Source of the DNA: an uncultured Acidobacteriota bacterium
GTDB lineage: Bacteria; Acidobacteriota; Thermoanaerobaculia; Multivoradales; UBA5704
Direction: 5' to 3'
DNA length: 64,000 nt
NCBI GenBank assembly: GCA_963770895.1
Contig: CAVYRF010000001.1
Location: 1,952,001 to 2,016,000, forward strand
The notes beneath the pieces are model-generated. The model was not told where the DNA came from and did not search any database. It saw only the letters and a list, made by a program, of their open reading frames with translations. Of this stretch, positions 1 through 64,000 are shown in pieces. Numbering within the stretch: position 1 is the first letter of the stretch; each line of letters opens with the position of its first letter. Position numbers and translations under genes: made by a program.

Positions 1-1491
1 CGGGATGCCGCGGCGGCGCACCAGGCGCGGCAGGCTGGCCGCCAGGCCGCCCAGGTGATGGACGTGCACCAGCTGGGGGCGCGTCTCATCCAGCAGGCGC
101 ATCAGCTCCAGCTCGACCGGCCGGCTGGACAGGGCGTTGCGCGAGCGCGGATCGCGCTCGTCGAAGTTGCGCACCAGCAGGCGCACGCGCGCGCCGGCGT
201 CGAGCAGCTCCACGGCGTCCCCCAGGCCGCGGGCGGGGTCGGCGATGCGGCTCAGCACGGTGACGTCGCGGTGGGCGGCCTGGCGGCGCACCAGCCAGGC
301 GGCGTACAGCTCGGTGCCGGCATGATTCCACGGCGGCCAGCCGTGCACGATGTGCAGCACCCGCTGGGGGCCGCCGGCCCGCCGCCCGCCGCCGCCGGTG
401 CCGCTGGTTCCCAATCCACCGCTGCTGCCGCGGGTGATGCCGGTGCCGCTGCCATCGCCCCTTCCCGCGCCGTCGGCTTCGCCGCCGTCGCGCGTTCGGC
501 CCGGCGGCAGGAGCGCCGCGATCACGCGCTCGCGCAGCGGCCGCAACGCGTCGTCGTGCAGGAAGCGGGCGACGGTGCGGACGTATTCGGGGTGGAGCCG
601 GGCCAGGCTGCGATGGGCGGCGGCGACGCGGCGGCGGCGCGAGGTGCCGAAGCTGCGGTGCCCTTCGTGGAAGATGAACGTGGCGTCGTCCAGGACGTGG
701 GCATAGCCGGCTTTGAGCGCCCGCATGCAGAATTCACTCTCTTCGCCGTATCCCAGACCGAAGCTGGCGCTGTCGAACGGCCCCAGCGCGGCCAGCGCCT
801 TGCGCTTGATGTACAGGCAGACGCCGACGCCGGTCGGCAGGCGCGGATAGACGCGCTGCGAGCGCTCTTCGACCAGGCGCGCGAAGCGTTCCAGGTCCCA
901 CCCCGCGGGCAGCGCGTTGGACTCCAGGAAGCGCGGCAGCGAGCAGATGGTGGCGCTGTTGGAAAAGGGGGTGACGGTGGCGATCTCGGGCGCCGACCAG
1001 GCGGCTCGCTGCAGCTTTTCCAACCAGCCCGCGGTGACCTGGGTGTCGCTGTTGAGCAGCACCACGTCGTTGCCGCTCGCCGCCATCCCCAGGTTGACCG
1101 CCGCCACGAAGCCCGCCCGCTCCGCTTGCCGCAGCACGACGACTCCTGCCGCAGCCGTCGCGGTCGTCGCGGCCGTCGCGCCGGCCCCGCCGGGCGTCAG
1201 CTCGCCGCAGATCTCGGCCACCCGCTCCGCGACCGCGCCGGGCTGCGGCCCGTCGAGCACCAACACCAGCCGGTGGCGCGTCAGGTCGGTGTGAGCGGCG
1301 AGCGACCGCAGGCAGCGCCCCAACGCCTCGGCGGCGCCATAGACCGGCACGATGACGTCGATCGCCCCCGGCGCCCCGTCGGCGCCCACGCGCGCCGCAT
1401 CGCCCGCGAGCGGCAGCGCCTCCGCCCGCGGCACCAGGCGCCTTAGCAAGAGCCGCATCGGAGCCTGGCGGTCGGAAAGGGCGGCGCGCAT
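1..1491 (-). CDS. Glycosyltransferase, GT2 domain followed by a GT4-like N-terminal domain; 3' end lies outside the window
   Basis: Manual translation (absent from ORF track because it runs off the edge): IDVIVPVYGA, GFVAAVNLG, DVVLLNSDT, FGLGYGEESEFCMRA, then RVLHIVHGWPPWNHAGTELY and PQLVHVHHL. Start is ATG 1491 or 1458. Confidence 0.85.
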   Translation of the reverse strand, partial: MRAALSDRQAPMRLLLRRLVPRAEALPLAGDAARVGADGAPGAIDVIVPVYGAAEALGRCLRSLAAHTDLTRHRLVLVLDGPQPGAVAERVAEICGELTPGGAGATAATTATAAAGVVVLRQAERAGFVAAVNLGMAASGNDVVLLNSDTQVTAGWLEKLQRAAWSAPEIATVTPFSNSATICSLPRFLESNALPAGWDLERFARLVEERSQRVYPRLPTGVGVCLYIKRKALAALGPFDSASFGLGYGEESEFCMRALKAGYAHVLDDATFIFHEGHRSFGTSRRRRVAAAHRSLARLHPEYVRTVARFLHDDALRPLRERVIAALLPPGRTRDGGEADGAGRGDGSGTGITRGSSGGLGTSGTGGGGRRAGGPQRVLHIVHGWPPWNHAGTELYAAWLVRRQAAHRDVTVLSRIADPARGLGDAVELLDAGARVRLLVRNFDERDPRSRNALSSRPVELELMRLLDETRPQLVHVHHLGGLAASLPRLVRRRGIP

Positions 1492-1614
1492 CGGCAAAAT
1501 ACCGCCGGCAAGCTATCACGCCCGCCGCCGCCGCCGTCGCCGCCGCCTAGCGTCCTGACTCAGTGTTCGTCGTGGGTGCGGCGCCCCGCACCTTGACCAC
1601 GGGCGAGCCCGGGC

Positions 1615-1788
1615 TCAGCCGCAGGCGACCCGGCAAGTGATGTAGGGGCAGGTCTGGAAGGTGTTGCACTGAGCGGTGCACGGGTCGGCGCCGGTGATGA
1701 AGCCCGCTGCTGCATCTTTCAGGCCCGGCCGGCTGAGATTCGCCAGGGTTTCGCGGTTGAGATGGAGCGTCTGCATCTGCTTCTTCAT
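1615..1788 (-). CDS. 57-aa RiPP (lanthipeptide-like) precursor peptide
   Basis: GGAGG RBS, then MKKQMQTLHLNRETLANLSRPGLKDAAAG-FITGADPCTAQCNTFQTCPYITCRVACG. LxLxRx5L leader; core has 5 Cys and 5 Thr. Confidence 0.8.
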   Translation of the reverse strand: MKKQMQTLHLNRETLANLSRPGLKDAAAGFITGADPCTAQCNTFQTCPYITCRVACG

Positions 1789-1946
1789 GGATGCCTCCGA
1801 GTCGACCGGTGCGTAGGTGCTGTCCGGTGTGCAGGGTCCTATGGATTGGACAGCCGCTCGCTCTGGTGCCGCAATCCCTTACACAAGGCAGTGCTCCGAT
1901 CGGAACCGCCGTGGACAGGAGACGGGGGCCGGCCGGCGCCGCCGCA

Positions 1947-2666
1947 TCAGACCGGAATCTCGAAGCGATAGCCGACGCCGGGCTCGGTGACGATGAGGCG
2001 CGGGTGCAGGACGTCGGTCTCGATCTTGCGGCGCAGGTTGGCCAGGTGGACCTGCAGGGGGTGCTGGCCGGCGGACGCCTGGCCGGCGCCGCGGATGGCG
2101 GCCAGCAGCTGGGCGTGGTTCAGGGTGCGTCCAGGGTGCAGCACCAGGGCACGCAGCAGGCTCCATTCGACGGGGGTGAGGTGCACCGGGACGCTCTGTT
2201 TCTTGAGCGTGCGGGCGTCCAGGTCCAGCTCCAGGTCGCCGATGGCCAAGGGCTCGGCGTGCGGCGGCGGCGGCAGGGTGCGCGTCCGGCGCAGGCAGGC
2301 ATGCAGGCGCGCGATCAGCTCGATGGTGCTGAAGGGCTTGGTGATGAAGTCGTCGGCGGCGGCTTCCAGCAGCTCCACCTTGTCGTGTTCCGAATGGCGC
2401 GCCGACAGCACCACGATCGGCGCCTGCGACCAGCGGCGGAGCGCCTGGCAGACTTCCAGGCCGGCGGCGTCGGGCAGGCCCAGGTCCAGGATGATCAGCT
2501 CGGGCTGGCGCGCCGCGGCCAGGTCGATCCCTTCGCGGGCGGTGCCTGCCTCCAGCACCTTGAACTCCGGCGCCAGCGCGCGCCGCAGGGCGCGTCGGAT
2601 CGGCACCTCGTCGTCGATGACCAGGATCGTGGCCGGCCGCCCACCGGGCGCCGGGCCGGGCTTCAG
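1947..2666 (-). CDS. OmpR/KdpE-family response regulator, probable CTG start
   Basis: ILVIDDE, LIILDLGLPD, ADDFITKPF, winged helix HLTPVEWSLL...LIVTEPGVGYRF. No ATG/GTG/TTG found near the receiver start. Confidence 0.85.
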   Translation of the reverse strand: MKPGPAPGGRPATILVIDDEVPIRRALRRALAPEFKVLEAGTAREGIDLAAARQPELIILDLGLPDAAGLEVCQALRRWSQAPIVVLSARHSEHDKVELLEAAADDFITKPFSTIELIARLHACLRRTRTLPPPPHAEPLAIGDLELDLDARTLKKQSVPVHLTPVEWSLLRALVLHPGRTLNHAQLLAAIRGAGQASAGQHPLQVHLANLRRKIETDVLHPRLIVTEPGVGYRFEIPV

Positions 2667-5600
2667 GCGGCCTCCAGGGAGGCGTCCTCGCTCCGGGCGG
2701 CGACGGCGCGCGCCTGCCGCGCCTCGACCCAGCGCCAGGCGATGACGCGCAGCGGCGGTTGCAGCAGCCGGGTGAGGATGGCCAGCTGCAAGGAGCCGCC
2801 GATGACGACGATGGCCAGCGGCCGCTGGGTCTGCGCGCCGATGCCGTGCGACAGCGCGGCGGGGAGCAGCCCCAGGGTGGCGACCAGGGTGGTCATCAGC
2901 ACCGGCCGGAACCGCTTGGCGGCCGCCTGCCGCGCCGCCTCTTCGTTGGACACGCCGCTCGCGTGCAGCTGCTGGGCGTAGCTGATCATCAGCAGGGCGT
3001 CCTGCACCGCGATGCCGAAGATCGAGATGAACCCCATGGCCGCCGACACCGACAGCGGCTCGCCGGCGATGAGCAGCGCCAGCAGCCCCCCGGTCACCGC
3101 GACGGGGATGCTGATCAGCACCAGCGCCGTGTCGATCCAGTTGCGCACGCTCGAATAGACCAGCAGCGCGACCAGCAGCACGGTGATCGGCACGATCAGC
3201 TTCAGGCGCTCCTCGGCGTCGTGCAGCTCGTTGACCTCGCCGGCCCAGGCCAGGTTGATGTCGGGCGACAGCGGCACCTGCCGGGCGATGCGGCGCTGCG
3301 CCTCGGCGATCGTCCCCGCCAGGTCCCTGCCGCGCACCGAGAACTTGACCGGCGTGTAGCGCCGGCCGTCTTCGCGATAGACCACGGTGGCGCCGTCCTC
3401 GGTCGAGACGCTGGCCACCTCGCCCAAGGGGATCTGGCTGCCATCGGGCGTCGCCACGGTGATGCGCTTGAGCGCGGCGATGCTGCCGCGGTCCTGCTCG
3501 CGCCAGCGGACGACCAGGTTGAAGCTCTTTTCGCCCTCGTAGACCTGGGTGACGGCCTGGCCGCCGATCGCCGCCTGCACCACCGCCGCGACGTCGCCGG
3601 TGTTGAGGCCGTAGCGCTCGCACTGCACGCGGTCGGGCACGATGCGGATGCTGGGCTGGCCGAGGCTGCGAAACACTCCCGGCTCGGCGATGCCGCGGAC
3701 CCCGGCCATCACGCCCTGGATCGCATCGGCGGCGCGGTCGTTGTCGGCGAGGTCGGGGCCGATCACCTTGACGCTGTTCTCTCCCTTGACCCCCGACAGC
3801 GCCTCTTCCACGTTGTCTGAGATGTATTGCGAGAAGTTGAAGATGGCGCCCGGAAACTCGGCGGCGAACTGGCGCGCCAGCTGGGCGGTGAGCTTCTCCT
3901 TGGTCAGCCCGCGCGGCCACTCGCCGAACGGCTGGAGCGGCGCGAACAGCTCGATGTTGGAAAAGCCCGCCACGTCGGTGCCGTCGTCGGGTCTGCCGAG
4001 CTGCGACACCACGGTCAGGACCTCAGGGTGGCTGAGCAGGATCTGCCGCAGGCGGGGCACCTGCTGCATCGACTCTTCGAGCGACACGGAAGTGGGCAGG
4101 GTGGCGCGGATCCAGAAGTTGCCCTCTTCCAGCTTGGGCATGAACTCCTTGCCCAGCAGCGGCCACAGCGCGACGCAGGCGACGACCGGAATCAAGCACA
4201 GCGCGACCGCCGCCCGCGGGCGCCGCAGCGCCGCCTCGAACAGCGGGTCGTAGACGCGGTGGAGCAGGTGCATCAACGCGTGCTGTTCGTCGTGGTCGCG
4301 CACCGACAGCACGCGCGAGCTCGCCGCCGGCGTCAGCAGCAGCGCCAGCAGGATGGCGCCGCCGATGGCGAAGGCGTAGGTGTGGGCCATAGGGCGGAAG
4401 ATCTGGCCGGCCACCCCGGTCAGCGTGAACAGAGGCAGGAACGCCACCGCGATGATCAGGGTGGAGAAGCCCATCGGCCTGCCGACCTCGACGGCGGCGT
4501 CCAGGATGTGGCCATCCATGGTGCGCCTGTCGTCGTCGCGCCCGCGCAGCTGGCGGAACACATTTTCCATCATGATGACGGTCGAATCGACGACGATGCC
4601 GAAGTCGACCGCGCCCAGCGAGATCAGGTTGGCGGGGGTGCCCAAAAGCACCATGCCGATGAAGGCGCAGAGCAGGGCCAACGGGATGTTGAGCGCGGTC
4701 AGCAGCGCGGCGCGCAGGTTGGCCAGAAAGAAGATCAGCACCAGCGTCACCAGCGCCATGCCGATGAGCAGGTTTTCGAGCACCGTGTGGGTCGTCACGC
4801 CGACCAGCGCGCCGCGGTCGTAGTAGGGCGCGATCTCCATGCCCGGCGGCAGCAGGTGCTCGCGGCGGATGATGCGCAGCCGCTCCTTCACGCCCCTGAG
4901 CGTGGCGTCGGTCTGGCCGCCGTAGCGCATCAGGACGACGCCTTCGACCACCTCGTCGGCGGCGTCCTTGCCGACCTGGCCCAGGCGCGGCGCGTGCCCC
5001 AGCTCGACCGCCGCGACGTCGCGCACCCGCACCGCCACGCCCTTCTGCTCCAGGACCACGACGTCCTCGATGTTCTTGAGCGAGCTGATCAGGCCGATGC
5101 CGCGGATGGTGAACGCCTGGGCGCCGAGGGTGAGGCGCTGGCCGCCGACGTTCTGGTTGGCGTTGGCGATGGCGGCTTCGACCTGCGCCAGCGTCACGCC
5201 GCGGGCGCGCAGCAGGAAGGGGTTGACGTCGACGTGGTACTCCTTGGCCAGGCCGCCGAAGCTGGTCACGTCGATGACGCCCGGCACCTGCTTCCACTGC
5301 CGCTCCAGGATCCAGTCCTGGGCGGTCTTGAGGTCGGTCAGCGAGTAACCCTTGCCGCGCAGCGTATAGCGGTAGATCTCGCCGATCGCGTTCCACGGCG
5401 ACAGCGAGGCCTGGATGCCGCTCGGCAGCTGCACGAACTGCAGCCGGTTGATCACCTCCTGGCGAGCGCGCTCGTAGTCGGTGCCCCACTTGAAGTAGCA
5501 CTTCACATCCGCCAGCCCGAACAGCGACTGCGAACGCACGTGGTCGAGCCCCGCCATGCCGGCCAGCCCGGCCTCGAGCGGGATGGTGACGTAGCGCTCG

Positions 5601-5782
5601 GTCTCCTCGGCGCTCCAGCCGGGGGGCTGCGCGATCACCTCGACGAGCGGCGGGCAGGGGTTGGGATAGGCCTCGACCGGCAGCTTTTTCCAGGCGTACA
5701 GGCCGCACGCCGCCAGCACCACCGCGGCGGCGACCACCAGGTTGCGATTGCGCAATGCGAACGCGACCAGCCGCCGGATCAT
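2663..5782 (-). CDS. CusA/CzcA-family heavy-metal-type RND efflux permease
   Basis: MIRRLVAFALRNR start; ANLISLGAVDFGIVVDSTVIMMEN, EFMPKLEEG, RFRPVLMTTLVATLGLLP, TQRPLAIVVIGG; about 1039 aa. Confidence 0.93.
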   Translation of the reverse strand: MIRRLVAFALRNRNLVVAAAVVLAACGLYAWKKLPVEAYPNPCPPLVEVIAQPPGWSAEETERYVTIPLEAGLAGMAGLDHVRSQSLFGLADVKCYFKWGTDYERARQEVINRLQFVQLPSGIQASLSPWNAIGEIYRYTLRGKGYSLTDLKTAQDWILERQWKQVPGVIDVTSFGGLAKEYHVDVNPFLLRARGVTLAQVEAAIANANQNVGGQRLTLGAQAFTIRGIGLISSLKNIEDVVVLEQKGVAVRVRDVAAVELGHAPRLGQVGKDAADEVVEGVVLMRYGGQTDATLRGVKERLRIIRREHLLPPGMEIAPYYDRGALVGVTTHTVLENLLIGMALVTLVLIFFLANLRAALLTALNIPLALLCAFIGMVLLGTPANLISLGAVDFGIVVDSTVIMMENVFRQLRGRDDDRRTMDGHILDAAVEVGRPMGFSTLIIAVAFLPLFTLTGVAGQIFRPMAHTYAFAIGGAILLALLLTPAASSRVLSVRDHDEQHALMHLLHRVYDPLFEAALRRPRAAVALCLIPVVACVALWPLLGKEFMPKLEEGNFWIRATLPTSVSLEESMQQVPRLRQILLSHPEVLTVVSQLGRPDDGTDVAGFSNIELFAPLQPFGEWPRGLTKEKLTAQLARQFAAEFPGAIFNFSQYISDNVEEALSGVKGENSVKVIGPDLADNDRAADAIQGVMAGVRGIAEPGVFRSLGQPSIRIVPDRVQCERYGLNTGDVAAVVQAAIGGQAVTQVYEGEKSFNLVVRWREQDRGSIAALKRITVATPDGSQIPLGEVASVSTEDGATVVYREDGRRYTPVKFSVRGRDLAGTIAEAQRRIARQVPLSPDINLAWAGEVNELHDAEERLKLIVPITVLLVALLVYSSVRNWIDTALVLISIPVAVTGGLLALLIAGEPLSVSAAMGFISIFGIAVQDALLMISYAQQLHASGVSNEEAARQAAAKRFRPVLMTTLVATLGLLPAALSHGIGAQTQRPLAIVVIGGSLQLAILTRLLQPPLRVIAWRWVEARQARAVAARSEDASLEAA

Positions 5783-8151
5783 CAGAGCAGTCCCAGCAGG
5801 AAGATGGCGCCGTGCGACGCCACGCGGTCGCCGGGCGCCAGGCCGGTCAGGATCGGCACGCGGCTGCCCGCCAGCTCCTCGCGCGCCACGACGGCGCGGC
5901 GGCGGAAGACGACGCGGCCGTCCGGCGTCGCGCCGCCGGCGACGAAGACGACAGTCTGCTCGCCCTGCCGCAGCAGCGCTTCGCGCGGCACCGTCGGGGT
6001 GCGCCGCGAGGGCGCCGCCAGGCGCGCCATGCCGTACATCTCGGGGGCGAGCAGATGGCCGGGGTTCTGCAGCACGCAGCGCACCCTGGCCGTGCGCGCC
6101 ACCGGGTCCAGGACGTCCGAGATCCAGTCGACGGTGCCGTGGAACTCCCGGCCGGGCCACGCCGCCACCTGCAGCGCCACCGGGTCGCCGACCTTGACGT
6201 GCGGCAGGTCCATCTCGAAGACGTCGCCCAGCAGCCATAGCTCGCCCGCGTCGCCGATGGTGAACAGCTCGACCACGTTGCCGCCGCCGCCGTACTGGCC
6301 CTGCACCTCGAGCCCCGGCGTCGCCAGCCGCGCCGTCACCAGGCCGGCGATCGGGCTGCGCAGGACGAACTGCTGCGACACCCCGGCATCGGCGGCATCG
6401 GCGGCAGCGGTGGCACCGGCAGCCGCGGCGGCACCGGCCGTCGCGCCGCCCTCCGCGGCCTGGGCGGCCGTCGCGCCGCCGGCGCGCAGCAGGCGCGTGC
6501 GCTGCCGGGCGCGGTCGTACTCGGCCCTGGCGCGCAGCAGGTTGTCCTCGGCCGCCTCCAGGTCGCGCTGCACGCCCACCTTGAGCGCCGCGAGCTCGCG
6601 CTGGCGGCGCGCCTCGTGCTCGGCGGCGTCCAGGTCGGCCCGAGCTTTGAGCGTGTCGGCGAAGGCGCTGCCCAGCTCCGGCGACTCGATGACGGCGAGC
6701 GGCGCCCCCCTGGCGACGAGCTGGCCCGGCGCCGCGATCACCTTGGTGATGCGGCCCCCGACCGGCGGAAAGACGTGCGCCACGCGCAGCTCGTCGAAGG
6801 CCAGCCGGCCGCCGATGTCGAGCAGGTCGTCGACCGGCTGGAGCTCGACCGGCGCGATCGCCACCCTGCCGCTGCGCACCTGCTCGCCGCTGACCTCGAC
6901 TTCGCGCTCGGCGGCGCTCGGCGGCGACGCCGCCAGCTGGGCGTCCTCCACCAGCACGCGTTCGCCGTCGGACAAACCGCCCAGCACCTGCACCTGGTCG
7001 CTCGGCGGCACGAGCGGCAGCAGCGCCTGGCTTGCCGCGGCCGGCTGCTGGCGCGACACCGCCCCCGCCGCCGTGGGCGTCTCGATCTTGCGGCGCCGGA
7101 ACACCACCCTGCCGTCGGGCCGCCGCCCGGCCAGCACCCAGGCGAACGATTGATCGCGGATGCGCGCCACCGCCGCGCGCGGCACGGCGAGGGCGCGCAG
7201 CGCCGGCCGCTCGATCGCCACGGCGGCGAACATCTGCGGCTTGAGCAGCCCCGCGGGATTGCGCAGCGCGCACCGCACGCGCGCCGTGCGCAGCGCCGGG
7301 TCGAGCGCCGGCGACACCCAATCGATCTGCCCGGTGAAGACGCGATCGGGCCACGCCAGGACGCGCGCCGCGACGGCCGCGCCCGGCCGCACCGCCGGCA
7401 GGTCCGCCTCGGCGACGTCGGCGTACAGCCACACCGTGTCGATGCTGCCGATGGTGAACAGCTCGACCGCGGTGCCGCCCGAGAACTGCCCCGCGATCTC
7501 GACGCCAGGGTTGACCGAGCGCGCGATGACCCGCCCGGCGATCTGGCTGGTGAGCTGATACGCCTGGGTCACCGCGTCCACCCTGCCGCGCTGCAGCAAG
7601 GTGATGCGCTGCCGCGCCCGCTCCTCCTCGGCCTTGGCGCGCAGATAGGTATCCTGAGCGCTCTCGTAGTCGCGCTCGGCGGCGGCGTTGACCGCCAGCA
7701 GCTTTTTCTGCCGCACCCCGTCGTGCTCGGCGGCCGCCAGGTCGGCGCGCGCCTTCACTTCGTCGGACAGCGCGCTGCCGACGTCGGGCGAAACGATCTC
7801 GGCGAGCGGCGTGCCGCGCGCGACCTGCTGGCCGAGCCGCACCAGGATGCGCGTCACGCGGCCGGACACCGGCGAGAACACGTGCGTCACGCGCGCATCG
7901 TCGAAGTCGATGCGCCCGCCCAGGATCAGCGCCTGCGGCAGCTCCGTGGTGCGCGCCGGGGCGACGTGCGCGGTACCCTGGGCCAGCCGCTCGGGGGCGA
8001 TCCACAGCTGGTCGTCCGGCGGTGTCAGCGTCGGCGACCGCGTCGCGGCCGTCTGCTGGCTGCGCGCGGCGATGCCCATCGCCGCGCCGGCGACGCCGGC
8101 GGTCAGCGCGGAGGCGGTGAGAAGTACGACGCTCCATCGTTTGCGGCGCAT
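5782..8151 (-). CDS. RND membrane-fusion protein (CzcB/CusB-like) with two complete MFP units in tandem
   Basis: MRRKRWSVVLL N-terminal anchor; duplicated motifs FDDARVTHVFSPVSGRV / FDELRVAHVFPPVGGRI, ELFTIG twice, GRVVFRRR twice. Confidence 0.88.
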   Translation of the reverse strand: MRRKRWSVVLLTASALTAGVAGAAMGIAARSQQTAATRSPTLTPPDDQLWIAPERLAQGTAHVAPARTTELPQALILGGRIDFDDARVTHVFSPVSGRVTRILVRLGQQVARGTPLAEIVSPDVGSALSDEVKARADLAAAEHDGVRQKKLLAVNAAAERDYESAQDTYLRAKAEEERARQRITLLQRGRVDAVTQAYQLTSQIAGRVIARSVNPGVEIAGQFSGGTAVELFTIGSIDTVWLYADVAEADLPAVRPGAAVAARVLAWPDRVFTGQIDWVSPALDPALRTARVRCALRNPAGLLKPQMFAAVAIERPALRALAVPRAAVARIRDQSFAWVLAGRRPDGRVVFRRRKIETPTAAGAVSRQQPAAASQALLPLVPPSDQVQVLGGLSDGERVLVEDAQLAASPPSAAEREVEVSGEQVRSGRVAIAPVELQPVDDLLDIGGRLAFDELRVAHVFPPVGGRITKVIAAPGQLVARGAPLAVIESPELGSAFADTLKARADLDAAEHEARRQRELAALKVGVQRDLEAAEDNLLRARAEYDRARQRTRLLRAGGATAAQAAEGGATAGAAAAAGATAAADAADAGVSQQFVLRSPIAGLVTARLATPGLEVQGQYGGGGNVVELFTIGDAGELWLLGDVFEMDLPHVKVGDPVALQVAAWPGREFHGTVDWISDVLDPVARTARVRCVLQNPGHLLAPEMYGMARLAAPSRRTPTVPREALLRQGEQTVVFVAGGATPDGRVVFRRRAVVAREELAGSRVPILTGLAPGDRVASHGAIFLLGLL

Positions 8152-8155
8152 GGCG

Positions 8156-9493
8156 TCACTCCGAAAGCGGGAAGGGGCTGGCTTCGCCCGTGGCCTGGCG
8201 CAGCTGCGCCACCGCCGTCCAGTAGTTGGCGAGGTCCTGGCGGCGCTCGACGTTGGTGGCGACCCAGGTGCGTTCGGCGTCCAGGAAGTCGAGCAGGCTG
8301 GCGGCGCCCTTTTCGTAGAGGATCTTTTCGGCGTCGCGCGCCGTCCTGGCATCGGCGAGCAGCTCCGCGTCCATGCGCTCGATCTGCCGCCGCGCGGCAG
8401 CCAGACCGGCGATGGCGGTCAGCAGGTCGGCGGCCACCTGGGTGTGCGCCTTGTCCTCCAGAGCCTGGGCGGCGGCCAGGTTGGCTTCGGCGCGCCGGAT
8501 CTCCCCCTGCTGGCGATCGAAGATCGGCAGCGGCAGCGACAGGCCGAAGGTGTAGTCGGGCGGCGACACCACGGTGGGCGGGCTGCTCGCCAGGTTGACC
8601 TGGGCGCTGTAGCCGGCCTGCAGCGTCAGGTCGGGCAGGCGCAGGCGGCGCGCCAGGGCCAGCGCCCGCTCCGCCTGCTCGCGGTTCGCCACCGCGGCGC
8701 GCAGGTCCGGGCGCTGCCCGGCGGCCGCGGCCAGCAGGGCCGGCAGGTCCTGGTCGCGGGGGTCGGGCGCCGCGGCAGCGCGGTAGGACAGGTCACCTTG
8801 CGGCGCCAGCGGCACGGCCGGGTCGCGGCGGCCCAGAAAGACCAGCAGGGCGGCGCGCTCCTGGTCGGTGGCGGCCCGCGCCTGCTCGACCGCCTGCTCG
8901 GCCTCGCCCTTTGCCGTCGCCACGCGCGCCACGTCGGCGACGCCGATGGCGCCCAGCTGGTAGCGCGCCTGGTTGAGCTTGAGGGTGTCCTGGTAGGTGG
9001 CCAGGACCTCTTCGGCGAAGCGCAGGTTGTCGCGCGCCAGGAGCGCGCCGATGAAAGCCGACTCCAGCTGGAAGCGCAGGTTGCGCAGCGCGTCGTCCTT
9101 GCCGGCGCGCGCCGCGCGCAGCGCCGCGGCCGCCACGTCGCGGCGCAGCAGCTTCTTGCCCGACAGCAGATCGGACAGGGCGGCGTTGTCGCTCACCCCC
9201 AGGTTGTAGCCGGGCGTGGTGGCGAACTGCGCCCGCGGCACCGCCTGGGCGTAGAGCGCACCGCCCGAAAGCGTCGGATTGGGCGAGGCGGATTGCGCCA
9301 CCAGGTCGCCTTCGGCGCCCAGCGCCGCGGCCTGGGCGACCAGCACGTCGAAGCCCCGTTCGGCCAGCAGGCGCTCGGCCTGCTGCAAGGTGATCGGATC
9401 GGCGGCGGGCGACGCGGCGGTGCCGCCGCCGCCGCCGGCGAGCAGGGCGTGCAGCGCCAGCAAGGCCAGCGCCGCCAGGGGAGCGTTCATCAC
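8156..9493 (-). CDS. TolC/CzcC-family outer-membrane efflux protein
   Basis: Signal peptide, RPDLRAA, LSLPLPIFDRQQGEI, YEKGAASLLDFLDAER; adjacent to MFP and RND genes. Confidence 0.9.
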   Translation of the reverse strand: MMNAPLAALALLALHALLAGGGGGTAASPAADPITLQQAERLLAERGFDVLVAQAAALGAEGDLVAQSASPNPTLSGGALYAQAVPRAQFATTPGYNLGVSDNAALSDLLSGKKLLRRDVAAAALRAARAGKDDALRNLRFQLESAFIGALLARDNLRFAEEVLATYQDTLKLNQARYQLGAIGVADVARVATAKGEAEQAVEQARAATDQERAALLVFLGRRDPAVPLAPQGDLSYRAAAAPDPRDQDLPALLAAAAGQRPDLRAAVANREQAERALALARRLRLPDLTLQAGYSAQVNLASSPPTVVSPPDYTFGLSLPLPIFDRQQGEIRRAEANLAAAQALEDKAHTQVAADLLTAIAGLAAARRQIERMDAELLADARTARDAEKILYEKGAASLLDFLDAERTWVATNVERRQDLANYWTAVAQLRQATGEASPFPLSE

Positions 9494-9628
9494 GCCGCCA
9501 GGCTAGCAAGCGGCCGTTCAACGATGCACAAGGGTTGGGGGTGGGGGGATCAAGAACTCACAAGATCTGCGCCCGGCGGCCCGGCGCCCGGCGGCCGCTG
9601 CGGGGCCGCCGATCGCCCGCATCGCGCA

Positions 9629-11692
9629 TCAGTGCGTGTACTGGACGCCCAGGCGCAAGGCAGGACCGGCGCCGGGGAAGCCGACCAGCACCTGGTAGCG
9701 GCGGTCGGCCAGGTTGTCGACGCGCGCCCGCAGCTGCCAGGCGCCGGCGACCTGCCAGGTGGCGCCGGCGCCGAGCAGCTGATAGCTGGCGACCGAGGTG
9801 CGGTCGGGGACCGGGATCTCGGTGTCGAGGTAGCGCGAAACCCCCTGCGTGTCGAGCCGCAATCCGAGCCGCGAGGTGGCCTGAAAGTCCACGTGGGCGC
9901 CGCCGATCCAGCGCGGCCGGTGGAGCAGGGGGGCGTCGCCGGCGGTCAGGTCGGTGACCTCCTGGCAGGTGGCGTTGAGCGCCGCGGTCAGTCGGGTTGC
10001 CGGGCGCCAATCCAGGCTCAGCTCGCCGCCGCGGGCTTCGACCGCGGAGCGGTTGACGTGCAGGAACTGCTGGAAGTCGAAGTCGATCAGGTCGCGGAAG
10101 TGGTCGTAAAAGAGCGTCCCGTCCAGCGTCAGGTGCGCCGCCGCGAAGCGGTGCTCGACGCCGGCGTCGCCGCCGGTGCCGATCTCGGGGCGCAGGTTGG
10201 GGTTGCCGCCGAGCGCCCGCGGGCTGGCCAGGGCAAAGAAGCTGGGCAGCTTGAAGGCCCTGCCGGCGGACGCGTGCAGGCGGGTATCGCTGGCGCCCAG
10301 CTGCCAGTTGAGGCCCAGCCGGGGGTCCAGCTCGACGCGGTCGCCGCCGGTGCCGGGGCCGGTCACCCGGTCCAGCCGGCCGCCCAGCTCGGCGGTGAAC
10401 GCGCGCTGTTGCCACAGCGCCTCGGTGAAGGCGCCGATGAGATTCCGCGTGATGTGGTAGGTGCCGTCGACGTTGCCCTCGAACGGCACGTCGAGCAGCA
10501 GGCTGTGGTTGTCGCCCTGCTGCTGGCCGACGTCCACGCCGCCGCTCCATTGCAGGTGGTCGCCGGCGTAGAGCGTGCCGTTGCCGCCGGCGCGCAGCTG
10601 GGTGAAGACGGTGTTCTGGGTCGAGGCGGGCACCTGGTCGAGCACCGCCGGGCTGGCCTGGTCCAGGTCGTGGCGGTAGAGCGAAGCGCTCAGCCGGCTG
10701 GGGTGGTCGCCGCCGTCCAGGTCGAGCTCGGCGGCCAGGCTCTCCTCGGTGTGATCCGACTGGCGCAGCAGGCCGTCGCCGTACAGCGGTCCGCCCGACG
10801 CGTCGGGGTAGTCGTCGGCGTGCCACCGCGCGTAGCGGCCGTTGACGCGCACGCCGGCCTGGTCGGCCACCGGCTGGCTGGTGTTGCCGTAGAGGTTGAG
10901 CTGGCGGAAGTCGTCCTGCGCCACGCGGTGGCTCTCCTCTTCCCAGCCGCCGCCGAGCAGGAAGGCGCCCGCACCCAGGCCGCCGCCGACCGAGCCGTGG
11001 GTCTGGCGCAACGACCCGTTGCCGGCCGCCGCCGCCAGCTGCGCCGCGATGGGGCCGGGCCGGCCCTGGCGGGTGATGACGTTGACCACCCCCGACAGGC
11101 CGCTGGAGCCGAAGAACGACGACAGCGGCCCGCGCACCACTTCGATGCGCTCCACCTGGTCGGCGGGGACCCCTTCCAGGTTGAACACGTCGCCGTCTTC
11201 GTTGGTGGGGTCGGTGACCGGCACGCCGTCGATCATCACCAGCGATTTTTCGTCGCCGCCGCGGATCTCGGCCAGCGTCTGGCCGCCGCGGGCGCCGTTG
11301 GTCAGGATGTCCACACCCGGAATGAAGCGCAGCAGCTCGCCGATGGTGCGCGCCCCCGACCGCTCCACGTCCTGGCGGTCGAGCACCGTGACCGACCCGG
11401 TCGCCGAGTCGAGCGGCCGCGCCTGCACCGTCGCCGTCTCGTAAAACGACGCGGGCGGCTCGGCGCCCGGCGGGCCGCCGTCGGCGCCGGCGCCGGACGC
11501 CGGCGCCGGTGCTGTCGGTGGGGATGTTGGCGTTGCGGGCGCCGCCGGGCCTGGTGTCGCCGGGCTGGGTGCCGTAGCTGCAGGCTGGGGTGGTGGTTCC
11601 TGCGCCGCCGTCCAGGCGCCGGGCGCAGCCACGGCGGCGACCAGGCATACCCCAACCGCGGCTCGTCCCACGAGGTTCCGATGGTGGCTCAT
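9629..11692 (-). CDS. TonB-dependent outer-membrane receptor (BtuB-like)
   Basis: Signal peptide plus Pro-rich linker, TonB-box-like ETATVQA, plug motifs SLVMIDGVPV and VERIEVVRGPLSSFFGSSGLSGVVNVIT, GNPNLRPE, VDNLADRRY. Confidence 0.92.
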   Translation of the reverse strand: MSHHRNLVGRAAVGVCLVAAVAAPGAWTAAQEPPPQPAATAPSPATPGPAAPATPTSPPTAPAPASGAGADGGPPGAEPPASFYETATVQARPLDSATGSVTVLDRQDVERSGARTIGELLRFIPGVDILTNGARGGQTLAEIRGGDEKSLVMIDGVPVTDPTNEDGDVFNLEGVPADQVERIEVVRGPLSSFFGSSGLSGVVNVITRQGRPGPIAAQLAAAAGNGSLRQTHGSVGGGLGAGAFLLGGGWEEESHRVAQDDFRQLNLYGNTSQPVADQAGVRVNGRYARWHADDYPDASGGPLYGDGLLRQSDHTEESLAAELDLDGGDHPSRLSASLYRHDLDQASPAVLDQVPASTQNTVFTQLRAGGNGTLYAGDHLQWSGGVDVGQQQGDNHSLLLDVPFEGNVDGTYHITRNLIGAFTEALWQQRAFTAELGGRLDRVTGPGTGGDRVELDPRLGLNWQLGASDTRLHASAGRAFKLPSFFALASPRALGGNPNLRPEIGTGGDAGVEHRFAAAHLTLDGTLFYDHFRDLIDFDFQQFLHVNRSAVEARGGELSLDWRPATRLTAALNATCQEVTDLTAGDAPLLHRPRWIGGAHVDFQATSRLGLRLDTQGVSRYLDTEIPVPDRTSVASYQLLGAGATWQVAGAWQLRARVDNLADRRYQVLVGFPGAGPALRLGVQYTH

Positions 11693-11724
11693 CGGATCGC
11701 ATCGTAGCAGTTGCGTGCGCTGTT

Positions 11725-12468
11725 CTACTGCGGCCAGCCGGCCTCGATCTCGGAGTGCCAGCCCGGCGCCGGGCGCGCCATGCGGTCGATGCCATGGAAC
11801 TTGGCCGCGTCGCGCCGCCATGGGTCGATGGTGCCGACGACGCTGCCGCCGGTGAAACCCGGATGGGCGCGATCGGGCAGGTAGCCATAGCAGCTCAGGC
11901 GGATGGACAGCTCGTCGGGGCTGGCCTGCCGCAGCTGGTCGAGCAGCGGCGAAGAGCTGGCCTGCCAGATCAGGTCTTCGAGCACCGATTGCAAGGCCCC
12001 GCCCGAGCCGGTGTCGGTGTTCACCTGCGCCGGCACGCGGCCGATCCACAGGTTGAGCAGCGTCGCACGGTCCATGAAGTGGGCGTCGAGCATCGTCAAG
12101 GCAGGCTGATCGCCATCGGCGGGCAGCACCTCCGTCATCAGGCGCAGATAGAGGCCGTAGAGCCGGGTGCGTCCGTGCTGCAGCGTGTCCAGGTCCGCCA
12201 TCCCTGCCGCCGCCAGCTGGCCGCCTGGAATGTAGCTCTGCACGGTCGCGCCGAGCAGTGGGTCGCCTTTGCGGAAGAGCTTGCCGCTGCTGTCCAGGAA
12301 GCTGGTCACCCGCGCCGAGATCGTCCAGGCATGCGAACCGTAAGGGTTCCACGCCAGATCCCTGGGCTTCGCGCCGGCCTCGCATTGCTGGGCGCCGCGG
12401 TCGACGATTGAGGGGGCGGCGGTCAGCGCGCCGGCGAAGTGCAGCCGAGGGGCGTCGAGGTAGCTCAT
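11725..12468 (-). CDS. Hypothetical protein resembling the N-terminal region of VioB-like proteins
   Basis: GAGGTG RBS; begins MSYLDAPRLHFAG and contains WNPYGSH and FTGGSVVGTIDPW; 247 aa. Family call is from motif recall. Confidence 0.6.
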   Translation of the reverse strand: MSYLDAPRLHFAGALTAAPSIVDRGAQQCEAGAKPRDLAWNPYGSHAWTISARVTSFLDSSGKLFRKGDPLLGATVQSYIPGGQLAAAGMADLDTLQHGRTRLYGLYLRLMTEVLPADGDQPALTMLDAHFMDRATLLNLWIGRVPAQVNTDTGSGGALQSVLEDLIWQASSSPLLDQLRQASPDELSIRLSCYGYLPDRAHPGFTGGSVVGTIDPWRRDAAKFHGIDRMARPAPGWHSEIEAGWPQ

Positions 12469-12529
12469 CGCATTCACCTCTTCGCGTTCTTGAGACATTT
12501 ACGAGAACGCAAAAATTGCAGTGAAGCTA

Positions 12530-12558
12530 AAAGTACTCCTGCCGGCGCTCACCGTCAA
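12530..12558 (-). promoter_or_regulatory. Sigma70-like promoter for the 12468-leftward operon
   Basis: TTGACG-17 nt-TACTTT on the minus strand, about 60 nt upstream of the ATG. Confidence 0.55.
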
Positions 12559-12629
12559 CCCCTACCGGGTATCTGAGATGAACTGCCGCGTCCTCGTCCT
12601 GTGTCCTCTTGCGGTAAGCTGTCGCCTCG

Positions 12630-13598
12630 ATGAGTGGCATGGGCGCTGCCGGCACCGGCACCGTGTGCATCACCGGAGGAGCCGGATTCATCGGCTCCCA
12701 CCTGGCCGATGCCTTTGCCGCCGCCGGCCGCCGGGTGGTGGTGCTCGACGACCTGTCCAGCGGCAGGCGCGACAACGTTCCGGAGGCGGCCGAGCTGGTG
12801 GTGGCCGACATCCGCTCCCGCGCCGCGGCGGAGCGGCTGGGGCGCGGCGACGTCGATCTGCTGATCCATCACGCCGCGCAGATGGACGTGCGGCGCTCGG
12901 TTTCCGATCCGGTCTTCGACGCCGACGTCAACGTGGTGGGCAGCCTCAACCTGCTGGAAGCCGCCCGGCGCGCCGGCGTGCGCCAGGTGCTGTTCGCCTC
13001 GACCGGCGGCGCCATCTACGGCGAGCAGGACGTCTTCCCAGCCGCCGAAGACCACCCGGCGCGGCCGGTTTCCCCTTACGGCGTCGCCAAGCTCGCCCTG
13101 GAAAAGTACCTCTACTACTACCACGTCGAGCACGCCCTCAACGTCACCTGCCTGCGCTACTCCAACGTCTACGGCGAGCGCCAGAGCGCCCAGGGCGAAG
13201 CCGGCGTCGTGGCGATCTTCCTCGACCGCCTGCTGGCCGGCGAACCCCCCACCATCAACGGCGACGGCCTGCAGACCCGCGACTACGTCCACGTCTCCGA
13301 CGTCGTCGCCGCCAACCTCGCCGCCGCCGGCCGCCCCGGCTTCCACATCTACAACGTCGGCACCGGCGTCGAAACCTCGGTCGTCGACCTCTGCCGCCTC
13401 CTCACCCAAGCCGCCGGCAGCACCCTCGCCCCCCGCCACGCCCCCGCCAAACCCGGCGAGCAGCGCCGCTCCGCCGTCGACGCCACCCGCGGCCGCCGCG
13501 ACCTGAACCTGCCCCAGCCCCTCCCCCTGGCCGAAGGCCTCGCCCGCACCACCGCCTGGTTCGCCACCCGCGCCCCCGTCCCCACCACCCGCGCCTGA
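12630..13598 (+). CDS. NAD-dependent epimerase/dehydratase (UDP-glucose 4-epimerase-like)
   Basis: ITGGAGFIGSHL, FASTGGAIYG, SPYGVAK (YxxxK), LRYSNVYG, GDGLQTRDYVHVSDV. Confidence 0.92.
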   Translation: MSGMGAAGTGTVCITGGAGFIGSHLADAFAAAGRRVVVLDDLSSGRRDNVPEAAELVVADIRSRAAAERLGRGDVDLLIHHAAQMDVRRSVSDPVFDADVNVVGSLNLLEAARRAGVRQVLFASTGGAIYGEQDVFPAAEDHPARPVSPYGVAKLALEKYLYYYHVEHALNVTCLRYSNVYGERQSAQGEAGVVAIFLDRLLAGEPPTINGDGLQTRDYVHVSDVVAANLAAAGRPGFHIYNVGTGVETSVVDLCRLLTQAAGSTLAPRHAPAKPGEQRRSAVDATRGRRDLNLPQPLPLAEGLARTTAWFATRAPVPTTRA

Positions 13599-13746
13599 CC
13601 CGACTGACGGACAAGGCGCGATACCGGCGCCGCGGCACAGCGAACGACCGGTGGTGCGGCGACCGCATCCTGACAACCGCCGGCGGTCAAGCGCCTTGCG
13701 CCGGTCGGCGGCTGTGGGCCGGCCTTTTCCCTGATTCGCTGGGGAT

Positions 13747-16700
13747 TTAGTCACCGGGCTCCATTGTCGCCAGGAGCGCGCGGATGGTCTCCGCTTCGGG
13801 GATTTGCAGGCTGTCAGCGGCGGCCAGCGCCAGCGTGAGCAGGTCGTGGGCCTCTGCGAGATCCCCGGCTTGCGACCTGCTCTGGAGGCCGAGGGCCAGG
13901 TTGGTCCGGGCGACGAGCAGTCCGCGGACGTCGCCGAGTGCCTCGAAGACGGGGAGCTGTTCTTCGCGGCGAATGCGGAGTGCCTCGTCCCGTTGGCCGC
14001 GGTCCTGGAGCACAGTGGCGATTTTACCGAGGGTGATGGCGCGCGAGCGGATGTCGCCGAGGGTCTCGTAGACGGGGAGCTGTTCCTCGCGGTGGATGCG
14101 GAGTGCTTCGTCGAGCTGGCCGCGGGCCTGGAGCACGTCGGCGATTTGGCCCAAGGTGACGGCGCGCGACCGAACGTCGCCGAGTGCCTCGTAGACGGGG
14201 AGCTCTTCTTCACGGCGGATGCGGAGTGCCTCATCGAGCTGGCCGCGGGCCTGGAGCACGTCGGCGATGTCGCCCAGGGTGATGGCGCGCGACCGAACGT
14301 CGCCGAGGGCGTCGAAGACGGGGAGCTGTTCCTCGCGGCGGATGCGGAGTGCCTCGTCGAGCTGGCCGCGGGCCTGGAGCACGTCGGCGATTTTGCCCAG
14401 GGTGACGGCGCGCGCCCAAACGTCGCCGAGGGCGTCGAAGACGGGGAGCTGTTCTTCGCGGCGGATGCGGAGTGCTTCGTCGAGCTGGCCGCGGGCCTGG
14501 AGCACGTCGGCGATTTTGCCCAGGGTGACGGCGCGCGCCCGAACGTCGCCGAGGGCCTCGAAGACGGGGAGCTCTTCTTCACGGCGGATGCGGAGTGCTT
14601 CGTCGAGCTGGCCGCGGGCCTGGAGCACGTCGGCGATCTTGCCCAGGGTGACGGCGCGCTCCCGAACGTCGCCGAGGGCCTCGTAGACGGGGAGCTCTTC
14701 TTCACGGCGGATGCGGAGTGCCTCGTCGAGCTGGCCGCGGTCCTGGAGCACGTCGGCGATTTTGCCCAGGGTGACGGCGCGCGACCGGACGTCGCCGAGT
14801 GCCTCGTAGACGGGGAGCTGTTCCTCGCGGCGGATGCGGAGTGCTTCGTCGAGCTGGCCGCGGGCCTGGAGCACGTCGGCGATTTCACCGCGGGCGATAG
14901 CCCGGTCGCGCTGGTGCCCCCCTTCGCCGAAGGCAGCCGCAGCCAATTCCAGGGCGGCTTGGGCATCCTGGAGCACACCTGCCCGGCTCAGGTCGCGGCC
15001 CCGCCTTAGGTGGGCGCTTGCTGCCGCAAACAGTGCGGTCGATCCCGTTGCCCCGGCGGTCAGGTCGAGCGCCGTGGCGATCGCCGCGCGCGCCTCCGGG
15101 ATGGCGCCAAGGGGCTCGAGACCATCATGCACGCGCAACCACAGGTGTGCAGCTGCAGCGCGCTCCGTTTCGCCCTGGCCGGCAGGGAAGAGGGCCAGGC
15201 CCTGGCGGGCGACCTGGATGCAGGCGCGGTAGGCGTGGCGGTCTCTCAGGCCGAGCGCCCACCGGCTGTACGACTGCAGTGCCCCTTCGCGGTCGCCGGC
15301 GGCGTCGCGATGGTGGGCGGCAGGTGCGAAGTCAGCGAGCGTACCGGGTCGGTTTTCGAGGTGCTGCGCCACCCGCAGGTGCCAGCCGCGCGCCGCTGCC
15401 GGTCCTTCGCGAGCGGCCAGCTCGTCTTGCCGGCGGCTGGCCAGGAGGCGGTGCACGGTGTCGCCGCCTTCAAGGGCGGAGGGGGCGACCGTGCGGGCCA
15501 GGAGGCCGTGTGTACGCAGCCAGTCGAGGTCGGTGGCGGGATGGGCGAGAGCTTCCGCTTCTAGCAGCGCTTCGATCTCGGCGGTGGGCAGGGGCTGGGT
15601 GAGCAGGCAGAGGCGGTCGAAGGCCGGAAGGTGCTGGGCGGGCACGGCGTCGAGGACGGCGTCGAGCAGGAGGCTGCGGCCGCGGGCCTGCTGGGTGGCC
15701 GCGAGCCGGGCAGTCACGGCTTCAACCGCCGGCCCCATCTGTGCGAGCAGCTGGCGCGCGCGGTGGGGGCGCTCGCGCAGATAGCCGCCGAGGAGCTGCA
15801 GGGCCTTGGGGTGGCCGCCGAGGTGGTGGAGGGCCTGCTGCCAGGCGGGTTCGTCCAGGCTGCCGAGTCCTTCGGCGTCGAGCAGGCGGAGCTTGCGGCA
15901 GCCGGAGGGAGACAGTTCGCCCAGGTCGAGGTTCCAGGGGGTGCAGGGTCCGGGCGGCAGCTCCAGGGCGTGGCGGCTGGTGATCAGGATGTGGAAGCCG
16001 GGGCCGCCCAGGATCGTGAGGTCCGTCACGGCCGCGGCAAGGGCTGGATCGCGGAGGCGGCCCTGGTCGTCCTGGTTGTCTTCCAGGTTGTCCAGCAGCA
16101 GGTAGGTCGGCGTGTGGGCGGTGAGCGCGTGACGCAGAGCCTGGCGGAAGTTCTGCTCTGCAGCATCCGGGGCGAGGCCGACGGGGCGAAGCACCGCGAG
16201 GTGCACGGCGACCTCTTCGGCCAGGATGGCGGCGGTGAGGGTGCGGCCAGCGGCGATGACGAGGACGCGGGCGCCCAGAGCCTGGCTGCGTTCGAGAAAG
16301 CGGGCGGCCAGGGTCGACTTGCCGATGCCGCCCAGGCCGTGGAGGACCAGCAGGCGCTCGCCGCGGGCGCAGGCCTGGTGCAGGCGGCGTTCGGCGTCGC
16401 GGCGGCCGACGTAGCCCTGGTCGAGGTAGGTGACGCCGCCGATCGCGAACGCCTGGCGCGCGAGGTCGATGGGGGTCGGAGCGGGGGCGGCGGTGCCGGC
16501 GGGGGCGACCAGGGGGCCGGTGGCGCGGCTGGCGAGGAGGACGGGTACGGCCCATTCGTGGGGCCGGCCGTGGGCGACGAGGTGAGCGCGGCCGGCGCGC
16601 AGCGCGGCGGGCAGGTCGGTGCCGGCGCCCAGGGTGCGGTAGAAGCCTTCGGCAAAAGCCGTGGCGCCGCCGTCGGAGATGGTGCCCTGCATCGCCAGGA

Positions 16701-18309
16701 CACGCGGCAGGCCGCCCAGGACCAGGGCTTCGGCGAAGCCTTCCGGCGCGGCCGGGGGCGGCTGGGTTGGCGGCGGCGCAGGTGGGGCAGGGGCGCCTTG
16801 GGCCTGGGCGGCGGCGGCACCGGTGGCCGGGGCGCGGAAGGCTGCGCCGATGGGTGGTCCGGTGGCGCCGGCGCCGGGGTGGCCGGCGGTTGGCGGGGCG
16901 CCCGCTGTGGTGCAGGCAGCGAGGACGACGAGCTGGATCTGGGCGGCGGCGGGCGTGGCACGGGTCCAGGCCAGAAGCTGGCGCGCGCCGAGCGGGGCGC
17001 GGTGGCCGGCGGCGTTTTCGAGGTAGAGGACCGGCTGGGGTGGTTCGCCGGGGGTAGCATGGATGCCGCCGTGGCAGGCGATGTGGACCAGTTGCGGGCG
17101 TTCGGGTTGGGCGAGCTGCTGGCGCAGCTCTTCGCCTTCGCCGGTGTCGGGCAGGATGAGCCGGCTGCGCCGCTCGCGCAGGGGCTCTTCGAGAGCGAGG
17201 AGCAGGCGCTCCTGCTCGCGCTCCCAGAACAGATCGCTGTCGGCGGTCAGACCCAGGGCGCCGAGGCCGGCGCCGGCGGCCTGGTCGTCGAACGGGGCGG
17301 CGGTGAAACCGAGGACGGTGAGGTGATCGGCGGGGAGAGCGGCGGCGGTGTCGGCGGCGGGATCGGCGGGGCCGCCGGGGAGGGCGACGCGGCGCACGAT
17401 TTCGAGGAGGCCTTGGTGGACCGGGAGCGGGTGGTCGGGCAGCGAGAGGAGCTCCCAGGGCAGGGCGAGTGCGGCGGGGTCGGCGGTGCGAATTTCGAGG
17501 ACCAGGAGGGCGCCGCCGGCGGCGGCGAGCGCGAGGGCGTGGCTGAGTGCGGCGGTGAGCGGCGGCGGCAGGGTGGCGGCGAGGGCGGCGCCGGCGACGC
17601 GCAGGGTGGCCAGGTCGAGTTGACCGTTAGCGTCGTCGCCGCGGCGGAAGGCGGCAAGGACGCCGGCGGTGCCGGGGGCGAGGCGCAGGTCGGCCGGCAG
17701 CGGGCCCAGGCGCTTGGGACCGGGCCAGGCGGGGCCGAGCGGCCGGAGGTCGAGCTCGGCGGCCAGCGGCGGGGTGATCTGGGTGGCGGCGGTGGCGGTG
17801 CCGGCGGCGGCGGGCGTAGGCGGGGGCGTGAGGGAGAGGACGACGCGGGGGCGTAGGGCGGCGAGGGCCGCGACGATCTCGCGGCGGAGGCTGGCTGCGG
17901 TGGTATAGGGGCGGGTCCAGAGGCCGGTGGCGTAGTCGGTGACTTCGCGGTCGAGGAAGTCGGCCAGGGCCGGCTCGCGGGCGGCGCCGCCCGCGTGGGA
18001 GAGAAAGACCAGGCAGCGGAGGCCGGCTTCGCGGGCGAGGCGAAACTCCTCTTCGGTGATGGCGCGGTGGTCGACGGTGCCTGCCGGCGGCACGGTGCCG
18101 CGGCGTTGGTCGAAGAGGCCGAGATAGGTGTCGCAGGCCGCGAGCTCGCGCACGAGGGCGTCGCGGACGGCGGTGGGCTGGGCGATGTGGGTTTCGGTGA
18201 GGACAGGTTCGAGGCCCGCGAGGCGGGCGGCGGTCGCGGCGGCGGCGCGGAGGTCGAGGAGACCGCCGAAGACGGAGGAATAAGAACGGAGTTGGCAATA
18301 GATCCGCAC
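13747..18309 (-). CDS. DUF4062-CHAT(caspase-like)-STAND NTPase-TPR protein (NLR-like)
   Basis: N-terminal CDTYLGLF...ITEEEFRLA; CHAT motifs LPWELL, LVHIACHG, LVVLAAC, VLAMQGTISD; Walker A GLGGIGKS, Walker B LLLDNLE, GGHPKAL; C-terminal TPR array. Confidence 0.85.
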   Translation of the reverse strand: MRIYCQLRSYSSVFGGLLDLRAAAATAARLAGLEPVLTETHIAQPTAVRDALVRELAACDTYLGLFDQRRGTVPPAGTVDHRAITEEEFRLAREAGLRCLVFLSHAGGAAREPALADFLDREVTDYATGLWTRPYTTAASLRREIVAALAALRPRVVLSLTPPPTPAAAGTATAATQITPPLAAELDLRPLGPAWPGPKRLGPLPADLRLAPGTAGVLAAFRRGDDANGQLDLATLRVAGAALAATLPPPLTAALSHALALAAAGGALLVLEIRTADPAALALPWELLSLPDHPLPVHQGLLEIVRRVALPGGPADPAADTAAALPADHLTVLGFTAAPFDDQAAGAGLGALGLTADSDLFWEREQERLLLALEEPLRERRSRLILPDTGEGEELRQQLAQPERPQLVHIACHGGIHATPGEPPQPVLYLENAAGHRAPLGARQLLAWTRATPAAAQIQLVVLAACTTAGAPPTAGHPGAGATGPPIGAAFRAPATGAAAAQAQGAPAPPAPPPTQPPPAAPEGFAEALVLGGLPRVLAMQGTISDGGATAFAEGFYRTLGAGTDLPAALRAGRAHLVAHGRPHEWAVPVLLASRATGPLVAPAGTAAPAPTPIDLARQAFAIGGVTYLDQGYVGRRDAERRLHQACARGERLLVLHGLGGIGKSTLAARFLERSQALGARVLVIAAGRTLTAAILAEEVAVHLAVLRPVGLAPDAAEQNFRQALRHALTAHTPTYLLLDNLEDNQDDQGRLRDPALAAAVTDLTILGGPGFHILITSRHALELPPGPCTPWNLDLGELSPSGCRKLRLLDAEGLGSLDEPAWQQALHHLGGHPKALQLLGGYLRERPHRARQLLAQMGPAVEAVTARLAATQQARGRSLLLDAVLDAVPAQHLPAFDRLCLLTQPLPTAEIEALLEAEALAHPATDLDWLRTHGLLARTVAPSALEGGDTVHRLLASRRQDELAAREGPAAARGWHLRVAQHLENRPGTLADFAPAAHHRDAAGDREGALQSYSRWALGLRDRHAYRACIQVARQGLALFPAGQGETERAAAAHLWLRVHDGLEPLGAIPEARAAIATALDLTAGATGSTALFAAASAHLRRGRDLSRAGVLQDAQAALELAAAAFGEGGHQRDRAIARGEIADVLQARGQLDEALRIRREEQLPVYEALGDVRSRAVTLGKIADVLQDRGQLDEALRIRREEELPVYEALGDVRERAVTLGKIADVLQARGQLDEALRIRREEELPVFEALGDVRARAVTLGKIADVLQARGQLDEALRIRREEQLPVFDALGDVWARAVTLGKIADVLQARGQLDEALRIRREEQLPVFDALGDVRSRAITLGDIADVLQARGQLDEALRIRREEELPVYEALGDVRSRAVTLGQIADVLQARGQLDEALRIHREEQLPVYETLGDIRSRAITLGKIATVLQDRGQRDEALRIRREEQLPVFEALGDVRGLLVARTNLALGLQSRSQAGDLAEAHDLLTLALAAADSLQIPEAETIRALLATMEPGD
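13921..14904 (-). repeat. Eight tandem 123-bp (41-aa) near-identical TPR-type repeats
   Basis: Consensus RAVTLGKIADVLQARGQLDEALRIRREEQLPVYEALGDVRS; DNA period 123 bp. Confidence 0.95.
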
Positions 18310-18460
18310 ACCGCACCCCCGTCGATAACTTTAGCAGTGAATGGCGTCATGATAGGGAGCGGCAGCGAGGCAGTCAACCGCTCGAATGCCTCTGGAAAGC
18401 GTGATGGCGCCGAGCCCCGCGCCGCCAGCCTGCCGGTGCTGCTGGCCGGCAGTCCCCGGT

Positions 18461-19072
18461 CTAAGGCTGTGGCGTGGCGGCGGGTGCGTCGGCGAGCAGG
18501 TCGCGCAGGGGGTGGCCGTCGACGTCGAAGCGGACGTAGGAGACGTCGGCGAACTGCATGGCGGTTTCGGTGAGCTGGGCGAGCATGCGCTGGTTGTCGC
18601 AGGGGGTGCCGCGCTCGACGTAGCCGGTGAGGCGCACGGTCACCTCACTGCCGCGCCGGTCGATCCCTGCTAGCTGCAGGCGGGCGTCGTACAGAGGGTT
18701 GAGCAGGCCGCTGTCGTGGTCGGAGGGCTGGTGCATCGCCAGCAGCTCGCCGAGCGCCGCGGCCAGTGCCGGCGCCGGCTGCGCCGCGGCCACTTCGATG
18801 GCCTGGGCGCTGTCGCCGCAGGCGACCTTGCGGCCGGTGCGGCCGCCGTCACCGGGCGCGATCAGAAAAACCTTCACCCGCGTCACCACGTCGCCGGCGC
18901 CGGGGCGGGGAGCGTCGCTCGCGGCGCTGGTTGCCGCGCCGCCGGCACCCTGGGCTCCGGCGCCGGTCTGGGCGGCGCCGCGGCAGGACAGCACCAGCAG
19001 CAGGGCCAGGCCGGCCAGCAGCAGTCGGCCAGGGAGGCGCCGCGGACGTGCCGCCGCCTTGGTCTTAGCCAT
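18461..19072 (-). CDS. GerMN-domain lipoprotein
   Basis: Lipobox-like LLVLSC; VKVFLI...VACGDS...ALAAALGELL...QLTETAMQFADVSYVRFDVDG; overlaps the folA stop. Confidence 0.7.
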   Translation of the reverse strand: MAKTKAAARPRRLPGRLLLAGLALLLVLSCRGAAQTGAGAQGAGGAATSAASDAPRPGAGDVVTRVKVFLIAPGDGGRTGRKVACGDSAQAIEVAAAQPAPALAAALGELLAMHQPSDHDSGLLNPLYDARLQLAGIDRRGSEVTVRLTGYVERGTPCDNQRMLAQLTETAMQFADVSYVRFDVDGHPLRDLLADAPAATPQP

Positions 19073-19586
19073 CGCCGTCGGGTCGCCGCTCATAGCATAG
19101 GAAGGTGTAGGCGCAGGGCGCTTCCGGGTCGTCGGCCGCTTCGCGGCGCTCGGCGGCGACTTCGGTCCACTGCCGCGGGTCGACGTCGGGGAGGCGGGCG
19201 TCGCCGGCAAAGTCCTGGTGCAGGCGGGTGAGCCAGAGGCGCGAGCCGGTGCCGGCGGCCAGGGCCTGGCGATAGACGTCGGCTCCGCCGGCGATGAAGA
19301 CTTCGGCGGCGCCTTCGCCGCGCGCCAGCGCCAGGGCGGCGGCGAGCGACCTGGCGGCGCGGACTCCGGCGGGCGGGGCATAGCCGTCCTGGCGGGAGAG
19401 CACGACCGTCTGGCGGCCGGGCAGCGGCCGGCCGATGCTCTCGAAGGTCTTGCGTCCCATCACCAGCCAGTGCCCCATGGTCAGGCGGCGAAAGCGCTGC
19501 AGGTCCGCCCGCAGGCGCCAGGGCAGCTGGTTGTCGCGGCCGATGACGCCGTTGGCGGCGACCGCCGCGATCAGCGAGACGATCAC
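19065..19586 (-). CDS. folA: Dihydrofolate reductase
   Basis: LIAAVAANGVIGRDNQLPWRL, MGRKTFESIGRPLPGR, IAGGADVY. Confidence 0.96.
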   Translation of the reverse strand: MIVSLIAAVAANGVIGRDNQLPWRLRADLQRFRRLTMGHWLVMGRKTFESIGRPLPGRQTVVLSRQDGYAPPAGVRAARSLAAALALARGEGAAEVFIAGGADVYRQALAAGTGSRLWLTRLHQDFAGDARLPDVDPRQWTEVAAERREAADDPEAPCAYTFLCYERRPDGDG

Positions 19587-19599
19587 GCGCCGGCCGGCC

Positions 19600-20394
19600 T
19601 CAGACGGCCACCGGCGCCTTGATGCCGGGATGGGGGTCGTAGTCGAGCAGGGTGAAGTCTTCGTACTGGAAGTCGAACAGCGACTGGCCGCGCTGGGCCA
19701 GCGCCATGCGCGGCAGCGGCCTGGGCGCGCGGCCCAGCTGCGTCCTGGCCTGCTCGACGTGGTTGAGGTAGAGGTGGGCGTCGCCCAGGGTGTGCACCAG
19801 CTCGCCCGGCCGCAGGCCGGTCACCTGCGCCACCATCAGGGTGAGCAGGGCGTAGGAGGCGATGTTGAACGGCAGCCCCAGGAAGACGTCGGCGCTGCGC
19901 TGGTAGATCTGGCAGGAGAGGGCGCCGCCGGCGACGTAGAACTGGAACAGGATGTGGCACGGCGGCAGGCGCATGCGGTCCAGGTCGCCGACGTTCCAGG
20001 CGCTGACCACGTGGCGCCGCGAATCCGGATCGCGGCGCAGGCCGTCGACCAGGCGGGCCATCTGGTCGATGGCCTGCCCGTCGCGGCCCGGCCAGGAGCG
20101 CCACTGGTGGCCGTAGGTGGGCCCCAGGTCGCCCGCGGCGTCGGCCCATTCGTCCCAGATGGTGACGCCGTGCTGCTGCAGCCAGGCGACGTTGGTGTCG
20201 CCTGCCAGCAACCACAGCAGCTCATAGACGATCGACCGCAGGTGCAGCCGCTTGGTGGTGAGCAGCGGGAATCCGGCCGCCAGATCGAAACGCATCTGGT
20301 GGCCGAACACGCTCAAGGTGCCGGTGCCGGTGCGGTCTGCCTTGGGCTGGCCGCGCTCAAGGACGGTGTGCAACAGGTCCAGGTACTGGCGCAT
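19600..20394 (-). CDS. thyA: Thymidylate synthase
   Basis: [43 protein letters not shown]. Confidence 0.97.
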
Positions 20395-20446
20395 CTAGCA
20401 GTGTCCCGACCGACGCCGGCTTCTCGGATTTACGCGCGGTGGGCCA

Positions 20447-21619
20447 CTAGACGAACACCTCGACCTTGCCCTTGTCGCGCAGGGCCTTGATGTACTGCTG
20501 CACCTTTTCCTGCTGCTGGCGCTGCTTGAGGAAGTCGCCGATTTTGTCCTTGACGTCGGCAAAGGGCACCACGCCGGCATCCTGGTGCTCGACCAGCCGG
20601 ATGATGTGGTAGCCGTATTCGCTTTCGACGACCGGCGACAGGTCCTTGGGCGTCTTGAGGGCGAAGGCCGCGGCTTCGAACGGCGGCACCGTCTGGCCGC
20701 GCGTCAGCCAGCCCAGGTCGCCGCCGCGCTGCTTCGAACCCGGATCGTCGGAGTTTTCCGTCGCCAGCTTGGCGAAGTCGCCGCCCGCCTTCAGCTTGGC
20801 CAGGATGTCGTCGGCCTTGGCCTTGGCTTTGGCCTTGTCGGCGGCGGGCGCGTCCTTGGCCACCTTGATCAGGATGTGCTCGACGTGGATGCGCTCGGGG
20901 CGCTTCATCGTCTGCTGGTTCTGATCGTAGAAGGCCTTTTCTTGCGCGTCGGTGACGGCGACGCCCGCCACCACCTTGGTTTCGATCAGCCGCTGCACCA
21001 GGAAGGCGTCGCGCGCCCGCGCGATCAGCTCGGGCTCGGTCATGCCTTCCTTCTTGAGCTCTTCCTGATACTTGTCGGGGCTGGGGAAGCGGGCCTTCAG
21101 CTCGTCGATCTGCTTCTTGATCTCGTCGTCGGTGGCGGTGACGCCCTGAGTCTTGGCGTCCTGCAGCAGCAGCTGGCGGGCGACGATGTTCTCCAACACC
21201 TTGCGGTAGAAGTCGGCGGTCATCGGCTGGTTGGGCGCCATCTGGGTGTGCACCTGGTCCGCGGTCTTGAGCAGCTCGTCCTTCTTGATGTCCTGGCCGT
21301 TCACCTTTGCCACCACCGCCGGGATCTTGTCGGGCGACAGCGGCACCGGCGCCGGTCCGGCCGCGGCTCCGGCGGGCGGCGCGCCGGCCATGCCCGGAGG
21401 GGCCGGCGTGGCGGACGGCGCAGGCGTCGTCGCCCCAGACGGGGCGGCCGGGGTCGCCGCGGTCCCCTGGGCTGCCGCCGGTGCCGGCGCCGCGGCCTTG
21501 CTGCCGGACGCCTGCTGTTCGCCGAGCGAGCCGTGGGAACAGCCCAGCAAGCCGGTCAGCAGGAACACCAGCGAGAGGGACAGGATCTGAGGTGAATGAG
21601 ACGGGGTGTTCTTGCGCAT
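20447..21619 (-). CDS. PpiC/PrsA/SurA-type peptidyl-prolyl isomerase lipoprotein
   Basis: Lipobox LLGC; HVEHILIK, GGDFAKLATENSDDPGSKQRGGDLG, PVVESEYGYHII. Alternative start 21640. Confidence 0.9.
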   Translation of the reverse strand: MRKNTPSHSPQILSLSLVFLLTGLLGCSHGSLGEQQASGSKAAAPAPAAAQGTAATPAAPSGATTPAPSATPAPPGMAGAPPAGAAAGPAPVPLSPDKIPAVVAKVNGQDIKKDELLKTADQVHTQMAPNQPMTADFYRKVLENIVARQLLLQDAKTQGVTATDDEIKKQIDELKARFPSPDKYQEELKKEGMTEPELIARARDAFLVQRLIETKVVAGVAVTDAQEKAFYDQNQQTMKRPERIHVEHILIKVAKDAPAADKAKAKAKADDILAKLKAGGDFAKLATENSDDPGSKQRGGDLGWLTRGQTVPPFEAAAFALKTPKDLSPVVESEYGYHIIRLVEHQDAGVVPFADVKDKIGDFLKQRQQQEKVQQYIKALRDKGKVEVFV

Positions 21620-21906
21620 CGGGTTGTTTTCCTCGATCAATCGCCCTGGCCCGCGTGCTGCGGTCGTGGCTGCGGGGCGGTCGTAGGGACGAGAGGACGG
21701 AATACGGCCGCGGACGGTCCAAGGCCGTGAAGGCGCATATCCTACCCGGAAACCGGCCGTCGCGGAAAGATCCGGGCCTTCATCTGTACTGCTGCCAATG
21801 AGATCGGCGCGCGGCCGCCGCCCGGCGGAGCCCCCGGCCGGGGGGCGCGCGGCAGCGCCCGGCCGCGGGCGGCGGCAGGATGCGGTGCTGTATAGTATCG
21901 CCGCCC

Positions 21907-22308
21907 ATGAGCGCCAAGCCTTTTCGCATCTTGATTGCCAAGCCTGGGCTGGACGGGCACGACCGGGGGGCCAAGGTGGTGGCGCGCGCGCTGCGCGACG
22001 CCGGTTTCGAGGTGATCTACAGCGGTCTGCGGCAGACTCCCGAGCAGATCGTCGCCGCCGCGGTGCAGGAAGACGTGGCCGCGGTGGGCCTGTCGATCCT
22101 GTCCGGTGCCCACAACAGCCTGCTGCCCGAAATCACCCGCCTGCTCAAGGAGCAGGGCGCGGGCGACATCCTGGTGTTCGCCGGCGGCATCATCCCCGAG
22201 CAGGACCTGGCAGGGCTCAAGAGCGCCGGCATCGACGCGGTCTTTCTTCCCGGCACCTCGACCAAGGACATCGTCCAGTATCTGCGGGTGCGTCTCAGCG
22301 CGGCCTAG
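21907..22308 (+). CDS. Cobalamin-binding subunit of the methylmalonyl-CoA mutase family
   Basis: [15 protein letters not shown] (DxHxxG), [16 protein letters not shown]. Confidence 0.93.
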
Positions 22309-22516
22309 TGGCCTGGTGGCCCTGATGGCCGCGGGGCATCCAGCGCGCCGCCGCCGGGGCCGGCCGGGCGCGGGGGCTGGCGCCGGGTGCCCCCCGGCAG
22401 TTTCGACGAGCCTTGGCAGCGCCTGGCCGCCGGCGGGTAAACCCCTGATGGAAAGCGGTTTGACGGTTCGGTGCCGGGATGCTAGGTTATCTTGACATTG
22501 GGATCGGAGGGGGTAC

Positions 22517-24304
22517 ATGAGCAGACGCATCCTGCTGGCCGACGACAGCGTCACCATCCAGAAGGTCATCGAGCTGACCTTCATGGACGATGACTACGAG
22601 GTGCGGGCGGTCGGCAATGGTGATGAAGCCCTGGCGATGCTCGGGGCGCTCAAGGTCGACTTCGTCATCGCCGACGTCCACATGCCGGGCGCCAGCGGCT
22701 ACGAAGTCTGCCGGCGGTCCAAGCAGCAACAGCCGCACGTGCCGGTGCTGCTGCTGGTCGGCACGTTCGAGCCGTTCGACGAAGCGCAGGCGCGCGAATG
22801 CGGCGCCAACGCCTTCTTGAAAAAGCCCTTCGATTCGCAGGAGCTGCTCGGCCGGGTGCACGATCTGCTCGGTCCCGATCCGGCGGAGACCGCGGAGGCT
22901 GAGCCCCATCCGCCCGCCGCCGGCGCCGCCGCCACCTCCGACGCCCAGCCGCCGTACGCGGCCACCTCCGCCCCCCACGCGGGTATGGCCGGAATCGCCC
23001 CGCCGGCGACGCTCGCGCCGCCGCCGCCGGCGTCTTCTGCGGGGCTGTCTGCCGCGGCTTTCGACGCGGCGGCGGAACCGGACCGCCTCCACCTGCTCGA
23101 CCTGCCGCCGCTGTCCGGCGTCCTGCACGCCGCGCCGCCGGCTTCGCCGTTCCTGCCCGATCCGGCGCCGCCGTCTGCCGCCGCGGCGTCCGCGCCGCCG
23201 CCGCTCGAAGCGGCCGCAAGCTGGCAGGAATTCGAACTGGAAGCTGAACCCGAAGCCCCGGCCGATCCCTGGCTGTCGCGCCCGGCCGCTGCACCGCCGC
23301 CGGTCGCGGCGCCGCCGCCAGCCGCGGATTTCGCCCTGGATGCCGCGCCGGCGCACAGGTCTTCCGGGGTGGCAGGTTTTGGCGACGACCCGCTGGGTGG
23401 TGCGGTGGGGACCAGGGGACCGGGCGAAGCCGTCGAGCAGCCCTTTGCTCTCGGCGACCTGGAAAGCGATTCGTTCGAACATGGCGGCTCGCCATTCCTG
23501 CCGTCCGCAAGCCCCGTGGCGCCGGCCAGGCCTGAGTCGCTCGCCGGTCCTGAACGCGCGACCATGGCGGAGCCGGTCGTTGCGGCCGGCACCGGACGCT
23601 CGACGTTCGGTGCGGATGCCGCGCCGGCCAAGGCCTCGCCGCCGCCGGCGATCGACCATGAAGACGTCGCGGTGCCGTTCGATTTCGCCGCCGCGGCGGA
23701 ACCCGGCCCTGCGCTTGCCGCGACCCCGGCCCACGCCTTTTCGGCTGGTGCGACGGCCGCCGCTGCGGGTGCCTTGGCCGGGGCAGCCGCCACCGCGGCC
23801 GCCGTGACCGCCTCGCCGTTTGCCGCCAGACCGCCGGCCGACATCGATGCCCAGCCGCCGACGCCGGCCACGCCGGCCATGCCGGCAACCTCTGCCACCG
23901 ACGCCGCTGGCGCCGCGCCGTCACCGTGGGCCGCGGCTCCGGCAGCCAGCGCCGCCGCCGCCGCCGGCGGCGAAGGGGTGGGTGGCGACGTCGCCGGCGG
24001 GACGCACCTGGACTCGCCCCCGCCGCCAAGCGCCGCCGCGGCCCCGCCGGCAACCGCCGCCGCGCCCCCGGCAGCTCCGGTGACCTCGGCGCCCGCCGCC
24101 CAGGCCACCGCCGCGCCCTCGGCGACCCCTGCGACCCCTGCGACGCCTGCGATCACCGACGCCGACGTCGAGCGCATCGCGCGCCGCGTCGTCGAACTGC
24201 TGGGCGACAAGGTGGTGCGCGACGTTGCCTGGGAAGTCATCCCGGACCTCGCCGAGGTGGTGATCAAGGACCGCCTGCGCGAGCTCGAAAGCCAGGTCGA
24301 GTGA
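22517..24304 (+). CDS. RomR-like response regulator (receiver, long Ala/Pro linker, conserved C-terminal helix)
   Basis: ILLADDSVTIQKVIELTF, IADVHMP, KPFDSQ; C-terminal VAWEVIPDLAEVVIKDRL; lies directly upstream of valS. Confidence 0.8.
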   Translation: MSRRILLADDSVTIQKVIELTFMDDDYEVRAVGNGDEALAMLGALKVDFVIADVHMPGASGYEVCRRSKQQQPHVPVLLLVGTFEPFDEAQARECGANAFLKKPFDSQELLGRVHDLLGPDPAETAEAEPHPPAAGAAATSDAQPPYAATSAPHAGMAGIAPPATLAPPPPASSAGLSAAAFDAAAEPDRLHLLDLPPLSGVLHAAPPASPFLPDPAPPSAAAASAPPPLEAAASWQEFELEAEPEAPADPWLSRPAAAPPPVAAPPPAADFALDAAPAHRSSGVAGFGDDPLGGAVGTRGPGEAVEQPFALGDLESDSFEHGGSPFLPSASPVAPARPESLAGPERATMAEPVVAAGTGRSTFGADAAPAKASPPPAIDHEDVAVPFDFAAAAEPGPALAATPAHAFSAGATAAAAGALAGAAATAAAVTASPFAARPPADIDAQPPTPATPAMPATSATDAAGAAPSPWAAAPAASAAAAAGGEGVGGDVAGGTHLDSPPPPSAAAAPPATAAAPPAAPVTSAPAAQATAAPSATPATPATPAITDADVERIARRVVELLGDKVVRDVAWEVIPDLAEVVIKDRLRELESQVE

Positions 24305-24516
24305 CGCCCTCGCTGCACCGGCGCCGTCCCCGCTGACCCGGCCGCCGGTCCCTGGCCGCGCCTGCCGTCAGCCTGCCGATCGCGCCTACCGCCGCCGCGC
24401 GCCGGCCGTCCGATCGTAGCGGCCGGCCGGCTCTGACAGAATGCAGGTCGCGCCGCGCCGGGCCGCCGGGCCGGGCACGCCGCGATCCGAGCTGCAAGAC
24501 CTGGAGAACCAGCAGT

Positions 24517-27180
24517 ATGGAAGAGCTCGACAAGCGCTTCGACCCGCGCTCCTACGAGCGCGCGTGGCAGCAGAAGTGGGAAGCCAGCGGCATCTTCCGC
24601 GCCGCGGCGCCCGCGGCGTCATCGCCGCGCCCGTCGTTCTGCATCATGATCCCGCCGCCCAACGTGACCGGCAAGCTCCACGTCGGCCACGCCCTGCAGA
24701 CCACGCTGCAGGACACCCTCACCCGCTGGCGGCGGATGAGCGGCGACAACGCGCTCTGGCTGCCCGGCACCGACCACGCCGGCATCTCGACCCAGCTGAT
24801 GGTCGAGCGGCAGCTTGCCGTCGAGGGCACCGATCGCCGCACCCTGGGGCGCGAGCGCTTCCTGGCACGGATGTGGGAGTGGACTGACCAGTACCACGGC
24901 AACATCCGCCAGCAGCTCGACCTGCTGGGGGCCAGCTGCGACTGGAGCCGCGAGCGCTTCACCCTCGATCCCGGCCTGTCGCAGGCGGTGCGCGAAGCCT
25001 TTGTGACCCTGCACGCCGACGGCCTGATCCGGCGCGGCCAGTACCTGGTCAACTGGTCGCCCGTCCTGGGCACCGCGATCTCCGACCTCGAAGTCGAGAT
25101 GAAGACGGTGCAGGGCAAGCTCTACCACATCGCCTATCCGGTGGAAGGCCAGGCGCCGGTGGTGGTGGCGACCACCCGCCCGGAAACCATGCTGGGCGAC
25201 ACCGCCATCGCCTTCCATCCCGACGACGAGCGCTACCGCCACCTCGCCGGCAAGGCGGCGACGCTGCCGCTGGTCGGGCGGCAGCTGCCCTTCGTCGCCG
25301 ACCCGGCGGTCGAGCGCGACTTCGGCACCGGCCTGGTCAAGCTGACGCCGTACCACGACGCCAGCGATTTCGAGATGGCCCGCCGCCACGGCCTGCCGGG
25401 GATCACGGTCATCGACCAGCAGGGGCGCATGACCGCCGACGCCGGTCCCGACTTCGCCGGCCTCGACCGCGCCGCGGCGCGCCAGGCGGTGGTCGAGCGG
25501 CTGCGCGCCGCGGGCCTGCTGGTCAAAGTCGAGGATCACGTCCACAACGTCGGCCATTCGCAGCGCAGCGGCGAGCCGATCGAGCCGCTGATGTCGACGC
25601 AGTGGTTTTGCGACGTCACGGACATGGCGGCGCAGGCGCTGGCGGCACAGCGCGAAGGGCGGCTCAAGCTGATCCCCGAAACGTGGGAGAAGACCTGGGA
25701 GCACTGGCTGGAGACGATCAAGCCGTGGTGCATCTCGCGCCAGCTGTGGTGGGGGCACCAGATCCCTGCCTGGTACACGGCCGACGGCCAGTGCTTCGTG
25801 GCGCGCAGCCGCGAAGACGCGGCGCGGGCTGCAGGCGTCGATGCCCAGGCGCTCACCCAGGACCCCGACGTGCTGGACACCTGGTTTTCGTCCGGTCTAT
25901 GGCCGTTCTCGACCCTGGGCTGGCCGCAGCAGACGGACGACCTGGCGACGTTCTATCCGACCCAGGCGCTGATCACCGGCCACGACATCTTGTTCTTCTG
26001 GGTCGCCCGCATGGTGATGTTCGGCCTGCGCTTCACCGGACAGGTGCCGTTTTCGCTGGTGCACCTGACCGGCCTGGTGCGCGACGCGGACGGGGTCAAG
26101 ATGTCGAAGACCCGCGGCAACACCGTCGATCCCATCGACCTGGTCGACGAATACGGCGCCGACGCGGTGCGCTTCACCCTCGCCTCGCTCGACAGCCCCG
26201 GCCGCGACATCCCGATCCGGGCCGAGCAGCTGGCCGGCTACCGCGCCTTCGGCAACAAGATCTGGAACGCCGCGCGCTTCGCCCTGAGCCGCGTCGACGC
26301 CGCGGCGCGGGTGCAGCCGGACCTCGACCCCGCCGGCCTGGCGCCGCCCGAGCGCTGGATCCTGTCGCGCCTGTCGCGCGTCGCGGCCGAAATCGGCCCG
26401 CGCCTTGCCGCCTGCCGCTTCGACGAAGCGTGCAGCCGCCTGTACCACTTCTTCTGGGGCGATCTTTGCGATTGGTACATCGAGCTCGCCAAGCCGGCGC
26501 TCGCCGGCGAAGCGCCGCGCCCGCGCACCGGCGACGTCCTGCTCACCGTGCTCGACCGCAGCCTGCGCCTGCTGCACCCGGTGATGCCGTTCCTGACCGA
26601 GGAGATCTGGCAGCGCCTGCCCGGCCACCAGGACATCCACGCCGACACCATCTGCCTGGCCGCCTATCCCGGCCGCGAAGAGCGCTGGGAGAGCGCCGAC
26701 GTGGAGTCCGGCATGGAGGTCCTGATGCAGGTGGTGACGCGGGTGCGCAGCCTGCGCGCCGAGCTGGGCCTGCCGCCCAAGGCCCGCCTGGACCTGGTCC
26801 TGGGCATCCCCGCCGCCGCCGGCGCCGGCGCGCTGCTGGCCCAGCAGGAACACCTGATCCGCGCCCTCTGCCGCGTCACCTCGGTCGCCTGCGGTCCGCC
26901 CGCCGACGTGCCGCAAGCGGGCGCGGCGATCACCGACCTGGTGGCGGGCATCCAGGTCACCCTGGTGCCCGAGCGGCAGGAGATGGGCGCCGACGAGCGC
27001 GAACGCCTGGGGCGTGAGCTGGACAAGCTGGGCGCGGAGATCCAGCGCGCCGAGCAGCGGCTCAGCCTGCCCGACTTCCTCGCCAAGGCGCCGCCGGCGG
27101 TGGTCGAAGGCGGCCGCGCGCGCCTGGCGGAAATGCGCGACCGCCAGGAGCGCATCCGCGCCAGCCTGGGCGGCGCCTGA
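24517..27180 (+). CDS. valS: Valyl-tRNA synthetase
   Basis: PPPNVTGKLHVGH, GTDHAGI, WCISRQLWWGH, DVLDTWFSS, KMSKT. Confidence 0.97.
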   Translation: MEELDKRFDPRSYERAWQQKWEASGIFRAAAPAASSPRPSFCIMIPPPNVTGKLHVGHALQTTLQDTLTRWRRMSGDNALWLPGTDHAGISTQLMVERQLAVEGTDRRTLGRERFLARMWEWTDQYHGNIRQQLDLLGASCDWSRERFTLDPGLSQAVREAFVTLHADGLIRRGQYLVNWSPVLGTAISDLEVEMKTVQGKLYHIAYPVEGQAPVVVATTRPETMLGDTAIAFHPDDERYRHLAGKAATLPLVGRQLPFVADPAVERDFGTGLVKLTPYHDASDFEMARRHGLPGITVIDQQGRMTADAGPDFAGLDRAAARQAVVERLRAAGLLVKVEDHVHNVGHSQRSGEPIEPLMSTQWFCDVTDMAAQALAAQREGRLKLIPETWEKTWEHWLETIKPWCISRQLWWGHQIPAWYTADGQCFVARSREDAARAAGVDAQALTQDPDVLDTWFSSGLWPFSTLGWPQQTDDLATFYPTQALITGHDILFFWVARMVMFGLRFTGQVPFSLVHLTGLVRDADGVKMSKTRGNTVDPIDLVDEYGADAVRFTLASLDSPGRDIPIRAEQLAGYRAFGNKIWNAARFALSRVDAAARVQPDLDPAGLAPPERWILSRLSRVAAEIGPRLAACRFDEACSRLYHFFWGDLCDWYIELAKPALAGEAPRPRTGDVLLTVLDRSLRLLHPVMPFLTEEIWQRLPGHQDIHADTICLAAYPGREERWESADVESGMEVLMQVVTRVRSLRAELGLPPKARLDLVLGIPAAAGAGALLAQQEHLIRALCRVTSVACGPPADVPQAGAAITDLVAGIQVTLVPERQEMGADERERLGRELDKLGAEIQRAEQRLSLPDFLAKAPPAVVEGGRARLAEMRDRQERIRASLGGA

Positions 27181-27194
27181 GGAGAGCCCAAGGC

Positions 27195-28148
27195 GTGGAT
27201 TTCCATCGCTACGTCGCCGACCTGGAAGGCGCCCGCTTCCGCGCCGCGCACCGGCCCGGACCGGACAACGTGGTGGTGCTGGCGACCACCGCCTCCACCA
27301 ACTCGCTGGCGCGCAGCATCGCGCACGACCTGGAAGCCGAGGGTCTGGACGTCACGCCGATGCTCATCCTGGCCCTGGCGCAGACCGGTGGCCGCGGCCG
27401 CCAGGGGCGCAGCTGGGTGAGCCCCGCCGGGCGCGGCGTCTACGGCACGCTGGTCCACTCCTACAAGACTGCCGACCCGCTGCCGACCCTGCCGCTGCTG
27501 GCCGGGGTCGGCCTCTGCCGGGCGCTCGCGCCCTACCTGCCCGCCGCGGCCGGCGATCCGGCAGGTTCCGGCGGGGCCGCGGCCGCCGGCGGTTGCCGCC
27601 TGAAGTGGCCGAACGACCTGGTGGTGCCCGCCGCGCCCGGAGCGCCGGGTGCCGCCGGCGCCTCGGGCCGCAAGATCGGCGGCATCCTGATCGAAGCGCT
27701 GATCCATTCCGGCGCCGGGGCCGTGGCGCTGATCGGTTTCGGCGTCAACCACAGCCACGACGCGGACCAGCTGCCCCCTGGCGCCACCTCGCTGCAGCTC
27801 GAAAACCCCGCCGGCGCGGGCGACCTGGCCCAACTGACCTGGGACCTGGTGGCCGGTCTGGAACGCGAGCTGCGCCATGCCGGCGATGCGGCCTATGCCG
27901 CGGCCGCCTACAGCGAGCTCTCCATCCACCGCCCCGGCGATCGCCTGGTCTGCCAGGTCGGCGACCGCCGCCTGGCCGGCACCTTCGCCGGCTTCGACGC
28001 CGCCGGCCGCCTGCGCCTGCGCCACCCAAGGCCGGCCGAAGGTCAGGCATCCGCAGCATCCGACGGCGGCGGGGAGGCGGCAGCGCCAGACGACCAGGAC
28101 GAGCTCCTGCTGTCGGCAGGAGAGGTGATCGAGCACGGACCCTCGTAA
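27195..28148 (+). CDS. birA: Biotin-protein ligase (no HTH)
   Basis: STNS, QTGGRGRQGRSWVSP, LKWPNDL, RKIGGILIE, GFGVN. Confidence 0.9.
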   Translation: MDFHRYVADLEGARFRAAHRPGPDNVVVLATTASTNSLARSIAHDLEAEGLDVTPMLILALAQTGGRGRQGRSWVSPAGRGVYGTLVHSYKTADPLPTLPLLAGVGLCRALAPYLPAAAGDPAGSGGAAAAGGCRLKWPNDLVVPAAPGAPGAAGASGRKIGGILIEALIHSGAGAVALIGFGVNHSHDADQLPPGATSLQLENPAGAGDLAQLTWDLVAGLERELRHAGDAAYAAAAYSELSIHRPGDRLVCQVGDRRLAGTFAGFDAAGRLRLRHPRPAEGQASAASDGGGEAAAPDDQDELLLSAGEVIEHGPS

Positions 28149-28214
28149 CCTGGCAAGCGTCGGGTGTCGGGATGATGATCAGCAGGCGCGATCGGCGGAA
28201 GAGGTGATCGGGCG

Positions 28215-29123
28215 ATGAGCACGGACGGCGGCAAGAAGCGCGGCAAGAGCACCGGTGGGGCAGGGGAGGCGCGTCCCGCGGGCGACGGCGCGGCCAGCAG
28301 CGGCGGCGCGATCGGCGGCGGACCAGCCGGAGCCGCGGGCGGTGGCCGGCAGGACGAGCTGCTGGTGCTGCTGGACGTCGGCAACACCAACACGGTCGTC
28401 GGCGTGCAGCGCGGCGAGCAGCTGATCGAGAGCTTCCGCCTGTCGACCGACGCGGAGCGTACGGGAGACGAATACGGGTCGCTGCTGCTGCCGCTGTTTT
28501 CGCGGCTGGGGATCGATCCGCTGGACGCCGACGCGGTGGTCATCTCGTCGGTGGTGCCGCCGCTGCACCTGACGCTCGACCACCTGTCGCGGCGGTTCTT
28601 CGGCAAGAAGCCGATGTTCGTCGAGCTGGGCGTGCGCACCGGCATGCCGATCCGTTACGACAATCCCAAGGAGGTGGGCGCCGACCGCGTGGTCAACTCC
28701 GTCGCGGCGCGCGACCGCTTCGGCGCGCCGGTGATCGTGGTCGATTTCGGCACCGCCACCACCTTCGACGTCGTCAACGCCGCCGGCGAATACATCGGCG
28801 GCATCATCGCGCCGGGAATCGGTATTTCCGCGGAAGCGCTTTTTGCCCACGCTTCGCGTCTATTCAGGGTAGATGTGCGCAAACCGGACAACCTGGTCGG
28901 CAAGACCACCGCATCCGCCATGCAGGCCGGCCTCTACTACGGCTACGTCGGCCTGGTGGACGGCATCCTGGAGCGCCTGCTCGCGGAGATCCCCGGCGTC
29001 AAGACGGTGGTCGCCACCGGCGGCCAGGCCGACCTCATCGCCAGCGGCTCCAAGTACATCCGTGAAACCGATCCGCTGCTCACCCTCTACGGCCTCAAAC
29101 TGATCTACGAACGCAATCGCTAG
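28215..29123 (+). CDS. coaX: Type III pantothenate kinase
   Basis: LDVGNTNT, SSVVP, EVGADR, VVDFGTATT, GGIIAPG, VATGG. Confidence 0.94.
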   Translation: MSTDGGKKRGKSTGGAGEARPAGDGAASSGGAIGGGPAGAAGGGRQDELLVLLDVGNTNTVVGVQRGEQLIESFRLSTDAERTGDEYGSLLLPLFSRLGIDPLDADAVVISSVVPPLHLTLDHLSRRFFGKKPMFVELGVRTGMPIRYDNPKEVGADRVVNSVAARDRFGAPVIVVDFGTATTFDVVNAAGEYIGGIIAPGIGISAEALFAHASRLFRVDVRKPDNLVGKTTASAMQAGLYYGYVGLVDGILERLLAEIPGVKTVVATGGQADLIASGSKYIRETDPLLTLYGLKLIYERNR

Positions 29124-29190
29124 TGGCCTGTCCCGCACCCGCCGTCGAGGGCAAGCCAGACGCTTTCGATTCGAACAGGACAGGCCGCTG

Positions 29191-30018
29191 GTGAGCAAAG
29201 AAACCCCGGGCGCTGCTGACGCCGCCGCGCCGCCCGGCCGCGACGCGGCTGCCGGGCTGGCCCAGGAACTGCCTGCTACGACCTCGCCTCCGCCCGACGA
29301 AGACGGCGACCACGCTTACTTTCAGGCGATCGAAGATCACTTCGTCGGCCTGCGCGGCGCGCCGCTGCTGCTGTCGCCCGTCGATTGGCAGGTGGCGCGC
29401 CGCTGGCACCTCCAGGGCATTCCGCTCGCCGTGGTGCGGCGGGCGCTCGACGACCTGTTCGCCCGCCGCCGCGAGCGCGGCGCCCGCGGCCGGGTGTCCA
29501 GCCTGCGCTACTGCGTGCCCGCCGTCGAGGCGGCCTGGGCCGACCACGCCGACCTGGCCGCCCCCGGCGCCCGCGGCAAGGCCGAGCCGTTCGACACCGC
29601 CGGCCGCCTGGCCGCCCTGGCCGACGCCCTGACAAGCCTGCCGCTGCTCCCGTCCACCTCCGGCGATGCCGGTGACCGCGGCGAACCGATCGGTGTCGCG
29701 GCGCTCGCCGGCCTGCGCGGGCGCCTGCTCGCCCTGGCGCAAACGGACCTGGATGCCCAGGTGGTCGAGGAGCGCCTGGCCGATCTCGATCGGGAGACGC
29801 TCGATACCACCCTGGCATCGCTCTCCGCCGCGGACCGCGCGTCGCTCGACGCCGCCGTCGCCAAAACCATGGCCGCGCTTGCCAGCCGCCTGCCCGCAGC
29901 CGAGCTGGAACGGGCGCGCGAGCGCCTGACCCGCCAGGTGCTGCGCGGACGCCTCGGCCTGCCGACGCTGTCGCTCTTCTCGCCCGAAGCCCTGGGGCCG
30001 GCGCCGGGGCAGCAGTGA
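29191..30018 (+). CDS. Conserved hypothetical protein
   Basis: YFQAIEDHFVGLRGAPLLLSPVDW...WHLQGIPL...VSSLRYC; coupled to miaA by a GTGA overlap. Confidence 0.75.
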   Translation: MSKETPGAADAAAPPGRDAAAGLAQELPATTSPPPDEDGDHAYFQAIEDHFVGLRGAPLLLSPVDWQVARRWHLQGIPLAVVRRALDDLFARRRERGARGRVSSLRYCVPAVEAAWADHADLAAPGARGKAEPFDTAGRLAALADALTSLPLLPSTSGDAGDRGEPIGVAALAGLRGRLLALAQTDLDAQVVEERLADLDRETLDTTLASLSAADRASLDAAVAKTMAALASRLPAAELERARERLTRQVLRGRLGLPTLSLFSPEALGPAPGQQ

Positions 30019-30974
30019 CCGAGCCGGCCGCGCCGCCGCCCGTCGTGGCGGTCGTGGGGGCGACGGCGACGGGCAAGAGCGCCTTGGGCGTGGCACTGGC
30101 GGAGCGACTGCCCGGCGGCGGCGAGATCGTCAATGCGGATGCCCTGCAGGTGTATCGCGGGTTCGACGTGGGGACGGCCAAACCGCCTGCCGCCGAGCGG
30201 GCGCGGGTGCCGCACCACTTGGTCGATATCCTGGATCCCGCCGAACGCTACTCGGCCGGCGAGTTCGCGCGGCGGGCGCGGCAGGCCATCGCCGGCATCC
30301 AGGAGCGGCGGCGCTGGCCGATCGTCGTCGGCGGCAGCGGTCTGTACCTGCGGGCGCTGCTGGCGGGGATCAGCCCGGTGCCGGCGGGCGACCCGGCGCT
30401 GCGCGAGCTGCTGCGTCTCCGCCTGGCCCAGGAGGGGCGCGCGCCGCTGCTCGCCCAACTGGCGCGGCTCGATCCGCCGACGGCGGCACGGCTGCCGCCG
30501 GGGGACACCCAGCGGGTGCTGCGGGCGCTCGAAGTGGCGCTCGCCTCGGGGCGTCCGTTGTCCTCGTGGCTTGAGGAGCAACCCTTTGGGATTCAGAACA
30601 TTGCAGCGATTCGCGTCGGATTGACGCTCCCTCGGGCCATCCTGTACGATCGAATCGCGGGTCGTGTGACCCAGATGGTGCAGGATGGTTGGGCGCAAGA
30701 GGTGCGCGGTCTGCTGGAGTCTGGCCTTTCCCCCAACCTGCCAGCGTTCCAGGCCATCGGGTATCGGCAATTGGTCTACCACGTCAGAGGGGAGTGGTCC
30801 TTGGGAAGGGCGATCGACGAAACAGTCCGGGCGACGCGTCGATTCGCCAAACGACAGGAGACCTGGTTTCGTAAAGAACCCGATGTGACCTGGTTCTCTG
30901 CAGAGGATCTGGATCGTCGGCTGCCTCAGGTCCTTGAACACGTCGAGCGCGGTATCGGGGAGGGTCGAGCATGA
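30015..30974 (+). CDS. miaA: tRNA dimethylallyltransferase
   Basis: GATATGKS, NADALQVYRGFDVGTAK, VGGSGLY, AIGYRQ, TRRFAKRQETWF. Confidence 0.96.
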   Translation: MTEPAAPPPVVAVVGATATGKSALGVALAERLPGGGEIVNADALQVYRGFDVGTAKPPAAERARVPHHLVDILDPAERYSAGEFARRARQAIAGIQERRRWPIVVGGSGLYLRALLAGISPVPAGDPALRELLRLRLAQEGRAPLLAQLARLDPPTAARLPPGDTQRVLRALEVALASGRPLSSWLEEQPFGIQNIAAIRVGLTLPRAILYDRIAGRVTQMVQDGWAQEVRGLLESGLSPNLPAFQAIGYRQLVYHVRGEWSLGRAIDETVRATRRFAKRQETWFRKEPDVTWFSAEDLDRRLPQVLEHVERGIGEGRA

Positions 30975-31180
30975 CAAAACACAACATCAACATCCAGGAT
31001 GGCTATCTTTTTCAAAGTCTGAAGGAAGGCCAGACAATGTATATCGAGCTGGTGACCGGAAATCATCTGCTCGGCCGCCTCAAGCGCTTTGACCGATTTG
31101 CCGTGGTGCTCGAAAGCGAAGGCAAAGAGATCCTGATCTACAAGCACGCCATCGCCACCATCGCGGTGGCTCCTGCGTAG
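30971..31180 (+). CDS. hfq: RNA chaperone Hfq
   Basis: NIQDGYL...FDRFAVVL...LIYKHAIATI; canonical miaA-hfq order. Confidence 0.92.
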   Translation: MTKHNINIQDGYLFQSLKEGQTMYIELVTGNHLLGRLKRFDRFAVVLESEGKEILIYKHAIATIAVAPA

Positions 31181-31418
31181 GGATGAAGCCGCCGTCCGCA
31201 TTGATTTCCTGACCAACCCAAGTCCGCCGCCCGCGCCGGCCAGGCGCCGGCGGCGGAGCTGGCTCGCCCCGCAAACCAGGCGAACCGATCGGCGGACGCC
31301 GCCGCCGGCCGACGGCGTGGCACCAGGCGCCGGTTCAGGTATCCTCTTTGCACCGCAAGGCAGGCAGGAGGAGCGTGTGCGCGACGCATCACATCTCGAT
31401 CTGAGGAGGGAGCGGACC

Positions 31419-32816
31419 GTGCCGGCCCTGCTGCGTGCCGTCGACCAGCTTGCCGCCGCGCGGCGCTCTGCCGGGTTGCTTGGCGCGGTGCTGCTGGCCG
31501 TGGTCCTGCTGTGCGCTTCCTGCGCCGAGCGCCAGCCGCCGGCGCCGCCCCAGGCGCCGCCCGAAACCGCGGCATCGGTGCTGCTGCACCGCGAGCGCCC
31601 CTACCTGCTCAACCCGCTGGAAGGCTACGCGCAAAACATCGACCCCATCCGCCGCGACCGGCTGAGCCGCGCCTATACCGACCTGGTCGACAACGGCAGC
31701 GTCGCCGCCGCGGCGGACACCGCGAGCGACCTGCTGGGCGTGGCCTCGTCGCTCGCCCCCGCCAAGGTGCTGGCGGCGCAGACCGATTTCGCCCAATCCC
31801 ACTTTCGCGCCGTGGTCGATCGGCTGCTGCCGGTCGGCGACGCCCAGCCCAACTACACGGCGAGCCAGATGCTCCTGGGCCGCGCCGCCGAGCTGCTGGG
31901 CGACGTGCCGCTCGCCTACGCCGCCTATCGCGCCATCGCCCCGCGCAGCCGCAAGGCGCTGGAGCGCACCGGCGACCTGCACGCGCGCGCCCTGCAGATC
32001 GTCGCCCAGCGCCTGGACGCCGCGCTGCGCGGCACGGCGCCGGACCGCCTGGCGGAGGCCCAGCGGCAGCTGGCCCTGCTGCAGGCCTGGGCGCCGGGCG
32101 AGCCGCCGGCCCTGGAAGGCGCCCGCGCCCTGGCGGTGGCGCGCCACGACCCGCGGGCCGAGCTGGAGGCGGTCAAGGGCCTGTCGGCGCGCGCGCCGGA
32201 CGACCGCGAGCTGCTGGAGCGGCGCTCGACCCTGGAGCTGGAGGTGGGCGACCCCGGCACCGGCCTCAAGATCGTCCAGGACCTGGCGGAGCGCCATCCC
32301 GGCGATGCGGAGCTGGCAGACAAGGTGCGCTACGCCAAGTTCCGCTGGCGCCTGTCGCTGCTGCCGGCGGACGTGCGCGCCATGGCCGCCAAGCCGGAGA
32401 TCAGCCGCGCCGACTTTTCGGTGCTGCTCTACTGGCTGGTGCCGACCGTGCGCTACGCCAAGCCCGGCGCCGGCCGCATCGCCACCGACCTGCTCGACGA
32501 CCCCCACCGGGAGGAGATCGTCCACGTCCTCAACCTGGGCCTGCTCGACGTGGACCCCAACCTGCACCGTTTCTCGCCGGCGGCGACGGTGCGCCGCGGC
32601 GTGGCGCTGCGCTGCCTGGCGCGCCTGCTGACCGGCTTCGGCAGCCACCTGACCTGCGCCCAGCAGGCCGGCGGCCCGGCGGCCAATCCCTGCAGCCTGG
32701 CGGTGTCGTGCGGCTTGATCACCGACGACGACGCGTGCGACGCCGGCGAGGCCTTGGCGGGCGCCGACGCGCTCGACTGGATCCAGCGCAGCCTGGTGCT
32801 GCTCGGCGGCGTATGA
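31419..32816 (+). CDS. Putative lipoprotein with TPR-like region and C-terminal SLH-like domain
   Basis: AGGAGG before GTG 31419 (alternative starts 31317, 31377); LLCASC; ISRADFSVLL...VLNLGLLDVDPNLHRFSPAATVRRG. Confidence 0.65.
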   Translation: MPALLRAVDQLAAARRSAGLLGAVLLAVVLLCASCAERQPPAPPQAPPETAASVLLHRERPYLLNPLEGYAQNIDPIRRDRLSRAYTDLVDNGSVAAAADTASDLLGVASSLAPAKVLAAQTDFAQSHFRAVVDRLLPVGDAQPNYTASQMLLGRAAELLGDVPLAYAAYRAIAPRSRKALERTGDLHARALQIVAQRLDAALRGTAPDRLAEAQRQLALLQAWAPGEPPALEGARALAVARHDPRAELEAVKGLSARAPDDRELLERRSTLELEVGDPGTGLKIVQDLAERHPGDAELADKVRYAKFRWRLSLLPADVRAMAAKPEISRADFSVLLYWLVPTVRYAKPGAGRIATDLLDDPHREEIVHVLNLGLLDVDPNLHRFSPAATVRRGVALRCLARLLTGFGSHLTCAQQAGGPAANPCSLAVSCGLITDDDACDAGEALAGADALDWIQRSLVLLGGV

Positions 32817-33397
32817 AATTTACCGTTCCCAACCTGCTGTCGCTGCTGCGCATGGCGCTGGTGGCGCCGTTCATCATCGCGCTGCTCAACAACCAGATCG
32901 CGCGCGCGCTGGTGATCGTCGTCGTCGCCGGCGTCTCGGACGTGGTGGACGGCTTCATCGCCCGCTTCTTCCACCAGGAATCGCTGCTCGGCACGTACCT
33001 CGACCCGCTCGCCGACAAGCTGCTGGTGATGGCCGCCTTCGTGGTGCTGTCCCTGCCCGGCGTGCAGCACCGCTTCGCGATCCCCGCCTGGGTGGCGGTC
33101 GTGGTCATCAGCCGCGACGTGCTGCTGGTCATCGTCGCCCTGGTGCTCTACCTGGCGGCGGGGCTGCGCCGCTTCCCGCCGTCGGTGCTCAGCAAGATCA
33201 CCACCCTGTTCCAGATCGGCACCGTGCTGCTGGTGCTGCTGGCCAACCTGTGGCCGGAGCTGGACACCGCCGCCCTGGTGCTGCTCTACGTGGTGGCGGC
33301 GCTCACCCTGGCCTCCGGCCTGCACTACGTGTGGCGGGCCAACCGCCTGTTCGAGATCAACGCGCAGCCCGCGCCGCCGGCCGGCGACCGGCCCTGA
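32813..33397 (+). CDS. CDP-alcohol phosphatidyltransferase (PgsA/Cls-like)
   Basis: TVPNLLSLLR, DVVDGFIAR, LGTYLDPLADK; ATGA overlap with upstream gene. Confidence 0.92.
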   Translation: MKFTVPNLLSLLRMALVAPFIIALLNNQIARALVIVVVAGVSDVVDGFIARFFHQESLLGTYLDPLADKLLVMAAFVVLSLPGVQHRFAIPAWVAVVVISRDVLLVIVALVLYLAAGLRRFPPSVLSKITTLFQIGTVLLVLLANLWPELDTAALVLLYVVAALTLASGLHYVWRANRLFEINAQPAPPAGDRP

Positions 33398-33462
33398 CGC
33401 GCGCCGCACGCGCCGACAGACTACCCGGTTCTGCTACCATGGCCTGAGACCGCTAGCGCGCG

Positions 33463-36966
<3,504 letters not shown>

Positions 36967-36989
36967 CGGCCGCCCCCCCAACCCCCCTC

Positions 36990-38378
36990 ATGGCAGCCCC
37001 GGAGCGGCCGTTGGCGCAGGTCGGCCAGCTCGACGGCGCCCTGGCGCACCGCGTCGCCGTCGTGGCCCAGGCCGCGGCCGCGCTGGGAATCGAAACCTGG
37101 CTGGTGGGCGGCACCGTCCGCGACCTGCTCCTCGGCAGGCAAAGCCCCGACCTCGACTTCGTGGCCGTCGGCGACGGCTGCGCGCTCGCCGCCGCCGTGG
37201 AGCGCCAGCTGGGCGGGCGGCTCCTGCTGCACCCCGCCTTCCTGACCGCCGACCTGGTCGACGCCCAAGGCACCCACCTCGACATCGCCACCGCCCGCCA
37301 GGAAACCTATCGCGCCATGGCGGCGCTGCCCACCGTGGCGCCAGGCACGCTCGCCGAAGACCTGCGCCGCCGCGACTTCACCATCAACACCCTGGCCTTG
37401 CCGCTTACCGCCGCCATGCAGCCAGCGGCGGCGCTGGACCTGTCGGCGGTGGTGGACCTTTTTGATGGCCGCCGCGACCTGGCGGCTGGGGCGCTGCGGG
37501 TGCTGCACGACCGGTCGTTTCTGGACGATCCGACGCGCGTGCTGCGCGGAGTGCGCTTCGAAGTGCGGCTGGGGATGCGGATGACGCCGGAGACCGAGGG
37601 ACTGGCGCGCCAATCCCTCGCGGCCGGAGCCTTCGCACGGCTGACCGGCGGCCGCCTGCGGCACGAGCTGGAGCTGCTGTTGGAAAGCGACCAGGCGATC
37701 GCCGGGATCGAGCGGCTGGCGGATCTCGGAGTGCTGGCCGCCGTGCACCAGGACCTGACGCTGGACGACGCCGGCCGGCGCCGTCTGCGCGACGCGACGA
37801 TCGAGCACGCCTGGTACCGTGCCGCCTGCGGCCCGCCGGTGCCGCGGCGCTGGCTGGTGCTGCTGATGGCGCTGCTGGCCGGGCTGGACGCGCCGCGGCG
37901 CCGCGAGGCTGCCGAGCGGCTGTTGCTTGCCGGCGAGGAGCTGCGTCTGGCGGCGAGCGCCGTTGGCGGCGCTGGAAGCAGCGGAGCCGCCAGCGAAAAT
38001 GGAGGCACCGGCGCCATCGCCAAGGACGGCGGCAGCGACCTGTTGGCCGCGACCGCCGCGCGCCTCTGCGCCGGCACCACCGCCAGCCAGGCGGATGCGG
38101 CTCTGGCGCCGCTGGTCCCCGAAGAGCTGATCCTGTTCGCCGCGCAGGCGGGAACGGTGGCGCGGTCTTGGGTCCGCCGCTATGCCACCGAGCTGCGGCC
38201 GTTCAAGTTGGCGATCGGCGGCGCCGACCTGGTAGCGGCCGGCGCCCGCCCGGGGCCGGCTATCGGCGCCGCACTACGCGCCACACGCGCCGCCCGCCTG
38301 GACGGCTCGATCGACACCCGCGACGAATTGGCCTTCGCGCTCAACTATCTTTCCAAGCCCGCCGGCGCTCAGCCCTGA
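36990..38378 (+). CDS. tRNA nucleotidyltransferase (CCA/A-adding family, no N-terminal DHH/CBS)
   Basis: LVGGTVRDLLL, DLD, DIATARQE, DLRRRDFTIN, SFLDDPTRVLRGVRF. Confidence 0.88.
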   Translation: MAAPERPLAQVGQLDGALAHRVAVVAQAAAALGIETWLVGGTVRDLLLGRQSPDLDFVAVGDGCALAAAVERQLGGRLLLHPAFLTADLVDAQGTHLDIATARQETYRAMAALPTVAPGTLAEDLRRRDFTINTLALPLTAAMQPAAALDLSAVVDLFDGRRDLAAGALRVLHDRSFLDDPTRVLRGVRFEVRLGMRMTPETEGLARQSLAAGAFARLTGGRLRHELELLLESDQAIAGIERLADLGVLAAVHQDLTLDDAGRRRLRDATIEHAWYRAACGPPVPRRWLVLLMALLAGLDAPRRREAAERLLLAGEELRLAASAVGGAGSSGAASENGGTGAIAKDGGSDLLAATAARLCAGTTASQADAALAPLVPEELILFAAQAGTVARSWVRRYATELRPFKLAIGGADLVAAGARPGPAIGAALRATRAARLDGSIDTRDELAFALNYLSKPAGAQP

Positions 38379-38434
38379 GCGGCCCGAGCCGAGTCGCCGC
38401 CGGCGCCAGCTGACGTAACACCTGCGCGGGTGAT

Positions 38435-38463
38435 TTGCACGGATATTGCCAACTTGGTAAAAT
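38435..38463 (+). promoter_or_regulatory. Sigma70-like promoter of the Cys-rich gene
   Basis: TTGCAC-17 nt-TAAAAT in an AT-rich intergenic patch, followed by an AAGGAG RBS. Confidence 0.6.
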
Positions 38464-38504
38464 AGCGAATAAATCCAAACTATTTCTTTCTGAAAGGAGA
38501 GTCG

Positions 38505-38846
38505 ATGAGAAAGCTGCTCTTGGCCCTGGGGCTGGTAGCCGCGGTGCTCACCGCCTTCTATCCGCCGGCCCCGGCGGCGGCGTCGTCGGAAAAATGCTCC
38601 ACCACCTGCAGCCCCTCGGGCGCCGTGCTCAACTGCATGGTGGCGAACGGCTCCTGCAGCAGCACGAACACGTCGGTCACCTGCTGCGGCCAGACCCACT
38701 CCTGTACCCCCAACAACGACTGGTGGGACTGCATCGAGGCATGCATCCACGGCAGTGCAGCCTGCACCGGCAAGACCTGCCCGGACATCCAGCAAGGCTG
38801 CATCCAGGGCTGCGGGTCCGCGCCTCCAACCAACTTCTCCTGCTGA
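38505..38846 (+). CDS. Small secreted cysteine-rich protein (14 Cys)
   Basis: Signal peptide MRKLLLALGLVAAVLTAFYPPAPAAA; 14 Cys in the ~87-aa mature region; strong RBS. Confidence 0.85.
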   Translation: MRKLLLALGLVAAVLTAFYPPAPAAASSEKCSTTCSPSGAVLNCMVANGSCSSTNTSVTCCGQTHSCTPNNDWWDCIEACIHGSAACTGKTCPDIQQGCIQGCGSAPPTNFSC

Positions 38847-39023
38847 CTCCGCCGCCGGCAGGCGCCTCCGCGCGCCTGCCGGCCGCCTCCCCGACACCGG
38901 CATCCGCCAGCGTACCCGTATCACCAACGACCAGCCGGAACACAACCGCAGCCGGTAGGTGGTATGGCGGCGGCTTCGGTCCCATGTAACATGCGCAGGG
39001 GTGATTTGCATCGATACCAGGCG

Positions 39024-39749
39024 ATGGAGCGATTCTCGTCCGCAATGATCGGCCTGCCGCTCAGGCGTTCCGCCGCCGCGCTCGCATGGTGCCTTGGCGC
39101 CGCCGTGCTGCTGGGTGGTTTGCTGTGCGCGTCGGCTGCCGCGGCGCCCGCCGGCGACCCGGTGCCGCCGACGGGCAGGTCGTTTGAGGTGCTGCGGCTG
39201 GACTGCGCCAGCACGCTGGGGCGGCGGGAGGTGACGCTCTTCGGCAACGGCACGATCCGGCTGCGCGACGGGCCGCTGGGCAAGGAATGGATGGGGCTCG
39301 CCGAGCTGGGGCCCGACGACCTGGATGACGTTCTGCACAGGCTGGGTGAGCTGGAGCTTCCGGACAGCATGGGGCTGCCGCAGGGGGTGATGGGGGATTG
39401 GATCGAAAAGTGCGACCTGGTCGTCGAGCTGCCCGGCAAGACCCGGCGCAAGTTCTTCTTTGGGCGCCACGACACGTTGCCGCTCGGCCTGTCGCGCGTC
39501 GTGCACCTGGCGGAGGAGCTGGGCGCCAAGGTGGCGACGACCAACACCAGCGAGCACCTGCCCGAAGGCTACCAGCCCAAGATGGACGACGTGCTCAAGC
39601 GCACCGACGGCCACCAGTTTCGGGTGGTCAACTTCACCAGCGACAAGAAGGGCGTCGAGCTCGACGGCATCGACCAGCCGCTGCACCTGATCGTGCTCAA
39701 GGAGCAGATGCGGCTGGAGTTCGTCGGCTTGATCTCGCGCCAGCCGTGA
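39024..39749 (+). CDS. Hypothetical exported protein
   Basis: Hydrophobic signal followed by a globular-looking sequence with host-like codon usage. Confidence 0.75.
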   Translation: MERFSSAMIGLPLRRSAAALAWCLGAAVLLGGLLCASAAAAPAGDPVPPTGRSFEVLRLDCASTLGRREVTLFGNGTIRLRDGPLGKEWMGLAELGPDDLDDVLHRLGELELPDSMGLPQGVMGDWIEKCDLVVELPGKTRRKFFFGRHDTLPLGLSRVVHLAEELGAKVATTNTSEHLPEGYQPKMDDVLKRTDGHQFRVVNFTSDKKGVELDGIDQPLHLIVLKEQMRLEFVGLISRQP

Positions 39750-39771
39750 CCCTGATGGGCGGGACACCGCG

Positions 39772-40473
39772 ATGAGTCCCGGCGGCGCCAGCCGCTCGCT
39801 GGGCGGCGTGCGCGCCACCGGCGGCACCTTCCGCGGCCGGCCGCTGAGCGTCCCAGCCGGCGCCCGCCCGACCGAAGCGCGAGTGCGCGAAGCCCTCTTC
39901 TCGATCTGGCGCGACCCCCTGGAAACCGGCACCTGCAACTTCCTCGACCTCTTCGCCGGCAGCGGCGTCGTGGCCATCGAAGCCGCCGGCCGCGGCGCCC
40001 TGCACGTCCTGGCGATCGACGACGACGCCCAGGCGGTGCGCCTGATCGCCGCCAATGCCGCCGCCATGGTCGCCACGCCCCCAGCCGGTGCCGCGCCCCC
40101 ACCCGGCACTGCGCGCGCATCCGGTACCGACCCGGCCGACCCCCGCCCTCGCCCGCGGCACGGTGCCCCGCCGCTGATCGCCTGCCGGCGCCTGACCCTA
40201 CCCGCCGGCCTCGCGCGCCTGGCCGCCGAAGGCCCGTTCGACCTGATCTTTGCCGACCCCCCGTACAACTTCGACGCCTACCAGGCGCTCCTGGACACCC
40301 TGCCGCCGCTGCTCGCCGCCGACGGCGAGATCGCCGTCGAACACTCCACGCGCCGCGACCTGCCGCCGATCGCCGGCGCCGCCACCACCGCTGGCCTGGT
40401 CCGCACCGGCGTCCGGCGGTACGGAGAAAGCAGCCTCAGCTTCTATCGCCACGACGTGCGGCCTCTCCAGTAG
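39772..40473 (+). CDS. rsmD: 16S rRNA m2G966 methyltransferase
   Basis: GGTFRGR, RPTEARVREALF, FLDLFAGSG, IFADPPY, RRYGES. Confidence 0.9.
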   Translation: MSPGGASRSLGGVRATGGTFRGRPLSVPAGARPTEARVREALFSIWRDPLETGTCNFLDLFAGSGVVAIEAAGRGALHVLAIDDDAQAVRLIAANAAAMVATPPAGAAPPPGTARASGTDPADPRPRPRHGAPPLIACRRLTLPAGLARLAAEGPFDLIFADPPYNFDAYQALLDTLPPLLAADGEIAVEHSTRRDLPPIAGAATTAGLVRTGVRRYGESSLSFYRHDVRPLQ

Positions 40474-40557
40474 GAGGGGCGCCGCTTCTGGTGCATGACA
40501 GCGAGGATCCTGATGGATCCCGAATTCCGCCAGAGGGTGGAAGGCGTAGCCGGTCAC
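40443..40557 (-). pseudogene. RelE/ParE toxin remnant with internal deletion
   Basis: GTG-TGYAFHPLAE (N-terminus) joined out of frame to IRILAVMHQKRRPSYWRGR (C-terminus); GTGA overlap with the antitoxin stop. Confidence 0.7.
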
Positions 40558-40784
40558 GATATCTCGGCGGCGGCTCTCCGAAGTACTTCGTCGCCCGGAA
40601 GTGGCTCCACCTGCCCGCTCTGCAGCTCCTGCTGCCGGCGCTCCGCTTCGGCAAGCCAAAGCCGCTCGTTTTCTGCCTCCGAAACGCCTTCAAGGCTGCG
40701 CAGAAGCTTCGCGGCTAGCGCTGCGCGGTCATCGAGCTTCAGTTCCAGAGCTGCTTCTTCGACGTCTTCCAGCTTCCGTGACAT
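40554..40784 (-). CDS. Putative addiction-module antitoxin component
   Basis: AALELKLDDRAALAAKLLRSL...WLAEAERRQQELQSGQVEPLPGDEV; AGGAG RBS. Confidence 0.85.
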   Translation of the reverse strand: MSRKLEDVEEAALELKLDDRAALAAKLLRSLEGVSEAENERLWLAEAERRQQELQSGQVEPLPGDEVLRRAAAEIS

Positions 40785-40858
40785 GGGTTTCTCCTACCCG
40801 CGACACAAGTGTACCGCGGCAGGGCTGCACCAGCAGACGGACCGAGCCCTGGGCGGCC

Positions 40859-41476
40859 TTATCGTGTCCCCAATTCCCCGGCCGGGGCCGCCGCCTTCTG
40901 GCGCAGCTCGCCGACCAGGTCTTCCGCCGGGGTGATGCGGGCGAAGCGTTCGCGCAGCATGAACTCCGTGCGGTGCCGGATGTCGTCCGTGGAGAGCTCT
41001 TCGCCGGTGGCGCGGTTGAGGATGGGGAAGGTCAGCGTGCCGTCCATCACGAAGTCCACGTCGTAACCTAGATCCGCCGCCAGCCGCGCGCTGGTTTCGC
41101 AGCACTGCTCGGTCTGAATCCCGGTGATCGCCAGCCGCCGCACGCCGCCCTTGTCCAGGATCTGCTGCAGGTCGGTGCTGGTGAAGGCGTTGCGCGTCGT
41201 CTTGATCAGCACCCGCTCTTCCGCCCGCGGCGCGATGAAATCCATCAGCTTGAAATAGGGGCTGGTCTGGCTGAACGGCTCGTCGTCGTCCGTGTGCAGC
41301 ACGAAGATCACCGGCAGCTCCGCCTGGCGATAGGCATCGATCAAGCGGCCGACGTTCGCTTCGAAGTCCGGATTGCTGCGCCGCGCCCACCGCTCCGGCG
41401 TCGCCTTGAACGAGTCCTGCACGTCGATCACCAGCAGCGCCGAGCTCTCGATCGGCAGCTTTTTTGCGTCGCTCAT
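40859..41476 (-). CDS. Isochorismatase-family cysteine hydrolase
   Basis: ALLVIDVQ, KTTRNAFTST, ITGIQTEQCCETSAR. Confidence 0.9.
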   Translation of the reverse strand: MSDAKKLPIESSALLVIDVQDSFKATPERWARRSNPDFEANVGRLIDAYRQAELPVIFVLHTDDDEPFSQTSPYFKLMDFIAPRAEERVLIKTTRNAFTSTDLQQILDKGGVRRLAITGIQTEQCCETSARLAADLGYDVDFVMDGTLTFPILNRATGEELSTDDIRHRTEFMLRERFARITPAEDLVGELRQKAAAPAGELGTR

Positions 41477-41653
41477 CAGTTTCTCCTTGGCGTCATGGCA
41501 CCGCGTCGGCCGGGTCACCCCGCCGCAAGGGCGAGGCTGGTCGTGGACCCGGCCAACCGGGCCATCCAGGCCAGCAAGTTTATCAGCCCCGGCGGTCCGG
41601 CGGCGGTCCGGCAGGGCAGGCGCGGTGGCGCTCTGCGGTAGGATCGTGCCGCT

Positions 41654-43501
41654 TTGATCCACCCCAGCGAAGACATCTCCCGCGGCAGCCGCGACGGCAG
41701 GATCCGGGCGGCGGCCTGGATCGCCGCGGCCCTGGCCGTCGCGACCCGCGTGCCCTTTGCCGCCAGGCGGCTGTGGGATCACGATTCGATCCAGTTTGCG
41801 CTGGGAGTGGAGAAGTACGACCTGGCCGCCCACCACCCGCATCCGCCGGGCTACCCGCTGTACATCGCCATCCTGAAGGTCCTGAACGCCGCCGGCATCG
41901 ATTCGCTGCACGGCATGGTCGCCCTCTCCATCCTCGCCGCGGCCCTGGGCGCCGGCCTCATCGTGCCCCTGGTCGCGCGCCTGACGGCGCTGCGCAGTGC
42001 CCGGCCACCCGCAGAGCTGGGCATAACCGAGCAGCGGGAAGAGATGGGCAGCGCCGGGCGGCTAGGAGCGCTGCGCGATGCCCAGCGGCCTGGAGAGCTG
42101 GGCAACGCCGAGCCGCCGGCCGGTGCCTCGCTGCCGCCGGCCGTCGCCGTGGCGTCGCCGGCTGATCGCGACGACGCGGCGCTGGCCGCCGGCCTGTTCG
42201 CCGCGGCGCTCTACGTCTTCAATCCGCTGCTCTGGTTCTACGGCGAGCTGCCGCTGGTCTACGCCGTCGAAGGCGGCATGACCGTCGCCCTTGCCTGGGC
42301 CGCCCTGCGCATGGCCGACAGCCGCGCCGCCCTGCTGACCGGCTGCGTCGCGTTTGCCCTTGCCGGCGGCGTCCGCCCGTCCACGCTGGTGCTGCTGCTG
42401 CCACTGTTCCTGTTCGGCGTCGTGCGCGCCTGGCGCCGCGGCGCCGCCTGGACCACGCTGCTGATCGGCGCCCTCTTGGCCACCGCCGCCGGCCTGGCCT
42501 GGCTCCTGCCGCTGCTCGCGGCCGCCGGCGGCTACGCCGGCTACCAGCGCATCAACCGCGAGCACTTTGCGGCGCTCCTTCCCTACACCTCGATCTTGTA
42601 CGGCGCCGGCACCAAGGCCCTGGTCCACAACCTGACCATCATGACCAAGTGGTTCCTGCAGGGGCTTTTCCCCGCCGCCGTGGCGCTCGCCGGCGTCGGC
42701 CTGCTGGGGTTGGCAACACCCGCCGCCCGCGATCGGCGCGACCTGAACCACCGGCCCGATGGGCGCATGGGCGCCCGCTCCCATCCTGCTCCCCTGTTTC
42801 TTGCCGTGTGGGTGCTGCCGCCGGTGGTGTTTTTCGCCCTGTTCCACATCACCAAGGCCGGTTACACCCTGGTCTACCTTCCAGGCCTGCTGGTCGCCGC
42901 CAGCCTTGTCGCCGTCCCGCTGCTGACCGCGACCAAGGTGCCGGTGCGAACGGCCACGGCGGTGCTCCTGGCCGCCGCTGCCGGCGCCGCCCTGTTCCTG
43001 TTCGGCGCCGACCGCCGCCCCGATCAGCCGCGCGCCCTTGCCGTCGTGCGCAACGAGTTCAACCGCGGCGCCATCGCCGCCTACCAGCGCGACCTGGACC
43101 AGCTGCTCGCCGTCCTGCGCGCCTATCCACCGGACACCACCGTCCTGGCCACCGTCGAGCTGTCCGGCACCGGCCCCGCCGGCCCCGAATCCTTCCTCTA
43201 TCCCTGGCAGCGGCACCTGCAGTGGTATCTCCCCCAATACGAAGTGCTGCACCTGGTCCCCGAAGACCGCCTGGCCTTCGTCACCCGCGGCCACCATCCC
43301 TTCCGCCGCGAACCCAGCCCCATTCTGGCCCTCCCGCCGGGCACCACCCGCCTGGCCATCGTCCTCGCCGGGCCGACCGGCGCGCGCTTCCCCCTTGGCG
43401 CCCCGCTGCAACCCATCGGCACCACGTTCGACCTGGTCGTCCTGCCGGTCACCGCCCCGTCGCTGCGCCTCGGCCCTTTCACGATGGTGCCCGCGTTCTG
43501 A
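41654..43501 (+). CDS. Polytopic membrane protein, GT-C/mannosyltransferase-like
   Basis: DSIQFALGVEKYDLAAHHPHPPGYPLY, FNPLLWFYG, many TM segments. Confidence 0.7.
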   Translation: MIHPSEDISRGSRDGRIRAAAWIAAALAVATRVPFAARRLWDHDSIQFALGVEKYDLAAHHPHPPGYPLYIAILKVLNAAGIDSLHGMVALSILAAALGAGLIVPLVARLTALRSARPPAELGITEQREEMGSAGRLGALRDAQRPGELGNAEPPAGASLPPAVAVASPADRDDAALAAGLFAAALYVFNPLLWFYGELPLVYAVEGGMTVALAWAALRMADSRAALLTGCVAFALAGGVRPSTLVLLLPLFLFGVVRAWRRGAAWTTLLIGALLATAAGLAWLLPLLAAAGGYAGYQRINREHFAALLPYTSILYGAGTKALVHNLTIMTKWFLQGLFPAAVALAGVGLLGLATPAARDRRDLNHRPDGRMGARSHPAPLFLAVWVLPPVVFFALFHITKAGYTLVYLPGLLVAASLVAVPLLTATKVPVRTATAVLLAAAAGAALFLFGADRRPDQPRALAVVRNEFNRGAIAAYQRDLDQLLAVLRAYPPDTTVLATVELSGTGPAGPESFLYPWQRHLQWYLPQYEVLHLVPEDRLAFVTRGHHPFRREPSPILALPPGTTRLAIVLAGPTGARFPLGAPLQPIGTTFDLVVLPVTAPSLRLGPFTMVPAF

Positions 43502-43663
43502 GCATCCCATCCGCCGCGCCGGCGGCGCGGCGCCGGATCGCACGGAGCCTTCTGCCAACGCATCGGCTCGCAACTTGACAGCGCGCAAGCCCATAGTTCA
43601 GCATCGACGGATCTGAATGGATGTCGGCGGAGGATTGGCCGCGACACCGCGAAAGGAGCTCTT

Positions 43664-45175
43664 ATGCGTACGCAAACCCTTCCTTTCCGCCTCGCGGTGC
43701 GCCGCGCTCTCTTTTTGGCTCTGGCGTTTGCCCTGGCGGCCGGCATCCCGGCCAGCGCTGCCACGGGGCATCGTGTGGTTGTAATTGGCACGGTGTCCGC
43801 GGTCGATGCAGCAGCCGGCAACCTTGCCGTCACGCCGCGCTATCCCAACCACGCCGCAGCCATCACGCTGCAAACCAACGCGCAGACCGCCCTGACGTTG
43901 GACGGAGCGCCGGTCAAGCTGGCCGACGTCCCGGTCGGTTCGGAAGCGCGGGCGGCTTACAACTCGGCGACCAAGGTGGCGATGCGCGTCGACACGATTT
44001 CGCCGCACCCGCTGGGAGCGGTGCAAGGTACGGCGACAGCGGTCGCGGCCTCCTCGATCACCATCGCCCCCCAACGCGGCGGCGCGGCGGTGACGCTCCA
44101 AACCAATGCGTCCACGGAGATCCTGCTCGACGGCGCCACCTCGACGCTGTCTGCGATCGCGGCCGGCGATCAGGCGAGCGCCCTGTTTGACAGTTCGACC
44201 AAGGTCGCGATCGTCATCGAAGCCCAGGCGCCGCACCATGCGTTCACCGCGGTCGAGGGGCAGGTCACCGCAGTCGCTGCCTCTTCCATCACCATCGAGC
44301 CCGAAGGCGGCGGCGCGGCGGTGACCCTGGACACCAACTCGTCGACGCGGGTGTTTCTCAACGGTTCGCCGTCCACCCTGTCCGCCATCGCCACCGGCGA
44401 CAAGGCCGGCGCGCTCTATGACAGCTCGACGATGCTCGCGACACTCATCCAGGCACTGTCGCCGCAGACCGTACCGCAAGAGGTCGAGGGCCAGGTGACG
44501 GCGGTCGCCGCCTCTTCGATCACCATCGCGCCCCAGGGCGGCGGCGCGGACGTCACGCTCGGCACCGATGCCGCGACCCAGATCTTCGTCAACGGCGCGC
44601 CGGCCAGCCTGTCCGCGATCGCCACCGGTGACAGCGCCCGCGCCCTCTACGACGGCACGACCCTCATCGCCCAGGTGATCCAGGCACAGGCACCGCACCA
44701 CCAGCTCGCCGCCGTCATCGGCCAGGTGACCGCGCTGACCAGCGCCTCGCTCACCATCACCCCGCCGCACGGCTCCGCGGTCACCATCACCACCAACGCG
44801 ACCACCCAGATCTTCCTCGACGGCGCCCCGGTCAACCTCTCCGCCCTCGCCGCCGGCGACCAGGCCCAGGCCCTTTACGACACCGGCACCCAGGTCGCCG
44901 TGATCATCTCAGCCCAGGCCCCCCGCCAGCAGGTCGCCCAGGTCGAAGGCAAGGTCACCGCGGTAGCCGCCGCCTCGATCACCATCACCCCCGAAGGCCC
45001 AGGTGGCAGCGCGCCGGTGACCCTGACCACCACCTCCTCCACCCAGATCTACCTCAACGGCAAGACCGCCCCCCTCACCGCCCTCGCCGTCGGCGACCCA
45101 GCCCGCGCCCTCTACGAAACCTCAACCCTCACCGCCCTGGCGATCGAAGCCGTGTCTGCGCCAGCGCACTATTGA
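43664..45175 (+). CDS. Secreted protein with six DUF5666-like repeats
   Basis: Signal peptide; six repeats of about 78 aa (VEGQVTAVAASSITI...T.IFLNG...LSAIA.GD.A.ALYD). Confidence 0.8.
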   Translation: MRTQTLPFRLAVRRALFLALAFALAAGIPASAATGHRVVVIGTVSAVDAAAGNLAVTPRYPNHAAAITLQTNAQTALTLDGAPVKLADVPVGSEARAAYNSATKVAMRVDTISPHPLGAVQGTATAVAASSITIAPQRGGAAVTLQTNASTEILLDGATSTLSAIAAGDQASALFDSSTKVAIVIEAQAPHHAFTAVEGQVTAVAASSITIEPEGGGAAVTLDTNSSTRVFLNGSPSTLSAIATGDKAGALYDSSTMLATLIQALSPQTVPQEVEGQVTAVAASSITIAPQGGGADVTLGTDAATQIFVNGAPASLSAIATGDSARALYDGTTLIAQVIQAQAPHHQLAAVIGQVTALTSASLTITPPHGSAVTITTNATTQIFLDGAPVNLSALAAGDQAQALYDTGTQVAVIISAQAPRQQVAQVEGKVTAVAAASITITPEGPGGSAPVTLTTTSSTQIYLNGKTAPLTALAVGDPARALYETSTLTALAIEAVSAPAHY

Positions 45176-46273
45176 GTACTGCATAACAAATGTCCTACTT
45201 GAGGCGCAAAAAAAGAGGACTGTGCGCCAGGAAGGATCGAAGCAGAGGCTGATTCCGCTGAAGGCTGCGGTGGCCGTGACGGGCGGCGGCGGTGAGTGCG
45301 TCGAGTTGAGTCGGCGCCAGGTTGGCCATAGCGCCGGTCTTCAAATACGACCAGACATACTCGACGGGGTTGAGGTCGGGGGCGTACGGAGGCAGGAAGG
45401 ACGCTCGCGACCCGAAGGTTTGCCGAAGAACCTGGTCAACCCGGTTGCTGCGATGAGCTTGGAGGCGATCCCAAATCACAACCGCCCGGCCTGGCAAATG
45501 GCGAGCAAGGCCGCGGAGAAACTCCACGATCTCGGTGATGCAGATATTGCGGTCTGGATGCAGCCGGAAGAAGAGCGACAACTCATCGCGGCTCGGTGGG
45601 ATGCATAGAGCGGCGATTGCCGAGACCTTTTGATGAGAACGGGTCCGCTGCACCAGCACTGGCGTTCGACCATGGCGCGACCAGCTTCGACGGACCCACG
45701 GGGCCATCAAGAAGCCGCTCTCGTCGATAAATACCAGCGTTGCATTCAGGCGCCAGGCTTTTTTTTAATGCGGGGCCACTCCTGCTTAACCCACGTCTGA
45801 ATTTTCTCCTCGTCGCGTTCGATGGCGCGTCGCTGAGGCTTCTGCGGACTCCAGCCGAGACTGTGCAGGAGCCGGCCGACATGATCAGCGTGGTATTGCA
45901 CCGCGAACTGGGAGCGGATCACATCTGCGACCCGCGGACACGTCCACAGATCTGTCGGATACCCTGCGGCCTGGGCGCCCTGCAGCAGCAGCTCTTCCAG
46001 CGCAGCCTTGGTCTCCTGATGAAGTCGACTCGGGCGTCCCGGTACCGGCTTGGCCCGCAAGCCGATCGCTCCGCCCTGCTGATGCGCCGCCTTCCAACGC
46101 CGAACGCTCCTTCGATCGACTCCTACCATCCGAGCCACCTCAACCGGAGGCAACCCCTCTCGGAGAAGCTCTACAGCGCGCCTGCGCCGCCGTTCCAACT
46201 CCTCTGGGCTTCCTTGAGGACGCATCCCTATCCTCCCACCCAGAGTATAGGACATTCATTATGCAGGCATCAA
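45172..46273 (-). mobile_element. IS630-family insertion sequence
   Basis: Imperfect TIRs TTGAgtacTGCATAAcaAATGTCCTA / TTGAtgccTGCATAAtgAATGTCCTA; TA duplication at 45170-45171 and 46274-46275; lower GC. Confidence 0.92.
45195..46225 (-). CDS. IS630 transposase (HTH ORF 45746-46225 plus DDE ORF joined by -1 frameshift at an A8 run)
   Basis: A8 slippery run at 45759-45766; shifted frame reads LVFIDESG...VIWDRLQAH...LPPYAPDLNPVEYVW. Confidence 0.88.
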
Positions 46274-46463
46274 TAGCCACCAAAATCCACCCGGACCGCG
46301 TCACCTGTCCCGCCGCGGTCGTCTGCCCCCCTACCACCCGCCACCTATCGCCAGCCGCGGCGGCGAAGAACCTGCGGCTGCTCCCCTTCGAGGTGGTGCG
46401 CCAGCGCCTGTCCAGTCGGTGTCCTCAGGCGCCGGCGCCCTGCGATCGCCCTGGCCGTTGGGC

Positions 46464-46691
46464 TCAAGATTCGTCGCGCAGTTTGTTGACCAAGGTCATC
46501 GTCGGCATCGGGCCGCCGGACGGTCGGCGGGGAAGTAGCGGATCCCCATTGCGAACCTGGGAGATCTGGGCCGGCTCCATGGCCTTGCGTACCAAGTCGG
46601 AGATCACCTGGCCGATCGTTGAGCCACGGCTGCGTGCGATCTCTTTGACAGCCTGCAGCACGTCATCGTCGATGTTGAGGGTAGTTCGCAT
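46464..46691 (-). CDS. VapB/CopG-like RHH antitoxin with no cognate toxin seen
   Basis: MRTTLNIDDDVLQAVKEIARSRGSTIGQVISDLVRKA...RNG..LLP. Confidence 0.8.
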   Translation of the reverse strand: MRTTLNIDDDVLQAVKEIARSRGSTIGQVISDLVRKAMEPAQISQVRNGDPLLPRRPSGGPMPTMTLVNKLRDES

Positions 46692-46787
46692 GGCACCGCG
46701 AATTGTAGCTCCAGGGCTGGAACACGCCCCTCGCTCTTGGGACGTGGTGTCTGTAAGTTCGCTGTTGTTCGCGACCCGGCCGGTCAG

Positions 46788-47612
46788 CTAGGGGCTGGCG
46801 GCGGCGGTTGCGATGTAGCGAGCGATGTTTTGTTCCAGGACGGGGAGGGGGACGGAGCCGCTGCCCAGGACGGCGTCGTGAAAGTCGCGGACGTCGAAGC
46901 GGGGGCCCAGAGCTTGTTCGGCCTGGTGGCGGAGCTGTTGGATCTTCAGCTGGCCGACCTTGAAGGCCAGGGCCTGGCCGGGGAAGGAAGTGTAGCGGTC
47001 GGTTTCGGTTTCGACCTCGTGCAGGGATAGCGCGGTGTGCGCGGCCAGATAGTCCATGGCCTGGCGGCGCGACCAGCCGCGGGTGTGGATGCCGGTGTCG
47101 ACGACCAGGCGGCAGGCGCGCCACATCTCGTAGCTGAGGCGGCCGAAGTTGCTGTAGGGATCGGTGTCCAGACCGGCTTCCAGGCCCAGCCATTCGCTGT
47201 ACAGGCCCCAGCCTTCGCAGAAGGCCCAATGGTAGAGATAGCGGCGGAACGGCGGCAGGCCGGTGATCTCGCGCGCCAGGGCGATCTGCAGGTGGTGGCC
47301 GGGAACGGCTTCGTGCAGGGTCAGGGCGACCAGGTTGTAGGTCGGGCGTGACGCCAGCAGCGAGGTGTTCACCCAATAGGTGCCGGGTTGGGTGCTGCCG
47401 GCCTGCGGCTCGACGTAGCGGCCGGCGGTGTAGTTGGGGGCGATGCTGTCGGGCACCGGCGCAACGGTGTAGGGAGTGCGCGGCGGGGTGCGCACCAGCG
47501 AGGGGAGCTTGCCGTCGATGGTCTTGGCGATGAGGGCGGCGCGGCGCAGCAGCTCTTCGGGGGTCTTTGCGTAAAAGCGCGGGTCGGTGCGCAGGAACTG
47601 CAGGAACTCCGG
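46788..47612 (-). pseudogene. 5'-truncated DUF885-family gene (C-terminal part only)
   Basis: FLRTDPRFY, HEAVPGHHLQIALA, AFCEGWGLYSE, WRACRLVVDTGIH, PGQALAFKVGQLKI; upstream sequence is unrelated. Confidence 0.8.
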
Positions 47613-47675
47613 ACTTCCGTCCTCGTAAGCGGACACGAAGACTGATGCACGCAGCCCCACGGGTTCATTCATCAG

Positions 47676-47830
47676 TTGCCACCCTGCCGCGTCACCCTCC
47701 GAGGACGCAAATCCCAGCCCCGCTACCCCGAAGACCCCCGGACTTTGGGCGAGCACCTCCGCCGGGCGCGCCTCTACCGGGGCCTCCCGCAGCGACAGGT
47801 GGCCGAGGTGATCGGCTGGCGTCCAGCACG
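47676..47830 (+). pseudogene. XRE-type HTH fragment of the kind found on integrative elements
   Basis: YPEDPRTLGEHLRRARLYRGLPQRQVAEVIG, then similarity is lost. Confidence 0.5.
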
Positions 47831-47912
47831 GCACCATCGCAGACCAAGGTCCCGTTACGACGATAGTGAGACAGCTCGGACAATCGGGCAAGCACCCGAC
47901 TAGCGGACGTGG

Positions 47913-47945
47913 TTGACATAGCTCTATGGTATCGCCTACGATACC
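47913..47945 (+). promoter_or_regulatory. TA promoter with palindromic operator
   Basis: TTGACA-18 nt-TACGAT; palindrome GGTATCG-ccta-CGATACC overlaps the -10. Confidence 0.65.
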
Positions 47946-47948
47946 GCG

Positions 47949-48377
47949 GTGTCGCTCCCGCGGGTCGTCCTCGACACGAATGTGTTGGTCGCGGCCTCGC
48001 GGTCGAAGAGGGGGGCATCTGCCAGGCTCCTGTCGCTGATCGGGACGGGCAGTTTCGAGATGGTGCTCTCTGTGCCGCTCCTTCTGGAATACGAGGCGGT
48101 GTTTGTGCGGGGTCTTGCACCTGACTCGTCTGAGCGGCAAACCAGAGAGGAACTCCTCGATTACCTTTGCGCGGTTGCCGAGCGGCAGGAGATCTTCTTC
48201 TTGTGGCGGCCTCATTTGAGAGATCCGCAGGATGAGATGGTCCTGGAGGCGGCGGTTGCCGGAGGCTGCGGAAGGATCATTTCCTTCAACAAGAAGGATT
48301 TCGTGGGCGCAGAGCGGTTCGGTGTGGTCGTCCTTACTCCCCGGGAGTTTCTCGAAGAGATAGGAGCAGTATCATGA
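47949..48377 (+). CDS. PIN-domain TA toxin
   Basis: RVVLDTNVLVAA, LLLEYEAV, LRDPQDEMVLEAAVAG, IISFNKKDF, TPREFL. Confidence 0.9.
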   Translation: MSLPRVVLDTNVLVAASRSKRGASARLLSLIGTGSFEMVLSVPLLLEYEAVFVRGLAPDSSERQTREELLDYLCAVAERQEIFFLWRPHLRDPQDEMVLEAAVAGGCGRIISFNKKDFVGAERFGVVVLTPREFLEEIGAVS

Positions 48378-48610
48378 GCACGATCAGCCTGAGGCTTCCG
48401 GACTCCTTGCATGAGCAGATCCGGAAATTGGCGAACGTGGACGGTATTTCTATCAACCAGTTCATCAGCACGGCGGCCGCCGAGAAACTGGCGGCTCTCA
48501 TGACCGTCGACTATCTGGAGGAGCGTGCAAAGCGCGGGACTCGGCAGAGGTTCGAGGCTGCACTCAAACGCCTGCCAGATGTCGAGCCGGCTGATGATGA
48601 CAAGTTGTAG
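48374..48610 (+). CDS. RHH/HicB-like antitoxin
   Basis: MSTISLRLPDSLHEQIRKLANVDGISINQFISTAAAEKL; ATGA overlap with the PIN gene. Confidence 0.88.
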   Translation: MSTISLRLPDSLHEQIRKLANVDGISINQFISTAAAEKLAALMTVDYLEERAKRGTRQRFEAALKRLPDVEPADDDKL

Positions 48611-48869
48611 GCTTGGGTTGCGCACGGCGGCCCGATCCTCTTTGATCCTTGAAGTCCCTGTCGCAGGAGCGCGCGGCTTGGGAGTAGAGGCCAAAGAGCT
48701 CGGGCCAGGATTGGCTGATCTCTTTCCCGGTCTCGGAATCCTCGCAAAGGATCTGTCCGCCAGGCTTATTTCGCACAGGCCATAAAGCAGCGCGGGGCCT
48801 CGGGTTCACCCTGCTCCCAGGGTTAGTCGATTCAAGAGCTTTGAAACCAACCAGAGGAGCCTGTCTTAT

Positions 48870-50024
48870 ATGTCTAAGAGCATCTTCCTTTCTGGGTGGG
48901 ACTACAATCGTGTACTTCGAGAAGACCCCCTGAGGCCGTCGGCATCGGGACTACCGGCACAGGTACTCTGGAGCGGGTCTGCGCAATTCTGGCTTTTTGA
49001 AACAGTGTATTGCTCCAAGGAAGCCCTTGAGGGAGATATGGCTGCGTATACTGCGCTGGGGTGGACGACCGGTAAGATTTTCGCCGATCTCGCCAGTAGG
49101 GGTTTTCTAACACCTATCGACTTCGGCTCCTACATAACAAAAGATGACGCGCTCTTGACGCAATTCACCAGTATCCACAAATTGCTTCATGAGCACTACG
49201 ACCGAACCGAGATAAGAAAATATCTTGAGGAAGGAAACGATGTCGAGCTCGAGGCGATAAAGCTTAGGCTGTTGTCTCCTCTCCTCAGGCGCCTTCAGTG
49301 CGTCAAGAACGTCTCTCCCAATAGCATACGCCATTGGATTGCCCCGCGGCGTAAAGCCTCTCAGATGCCTGCGGCCGGCACAACGGCGGCGGGGCTTTTT
49401 GACGAGGCGCTTGCAACAGGTGGTGCCGGCAGTATGCGTGCTTCCTTTCGTCTGTGCGATCCTCCGGGCACGGGGTTACCACAATCCGTTGTCACCGAGC
49501 AAGCGCGCATTGAACAACAGGTTCAGCGCCCCCTAATACCCGCTCTTCTGGAGGGTAGCCTTCCCATGGCCGAGTTTCATGAAGCGCTGGTGCCAACACG
49601 CAGCTATTACGAACCCATCAATCAGCAGCTATGGGACAATTATCTCCATAACATCGACAGACTGGAACGCCTTCGTGATATTGCCAAGATTCACCTTTGG
49701 CCGAATTTGCACAGCGAATGGTTGCCATCGCTCGAATCAGATCCGGGGTACTTACGTAAGTTTCGCTCTCGACTAAGGGATGCGCTCTTGCGAAGTCGCT
49801 ACGATCCATATCTCCAGTTTGGAACCGACCTGGCAATAAACGCCGTTAGCCTGGGCGCAGGCGCGGCCGCGGGTCTTGCAGCTCCAGATCTCTTTACCGG
49901 CGCTGCCGCTATGGGGATGACGGTTTATACAGTGAGGCGTGGCCTAGAGATCGTTCATGGAGAGGTGCGTAAGCGCTCCGACAGCCTGACCTTGTTTCTA
50001 CAAAAGGCGGCTATCAAGAAATGA
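48870..50024 (+). CDS. Hypothetical protein (384 aa, lower GC)
   Basis: GAGGAG RBS, long open frame in a lower-GC segment, C-terminal Gly/Ala-rich hydrophobic stretch; no family recognised. Confidence 0.8.
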   Translation: MSKSIFLSGWDYNRVLREDPLRPSASGLPAQVLWSGSAQFWLFETVYCSKEALEGDMAAYTALGWTTGKIFADLASRGFLTPIDFGSYITKDDALLTQFTSIHKLLHEHYDRTEIRKYLEEGNDVELEAIKLRLLSPLLRRLQCVKNVSPNSIRHWIAPRRKASQMPAAGTTAAGLFDEALATGGAGSMRASFRLCDPPGTGLPQSVVTEQARIEQQVQRPLIPALLEGSLPMAEFHEALVPTRSYYEPINQQLWDNYLHNIDRLERLRDIAKIHLWPNLHSEWLPSLESDPGYLRKFRSRLRDALLRSRYDPYLQFGTDLAINAVSLGAGAAAGLAAPDLFTGAAAMGMTVYTVRRGLEIVHGEVRKRSDSLTLFLQKAAIKK

Positions 50025-50581
50025 CGGGAGATAGCAGCGTGAAAGAGATCGCCTGGAGGCTCCTTGAGCGTAAGGTGCTGTTGGAAAATCAATGGGTTAC
50101 CGTTGAGTGTAATCGGTACGCGACTCCAGATTTGGAGAGCGTCCCAGACTACCTGGTAGTGCGACGGCGGCCATTTGTGGTGATCGTTGCAGAGGATGAT
50201 GGCTGCGTCTTGTTCATAAGACAGTATAGGCCCGCCACGAATAAGATATATTTGTGTCTCCCCGCTGGTTTCTGTGCGGACCAGGAAGACCCGACTTTGG
50301 CCGGGCAACGAGAACTGCACGAGGAAACCGGCTACGAAGGTCGCTCATTTCGCCAATTGGGCGTGCTCGACCCTCTGCCTGGCTATGTATCCTCACCGGC
50401 GCACATTTTGCACTGTCAATTGGGACGTCGGGGTGAACATCTTGATCCCGACAAAGAGTCGCTAGAGGTTCTGCTTGTTCCCTGGAGCCAAATTCTCCGA
50501 GAGATCATGGACGGTGGTATAGACGAAATGCAGGCAGTTGCGGCGTTGTTGTTGGCCTATACCAGAGGTGCACAATCCTGA
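50021..50581 (+). CDS. Nudix hydrolase (ADP-ribose pyrophosphatase-like)
   Basis: Intact Nudix box G-FCADQ-E-DPTLAGQ-RELHEETGY; IRQYRP; ATGA overlap with the upstream gene. Confidence 0.9.
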   Translation: MTGDSSVKEIAWRLLERKVLLENQWVTVECNRYATPDLESVPDYLVVRRRPFVVIVAEDDGCVLFIRQYRPATNKIYLCLPAGFCADQEDPTLAGQRELHEETGYEGRSFRQLGVLDPLPGYVSSPAHILHCQLGRRGEHLDPDKESLEVLLVPWSQILREIMDGGIDEMQAVAALLLAYTRGAQS

Positions 50582-50592
50582 TAGAGACCCTG

Positions 50593-50655
50593 GCAAGGGA
50601 TCACAAAAAGTGCACGCGGCCCCAGTGATGTGTGCACCTTTTGTGATCCGCTTGC
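50593..50655. repeat. Long inverted repeat between convergent genes
   Basis: GGATCACAAAAAGTGCAC ... GTGCACCTTTTGTGATCC (17/18 match), flanked by GCAAG/CTTGC. Confidence 0.8.
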
Positions 50656-50712
50656 GGGGCCGGATTCCGCGTCCCTGGTGCCCCGAGAGGTCCCGGAAGG
50701 TGGGCGAGGACT

Positions 50713-52500
50713 TCAAACAGGCCCGCCTCGATCGGCCTGCAGCGTCGCCGGCGGCACCCGTGATGGGCGGTGGTTACTGAGAGATCTCAGGATCGCGTCC
50801 AGCACCATGTCCAGCTCCTTGCCGACATCTTCGGCGAGGAATCGGAGCACCAGATAGCCGCGCTCCTGGAGCAGCTGATCCTTGCGCCTGTCCCGTCGGT
50901 AGGCGATCGGGTCTGCGAGATGCTGGGCGCCGTCCAGTTCCACTGCCACCCGCGCATCGGCGCAGAGCAGGTCGACCTCCATGCTCGCCATGCCGTTGAA
51001 CGGGATCAGTAATGTCGCGTTGACGCCGAAGCGGTCCTTCGTTTCCGGGAGTGTCTCCAACCGTCTGAATAGAAAGGCCTCCGTGGCGCTCCGCGCGCGG
51101 TTGGCACCGATGGCGTCAGAAGGCACGGCTCTCGCGACGTGGATGAACAGGCTGGCGAGTGGTGCATCGATACCGTCACGAACGAGCCGTCGTACGCTGC
51201 CCGAGTAGTCTCGCTTCCACGCGGGGTCTGACGGCAGGACAACGTCCGCGGGCCAGCCCGGGATCGCGCTTGCGGGGAGGATCACGGTGTAGCCGACGGT
51301 CTCGTACCCGCGGCAGCGACGGTCGAACATCCGCGCGAGCATCGATACGTTGAGGTCGGCGTAGTCGTAGATACGTACTTCGCGCTTGCCGTCGTATAGC
51401 CGATGCAGTCGGCCCGCGTATTGAGCGACGGTGCCACGCCACGAGACCGGCAACGTAAGGAACAGCGTATCGAGTCGAGGATCATCGAACCCTTCGCCGA
51501 CGTAGCGGCCGGTAGCAAGGATGACGCGGGGTTCGTCTCGCGGGATGTTGGCCAGTCGTTCGGCGATGGCATTGCGCTCCTTCTTTCCCAGTTTGGCCCG
51601 CAGCACCAGCAGGTGTTGAATCCGGTCGATGAGCCCGCGTTCGAGTCGGTCCAGGTGGTCATTGCGCTCGGTCAGAACCAGAGGCGAACGTCCATTGCGA
51701 ACCGACTCCAGTACGTCGTCGCAGATCCGTCGATTGCGCGGCTCGTCTTCTACCAGCGCTCGGTAGAGAGCCTGGAACTCACGGCGCCTATCGGGATCGG
51801 GCGGTCGGGTGGACTGGAATGACGTCGGCTGCACGAGGGCGTAGTGCTCGAAAGGACGGGCTGCTGCCTGTGACCGGGCACTCACGCGATGCCGGATTGG
51901 ACCACACTGCATAACTAGAAAGGTGGCAAGCCGCTCGATCCACTGATGGAGCAACTGCCGTCGATGGACGAGGACGAGCGTGTTCACGCCGCGCTCAGCA
52001 ATGAGCCACGCGGCGACGACGGTCTTGCCGAAGGCCGTGGTGGCGGCCAGTACGCCGGTGTCGTGCTTCAGAATGGCTCTGCGGCAACCTTCTGCTCAGG
52101 ACGCAACTCGCCGTGGAAGGCGACATCGAGGGGACGACCGATCGAGCGTTCGTCCCGAATGGTCATGCGAACGCGCAGCGCGTGGAGCGTCTGCTGGATG
52201 TCCTCGAGGCAGCCGCGCGGCAGGGCGACGTGGTGAGGGTGGTCCTCGGCGCAGGCGATCACCCGCGGCTTGTCATAAGTGGATAGCCGCATTGCCTGGG
52301 CCTTGTAGAACTCTGGATTCTGAAATGCTGCTAGGCGAAGCAGCCGGTTCCTCAGACCGGGATGAAGTGCGTCCTTGGGGACGTAGATCTGATTGCCCAA
52401 GACCACGGGTACACGTCGTCTCGACCTCGGAAGAGGGATTGGAAGAGGGCGATCTTGATCTCGGATCGCGACGTCCGGTCGACTGAGCTCGCGATCAGAC
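50713..52500 (-). pseudogene. Decayed primase-like/SF2 helicase/DUF559 endonuclease fusion gene
   Basis: KIALFQSLFRGRDDVYP, LAAFQNPEFYKAQAMRLS, Walker A ATTAFGKT, GEGFDDPRLDTL, QYAGRLHR, VAVELDG..H; frameshift near 52075 and missing internal blocks. Confidence 0.8.
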
Positions 52501-52512
52501 TCACCGGGATGT

Positions 52513-52748
52513 CTAGCGGCGAGAGAGTGCCCATTCTTTCCACCTCAAACCTGGCACGCGCACGAAGTGGTAGAGCTCCTCGCGTGAAACGACGATGGCG
52601 GGATGCGGACCTGCCTTTGGGAAGTCGGCAAGGTAGATCTCACCGGGCTCCATCAAGACGCCCTCTTGGCGCTGTCCCCGGCGTTGGTAGGGCCGCCGTG
52701 CATCTCGTCGAGTGCCCGCTGCTGCTGCTCGGTCAAGCGAATTCGCAT
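52513..52748 (-). pseudogene. Remnant antitoxin (52653-52748) plus PemK/MazF toxin fragment (52513-52653)
   Basis: MRIRLTEQQQRALDE... joined by a TGATG overlap to MEPGEIYLADFPKAGPHPAIVVSREEL; both too short. Confidence 0.6.
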
Positions 52749-53024
52749 GGGCCATTATCGCTCAATCCAGGAGGTGTGGCGCATTGCGCGGGGCGACCGA
52801 AAGAGCGTGCGGCCCGCCGTTGGGCGATCAGAGTGACTCGTCGTCGAAGCGTCCACGCTCGCCTGTTGTCTCAGGTTGGCTCGCCATTTCCGGCAACCGG
52901 CCTCACTCGAGAAAAGCGTCCGGGGCGAGGCGGCGAGGTACGGCCGTGGGGAACGGTGATGGAGGTCTGGGCCGGACGGCAGTCAGCGAACATCAGCGGG
53001 CTCGGGCTGGGATAGCATCGTGGG

Positions 53025-54482
53025 ATGGCGCTTCTGGGGAGAGGTCCGGAGCGGCAGCCCGAGGGGGCGCCGCCGCGGTTGACGGCTGTGGCGCGGCGGC
53101 TCACGGTGGCGCCGCTGGTGGCGGCGACCTACTTCATGGTGGCGGGCGGCCCGTATGGGCTGGAGGAGCTGGTCGGTGGCGCGGGCTACGGCCTGGCGGT
53201 GGTCATCCTGCTGGTGACGCCGATCGTCTGGAGCCTGCCGGTGGCGCTGATGGTGGGGGAGCTGGCCGGCGCGATCCCCGAGGAGGGCGGCTTCTACGTC
53301 TGGGTGCGCCGCGGCCTGGGCCCCTTTGCCGGTTTCATGGAGGCGTGGCTGTCGCTGGCGGCGAGCGTCTTCGACATGGCGATCTACCCGACGCTCTTCG
53401 TGCTCTACCTGGCGCGGCTGTGGCCGGCGCTCGGCGCTGACGGCGCGACCAAGGCCCTGGGGGTCGGGATGATCGCGGTGTGCACGATCTGGAACTTGCG
53501 CGGCGCCAAGGCGGTGGGTGGTGGGTCTCTGATCATGACGGTGCTGCTGCTGGCGCCGTTTGCGGTGCTGTCCGTCCAGGCTCTGGTCACGCACATCGGC
53601 GGCGTCGTCGCGCCCGGCGGCGGCGCGGCTGCCGCCGCTGGGGCGGGCGCCGCTGCCGTGCCGGCCGGCGTGGCGCATGCGGCAGCGGGCGGCAGCGCGG
53701 CGCTGTTTGCGGGTCTGCTGGTGGCGATGTGGAACTACATGGGGTGGGACAACGCCTCGACGATCGCCGGCGAGGTGGAGCGTCCGCAGCGCACCTATCC
53801 GGTGGCGATGGTGGCGGCGGTGGCGCTGGTTGCGATCACCTACCTGGTGCCGGTCGCCGCGGTGAGCAGGACGGGACTCGACCCGCACGGCTGGCAGACC
53901 GGCGCCTGGGTCGACGCGGCGACGGCGATCGGCGGCCGCTGGCTGGGGGTTGCGGTGGTGGCGGGCGGCGTGCTGTCGGCCGTCGGCATGTTCAATGCCC
54001 TGGTGCTGTCGTATTCGCGGCTGCCGATGGTGCTGGCCCAGGACGGGTTCCTGCCGCGGCTGCTGGCGCGCCGCGACGGGCGGACGGGGGCGCCGGTCGC
54101 TGCCGTCGTGACCTGCGCCGCGGCCTACGGACTGGCCCTCGGCCTGGGATTCGTGCGCCTGGTGGAGCTGGACGTGATGCTTTACGGCCTCAGCCTGATC
54201 CTGGAGTTCGTCGCGCTGGTGGCGCTGCGGGTGCGCGAGCCGCGGCTGCCGCGCCCCTTCCGGGTGCCGGGCGGCCTGCCCGGCGCGATCGCGCTCGGCC
54301 TCCCGCCGACCGCCCTGATCGTCTTCGCGTTCTTCCACGGCGGCGACGAAGACCAGGCGGCCGGCGCCGTCAGCCCTGTCGCGCTGGGCGGCCTGCTGAT
54401 CCTGGCCGGCGTCGTCATATACGCCCTGACCGCCCGCCGGCGCAGAGCCCGCGCGCTGCCGCAGCCGCCAGCTGGCGGGTGA
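53025..54482 (+). CDS. APC-family amino acid/polyamine permease
   Basis: YFMVAGGPYGLEE, EEGGFYVWV, MWNYMGWDNASTIAGEV, LPRPFRVPGG; about 12 TM. Confidence 0.9.
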   Translation: MALLGRGPERQPEGAPPRLTAVARRLTVAPLVAATYFMVAGGPYGLEELVGGAGYGLAVVILLVTPIVWSLPVALMVGELAGAIPEEGGFYVWVRRGLGPFAGFMEAWLSLAASVFDMAIYPTLFVLYLARLWPALGADGATKALGVGMIAVCTIWNLRGAKAVGGGSLIMTVLLLAPFAVLSVQALVTHIGGVVAPGGGAAAAAGAGAAAVPAGVAHAAAGGSAALFAGLLVAMWNYMGWDNASTIAGEVERPQRTYPVAMVAAVALVAITYLVPVAAVSRTGLDPHGWQTGAWVDAATAIGGRWLGVAVVAGGVLSAVGMFNALVLSYSRLPMVLAQDGFLPRLLARRDGRTGAPVAAVVTCAAAYGLALGLGFVRLVELDVMLYGLSLILEFVALVALRVREPRLPRPFRVPGGLPGAIALGLPPTALIVFAFFHGGDEDQAAGAVSPVALGGLLILAGVVIYALTARRRRARALPQPPAGG

Positions 54483-54655
54483 GGCACAGCAAAAGACTTT
54501 CCAGCGGGTCGGGCGCAGGAAGAAACTGCCGCATCCTTGCCCTGCGCGTGCTCGGCTCGCCGCTCCCCGGCCTGGGCGACCAGCGCCCGCGCCTGGCGCG
54601 CGACCTATCTGACGCCGAGCCGTTTTCCGGCGGGAGCCGGACCCCGCGCGGCGGG

Positions 54656-55075
54656 TTACATCGGGGCCATGCCGCCGTTGACCATCCACGGCGTGCCGAA
54701 GCGATCGACCACCATGCCGAAGGCTTCGGCCCAGAAGGTCTTCTGCAGCGGCATGCCCACCTTGCCGCCGGCGCCCAGCGCTTCGAAGACCCGCTGGGCC
54801 TCTTCGGCGGTCGGGTAGGTGAGCGCCAGGCCGAAACCGTGCATGCCGTGGAAGGGCTGTCCGGGCATGGTGTCGGAGGCCATGACCACGCTGCCGTCCA
54901 GGGACAGGCGCGCGTGGATAATGCGGTCGGCGCTGCCGGGCGGCGCCTGGCCGGCCATGGGCGAGTCGGCGAAGGTCATCATGCCTTCGATCTTGGCGCC
55001 CAGGGTCTGTTCGTAGAACCGCAGCGCCTCGGCGCAGGTGCCGTCAAAATTGAGGTAGGGCTGGATGGCTGGCAT
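54656..55075 (-). CDS. VOC/PhnB-family protein
   Basis: PYLNFDGTCAEALRFY, IIHARL, MPLQKTFWAEAFGMVVDRFGTPWMVN. Confidence 0.9.
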   Translation of the reverse strand: MPAIQPYLNFDGTCAEALRFYEQTLGAKIEGMMTFADSPMAGQAPPGSADRIIHARLSLDGSVVMASDTMPGQPFHGMHGFGLALTYPTAEEAQRVFEALGAGGKVGMPLQKTFWAEAFGMVVDRFGTPWMVNGGMAPM

Positions 55076-55276
55076 CGTGGTGTTCCTCCTGGCGCGATCC
55101 TACCCCAAGTGGGTACCGCGCCGGGGCCAGACCTGCCGGCCGTAGCCGGCGCGGCGCACGGCCGGAGCCTGCGCCGCGCCGGGGTCTGGGCGGGATTAGA
55201 AAGATTTTTGCGCATCGCCGCCGCGCCGTCGCCGCCGGCCGGCGCGGTCGATGGCAGGTACCGCGAGCGGTCTGTC

Positions 55277-55432
55277 TTAATCCAGTCCGGGAGGGCAGTT
55301 GACCAGGGTGCAGCTGACGCACGCGCTGTGGGGGTTGGAGCCGGTCTCCGCGGCGGCGGCCGCCGACGTGACCGATGCCAGGGAGCGGATCGTTTCGCGG
55401 TGCAGGTTGAGCGTAGCAAGCTTTTTCTTCAC
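55277..55432 (-). CDS. 51-aa RiPP (lanthipeptide-like) precursor peptide
   Basis: AAGGAGGAG RBS, GTG start, MKKKLATLNLHRETIRSLASVTSAAAAAETGSNPHSACVSCTLVNCPPGLD. Confidence 0.8.
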   Translation of the reverse strand: MKKKLATLNLHRETIRSLASVTSAAAAAETGSNPHSACVSCTLVNCPPGLD

Positions 55433-55670
55433 GATGTCTCCTCCTTTGCCGCAACGTTACGTTAAAGAAAGACCGCTGTAAAGAACGCCGCCGCGGCAGC
55501 CCATCGCATGGAGCGATCGCGCCGATGTTGCGCCGCATTGCACTCGATAAATGACGTCTTGTTGCCGGAAAGCGACGCGTTTGACGACTGATCGCGTTGC
55601 TATATTTCAAACCGATCAAGTTTTTTCTGCGCTCCCGGATCACTCAAACGAAAGGGATATTTCGAACAAT

Positions 55671-58600
55671 ATGAGACCGATTTGTGCGCCAAATGCTGCG
55701 CTGCGGGATGCCGAGCTGCCGGCGGGCGTGCTGGCCGCCTGGTTGCGCGGCGCGGCGGCGCGGGCTCTGGGCATCCAGCCGGCAGATGTGCCGCTCGATC
55801 GGTCGCTGGTAGGCCTGGGCCTGGATTCGCTGGCGGCGGCGGAGCTGGCGGCGGCGATCGAAGCGGATCTGGCGGTGCCGGTCTCGATTGCGGACCTGCT
55901 GGAAGGACCCAGCGTCACCGAGCTGGCCGAGCGCATCGCGGTGCTGCAGGCTGCGGATTCGCCGGGCAGCGAGGCCGCCTCAAGCGGCGAGCCGGGGCAG
56001 GAGCCCAAGCCGGAGCCGAGCGGTGCGCTCGCGCAGGGCGGCGACGCGGCGCCGGATCGCCAGCCTCTCCGCCATGCGCTGACGCAGGGACAGCAGGCCC
56101 TCCTGGCTCTCGACCGCAGGTCCGCGGGCGGGGCCGCCTACATCATCAGCGCCGCGGCGCTGATCGAGGGCGACCTGTCGGTGGCGCGGCTGCGCGCAGC
56201 GCTGGCGGCGCTGATGGCGCGGCATCCCGCCTTGCGCGCCACCTTTCACGAGAGCGCCGGCGAAACCGAACAGGTGGTGCGGGACCAGGCGGCATTCGAG
56301 TGGGTGGAGGAGGCGGCGGAGGGCTGGAGCGACGCCCAGCTGCGTGCCTGGATGGCGGAACAGGCGCACCGGCCGTTTGACCTGGAGGCGGGGCCGGTGT
56401 TGCGGGTGGCGCTGCTGGGGTGCGGCGCGCGGCGGCACCGGTTGGTGTTCGCGGTGCACCACCTGGTGGCGGACTTCGGGTCGCTGGGGATCTTGCTCGC
56501 GGACCTGCGCGCGCACTACGGCGGGGCCGCGCTGCCGCCACCGGCGCCGGGCGCCTCGTACGCCCAAGTCGCACGGCGCGAGGCGGCCTGGGTCGCGGGA
56601 CCCGAAGGGCAAGTGCAGGCGGCATTCTGGCGTGGGCAGTTCGCCGGCGGGGTGCGGGCGCTCGACCTGCCGGCCGACCGGCCGCGCCCGCCGCTGCCCA
56701 GCTTTCGCGGCGGCGCCCGCGGGCTGCGGTTCGACGCGGAGGTAAGCCGGTCGCTTGCGGCGGTGGGCCGCGAGGTGGGGGCGACGCCGTTCATGACGCT
56801 GCTCGCGGTCTATGTGGCGCTGCTGCACCGGCTCAGCGGCACCGAGGACTTCTGGGTGGGGACCCCTGCCGCGGGGCGGCGGGACGCGGACCTGGACGGA
56901 GTCGTCGGCTACTTCGTCAACCCGGTCGCCGTGCATGCCAGGATCGGCGCCAGGCCGCGTTTCGAGGAGCTGCTGCGGCGCCAGCGCGCCGCGGCGCTGG
57001 CCGCCTTTGCCCACCAGCGGCTGCCCTTCGCGCTGGCGGCGGCGGAAGTTGCGGGAGGGCACGACCCCAGCCGGTCGCCCGTCTTCCAGACGATGTTCGT
57101 GCTGTACCGCGAGCGCGCCGGCGACCGGGGACTGGCCGCGCTGGCGATGGGCGAGGGCGATACGCCGCTCGACCTGGGCGGCGGCGTGGTGGTGCTGCGG
57201 CCGGCGCCGCTCGAGCGGCGAGCGGCGCAGCTGGACCTCACGTTGCAAATGGCCGAGATCGACGGCTGCTATGCGGCATCGCTCGTCTATAGCGACGATC
57301 TGTTCGACGCCGCGACCGCCGCGCGCATGCTGGGACAGCTGCGCAGCCTGGCGGAGGCGGTGGCCGCGCCGGGCGGCCGCACGGTGCGAGTGGCGGAGCT
57401 GCCGCTGCTGTCGGCGGCCGAATCGCACCAGCTCATGGTCGAGTGGCAGGGCCAGGCCGGCGCCGAGCCGGCCGGCGACGGTCTGTGCCTGCACCAGCTG
57501 TTCGAGCGGCGGGCGGCGCTGACGCCCGCCGCGGTGGCGCTGGTCTGCGAGGGCGCGGAGCTGACCTACGGCCAGCTGAGCCGCAGCGCCAACCGTCTGG
57601 CGCGGCACCTGCGCCGCTTCGGGGTGGGGCCCGAGGTGCGGGTCGCGCTCTGCCTGGAGCGCGGTATCGACCTGGTCGTGGCGCTGCTCGCGGTGCTCAA
57701 GGCGGGCGGTGCCTACGTGCCGCTCGATCCTGGCTACCCTCGCGAGCGCCTGCGCTTCGTCGCCGCCGATGCCCTGGCGGACGTCGAACATCCGGTCCTG
57801 ATCACCCGGCGACAGCTTGCCGGCCTGTTCGCCCCCGCCGCCCCCGCCCCCGACGCTGCCGCACCCGGCGCTGCCGCACCCGGCGCCGCCGCACTCGATG
57901 CCGCTGCGTTCGACGCCGCGGCCCGGCGACCCTTCCGCCTGCTGCTGGTGGATGGAGACCGCCAGGCGATCGCCGCCGAAAGTGCCCAGGACCTGGCGGC
58001 CGGCGCGGCACCCGCGGCTTTGGCCTACGTGATCTACACCTCGGGCTCGACGGGCCGGCCCAAGGGGGTGATGGTCAGCCATGCCAACGTGACTCGCCTG
58101 CTGCGCCAGACCGAGCGGTGGTACGGCTTCGGCGCACGGGACGTCTGGCCGCTCTGCCATTCGGCGGCGTTCGACGTTTCGGTGTGGGAGATCTGGGGCG
58201 CCCTGCTCTACGGCGGCCGCCTGGTGATCGTGCCGTATTGGGCCAGCCGCGCTCCCAACGCCCTGCATCGCCTGCTGGTGGAGCAGCGGGTGACGGTGCT
58301 CAACCAGACGCCGTCGGCATTCCGCCAGCTGATCGAAGCCGATGCCGCGGCGGACGCGGCGGCGCGGCGCGACCTGGCGCTGCGCTGGGTGATCTTTGCC
58401 GGCGAGGCGATCGACCTGGCCTCGCTGCGGCCGTGGGTGGAGCGCCACGGCGAGGCGGCGCCGCGCCTGGCGAACATGTACGGCATCACCGAGACGACGG
58501 TCCATTCCACCTGGCGGGCGCTGACGGCGGCCGATCTGGACGATCCGGGGCGCAGTCCGATCGGCGTCGGCATCGCCGATCTGAGCCTCTACCTGCTGGA

Positions 58601-61600
58601 CGCCGCGGCCCAACCGGTGCCGCTCGGCGTGCCCGGCGAGATCCACGTCGGGGGCGCGGGCGTGGCGCGCGGCTACCTGGCCCGCCCCGACCTGACCGCC
58701 GCGCGCTTCGTCCCCGACGCCTGGGCCGGCGCACCGGGCGGCGGGCGCCTCTACCGGTCGGGCGACCTGGCTCGCTGGCGGCCGGGGGGCGACCTTGAAT
58801 ACCTGGGCCGGATGGATCACCAGGTCAAGATCCGCGGCTTCCGCGTCGAGCTGGGCGAGATCGAAGCCGCGCTGGCGGTGCAGCCGGGAGTGCGCGCCGC
58901 GGCGGTGACCCTGTGGTCGCCGCGCTCGGCCGGCCCCGCCGCCTCCGGCGTGAGCGGCGGCGCCGTCGCGGCCGGCGAAGACGCCCGCCTGGTGGCCTAC
59001 GTGGTGATGGGCGAGGAGCGCGCCACCCAGGCCGACGGCGGCAGCGCTGCCAGGACGGCGACGGCGGTGTTGCCGCCCACGCCGGCGGGCCAGCTGCGGC
59101 AGGCCCTGGCTTCGCGCCTGCCGGAGCACATGGTGCCGGCCAGCTTCGTCTTCCTGGAGGCGTTCCCGGTGACGCCGAGCGGCAAGCTGGACCGCCGGGC
59201 GCTGCCGCCGCCGGCGTCGGACGGACGGATGGATGCGGCGGGCTGGGTGGCGCCGCGCACTGCCGCCGAAGAGCTGGTGGCGGACCTGTTCGCGGCGGTG
59301 CTGGCGGTCGGCCGGGTGGGCGCGCAGGACAGCTTCTTCGCCTTGGGCGGCCACTCCCTGCTGGCGACGCGCCTGGTGACGCGGGTGCGCGCGGTGTTCG
59401 GGGTGGATCTGGTGTTGCGCCAGGTCTTCGAGCACCCCACCGTGGCGGAGCTGGCGCGCCTGCTGACCGGCATGGCCCGCCTGGATCATCCGCGGGCGCC
59501 GCCGCTGCTGCCCGCGGCTCGCTCCGAATCGGCGCCGGGCGCGCCGGCGGTGGCCGGCCCGATCCCGCTGTCCTACGCGCAGGAACGGTTGTGGTTCCTG
59601 GACCGCCTGGTGCCGCGCGGGGCGGTGTACAACCTGCCGGGGGCGTTGCGCCTGCGCGGCCCGCTGGACGTGCCCGCCCTGGCCGCCAGTCTGCGCGCCA
59701 TCGTGCGGCGGCACCAGGTGCTGCGCACGGTGTACCCGGCGGCGGCGGGGAATGCGCCGCGGCAGCAGGTGCTGGCCGATTTCACCCTGCCGATACCGCT
59801 GGTGGACCTGGCGGGCCTGGGCCTGGGAGGCGCCGACGACGGCAGCGATGCCCACGGGATGGGCGACGCGATCGGCGCTGCCGGCGCATCGGGCGGTACC
59901 GGCGACGGAGTGCCGGCCGCGCACCGCGTGCGCCAGGCCGCCGCCTGGCAGGTGGCTGTCTCCCTGGCGCGCGAGCCGTTCGACCTGGCGTGCGGGCCGC
60001 TGGTGCGCGTCCACCTGCTGCGCCTGGGCGCCGCGCATCACCTGCTGATCCTGACGCTGCATCACATCGTGGCGGACGGCTGGTCGGTCGGCATCTTCCT
60101 GCGCGAGTTGGCGGCGCTGTATGCAGCCTGCGTGGCGCCCGCGCGCCCGGCTTTGCCGGCGCTCGCGCCGCTGCCCATCGCCTACGCCGACTTTGCGCGC
60201 TGGCAGCGCGCCTGGATGGAGGGCGAGCGGCTGGCGGCGGAGCTGGCGCACTGGCGGCGGGTCCTGGCCGGGGCGCCGCCGCGCACCGAGCTGCCGGCGG
60301 ACCGCCCGCGCCCGCCCGCGCCCAGCTATCGCGGCGGGCGCACGCACGTGCTGCTGCCGCCGGCGGCGCTGCGCGACCTGCGCGGCGTCGCGCGGCAGCA
60401 GGGTGCGACGCTCTTCATGGCGCTGCTGGCGGCGTTCGACGCCCTGATCGCCCGCCATGGCGGCCGCGAAGACCTGGTGGTGGGGACGCCGGTCGCCAAC
60501 CGCGAGCGCATCGAGACCGAGGGCTTGATCGGCTGCTTCGTCAACTCGCTGCCGCTGCGGGTCTCGCTCGCCGGCCGGCCGCACGCGGGCGAGCTGGTTG
60601 CCCGCGTGCGCCAGGCCAGCCTGGATGCGTTCGCGCACCAGGACCTGCCGTTCGAAAAGCTGGTCGAGTCGCTGTCGCCGGAGCGCGACCTGACGGCGCC
60701 GCCGGTGTTCCAGCTGATGCTGGTGGTGCAGAACGCCGGCGACCCGCACGACCCGCACGGTGGAGACGGCGGCCTGCGGCTGGAGCTGTGCGCGATCGAC
60801 ACCGCCACCGCCAAGTTCGACCTGCTGGTCGAAGCGGTGGAGGCGGCGGATGGCTTGCGCCTGGGCTTCGAGTTCAGCCGCGACCTGTTCGACGCGGTGA
60901 CCGTCAAGCGCTTCGCGGCGCACTTTGTCACCCTCGCCGCGGCGCTCGGCGGCGAGCCGCCGCTGCCGATCGGCGAGCTGCCGCTGCTGACCGCCGGCGA
61001 GCGTCAGCAGCTGCGCGAGTGGAACGACACTGCCGCCGCCCCTCCGCGCCATCTCTGTCTGCACCAGCTGATCGAGCAGCAGGCCCGCCGCACGCCGGCG
61101 GCGGTCGCGGTGGTGGATGGGGAGGGCGGCAGCCTGACCTATGCGGCGCTCGACGCCGCCGCCAACCGCCTGGCGCGCCGCCTGCGGCACCTGGGCGCCG
61201 GCGCGGAGACGGTGGTCGCCGTCTGCGCCGAGCGATCGGTCGCCCTGGTGGTCGGGCTGCTCGCCATCCTCAAGGCGGGCGCCGCCTACCTGCCGCTCGA
61301 TCCCGACTACCCGGCCGAACGCCTGCGCTTCATGCGCCAGGACGCGGGCGCCCCGCTGCTGCTCACCGAGCGCCGGGTCGCGGCGCGCCTGGGCGAGCCG
61401 CTGCCGCCGCCGGCGGCGGCGTCGGCGTCGGCGTCGGCGGGCACGGTGTGGCTGGACGACCTGGATAGCGACAGCGAACCGTGGGCGCCAGGCAAGGACC
61501 AGGCGGGACGGCCCGACGGCGGCCTGGGCGCGACCGCCGCCGCGGACAACCTGGCGTACGTGATCTATACGTCGGGTTCGACCGGCCGGCCCAAGGGCAC

Positions 61601-64000
61601 GATGAATAGCCACCGTGGCATCGTCAACCGCCTGCTGTGGATGCAGCAGCGCTACCGCCTGGCGGCCGACGACCGCGTGCTGCAGAAGACGCCGCTCAGC
61701 TTCGACGTCTCGGTGTGGGAGCTGTTCTGGCCGCTGCTCGCCGGCGCGCGGCTGGTCATGGCGCGCCCAGGCGGGCACCGCGATCCCGCGTACCTGCTCG
61801 CAGCCATCGCAGACCAGGCGATCACCACGGTGCACTTCGTGCCGGCGATGCTCGCCGCCTTTCTTGCCGCCGCCTCCGACGCGGTGGCGACGCCCGCCGG
61901 CCGCCGGCCCGACCTTTCGTCGTTGCGGCGCGTCCTGGCGAGCGGCGAGGCGCTGCCGTACGAGCTGCAGCAGGAGCACGCGGCACGCATCGCCGCGCCG
62001 CTGCACAACCTCTACGGGCCGACCGAAGCGGCGGTGGACGTGACCAGCTGGCAGACGGACCCGGCCGGCGCCCGCCGCCTGGTGCCGATCGGCCGGCCGG
62101 TCGCCAACACCTCGATCCACCTGCTCGATCGCGACGGGCGGCAGGTGCCGGTCGGCGCGGCAGGGGAGCTGCACATCGGCGGCGTGCAGGTCGGCCGCGG
62201 CTACCTGGGCCGCCCCGACCTGACCGCGGAGCGCTTCGTGCCCGCCGCCGTGCCAGCTGTGGCCGGCGATCCGCACGGAGCGCGCCTCTATCGGACGGGC
62301 GACCTGGCGCGCCACCTGGCCGACGGCGCGATCGACTACCTGGGGCGCCTGGACGGCCAGGTGAAGATCCGCGGCCTGCGCGTCGAGCTGGGCGAGATCG
62401 AAGCGGCGCTCGCCGCCCATCCGGCGGTGCGCGCCGCCGCCGTGGCGCTGCGCCCGCTGGCCGCCGCCGCGGGCGCGCCGGTCGCCCTGGTGGGCTACCT
62501 GGTCGCCGCCGCCTCTCCGGCCGCCGCCGACCGTTCTGCCGCGGCTCCAGCCCCTGCCGCCGCGCAAGCGGTTGCGGCGCCGGCGGAGGCCGCCGCCCTG
62601 CGGCAGTTCCTGGCGGCGCGGCTGCCGCGCCACATGCTGCCGGCGGCCCTGGTCTGGCTCCCCCAGCTGCCGCTTTCGCCCAGCGGCAAGGTGGACCGGG
62701 GCGCTCTGCCGCCGCCGCACCTGGCTGGCGGACGGGACGCCGCGGCGGCGGCGGCGCGGCTGCCGGAGTCGCCGAGCGAGCAGCTGGTGGCGGCCTGTTT
62801 TGGCGAGCTGCTGGGGGTCGAGCCGATCGGCCTGGACGACGACTTCTTCGCCCGCGGCGGGCACTCCCTGCTGGCGACGCGGCTGGTGTCGCGCCTGCGC
62901 CAGCTGCTGGGCGTCGAAGTGCCGCTGCGCGAGGTCTTCGAAGGCCCGACCGTCGCCGCGCTGGCCCATCGCATCGACAGGCTGCTGGCGGGCGGCGACG
63001 CCGCGGCAGCTGCGCCGCCCATCCGCCCGGCGCCGCGCGACCTGCCGCTGCCGCTCTCCTTTGCGCAGCAGCGCCTGTGGTTCCTCGATCAGCTGCAACC
63101 CGGCAGCCCGCTGTACAACCTGCCGCTGGCGCTCGGCCTGGACGGGGAGCTGGCGATCGCCGGCCTGCGCGCCGCCCTGGCCGCGCTCGTCGCTCGCCAG
63201 GAAGCGCTGCGCACGGTGTTTGCGGTTCCGGCCGGCGGCGGCGATCCGTTCCAGCGGATCCTGCCCGCCGCGCCCCAGCCGCTGCCGCTGGTCGATCTCA
63301 CCGGCCTGCCGGCGGCGCGGCGCGAGCCGCTGGCCCGCGAGCTTGCCGCGGCGACGGCGCTGCTGCCCTTCGACCTGGCGCGCGGACCTCTGGCGCGCGC
63401 CCGCCTGGTCCGCCTGGCGGAGCAGCGCCACGTGCTGCTCCTCGCCCTGCACCACATCGTCGGCGACGGCTGGTCGCTGGCGTTGATCGTCGACGAGATC
63501 GCCGCGCATTACACCGCCGCCGTCGCCGCCGTCGCCGCCGTCGCCGGCGTCGCCGACGTGGCCCGCCCCCTGCCCGCCTTGCCGGTGCAGTACGGCGACT
63601 TCGCGGTCTGGCAGCGCCGCTGGCTGCAGGGCGACGTGCTGCAGCACCAGCTGGACTATTGGCGCCGCCACCTTGCCGGCGCGCCGGCGCAGCTGGACCT
63701 GCCCCTGGATCGCCCGCGCCCGCCGGTGCAGAGCGGCCGCGGCGGCACCCGGCGCGCCGCCTTCGACGCCCGCCTGACCGAGGCGCTGCGGTGCCGGTCG
63801 CGCGCCGGCGGCGGCACGCTGTTCATGACCCTGCTGGCCGCCTTCCAGCTGCTCCTGGCGCGCCACGCCGGCCAGGACGACGTGGTGGTCGGCACCCCGA
63901 TCGCCAACCGCACCCGCGGCGAGATCGAAGGCGTCGTCGGCATGTTCGTCAACACCCTGGCGCTGCGCACCCGGATCGCGCCCGAAGCCGGCTTCGGTCA
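55671..64000 (+). CDS. Non-ribosomal peptide synthetase T-C-A-T-C-A-T-C..., 3' end outside the window
   Basis: Manual reading: GLDSL carrier (~55820); C domains HHLVAD (~56457), HHIVAD (~60060), HHIVGD (~63450); A domains YTSGSTGRPKG (~58035, ~61565); carriers GGHSL (~59347, ~62857). A2 code DVWHLSLVDK suggests Ser. Confidence 0.93.
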   Translation, partial: MRPICAPNAALRDAELPAGVLAAWLRGAAARALGIQPADVPLDRSLVGLGLDSLAAAELAAAIEADLAVPVSIADLLEGPSVTELAERIAVLQAADSPGSEAASSGEPGQEPKPEPSGALAQGGDAAPDRQPLRHALTQGQQALLALDRRSAGGAAYIISAAALIEGDLSVARLRAALAALMARHPALRATFHESAGETEQVVRDQAAFEWVEEAAEGWSDAQLRAWMAEQAHRPFDLEAGPVLRVALLGCGARRHRLVFAVHHLVADFGSLGILLADLRAHYGGAALPPPAPGASYAQVARREAAWVAGPEGQVQAAFWRGQFAGGVRALDLPADRPRPPLPSFRGGARGLRFDAEVSRSLAAVGREVGATPFMTLLAVYVALLHRLSGTEDFWVGTPAAGRRDADLDGVVGYFVNPVAVHARIGARPRFEELLRRQRAAALAAFAHQRLPFALAAAEVAGGHDPSRSPVFQTMFVLYRERAGDRGLAALAMGEGDTPLDLGGGVVVLRPAPLERRAAQLDLTLQMAEIDGCYAASLVYSDDLFDAATAARMLGQLRSLAEAVAAPGGRTVRVAELPLLSAAESHQLMVEWQGQAGAEPAGDGLCLHQLFERRAALTPAAVALVCEGAELTYGQLSRSANRLARHLRRFGVGPEVRVALCLERGIDLVVALLAVLKAGGAYVPLDPGYPRERLRFVAADALADVEHPVLITRRQLAGLFAPAAPAPDAAAPGAAAPGAAALDAAAFDAAARRPFRLLLVDGDRQAIAAESAQDLAAGAAPAALAYVIYTSGSTGRPKGVMVSHANVTRLLRQTERWYGFGARDVWPLCHSAAFDVSVWEIWGALLYGGRLVIVPYWASRAPNALHRLLVEQRVTVLNQTPSAFRQLIEADAAADAAARRDLALRWVIFAGEAIDLASLRPWVERHGEAAPRLANMYGITETTVHSTWRALTAADLDDPGRSPIGVGIADLSLYLLDAAAQPVPLGVPGEIHVGGAGVARGYLARPDLTAARFVPDAWAGAPGGGRLYRSGDLARWRPGGDLEYLGRMDHQVKIRGFRVELGEIEAALAVQPGVRAAAVTLWSPRSAGPAASGVSGGAVAAGEDARLVAYVVMGEERATQADGGSAARTATAVLPPTPAGQLRQALASRLPEHMVPASFVFLEAFPVTPSGKLDRRALPPPASDGRMDAAGWVAPRTAAEELVADLFAAVLAVGRVGAQDSFFALGGHSLLATRLVTRVRAVFGVDLVLRQVFEHPTVAELARLLTGMARLDHPRAPPLLPAARSESAPGAPAVAGPIPLSYAQERLWFLDRLVPRGAVYNLPGALRLRGPLDVPALAASLRAIVRRHQVLRTVYPAAAGNAPRQQVLADFTLPIPLVDLAGLGLGGADDGSDAHGMGDAIGAAGASGGTGDGVPAAHRVRQAAAWQVAVSLAREPFDLACGPLVRVHLLRLGAAHHLLILTLHHIVADGWSVGIFLRELAALYAACVAPARPALPALAPLPIAYADFARWQRAWMEGERLAAELAHWRRVLAGAPPRTELPADRPRPPAPSYRGGRTHVLLPPAALRDLRGVARQQGATLFMALLAAFDALIARHGGREDLVVGTPVANRERIETEGLIGCFVNSLPLRVSLAGRPHAGELVARVRQASLDAFAHQDLPFEKLVESLSPERDLTAPPVFQLMLVVQNAGDPHDPHGGDGGLRLELCAIDTATAKFDLLVEAVEAADGLRLGFEFSRDLFDAVTVKRFAAHFVTLAAALGGEPPLPIGELPLLTAGERQQLREWNDTAAAPPRHLCLHQLIEQQARRTPAAVAVVDGEGGSLTYAALDAAANRLARRLRHLGAGAETVVAVCAERSVALVVGLLAILKAGAAYLPLDPDYPAERLRFMRQDAGAPLLLTERRVAARLGEPLPPPAAASASASAGTVWLDDLDSDSEPWAPGKDQAGRPDGGLGATAAADNLAYVIYTSGSTGRPKGTMNSHRGIVNRLLWMQQRYRLAADDRVLQKTPLSFDVSVWELFWPLLAGARLVMARPGGHRDPAYLLAAIADQAITTVHFVPAMLAAFLAAASDAVATPAGRRPDLSSLRRVLASGEALPYELQQEHAARIAAPLHNLYGPTEAAVDVTSWQTDPAGARRLVPIGRPVANTSIHLLDRDGRQVPVGAAGELHIGGVQVGRGYLGRPDLTAERFVPAAVPAVAGDPHGARLYRTGDLARHLADGAIDYLGRLDGQVKIRGLRVELGEIEAALAAHPAVRAAAVALRPLAAAAGAPVALVGYLVAAASPAAADRSAAAPAPAAAQAVAAPAEAAALRQFLAARLPRHMLPAALVWLPQLPLSPSGKVDRGALPPPHLAGGRDAAAAAARLPESPSEQLVAACFGELLGVEPIGLDDDFFARGGHSLLATRLVSRLRQLLGVEVPLREVFEGPTVAALAHRIDRLLAGGDAAAAAPPIRPAPRDLPLPLSFAQQRLWFLDQLQPGSPLYNLPLALGLDGELAIAGLRAALAALVARQEALRTVFAVPAGGGDPFQRILPAAPQPLPLVDLTGLPAARREPLARELAAATALLPFDLARGPLARARLVRLAEQRHVLLLALHHIVGDGWSLALIVDEIAAHYTAAVAAVAAVAGVADVARPLPALPVQYGDFAVWQRRWLQGDVLQHQLDYWRRHLAGAPAQLDLPLDRPRPPVQSGRGGTRRAAFDARLTEALRCRSRAGGGTLFMTLLAAFQLLLARHAGQDDVVVGTPIANRTRGEIEGVVGMFVNTLALRTRIAPEAGFG

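Follow-up and report, generated by a model that had tools for sequence, protein, structure and literature searches.

A reading frame of 57 codons lies in the window, by which we mean the whole 64,000-nucleotide stretch of DNA that was analysed, on the strand opposite to the one shown (Table 1). Its product is MKKQMQTLHLNRETLANLSRPGLKDAAAGFITGADPCTAQCNTFQTCPYITCRVACG. The putative leader carries an LxLxRx5L box (L8-x-L10-x-R12-x5-L18, LHLNRETLANL), and the tail that follows the residues AAAG, FITGADPCTAQCNTFQTCPYITCRVACG, contains five Cys and five Thr. Genes for an OmpR-type response regulator, an AcrB-family pump, and a CusB/HlyD-type adaptor lie upstream on the same strand, across a gap of 158 nt. 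Downstream of the stop codon, one terminator-like site was found where 0.1 would be expected in shuffled sequence, as a consensus match only. No sigma-70 match was found at the ORF. Its GC contents by codon position (0.54/0.53/0.84) are the signature of a real gene, given the genome GC content of 70.7%. ORF 1615..1788 is a real gene, and every checked detail of the anatomy given in an earlier note on this DNA (a 57-aa ORF with GGAGG, a leader, an AG site, and a core of five Cys and five Thr) proved correct on re-reading. Contigs from four DNA runs of a single study match the window exactly wherever they overlap it and are therefore uninformative on selection or transcripts.

Table 1. Positions of the features discussed (window coordinates unless a contig is named)
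Feature	Position	Strand	Basis or remark
Precursor gene, 57 aa, ATG start	1615..1788 (stop codon 1615-1617)	-	ORF reading and leader profile
Leader part, residues 1-29, MKKQMQTLHLNRETLANLSRPGLKDAAAG	1702..1788	-	Box at residues 8-18; cleavage point after AG predicted
Core part, residues 30-57, 5 Cys and 5 Thr	1618..1701	-	ORF reading and paralogue alignment
Shine-Dalgarno site GGAGG, 5-nt spacer to ATG	1794..1798	-	Sequence reading
Terminator-like hairpin (8 pairs, 6 of them G-C) and T-run, 3' of the stop codon	1496..1527 (scan match 1527->1506)	-	Consensus match
Family 2 glycosyltransferase, next gene after the terminator-like site	1..1497		
Second family member, 51 aa, GTG start, core with 4 Cys	55277..55432	-	Leader profile, E 1.8e-7
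Nonribosomal peptide synthetase (NRPS) gene, 2294 aa	55551-62432		Divergent from the second family member, 119 nt apart
Stand-alone lantibiotic-dehydratase C-terminal (elimination) domain, 485-aa frame, no N-terminal domain beside it	G000:C2:3339409-3340281	-	

The assignment of LxLxKx5L to class I lanthipeptide leaders in the earlier note agrees with Walker et al. (2020; PMC7268733), who describe leaders of this type in class I clusters that also have a C39 protease, with GG as a frequent leader end. The same note had proposed a check with lanthipeptide leader models. The outcome was divided: NF038153, the NCBIfam class I lanthipeptide leader model, does align with residues 1-28 of the peptide (E 0.0042), but at 17.2 bits it stays below the cutoff of 22. 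Ten of 40 paralogues match the same model at an E value of ≤0.01, the best at 1.8e-6. A Pfam scan of the peptide gave zero matches, and no leader of the Nif11 or NHLP type was among the Pfam and NCBIfam matches of the peptide and its paralogues. The ESM Atlas returned leads at 0.85 to 0.87, one of them a cluster named class I lanthipeptide leader domain. No synthetase is near the gene, as had been claimed: none of the genome's matches to PF04738, PF05147, PF13575, or PF03412 falls inside the window.

A family of precursor genes with a common leader

Searching the host genome (G000; 8.16 Mb in three contigs) with the single peptide returned paralogues down to an E value of 1.3e-6. The strict pattern M(K/R)K...LxLx(R/K)(E/D)(T/S)(L/I/V)xxL matched 58 small ORFs, and a profile built from the leaders of these ORFs was run on 99,356 stop-to-stop segments of the genome (E < 0.05, start codon required). 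It retrieved 96 ORFs with a start codon, with two further matches lacking one, and placed ORF 1615..1788, itself among the profile seeds, sixth genome-wide (E 1.0e-12). A second profile, made from 40 full peptides, gave 93 matches. The earlier note had suggested a search of this kind, for small ORFs with the leader motif, and had missed the family that the search brings to light.

The 96 family ORFs are genes rather than chance frames. A site resembling a Shine-Dalgarno (SD) sequence is present in the last 20 nt before 90 of them, compared with 178 of 2,000 random 20-mers, and the third codon position of the called frame is the GC maximum in all 96. In an alignment of the peptide with 39 paralogues, L8, L10, E13, T14, L18, and L23 are conserved at ≥90%. 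The conserved leader residues are encoded by many synonymous codons (Glu by GAA 47 times and GAG 40 times, Arg by six codons), which indicates that selection acts on the protein. Under a separate regular-expression rule, the leaders end in GG, AG, AA, or GA.

The family is also common in public data. At an E value of ≤0.001, a library of 1.84 billion proteins contains 10,154 family clusters, and the ten public copies that were looked up are either unnamed or called “hypothetical protein.” A single-peptide search of a set of 5.8 billion proteins returned ORF 1615..1788 itself and nothing else. Two public metagenome representatives (P0002 and P0005) are two-cassette precursors, in which the entire leader-plus-core unit is tandemly repeated within one protein.

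Family leaders are rich in Lys, Arg, and Leu and contain 0.6% Cys; the cores have a mean length of 27 residues, with 15.4% Cys and 22% Ser plus Thr. Ser and Thr together equal or outnumber Cys in 91 of 93 genome cores and in all 148 public representatives. The cores are diverse, with a mean pairwise identity of 0.24 in the host genome and values of >0.6 in one of 4,278 pairs; for the core of ORF 1615..1788, the best identity to any paralogue is 0.50. Against per-core shuffles, Ser or Thr is enriched exactly five residues before Cys, both in the host genome family (z 5.8) and in the public representatives (z 9.4, n = 146), and neither set shows enrichment five residues after Cys. A one-sided spacing like this would be expected if Ser/Thr residues pair with Cys residues on their C-terminal side. 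T3..C8 and T22..C27 in the core of ORF 1615..1788 match this [ST]x4C spacing. The nisin-like lipid II motif C[ST]P[GS]C occurs in none of the 93 family cores.

The genes are scattered over the genome. The nearest LanB, LanC-like, or C39 match is at most 5 kb away for seven of the 96 and at most 20 kb away for 14 (median distance, 129 kb), and cluster-based genome mining misses nearly all such precursors because the other 82 are >20 kb from any candidate enzyme gene. For ORF 1615..1788, a distance of 170,383 bp separates the gene from its nearest candidate, a C39 ABC transporter; the complete LanB and its LanC are on a different contig, and at their locus the closest family member is ≥16.5 kb distant. 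The 592 ORFs flanking the 96 paralogues include no strong recurrent neighbor, and neither a metal gene nor a transposase recurs among them. MacB/FtsX duplicated permeases, which have 57 matching regions in the genome, are weakly enriched within 4 kb of family precursors (13 versus 6.8 expected; P = 0.02, uncorrected).

Several further ideas about the family were rejected. NRPS genes seemed to be frequent neighbors, yet eight were observed where 16.4 were expected. A shared promoter was not apparent, as no upstream k-mer other than the SD sequence was enriched and a strict sigma-54-like pattern was present at one of the 96 genes. Spread by a mobile element was likewise discarded: DNA similarity of the locus of ORF 1615..1788 to paralogues is confined to the SD site and the first ∼15 codons, and there are no meaningful flanking repeats. 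Elsewhere in the genome, at L032:9400-12265 (G000:C2 about 3,320,400-3,323,265), a precursor with a long C/T-repeat core precedes two LanC-like genes and a MacB-type permease, and the surrounding region contains an integrase, an IS21-type pair, a serine recombinase, and a group II intron reverse transcriptase.

The copy at 1615..1788 has a history of its own. A back-translated scan of the species-genome collection found no orthologue, and no family ORF was found at any of eight syntenic flanks in G001, G002, G003, and G009 or at the flank in G005. For other family members, orthologues do exist, and their Cys positions are conserved. The glycosyltransferase block (1-1497) and the regulator/efflux block (1947-8352) are on different contigs or far apart in five genomes of the genus, so that the gene sits at a rearrangement junction. 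It is not a fresh copy, since at the DNA level it resembles its paralogues only over the SD site and the first ∼15 codons. The copy is thus lineage specific, yet it is intact and well signalled.

Candidate enzymes and the partners of the leader in other genomes

The host genome contains two matches to PF04738, 14 to PF05147, two to PF13575, and nine to PF03412. The sole complete LanB (1,177 aa, both domains; contig C2, about 5,180,000-5,183,600) is adjoined by a divergent LanC, and the two together occupy about 5,178,800-5,183,600. A LanB-like gene with the N domain only adjoins a gene of 2,969 aa, the latter being within the genome-wide matches to an NRPS query, and an elimination domain stands alone (Table 1). 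There are two LanMs, both with a CHG motif and neither with CCG, two LanC-like proteins of ∼1,030 aa, one of them of the RamC/kinase type, and another eight LanC-like genes that stand alone. The genome also has three strong C39-ABC genes, none of them near ORF 1615..1788. The genome free of maturases that the earlier note had named as a counterargument is therefore not what was seen, since one complete LanB with a LanC and two LanMs are present.

Five of the stand-alone LanC-like genes abut a family precursor (145 to 316 nt) and have no dehydratase beside them; if they are cyclases, dehydration would have to come from elsewhere. In one locus, a LanC-like gene (L029:9036-10262, minus strand) lies just 3' of a precursor (L029:10272-10463) and has Cys-Cys-Gly in place of the usual Cys-His-Gly. 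A subfamily with the leader sequence ETLLPL is also found next to LanC-like genes: L030:4906-5058 (minus strand) adjoins L030:5170-6435, and L031:10152-10301 (plus strand) adjoins L031:8677-10035. The cores of this subfamily are without Cys and rich in His, Val, and Pro, and the LanC-like genes at these two loci are without the usual Cys-x-Gly and Cys-His-Gly zinc-ligand motifs. A different chemistry may operate here on the same kind of leader.

Among species genomes, the nearest orthologues of the complete LanB are 56 to 73% identical and come from records titled Thermoanaerobaculia or Acidobacteriota; others occur in Holophagales, myxobacteria, and a few actinobacterial metagenome-assembled genomes. 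A family ORF lies within 6 kb at 26 of 77 LanB-orthologue loci, in several phyla, and several such ORFs abut LanB. The gene order is precursor-LanC-LanB in G024, six tandem precursors-LanC-LanB in G021, and LanB, two precursors, and two LanC genes in G019. G002 and G024 each gave a single family match, and in both it is next to LanC/LanB, at about 2 kb in G002. C39 exporters are found a few kilobases from LanB/LanC in G015, G021, G023, and G024. The six precursors of G021 (L145:7493-9159, minus strand) have near-identical leaders and related cores that all end in Cys-Cys, in a compact version of the system. None of the seven closest LanB orthologues (L053 to L059) has a family ORF within 6 kb and the host's own LanB locus has no close one, so that in this lineage the link between enzyme and substrate rests on co-occurrence and on the structural model.

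Family members were counted in 31 related genomes with 150 candidates scored per genome, and the numbers of matches are lower bounds. Homologous small ORFs, whose absence from relatives had been proposed as an argument against the peptide, were found in 19 of the 31 genomes, including nine of nine of the genus, with from at least 1 to at least 65 matches each. PF04738 is present in all 19 family-positive relatives, in 18 of them at an E value of <1e-100, the exception being G005 (84% complete). Of the 12 family-negative relatives, eight are without PF04738 and only G023 has a strong match. LanM was not found in five family-positive relatives (G002, G008, G017, G018, and G021), of which G018 is 100% complete and has at least 35 family members and G021 is 98% complete; it is present in three of the 12 family-negative relatives (G014, G028, and G030). 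These genomes are kin, so the counts are not independent, and the pattern is suggestive rather than a statistical test. C39 occurs in 27 of the 31 relatives, and its presence therefore says little. In an even sample of the phylum, six of 151 genomes, including G000 and the unpublished G173, have a match at an E value of ≤1e-5, and besides G000 only G140 exceeds two matches (13), which indicates that the expansion is concentrated in this taxonomic family and its near kin.

LanB residues 1 to 800 (with an alignment of 26 orthologues) and the precursor peptide (with an alignment of 40) were modelled as a pair. The complex scored 0.63 (runs, 0.63, 0.64, and 0.23), compared with 0.01 for the best of three controls; of 157 solved complexes, 116 attain the score mark used, as do two of 215 mismatched pairs. 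Agreement of contacts between runs was ≥35%, and partner pLDDT was ≥38, with the fold of the partner uncertain. The confident modelled contacts join peptide residues 6 to 19, which span the conserved box, to LanB residues 210 to 218 and to helices around residues 275 to 290. R210, H213, and L214 of LanB, invariant in the alignment, are all within the contact stretch. The model thus suggests that the leader box docks as a strand on a conserved leader-binding region of LanB. A comparable complex of the nisin leader with its dehydratase has reportedly been solved, and the favorable score may consequently mirror likeness to it and is no proof that the product of ORF 1615..1788 binds.

Interpretation and comparison with known systems

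On the sequence and modelling evidence, ORF 1615..1788 is probably a class I LanA precursor that is made alone and modified in trans, one of ∼96 dispersed paralogues. Modification by a distant LanB/LanC, the main suggestion of the earlier note, gains support from the occurrence of the leader beside LanB/LanC orthologues elsewhere, from the co-occurrence of family and LanB domain in 19 of 19 genomes, and from the modelled docking. We infer the chemical steps, the cleavage site, the exporter, and the acting LanC as follows. The LHLNRETLANL handle would dock on the sole complete LanB by adding a strand to its leader-binding region, and LanB would then dehydrate Thr residues of the core through glutamyl-tRNA, which class I dehydratases use (PMC9993889). 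Either the LanC adjoining LanB or one of the eight stand-alone LanC-like proteins would join the five Cys to dehydro residues, forming thioether rings. The leader would be cut after AAAG, probably by one of the three C39-peptidase ABC exporters and during export. As the ∼96 paralogues combine a common leader with unrelated cores, one set of enzymes would supply the organism with a whole library of ring peptides.

It is possible, but we consider it unlikely, that the leader is read by some synthetase other than LanB, be it a class II LanM, a LanKC-like enzyme, or several enzymes sharing one leader. The second-best family member in the profile search (C2:4304002) has LanM1 and an ABC transporter at a distance of 3.5 kb, and LanM may therefore share the leader; three other members are 13 to 14 kb from the RamC_N/kinase/LanC-like protein. 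LanM also occurs in 14 of the 19 family-positive relatives, and within the same bacterial class a LanM and a GMC oxidoreductase modify a Cys-rich precursor, as shown in PMC13083261. Against a synthetase other than LanB stand the five family-positive genomes in which LanM was not found, G018 and G021 among them, and the three that have LanM and no family member (G014, G028, and G030). In addition, both LanMs of the host are of the ordinary CHG type rather than the ProcM-type CCG, and the canonical operons place the leader with LanC and LanB.

It seems rather improbable that a C39 ABC transporter cuts and exports the peptide in unmodified form and that the peptide then serves as a bacteriocin or signal with disulfide bonds, or as a Cys metal binder tied to the RND efflux operon. 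A leader type ending in GG, AG, or AA would suit it, as would the three strong C39-ABC genes of the genome and the position of the ORF 158 nt 3' of the OmpR-type regulator, AcrB-family pump, and CusB/HlyD-type adaptor on the same strand. Ser/Thr, however, tracks Cys in both number and directional spacing, which would be needless in an unmodified Cys peptide, and the partners of the leader elsewhere are LanB and LanC. As for metal binding, which the earlier note had offered as its alternative, nothing beyond the adjacent efflux operon speaks for it: this neighborhood is not common to the paralogues or to relatives, the efflux genes stand without an adjoining family ORF at all eight flanks in G001, G002, G003, and G009, and no metal gene recurs beside the 96 paralogues. 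We regard it as very improbable that ORF 1615..1788 is a recent, silent, or decaying duplicate that has gone out of use. That no orthologue was found in representative species genomes or beside the syntenic blocks in four genomes of the genus, and that the gene is located at a junction of gene blocks that are separate in relatives, would fit such a fate; the frame is nevertheless intact, with a strong SD site, a terminator-like site, a GC content of 0.84 at third positions, and all conserved leader positions kept, and the DNA similarity to paralogues stops after the SD site and the first ∼15 codons.

If the gene is indeed a class I precursor modified in trans, the system as a whole can tentatively be proposed as a class I counterpart of the prochlorosin system, in which one LanB would serve ∼100 dispersed, hypervariable precursors per genome and stand-alone LanC-like cyclases would each stand beside one. 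To our knowledge, combinatorial lanthipeptide libraries made by one enzyme come only from class II enzymes of marine cyanobacteria. The proposed system would surpass in size any lanthipeptide precursor repertoire seen so far in a single genome, and no earlier library of this kind would rest on two-enzyme class I machinery. No published account of this precursor expansion was found in the full-text literature searched, which was mostly open access. The case, if true, would combine class I chemistry, soil bacteria, dozens to ∼100 precursors per genome, and a family of >10,000 public sequence clusters. As a second, independent library, it would allow the question of why cells maintain such libraries to be approached by comparison, and it would point to a substrate-tolerant LanB/LanC pair for peptide engineering.

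ProcM-type LanMs are marked by CCG zinc ligands, and prochlorosin-type leaders are of the Nif11 or NHLP kind. Like prochlorosins with ProcM and SyncA with SyncM, the present family has dozens of precursor genes per genome, most of them distant from the enzyme, and a conserved leader with hypervariable cores. SyncA substrates of marine picocyanobacteria are reported to number up to 79. Unlike prochlorosins, the family associates with LanB/LanC and not with a single LanM, its leader is neither Nif11 nor NHLP, the host LanMs are without CCG, several stand-alone LanC-like genes each adjoin one precursor, and neither a transposase nor any other neighbor was found to recur beside the genes. With nisin-type lantibiotics (NisB/NisC), the system would share the two-enzyme logic and a leader box modelled as an added strand on the dehydratase, an addition that presumably resembles the solved nisin leader-dehydratase complex. 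The nisin-type leader, in contrast, has an FNLD box, and the cores of the present family are without the lipid II motif and their genes are dispersed.

The tha/the clusters of Thermoanaerobaculia, in which LanM and a GMC oxidoreductase modify a Cys-rich precursor and form thiazoles (PMC13083261, a 2026 paper), are from the same bacterial class, to go by the titles of the nearest LanB relatives, and likewise combine a leader with a Cys-rich core. They are set apart in having precursors in cis with a class II enzyme and the thiazole at a Gly-Cys motif. As this chemistry occurs in the same class, other tailoring of the family cores is possible.

A further resemblance is to the L1a class I precursors (NF038153, the Bacteroidota type). 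Both have a Lys-rich N-terminal start, an LxLx(K/R)x5L box, a Gly-type leader end, and a core with Cys and Ser/Thr, and family members in other genomes lie beside LanB/LanC, often with a C39 exporter. ORF 1615..1788 differs in having Arg for Lys in its box and a leader that ends in AG rather than GG, in not being encoded with LanB/LanC, with no synthetase within 170 kb, and in having a high-GC host and ∼95 dispersed paralogues. Its score beneath the NF038153 cutoff suggests a diverged relative that would work like the L1a family rather than a curated member of it.

Follow-up and report, generated by a model that had tools for sequence, protein, structure and literature searches.

Can one bacterial gene carry two cell-killing enzymes on a single NLR-like receptor, and if so, what is such a protein for and how might its enzymes be switched? 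The question is raised by a gene within a 64,000-nucleotide stretch of DNA (the window) from an uncultured soil Acidobacteriota bacterium, in which a first-pass annotation had seen a STAND receptor with a TPR sensor and two N-terminal enzymatic domains, DUF4062 and a caspase-like CHAT. The gene (Table 1) is a single ORF encoding 1520 amino acids from a GTG start, with coding-type GC content by codon position (0.83/0.53/0.86). When Pfam calls were scored against the curated gathering cut-offs, DUF4062, CHAT, AAA_16, and TPR_12 all stood above them, as the annotation's own check by profile searches demanded; an NCBIfam profile search of the protein gave no score near any cut-off. The chain thus comprises four modules, namely a TIR-like DUF4062/NIR domain, a CHAT protease, an Apaf-1-like P-loop NTPase, and an array of near-identical TPR units, and the annotated layout is upheld by Pfam, by fold matches, and by catalytic residues kept across the family. 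Upstream, a G-run (GGGGG) resembling a ribosome-binding stretch lies 6 nt before the start codon, and a consensus scan found one promoter-like site against 0.1 expected in shuffled sequences.

Table 1. Features of the gene and its upstream region in the window, with the residues covered and the basis of each assignment
Feature	Coordinates	Strand	Residues and basis
Whole gene, NIR(DUF4062)-CHAT-STAND-TPR	13747..18309	-	1520 codons + stop; ORF list and translation, Pfam, GC3 0.86
Promoter-like site TTGACT-17-TATCAT	18349..18377	-	40 nt upstream of GTG start; consensus match only
DUF4062 / NIR TIR-like domain	17854..18309	-	1-152; Pfam, E88 conservation, fold matches
Atypical codons 6-10 (QLRSY) before conserved SSVFGG	18280..18294	-	N-terminus listing, MAFFT, pLDDT, variant contig
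CHAT caspase-like protease	16510..17853	-	153-600; Pfam, H413/C466 invariance, VIA-align folds
Copy-specific Pro/Ala/Thr-rich loop	17767..17826	-	162-181, between first two CHAT-fold strands; low pLDDT
Disordered Ala/Pro-rich insertion directly after catalytic Cys	16744..16911	-	467-522; pLDDT 38-48
STAND NTPase (NBD-HD-WHD)	15310..16452	-	620-1000; Walker A 16312-16338, Walker B 16072-16101
Helical region between NTPase and repeat array	14926..15309	-	1001-1128; all-helical model
Array of 8 near-identical 41-aa TPR-like units	13942..14925	-	1129-1456; TRF, TPR_12
Degenerate last repeat and C-terminal cap	13750..13941	-	1457-1520; translation, repeat register

The N-terminal domain matches DUF4062 (PF13271) at 33.9 bits against a cut-off of 24.7, with residues 11–92 lying on profile positions 5–82 of 82. 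Its catalytic glutamate, E88 (codon 18046–18048), is located in the motif AITEEEF (residues 83–89), where the E-[YF] catalytic motif takes the form E88–F89; the conserved Glu that had been noticed earlier is invariant in all 34 rows of the family alignment and in 27/27 diverse DUF4062 proteins aligned with MAFFT. By its motif, and not by alignment to those proteins, E88 appears to be equivalent to E97 of KpSwz and E108 of PsAvs2. The model of residues 1–153 adopts a TIR-like, nucleoside deoxyribosyltransferase-like fold, with MilB (Z 13.7, rmsd 2.6, 134 aligned), DNPH1/Rcl (13.6), and BcmB (13.6) as the best matches, and Foldseek matches include NDT (8pqt) and the SARM1 TIR domain (6o0v). A sequence search of this domain against PDB chains gave no match at E ≤ 10. 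DUF4062, there called NIR, is described in the accessible text of three 2026 preprints as a TIR-like NADase effector that is also found in Avs2 and other NLR-like proteins, and whose Glu Swarozyc, PsAvs2, and Vulcan need in order to resist phage; CHAT is named in none of the three (bioRxiv 10.64898/2026.09.04.749371, 10.64898/2026.05.01.722283, 10.64898/2026.06.25.731849). The same text of the latter two reports that the DUF4062 domain of human TEP1 forms ADP-ribose with no further ADP-ribose derivatives, and that KpSwz forms ADP-ribose and nicotinamide; a cyclic signal is not reported there. Since the nearest folds, MilB and DNPH1, are nucleotide N-glycosidases, the NIR domain might act on a substrate other than NAD+.

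The second enzyme matches CHAT (PF12770) at 65 bits against a cut-off of 24, over residues 242–470 and a second stretch. The intact His (ACHG) and Cys (LAAC) of the first-pass annotation are recovered in IACHGG (410–415) and VLAAC (462–466); in the model, H413 of the CHG motif (codon 17071–17073) follows strand 407–411 and C466 of the AC motif (codon 16912–16914) follows strand 460–464, an arrangement consistent with a His–Cys dyad. VIA-align placed the model closest to Craspase TPR-CHAT (Csx29; Z 21.9, rmsd 3.9, 305 aligned), separase (21.3), gingipain R (18.8), SAVED-CHAT (18.6, 22% identity), and DdvA (16.0). The domain belongs to a divergent subtype, scoring 39.6 bits versus more than 200 bits for the typical CHAT genes of the genome, in which a profile search returned 34 CHAT matches in about 30 genes; CHAT proteins are therefore not rare in this genome and need not all be defensive. 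Two low-confidence segments interrupt the fold. The loop at residues 162–181 is covered by only 15 of 561 family pairs (mean identity 0.24), and the insertion at 467–522, variable and mostly absent in relatives, by 46 (identity 0.34). Caspases carry their inter-subunit linker at the position that matches this post-Cys466 insertion.

The model of residues 600–1130 (pLDDT 86.6) has the NBD–helical–winged-helix fold of Apaf-1 and CED-4, and its Foldseek matches comprise Apaf-1 (7.6e-07), the STAND-TPR protein 6mfv, CED-4, Avs3, MalT, and plant NLRs. AAA_16 is matched over residues 635–749 (34.4 bits, cut-off 32.6), and the Walker A and B motifs claimed for a STAND NTPase are present as GLGGIGKST (658–666) and LLLDNLED (737–744), invariant or nearly so in the 34 family rows. 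The window copy falls below the Pfam cut-offs for NB-ARC (14.6 versus 23.5 bits) and nSTAND6 (23.0 versus 27.7), and 22 and 19 of the 34 family members, respectively, match these profiles at E ≤ 0.001. The helical region that follows is the least conserved folded part of the protein (mean pairwise identity 0.42). In the repeat array, TRF detected a period of 123 with 7.8 copies and 91% matches at 13928–14885, and TPR_12 was found in eight stretches (84.6 bits, cut-off 30.1). At the DNA level, six of the seven canonical units are 91–98% identical to one another and 82–86% identical to the last. Repeat homogenisation of this kind, which is typical of NLR sensors, occurs in 25 of 41 family proteins. 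Diversifying selection was considered for the repeats and set aside, as dN/dS over the seven canonical units is 0.37, few positions vary (7, 14, 36, 40, and 41), and no signal of positive selection was found.

The combination of DUF4062, CHAT, STAND, and TPR defines a small family of 40 clusters at 41–60% identity, nearly all of them from Acidobacteriota, and relatives lacking DUF4062 also exist (P0043, P0062, P0080, P0155, P0176, P0180). In the family alignment (34 rows, 561 pairs), every member matches both the DUF4062 and the CHAT profile; E86, E88, H409, H413, G414, and C466 are invariant, and mean pairwise identity is 0.63 for NIR, 0.59–0.67 for CHAT, and 0.58 for the NBD, so that both enzymes match the NTPase in degree of conservation. 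Judged from sequence, the family as a whole has kept the catalytic residues of the two enzymes as well as those of the NTPase. A tree of 14 rows, from which the wrong-frame L012–L014 were left out, weakly pairs the window protein with its own paralogue (87/48) and places a Planctomycetota copy inside the Acidobacteriota set, a placement that is unsure because of its long branch. The second copy in the genome (L009:5876–7537, 553 aa, 67% identical by tblastn) had been considered as a stand-alone DUF4062–CHAT module coupled to a 346-aa partner; it is a remnant, which ends inside CHAT at RVLAMQ, where the GC content changes from 0.75 to 0.54.

The gene is an accessory insertion between housekeeping genes. 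None of nine same-genus genomes holds a full homologue, and the site is empty in three of the five relatives compared, a patchy presence that fits an accessory conflict gene. Its neighbours in the window are an epimerase, a Germane lipoprotein, ThyA, SurA, and ValRS; the locus is not a defence island and contains no mobile-element genes. The absence of an adjacent gasdermin or other possible substrate gene, as stated earlier, agrees with the identity of these neighbours and with the lack of any conserved partner gene in 13 related loci. Gasdermin (PF04598) gave no match in the whole genome either, which says little, since no match came up in the control genomes either and completeness is 94.95%. 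In an all-against-all ORF comparison of 15 loci, no flanking family recurred in more than five; the family seen in five is an amidohydrolase on closely related contigs, and apparent partner groups in 6 to 10 loci proved to be shadow ORFs inside the gene itself. Fairly specific defence genes lie within 7 kb in three of the 13 related loci (an AriA/GajA-like ATPase, a TIR protein, and PDC-S03), and the flanks of the other ten have no PADLOC match or generic ones only (for example HTH, kinase, or partial Uma2-like). The PADLOC check proposed for the protein itself lent the defence assignment no support: v2.0.0, whose library dates from 2023 and is older than the NIR work, matched only the generic PDLC01169 ("TPR repeats containing protein") and no Avs model.

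Each half of the architecture has known counterparts. PsAvs2 and other NIR–STAND–repeat proteins share the single gene, the N-terminal DUF4062 with its catalytic Glu, the central STAND NTPase, and the C-terminal TPR-type repeats, and in PsAvs2 the Glu is required for defence and NAD+ is depleted; the accessible text of that preprint contains no mention of CHAT (bioRxiv 10.64898/2026.09.04.749371). In contrast to the PsAvs2 type, the window protein has a complete CHAT protease between NIR and NTPase, and its NTPase is NB-ARC/nSTAND6-like. Bacterial caspase-like or CHAT–STAND–repeat proteins, the Apaf-1-like "all-in-one" NLRs, have a caspase-fold protease directly N-terminal to an Apaf-1-like NTPase and TPR or WD40 repeats of high internal identity, as far as their published descriptions go (PMC7159879; PMC13581612; bioRxiv 10.1101/2020.01.06.895854); the present family differs in adding a second enzyme, DUF4062, ahead of a protease of divergent subtype. 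Type IV Thoeris, according to the available part of its preprint (bioRxiv 10.1101/2024.10.24.620036), likewise joins a TIR-type NAD+-processing enzyme to a caspase-like protease for abortive infection. However, it does so with two genes linked by diffusible N7-cADPR, with the TIR protein as the sensor, and without a STAND NTPase or TPR array, whereas the window gene holds both domains in one chain, with no adjacent TIR gene and hence no two-gene operon. Swarozyc, Evangelion, Vulcan, Vesta, and human TEP1/NWD1 share the effector domain and its E-[YF] motif and are described, in the text at hand, as activated by assembly on a trigger; their sensors are AUX domains, HEAT repeats, or NACHT-WD40, and none has a protease domain (bioRxiv 10.64898/2026.05.01.722283, 10.64898/2026.06.25.731849). 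Csx29, SAVED-CHAT, and separase (PDB 8d9g, 8tl0, 7nj1), the best structural matches of residues ~152–600, carry the same His/Cys dyad but are activated by CRISPR effector complexes, cyclic oligoadenylate, and securin release, respectively, and cleave defined substrates; fusion to a STAND NTPase or a NADase is seen in none of them. Among the papers covered by a literature search by text, none names both DUF4062 and CHAT, although a CHAT fusion may be shown in figures that such a search does not reach, namely Fig. S1D–E of the Swarozyc preprint, on auxiliary enzymatic domains, and Fig. 2 in the NIR preprint; the six supplementary files of PMC13581612 that are searchable as text contain neither term.

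By analogy with these systems, the gene probably encodes a single-gene, self-contained NLR-like (STAND) receptor of bacterial conflict or defence by abortive infection, in which oligomerisation would turn on both the NADase and the protease. As in Avs proteins, Apaf-1, and plant TNLs, the TPR array would bind a foreign protein, most likely from a phage; binding would release the NTPase for nucleotide exchange and oligomerisation, thereby crowding the N-terminal modules together. The NIR domain may then hydrolyse NAD+ while CHAT cleaves cellular proteins or itself, and the infected cell would stop growing or die. Because NIR and CHAT are modelled as a single rigid body and not as separately tethered domains, a common switch may govern both. 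A defence role is suggested by the domains: caspase-like and TIR domains are described as common N-terminal effectors of bacterial STAND proteins (PMC7159879; PMC13581612; bioRxiv 10.1101/2020.01.06.895854), and the text of the NIR preprint gives 20.0% of NIR genes near defence genes versus 3.9% expected (bioRxiv 10.64898/2026.09.04.749371). The observations of the first-pass annotation are confirmed, and its interpretation is partly supported.

Three other readings bear on this proposal, one of which concerns the window copy itself. It may be damaged or mis-assembled at its 5′ end, with the native start and first NIR β-strand missing or altered, such that the NADase would be weakened or dead and the protease still working; we regard this as a serious possibility, though a somewhat doubtful one. 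The copy starts VRIYCQLRSY-SS, deviating from the family start MxLGRVF[IV] (LGRVF[IV]SS elsewhere) and from the first-strand motif [VI][FY][VI]SS; where it reads RSYSS after VRIYCQL, the other listed family N-termini that are not cut short, including that of its own truncated paralogue, read [RKST][VL]F[IVL]SS. MAFFT needs a five-residue insertion (QLRSY) here, which it favours over a frameshift, an alternative frame reading SVLI immediately 5′ of SSVFGG, and pLDDT is below 50 at residues 8–15. Among Logan contigs, a single public contig spans the site (run X5, record 7); in it, base 18280 is replaced by 71 letters, precisely at the border of codons 10 and 11, and at most one other letter differs on either side. 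The contig of a second run stops 9 nt from the same point. The NADase of the window copy may accordingly be impaired, given its atypical N-terminal strand and the low model confidence. On the other hand, the ORF is intact, with its GTG start, G-rich stretch, and promoter-like site, and the model takes VRIYC as the first strand, with R-I-Y-C standing for R-V-F-I, a reading that the sequence allows. The 71 variant letters are known by length only, so that a canonical start cannot be claimed for them, and the contigs are metagenomic and of low depth (6.4). An exact 28-mer search of metagenome contigs for a longer 5′ form gave no match, and no direct repeats surround the site.

The other two readings concern wiring and role. 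NIR and CHAT could be wired in series within the chain rather than act as independent effectors, which we consider unlikely: CHAT might hold NIR inactive and free it on activation by rearrangement or cutting, the NIR product, an ADP-ribose-type molecule, might gate the fused protease in the way that the TIR signal acts in two-gene type IV Thoeris, or the protease might process itself at the long disordered loop directly after Cys466. The predicted packing of the two domains into one unit, part of the favoured reading as well, speaks for such wiring. The monomer model of residues 1–620 has a pTM of 0.85, and a two-chain prediction (1–165 versus 182–620) scored 0.89, against 0.22 for the best of three controls; 116 of 157 solved complexes attain this mark, as do 2 of 215 mismatched pairs. 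Contact agreement between runs is at least 94%, with a partner pLDDT of at least 67. This score is nevertheless largely inflated by the domain cut, which left strand 153–164, the first of the CHAT sheet, in the NIR chain, although predicted contacts beyond the shared strand also involve NIR helices 22–32 and 139–151. The earlier suggestion that the protein may release its own N-terminal domain is not supported by the models, which place no flexible linker between the two domains, as the CHAT fold begins at ~152–154, right after the NIR fold, and 162–181 is a loop inside CHAT. In addition, both this loop and the one after the catalytic Cys differ among relatives or are missing from them, so that no conserved cleavage site is evident. 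Activation of a caspase-like protease by a TIR protein is established in type IV Thoeris, according to the accessible text (bioRxiv 10.1101/2024.10.24.620036); however, that caspase is proposed to detect its signal by means of a C-terminal domain, which the window protein lacks, and the products reported for TEP1 and KpSwz likewise tell against a cyclic messenger. An equally unlikely elaboration would make NIR–CHAT a built-in two-step death switch under NLR control, in which the resting protease covers the αA/αE face needed for NADase self-assembly until STAND oligomerisation or a protease cut frees it, or in which the NADase product gates the protease. If true, a single polypeptide would hold a cascade like the TIR-to-caspase route of type IV Thoeris and would amount to a bacterial "apoptosome" with its own caspase and NAD+ executioner. 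Quite improbable, finally, is that the gene has no anti-phage function and serves the bacterium itself as a switch for signalling or regulated cell death in stress, development, or kin conflict, its protease acting on a specific regulator as in CHAT anti-sigma factors. The housekeeping surroundings, the abundance of CHAT genes in the genome, and the resemblance to one such factor, DdvA (21–22% identity), would suit that role, and systems of this kind are tied to multicellular or social bacteria in the available text of Kaur et al. 2020 (PMC7159879). The patchy distribution of the gene and the enrichment of NIR genes near defence genes argue against it, as does the homogenised array, which fits a fast-evolving sensor; moreover, all bacterial DUF4062 proteins tested so far take part in phage defence, as described in the 2026 preprints.

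The joining of a TIR-like NIR domain and a CHAT protease on one receptor is rare, although each is a bacterial cell-suicide tool known in its own right. With TIR-like NADases and caspase-like proteases, it brings together the two executioner types common to bacterial, plant, and animal innate immunity, already known on separate STAND receptors or, as in type IV Thoeris, as two signal-linked genes. In this family an Apaf-1-like receptor carries the two together, each with its catalytic centre retained, and the family therefore permits a direct test of parallel action versus serial action versus mutual guarding. The family also lets one ask how a single oligomerisation event switches two enzymes, and it brings a little-studied phylum of soil bacteria, the Acidobacteriota, into the picture of NLR-like immunity.

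The receptor gene is a single open reading frame of coding type (codon-position GC 0.83/0.53/0.86). Pfam recognizes four kinds of domain in its product, each exceeding its curated cut-off, which confirms the DUF4062, CHAT, STAND and TPR parts described in the first-pass annotation; the DUF4062 Glu, ACHG His, LAAC Cys and Walker A/B motifs named there were all found in the translation. NB-ARC (14.6 bits) and nSTAND6 (23.0 bits) fall under their Pfam cut-offs in this copy. For the receptor protein, the sole PADLOC v2.0.0 match was a generic TPR model, and the NCBIfam profiles returned nothing useful.

Features of the receptor gene, its 1520-aa product and the predicted folds, with regional conservation
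Feature	Position	Strand	Evidence or value
Receptor gene	window 13747-18309	-	one ORF, 1520 codons, GTG start
Promoter-like TTGACT-17-TATCAT	40 nt upstream of GTG		candidate by sequence
G-run	6 nt before gene start		sequence
DUF4062	residues 11-92		Pfam 33.9 bits (cut-off 24.7)
CHAT	residues 242-470 and a second stretch		Pfam 65 bits (cut-off 24)
AAA_16	residues 635-749		Pfam 34.4 bits (cut-off 32.6)
TPR_12	eight stretches		Pfam 84.6 bits (cut-off 30.1)
Conserved-Glu motif AITEEEF	residues 83-89		motif search of translation
CHAT His motif ACHG	within residues 410-415		motif search of translation
CHAT Cys motif LAAC	within residues 462-466		motif search of translation
Walker A GLGGIGKST	residues 658-666		motif search of translation
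Walker B LLLDNLED	residues 737-744		motif search of translation
TPR-like array	residues 1129-1456		eight 41-residue units; TRF and unit listing
NIR part, structural matches	residues 1-153		MilB CMP N-glycosidase (Z 13.7, rmsd 2.6, 134 aligned); DNPH1/Rcl (Z 13.6); BcmB (Z 13.6)
CHAT part, structural matches	residues about 152-600		Craspase TPR-CHAT (Z 21.9, rmsd 3.9, 305 aligned); separase (Z 21.3); gingipain R (Z 18.8); SAVED-CHAT (Z 18.6); DdvA (Z 16.0)
NIR domain, mean pairwise identity			0.63
CHAT, mean pairwise identity			0.59-0.67
NTPase, mean pairwise identity			0.58-0.60
Helical region preceding repeats, mean pairwise identity			0.42

A word-indexed search with residues 1-760 (E<=0.001) matched 43 proteins, among them the window's own and 40 evident relatives (P0003-P0042; E<=8.5e-133, 41-60% identity, 937-1486 aa). 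By their precomputed Pfam assignments, all 40 carry CHAT and 36 carry DUF4062, the other four beginning inside the DUF4062 domain. An exhaustive phmmer search with residues 1-620 against 1.84 billion cluster representatives gave 2798 matches at E<=0.001 and just 24 at E<=1e-30, and both domains are covered in about ten of these; the fusion is thus rare compared with the many separate CHAT and DUF4062 proteins. CHAT-STAND-TPR proteins without DUF4062 (P0043, P0062, P0080, P0155, P0176, P0180) and DUF4062-NACHT-repeat proteins without CHAT (P0171, P0190, P0191) also occur. In species-representative genomes, 13 family loci were located: two in Holophagales, six in Thermoanaerobaculia, four in unclassified Acidobacteriota and one in Planctomycetota.

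Residues 1-620 were aligned with a truncated paralogue of the source genome and 32 of the 40 relatives (34 rows), leaving out five short or incomplete sequences (P0009, P0011, P0013, P0014, P0016) and three cut at the N-terminus (P0030, P0034, P0038). E86, E88, H409, H413, G414 and C466 are invariant in this alignment, and the P-loop and Walker B columns almost so; scanned row by row, CHAT and DUF4062 are present in all 34, AAA_16 and TPR_12 in 31 each, NB-ARC in 22 and nSTAND6 in 19. Judging by regional pairwise identity, NIR and CHAT are constrained at least as strongly as the NTPase switch. Among 27 diverse DUF4062 proteins (22 outside the family, five inside), E88 is invariant, the next residue is F or Y in 22, and E86 is kept in 24; the conservation of E88 agrees with the "conserved Glu" and "E-Y region" of DUF4062 NADases in the accessible parts of the DUF4062 preprints.

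In the AlphaFold2 model of residues 1-620 (mean pLDDT 81, pTM 0.85), the NIR part additionally matches nucleoside deoxyribosyltransferase and the SARM1 TIR domain (Foldseek), the same fold picture as is given for PsAvs2 in the accessible part of the NIR preprint (bioRxiv 10.64898/2026.09.04.749371). The model of residues 600-1130 (pLDDT 86.6) matches Apaf-1, the STAND-TPR protein 6mfv, CED-4, Avs3, MalT and plant NLRs. It had been suggested that the receptor might release its own N-terminal domain; the models do not support this: the CHAT fold starts directly behind the NIR fold, and residues 162-181 form a copy-specific loop within CHAT, not an inter-domain linker. A long disordered insertion (residues 467-522) is modeled directly C-terminal to the catalytic Cys. 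Predicted as two chains, residues 1-165 and 182-620 scored 0.89 (best of three controls, 0.22), a value inflated by the domain cut because much of the interface is strand 153-164, part of the CHAT sheet. Of 157 solved complexes, 116 attain that mark, as do two of 215 mismatched pairs; the runs showed contact agreement of at least 94% and a partner pLDDT of at least 67. Other predicted NIR-CHAT contacts lie in NIR helices 22-32 and 139-151.

The sensor array is highly repetitive (TRF period 123, 7.8 copies, 91% matches), with DNA identity of 91-98% among six of the seven canonical units, 82-86% between these and the last, and a dN/dS of 0.37 for the canonical units. Among 41 family proteins longer than 1100 aa, 25 contain neighboring 40/41-residue units that share at least 65% identity. 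At a threshold of 50% identity between neighbors, the homogeneous region covers between 0 and about 9 units, and it is longest in the window copy. High internal repeat identity is known for fungal and bacterial NLRs and is tied to rapid reshuffling (Dyrka et al., bioRxiv 10.1101/2020.01.06.895854, accessible part). Elsewhere in the source genome, L010:4344-6287 (-) (C2, about 180.3-182.3 kb) encodes a 647-aa TPR-only protein of about nine 41-residue units, near genes for a DUF2397 protein and a Phd/YefM antitoxin-domain protein; since its units are 71-73% identical to the window array, one sensor repeat type is common to two genes of this genome.

The 5' end of the window copy is atypical: all other listed, uncut family N-termini read [RKST][VL]F[IVL]SS, the window copy VRIYCQLRSY-SS, which MAFFT aligns only with a 5-residue insertion, and the structure model is unsure at residues 8-15. 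In a comparison with four public sequencing runs (Logan contigs), only one contig crosses this position (record 7 of run X5, depth 6.4; at most one differing letter per flank), and it replaces base 18280 with 71 letters, precisely where codon 10 meets the first conserved codon; a run X1 contig ends 9 nt from this base. An exact-word search of another sequence collection gave no match to the longer form. The discrepancy may stem from variation within the population or from assembly; that the window 5' end reflects a deletion or assembly error hitting the first strand of the NADase domain is possible but doubtful.

As had been noted, no substrate gene adjoins the receptor gene: its flanks are ordinary (TonB-dependent receptor, NAD-dependent epimerase, Germane lipoprotein, ThyA, SurA, response regulator, ValRS), and comparison of the 13 related loci revealed no conserved neighboring family. 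PADLOC, applied to 89 flank ORFs of related loci, gave matches at seven loci, but just three of the matches have reasonable specificity: one to a fragment of an AriA/GajA-like ATPase, one to a TIR protein and one to PDC-S03 over its full length. Among the source genome and 40 relatives' genomes, the complete N-terminal module occurs only in the source and G013, G023 and G027, and in none of nine same-genus genomes. The site was compared by DNA in five relatives (G002, G003, G009, G011, G016). The epimerase gene directly adjoins the Germane/thyA genes in G003, G002 and G016; in G009, of the same genus, genes for a GGDEF protein, an S15 X-Pro dipeptidyl-peptidase and a patatin-like phospholipase replace the receptor gene (L021, C96:49000-57500); G011 is not syntenic there. 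The epimerase/thyA site therefore takes variable cargo, and the receptor gene is an accessory insertion.

Further along the window, 44000-52000 has a GC of 0.56-0.66 against about 0.72 and is probably a mobile or foreign segment; it holds a DDE_3 transposase fragment (45195-45710, -), a NUDIX gene (50021-50581, +), a DUF559/REase-like gene (50713-51987, -) and several ORFs that no Pfam profile matched. At 55551-63998 (+), an NRPS gene continues past the window end; its product exceeds 2816 aa and shows four condensation, two adenylation and three carrier-domain stretches.

CHAT is strongly expanded in the source genome, with 34 profile matches in about 30 genes, most in frames of ~1000-1200 aa scoring 170-238 bits; DUF4062 has four matches, including C2:4012564-4012806 (1044-aa frame) and C2:4751102-4751383 (406-aa frame). 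The truncated paralogue (L009:5876-7537; C2:3343875-3345536; 553 aa, 67% identical by tblastn) breaks off inside CHAT after RVLAMQ, where GC drops from 0.75 to 0.54. Beyond the break, out to L009:12192, come a 346-aa ORF that matched no Pfam profile, a RadC-like gene and an integrase gene of phage type. No tRNA was found near this copy, apparently a remnant that foreign DNA has interrupted.

According to the accessible parts of the three 2026 preprints, DUF4062 is a TIR-like NADase yielding ADP-ribose and nicotinamide, and phage defence requires its Glu (bioRxiv 10.64898/2026.09.04.749371, 10.64898/2026.05.01.722283, 10.64898/2026.06.25.731849). Caspase-like and TIR N-terminal effectors are both described for bacterial STAND proteins in the accessible parts of three further studies (Kaur et al. 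2020 PMC7159879; Dyrka et al. 2020; 2026 STAND survey PMC13581612). "CHAT" appears nowhere in the accessible running text of the three preprints, nor did the running text of the literature searched (figures and bioRxiv supplements apart) yield a paper treating DUF4062 and CHAT together. The proposed defence/cell-death receptor is partly supported, its architecture, conserved catalytic residues, folds and accessory status being established. In the general reading that we moderately favor, a ligand would bind the TPR array and induce nucleotide-dependent oligomerization, proximity would then activate both NADase and protease, and their activity would lead to cell arrest or death. In type IV Thoeris, the TIR protein and the caspase-like protease are separate and communicate through N7-cADPR (bioRxiv 10.1101/2024.10.24.620036, accessible part). 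That the two enzymes here act serially or guard one another seems unlikely, and a non-defence role for the receptor slightly more so. The receptor belongs to a small family in which two effector types known from elsewhere, here in putative roles, are united in a single NLR-like protein.
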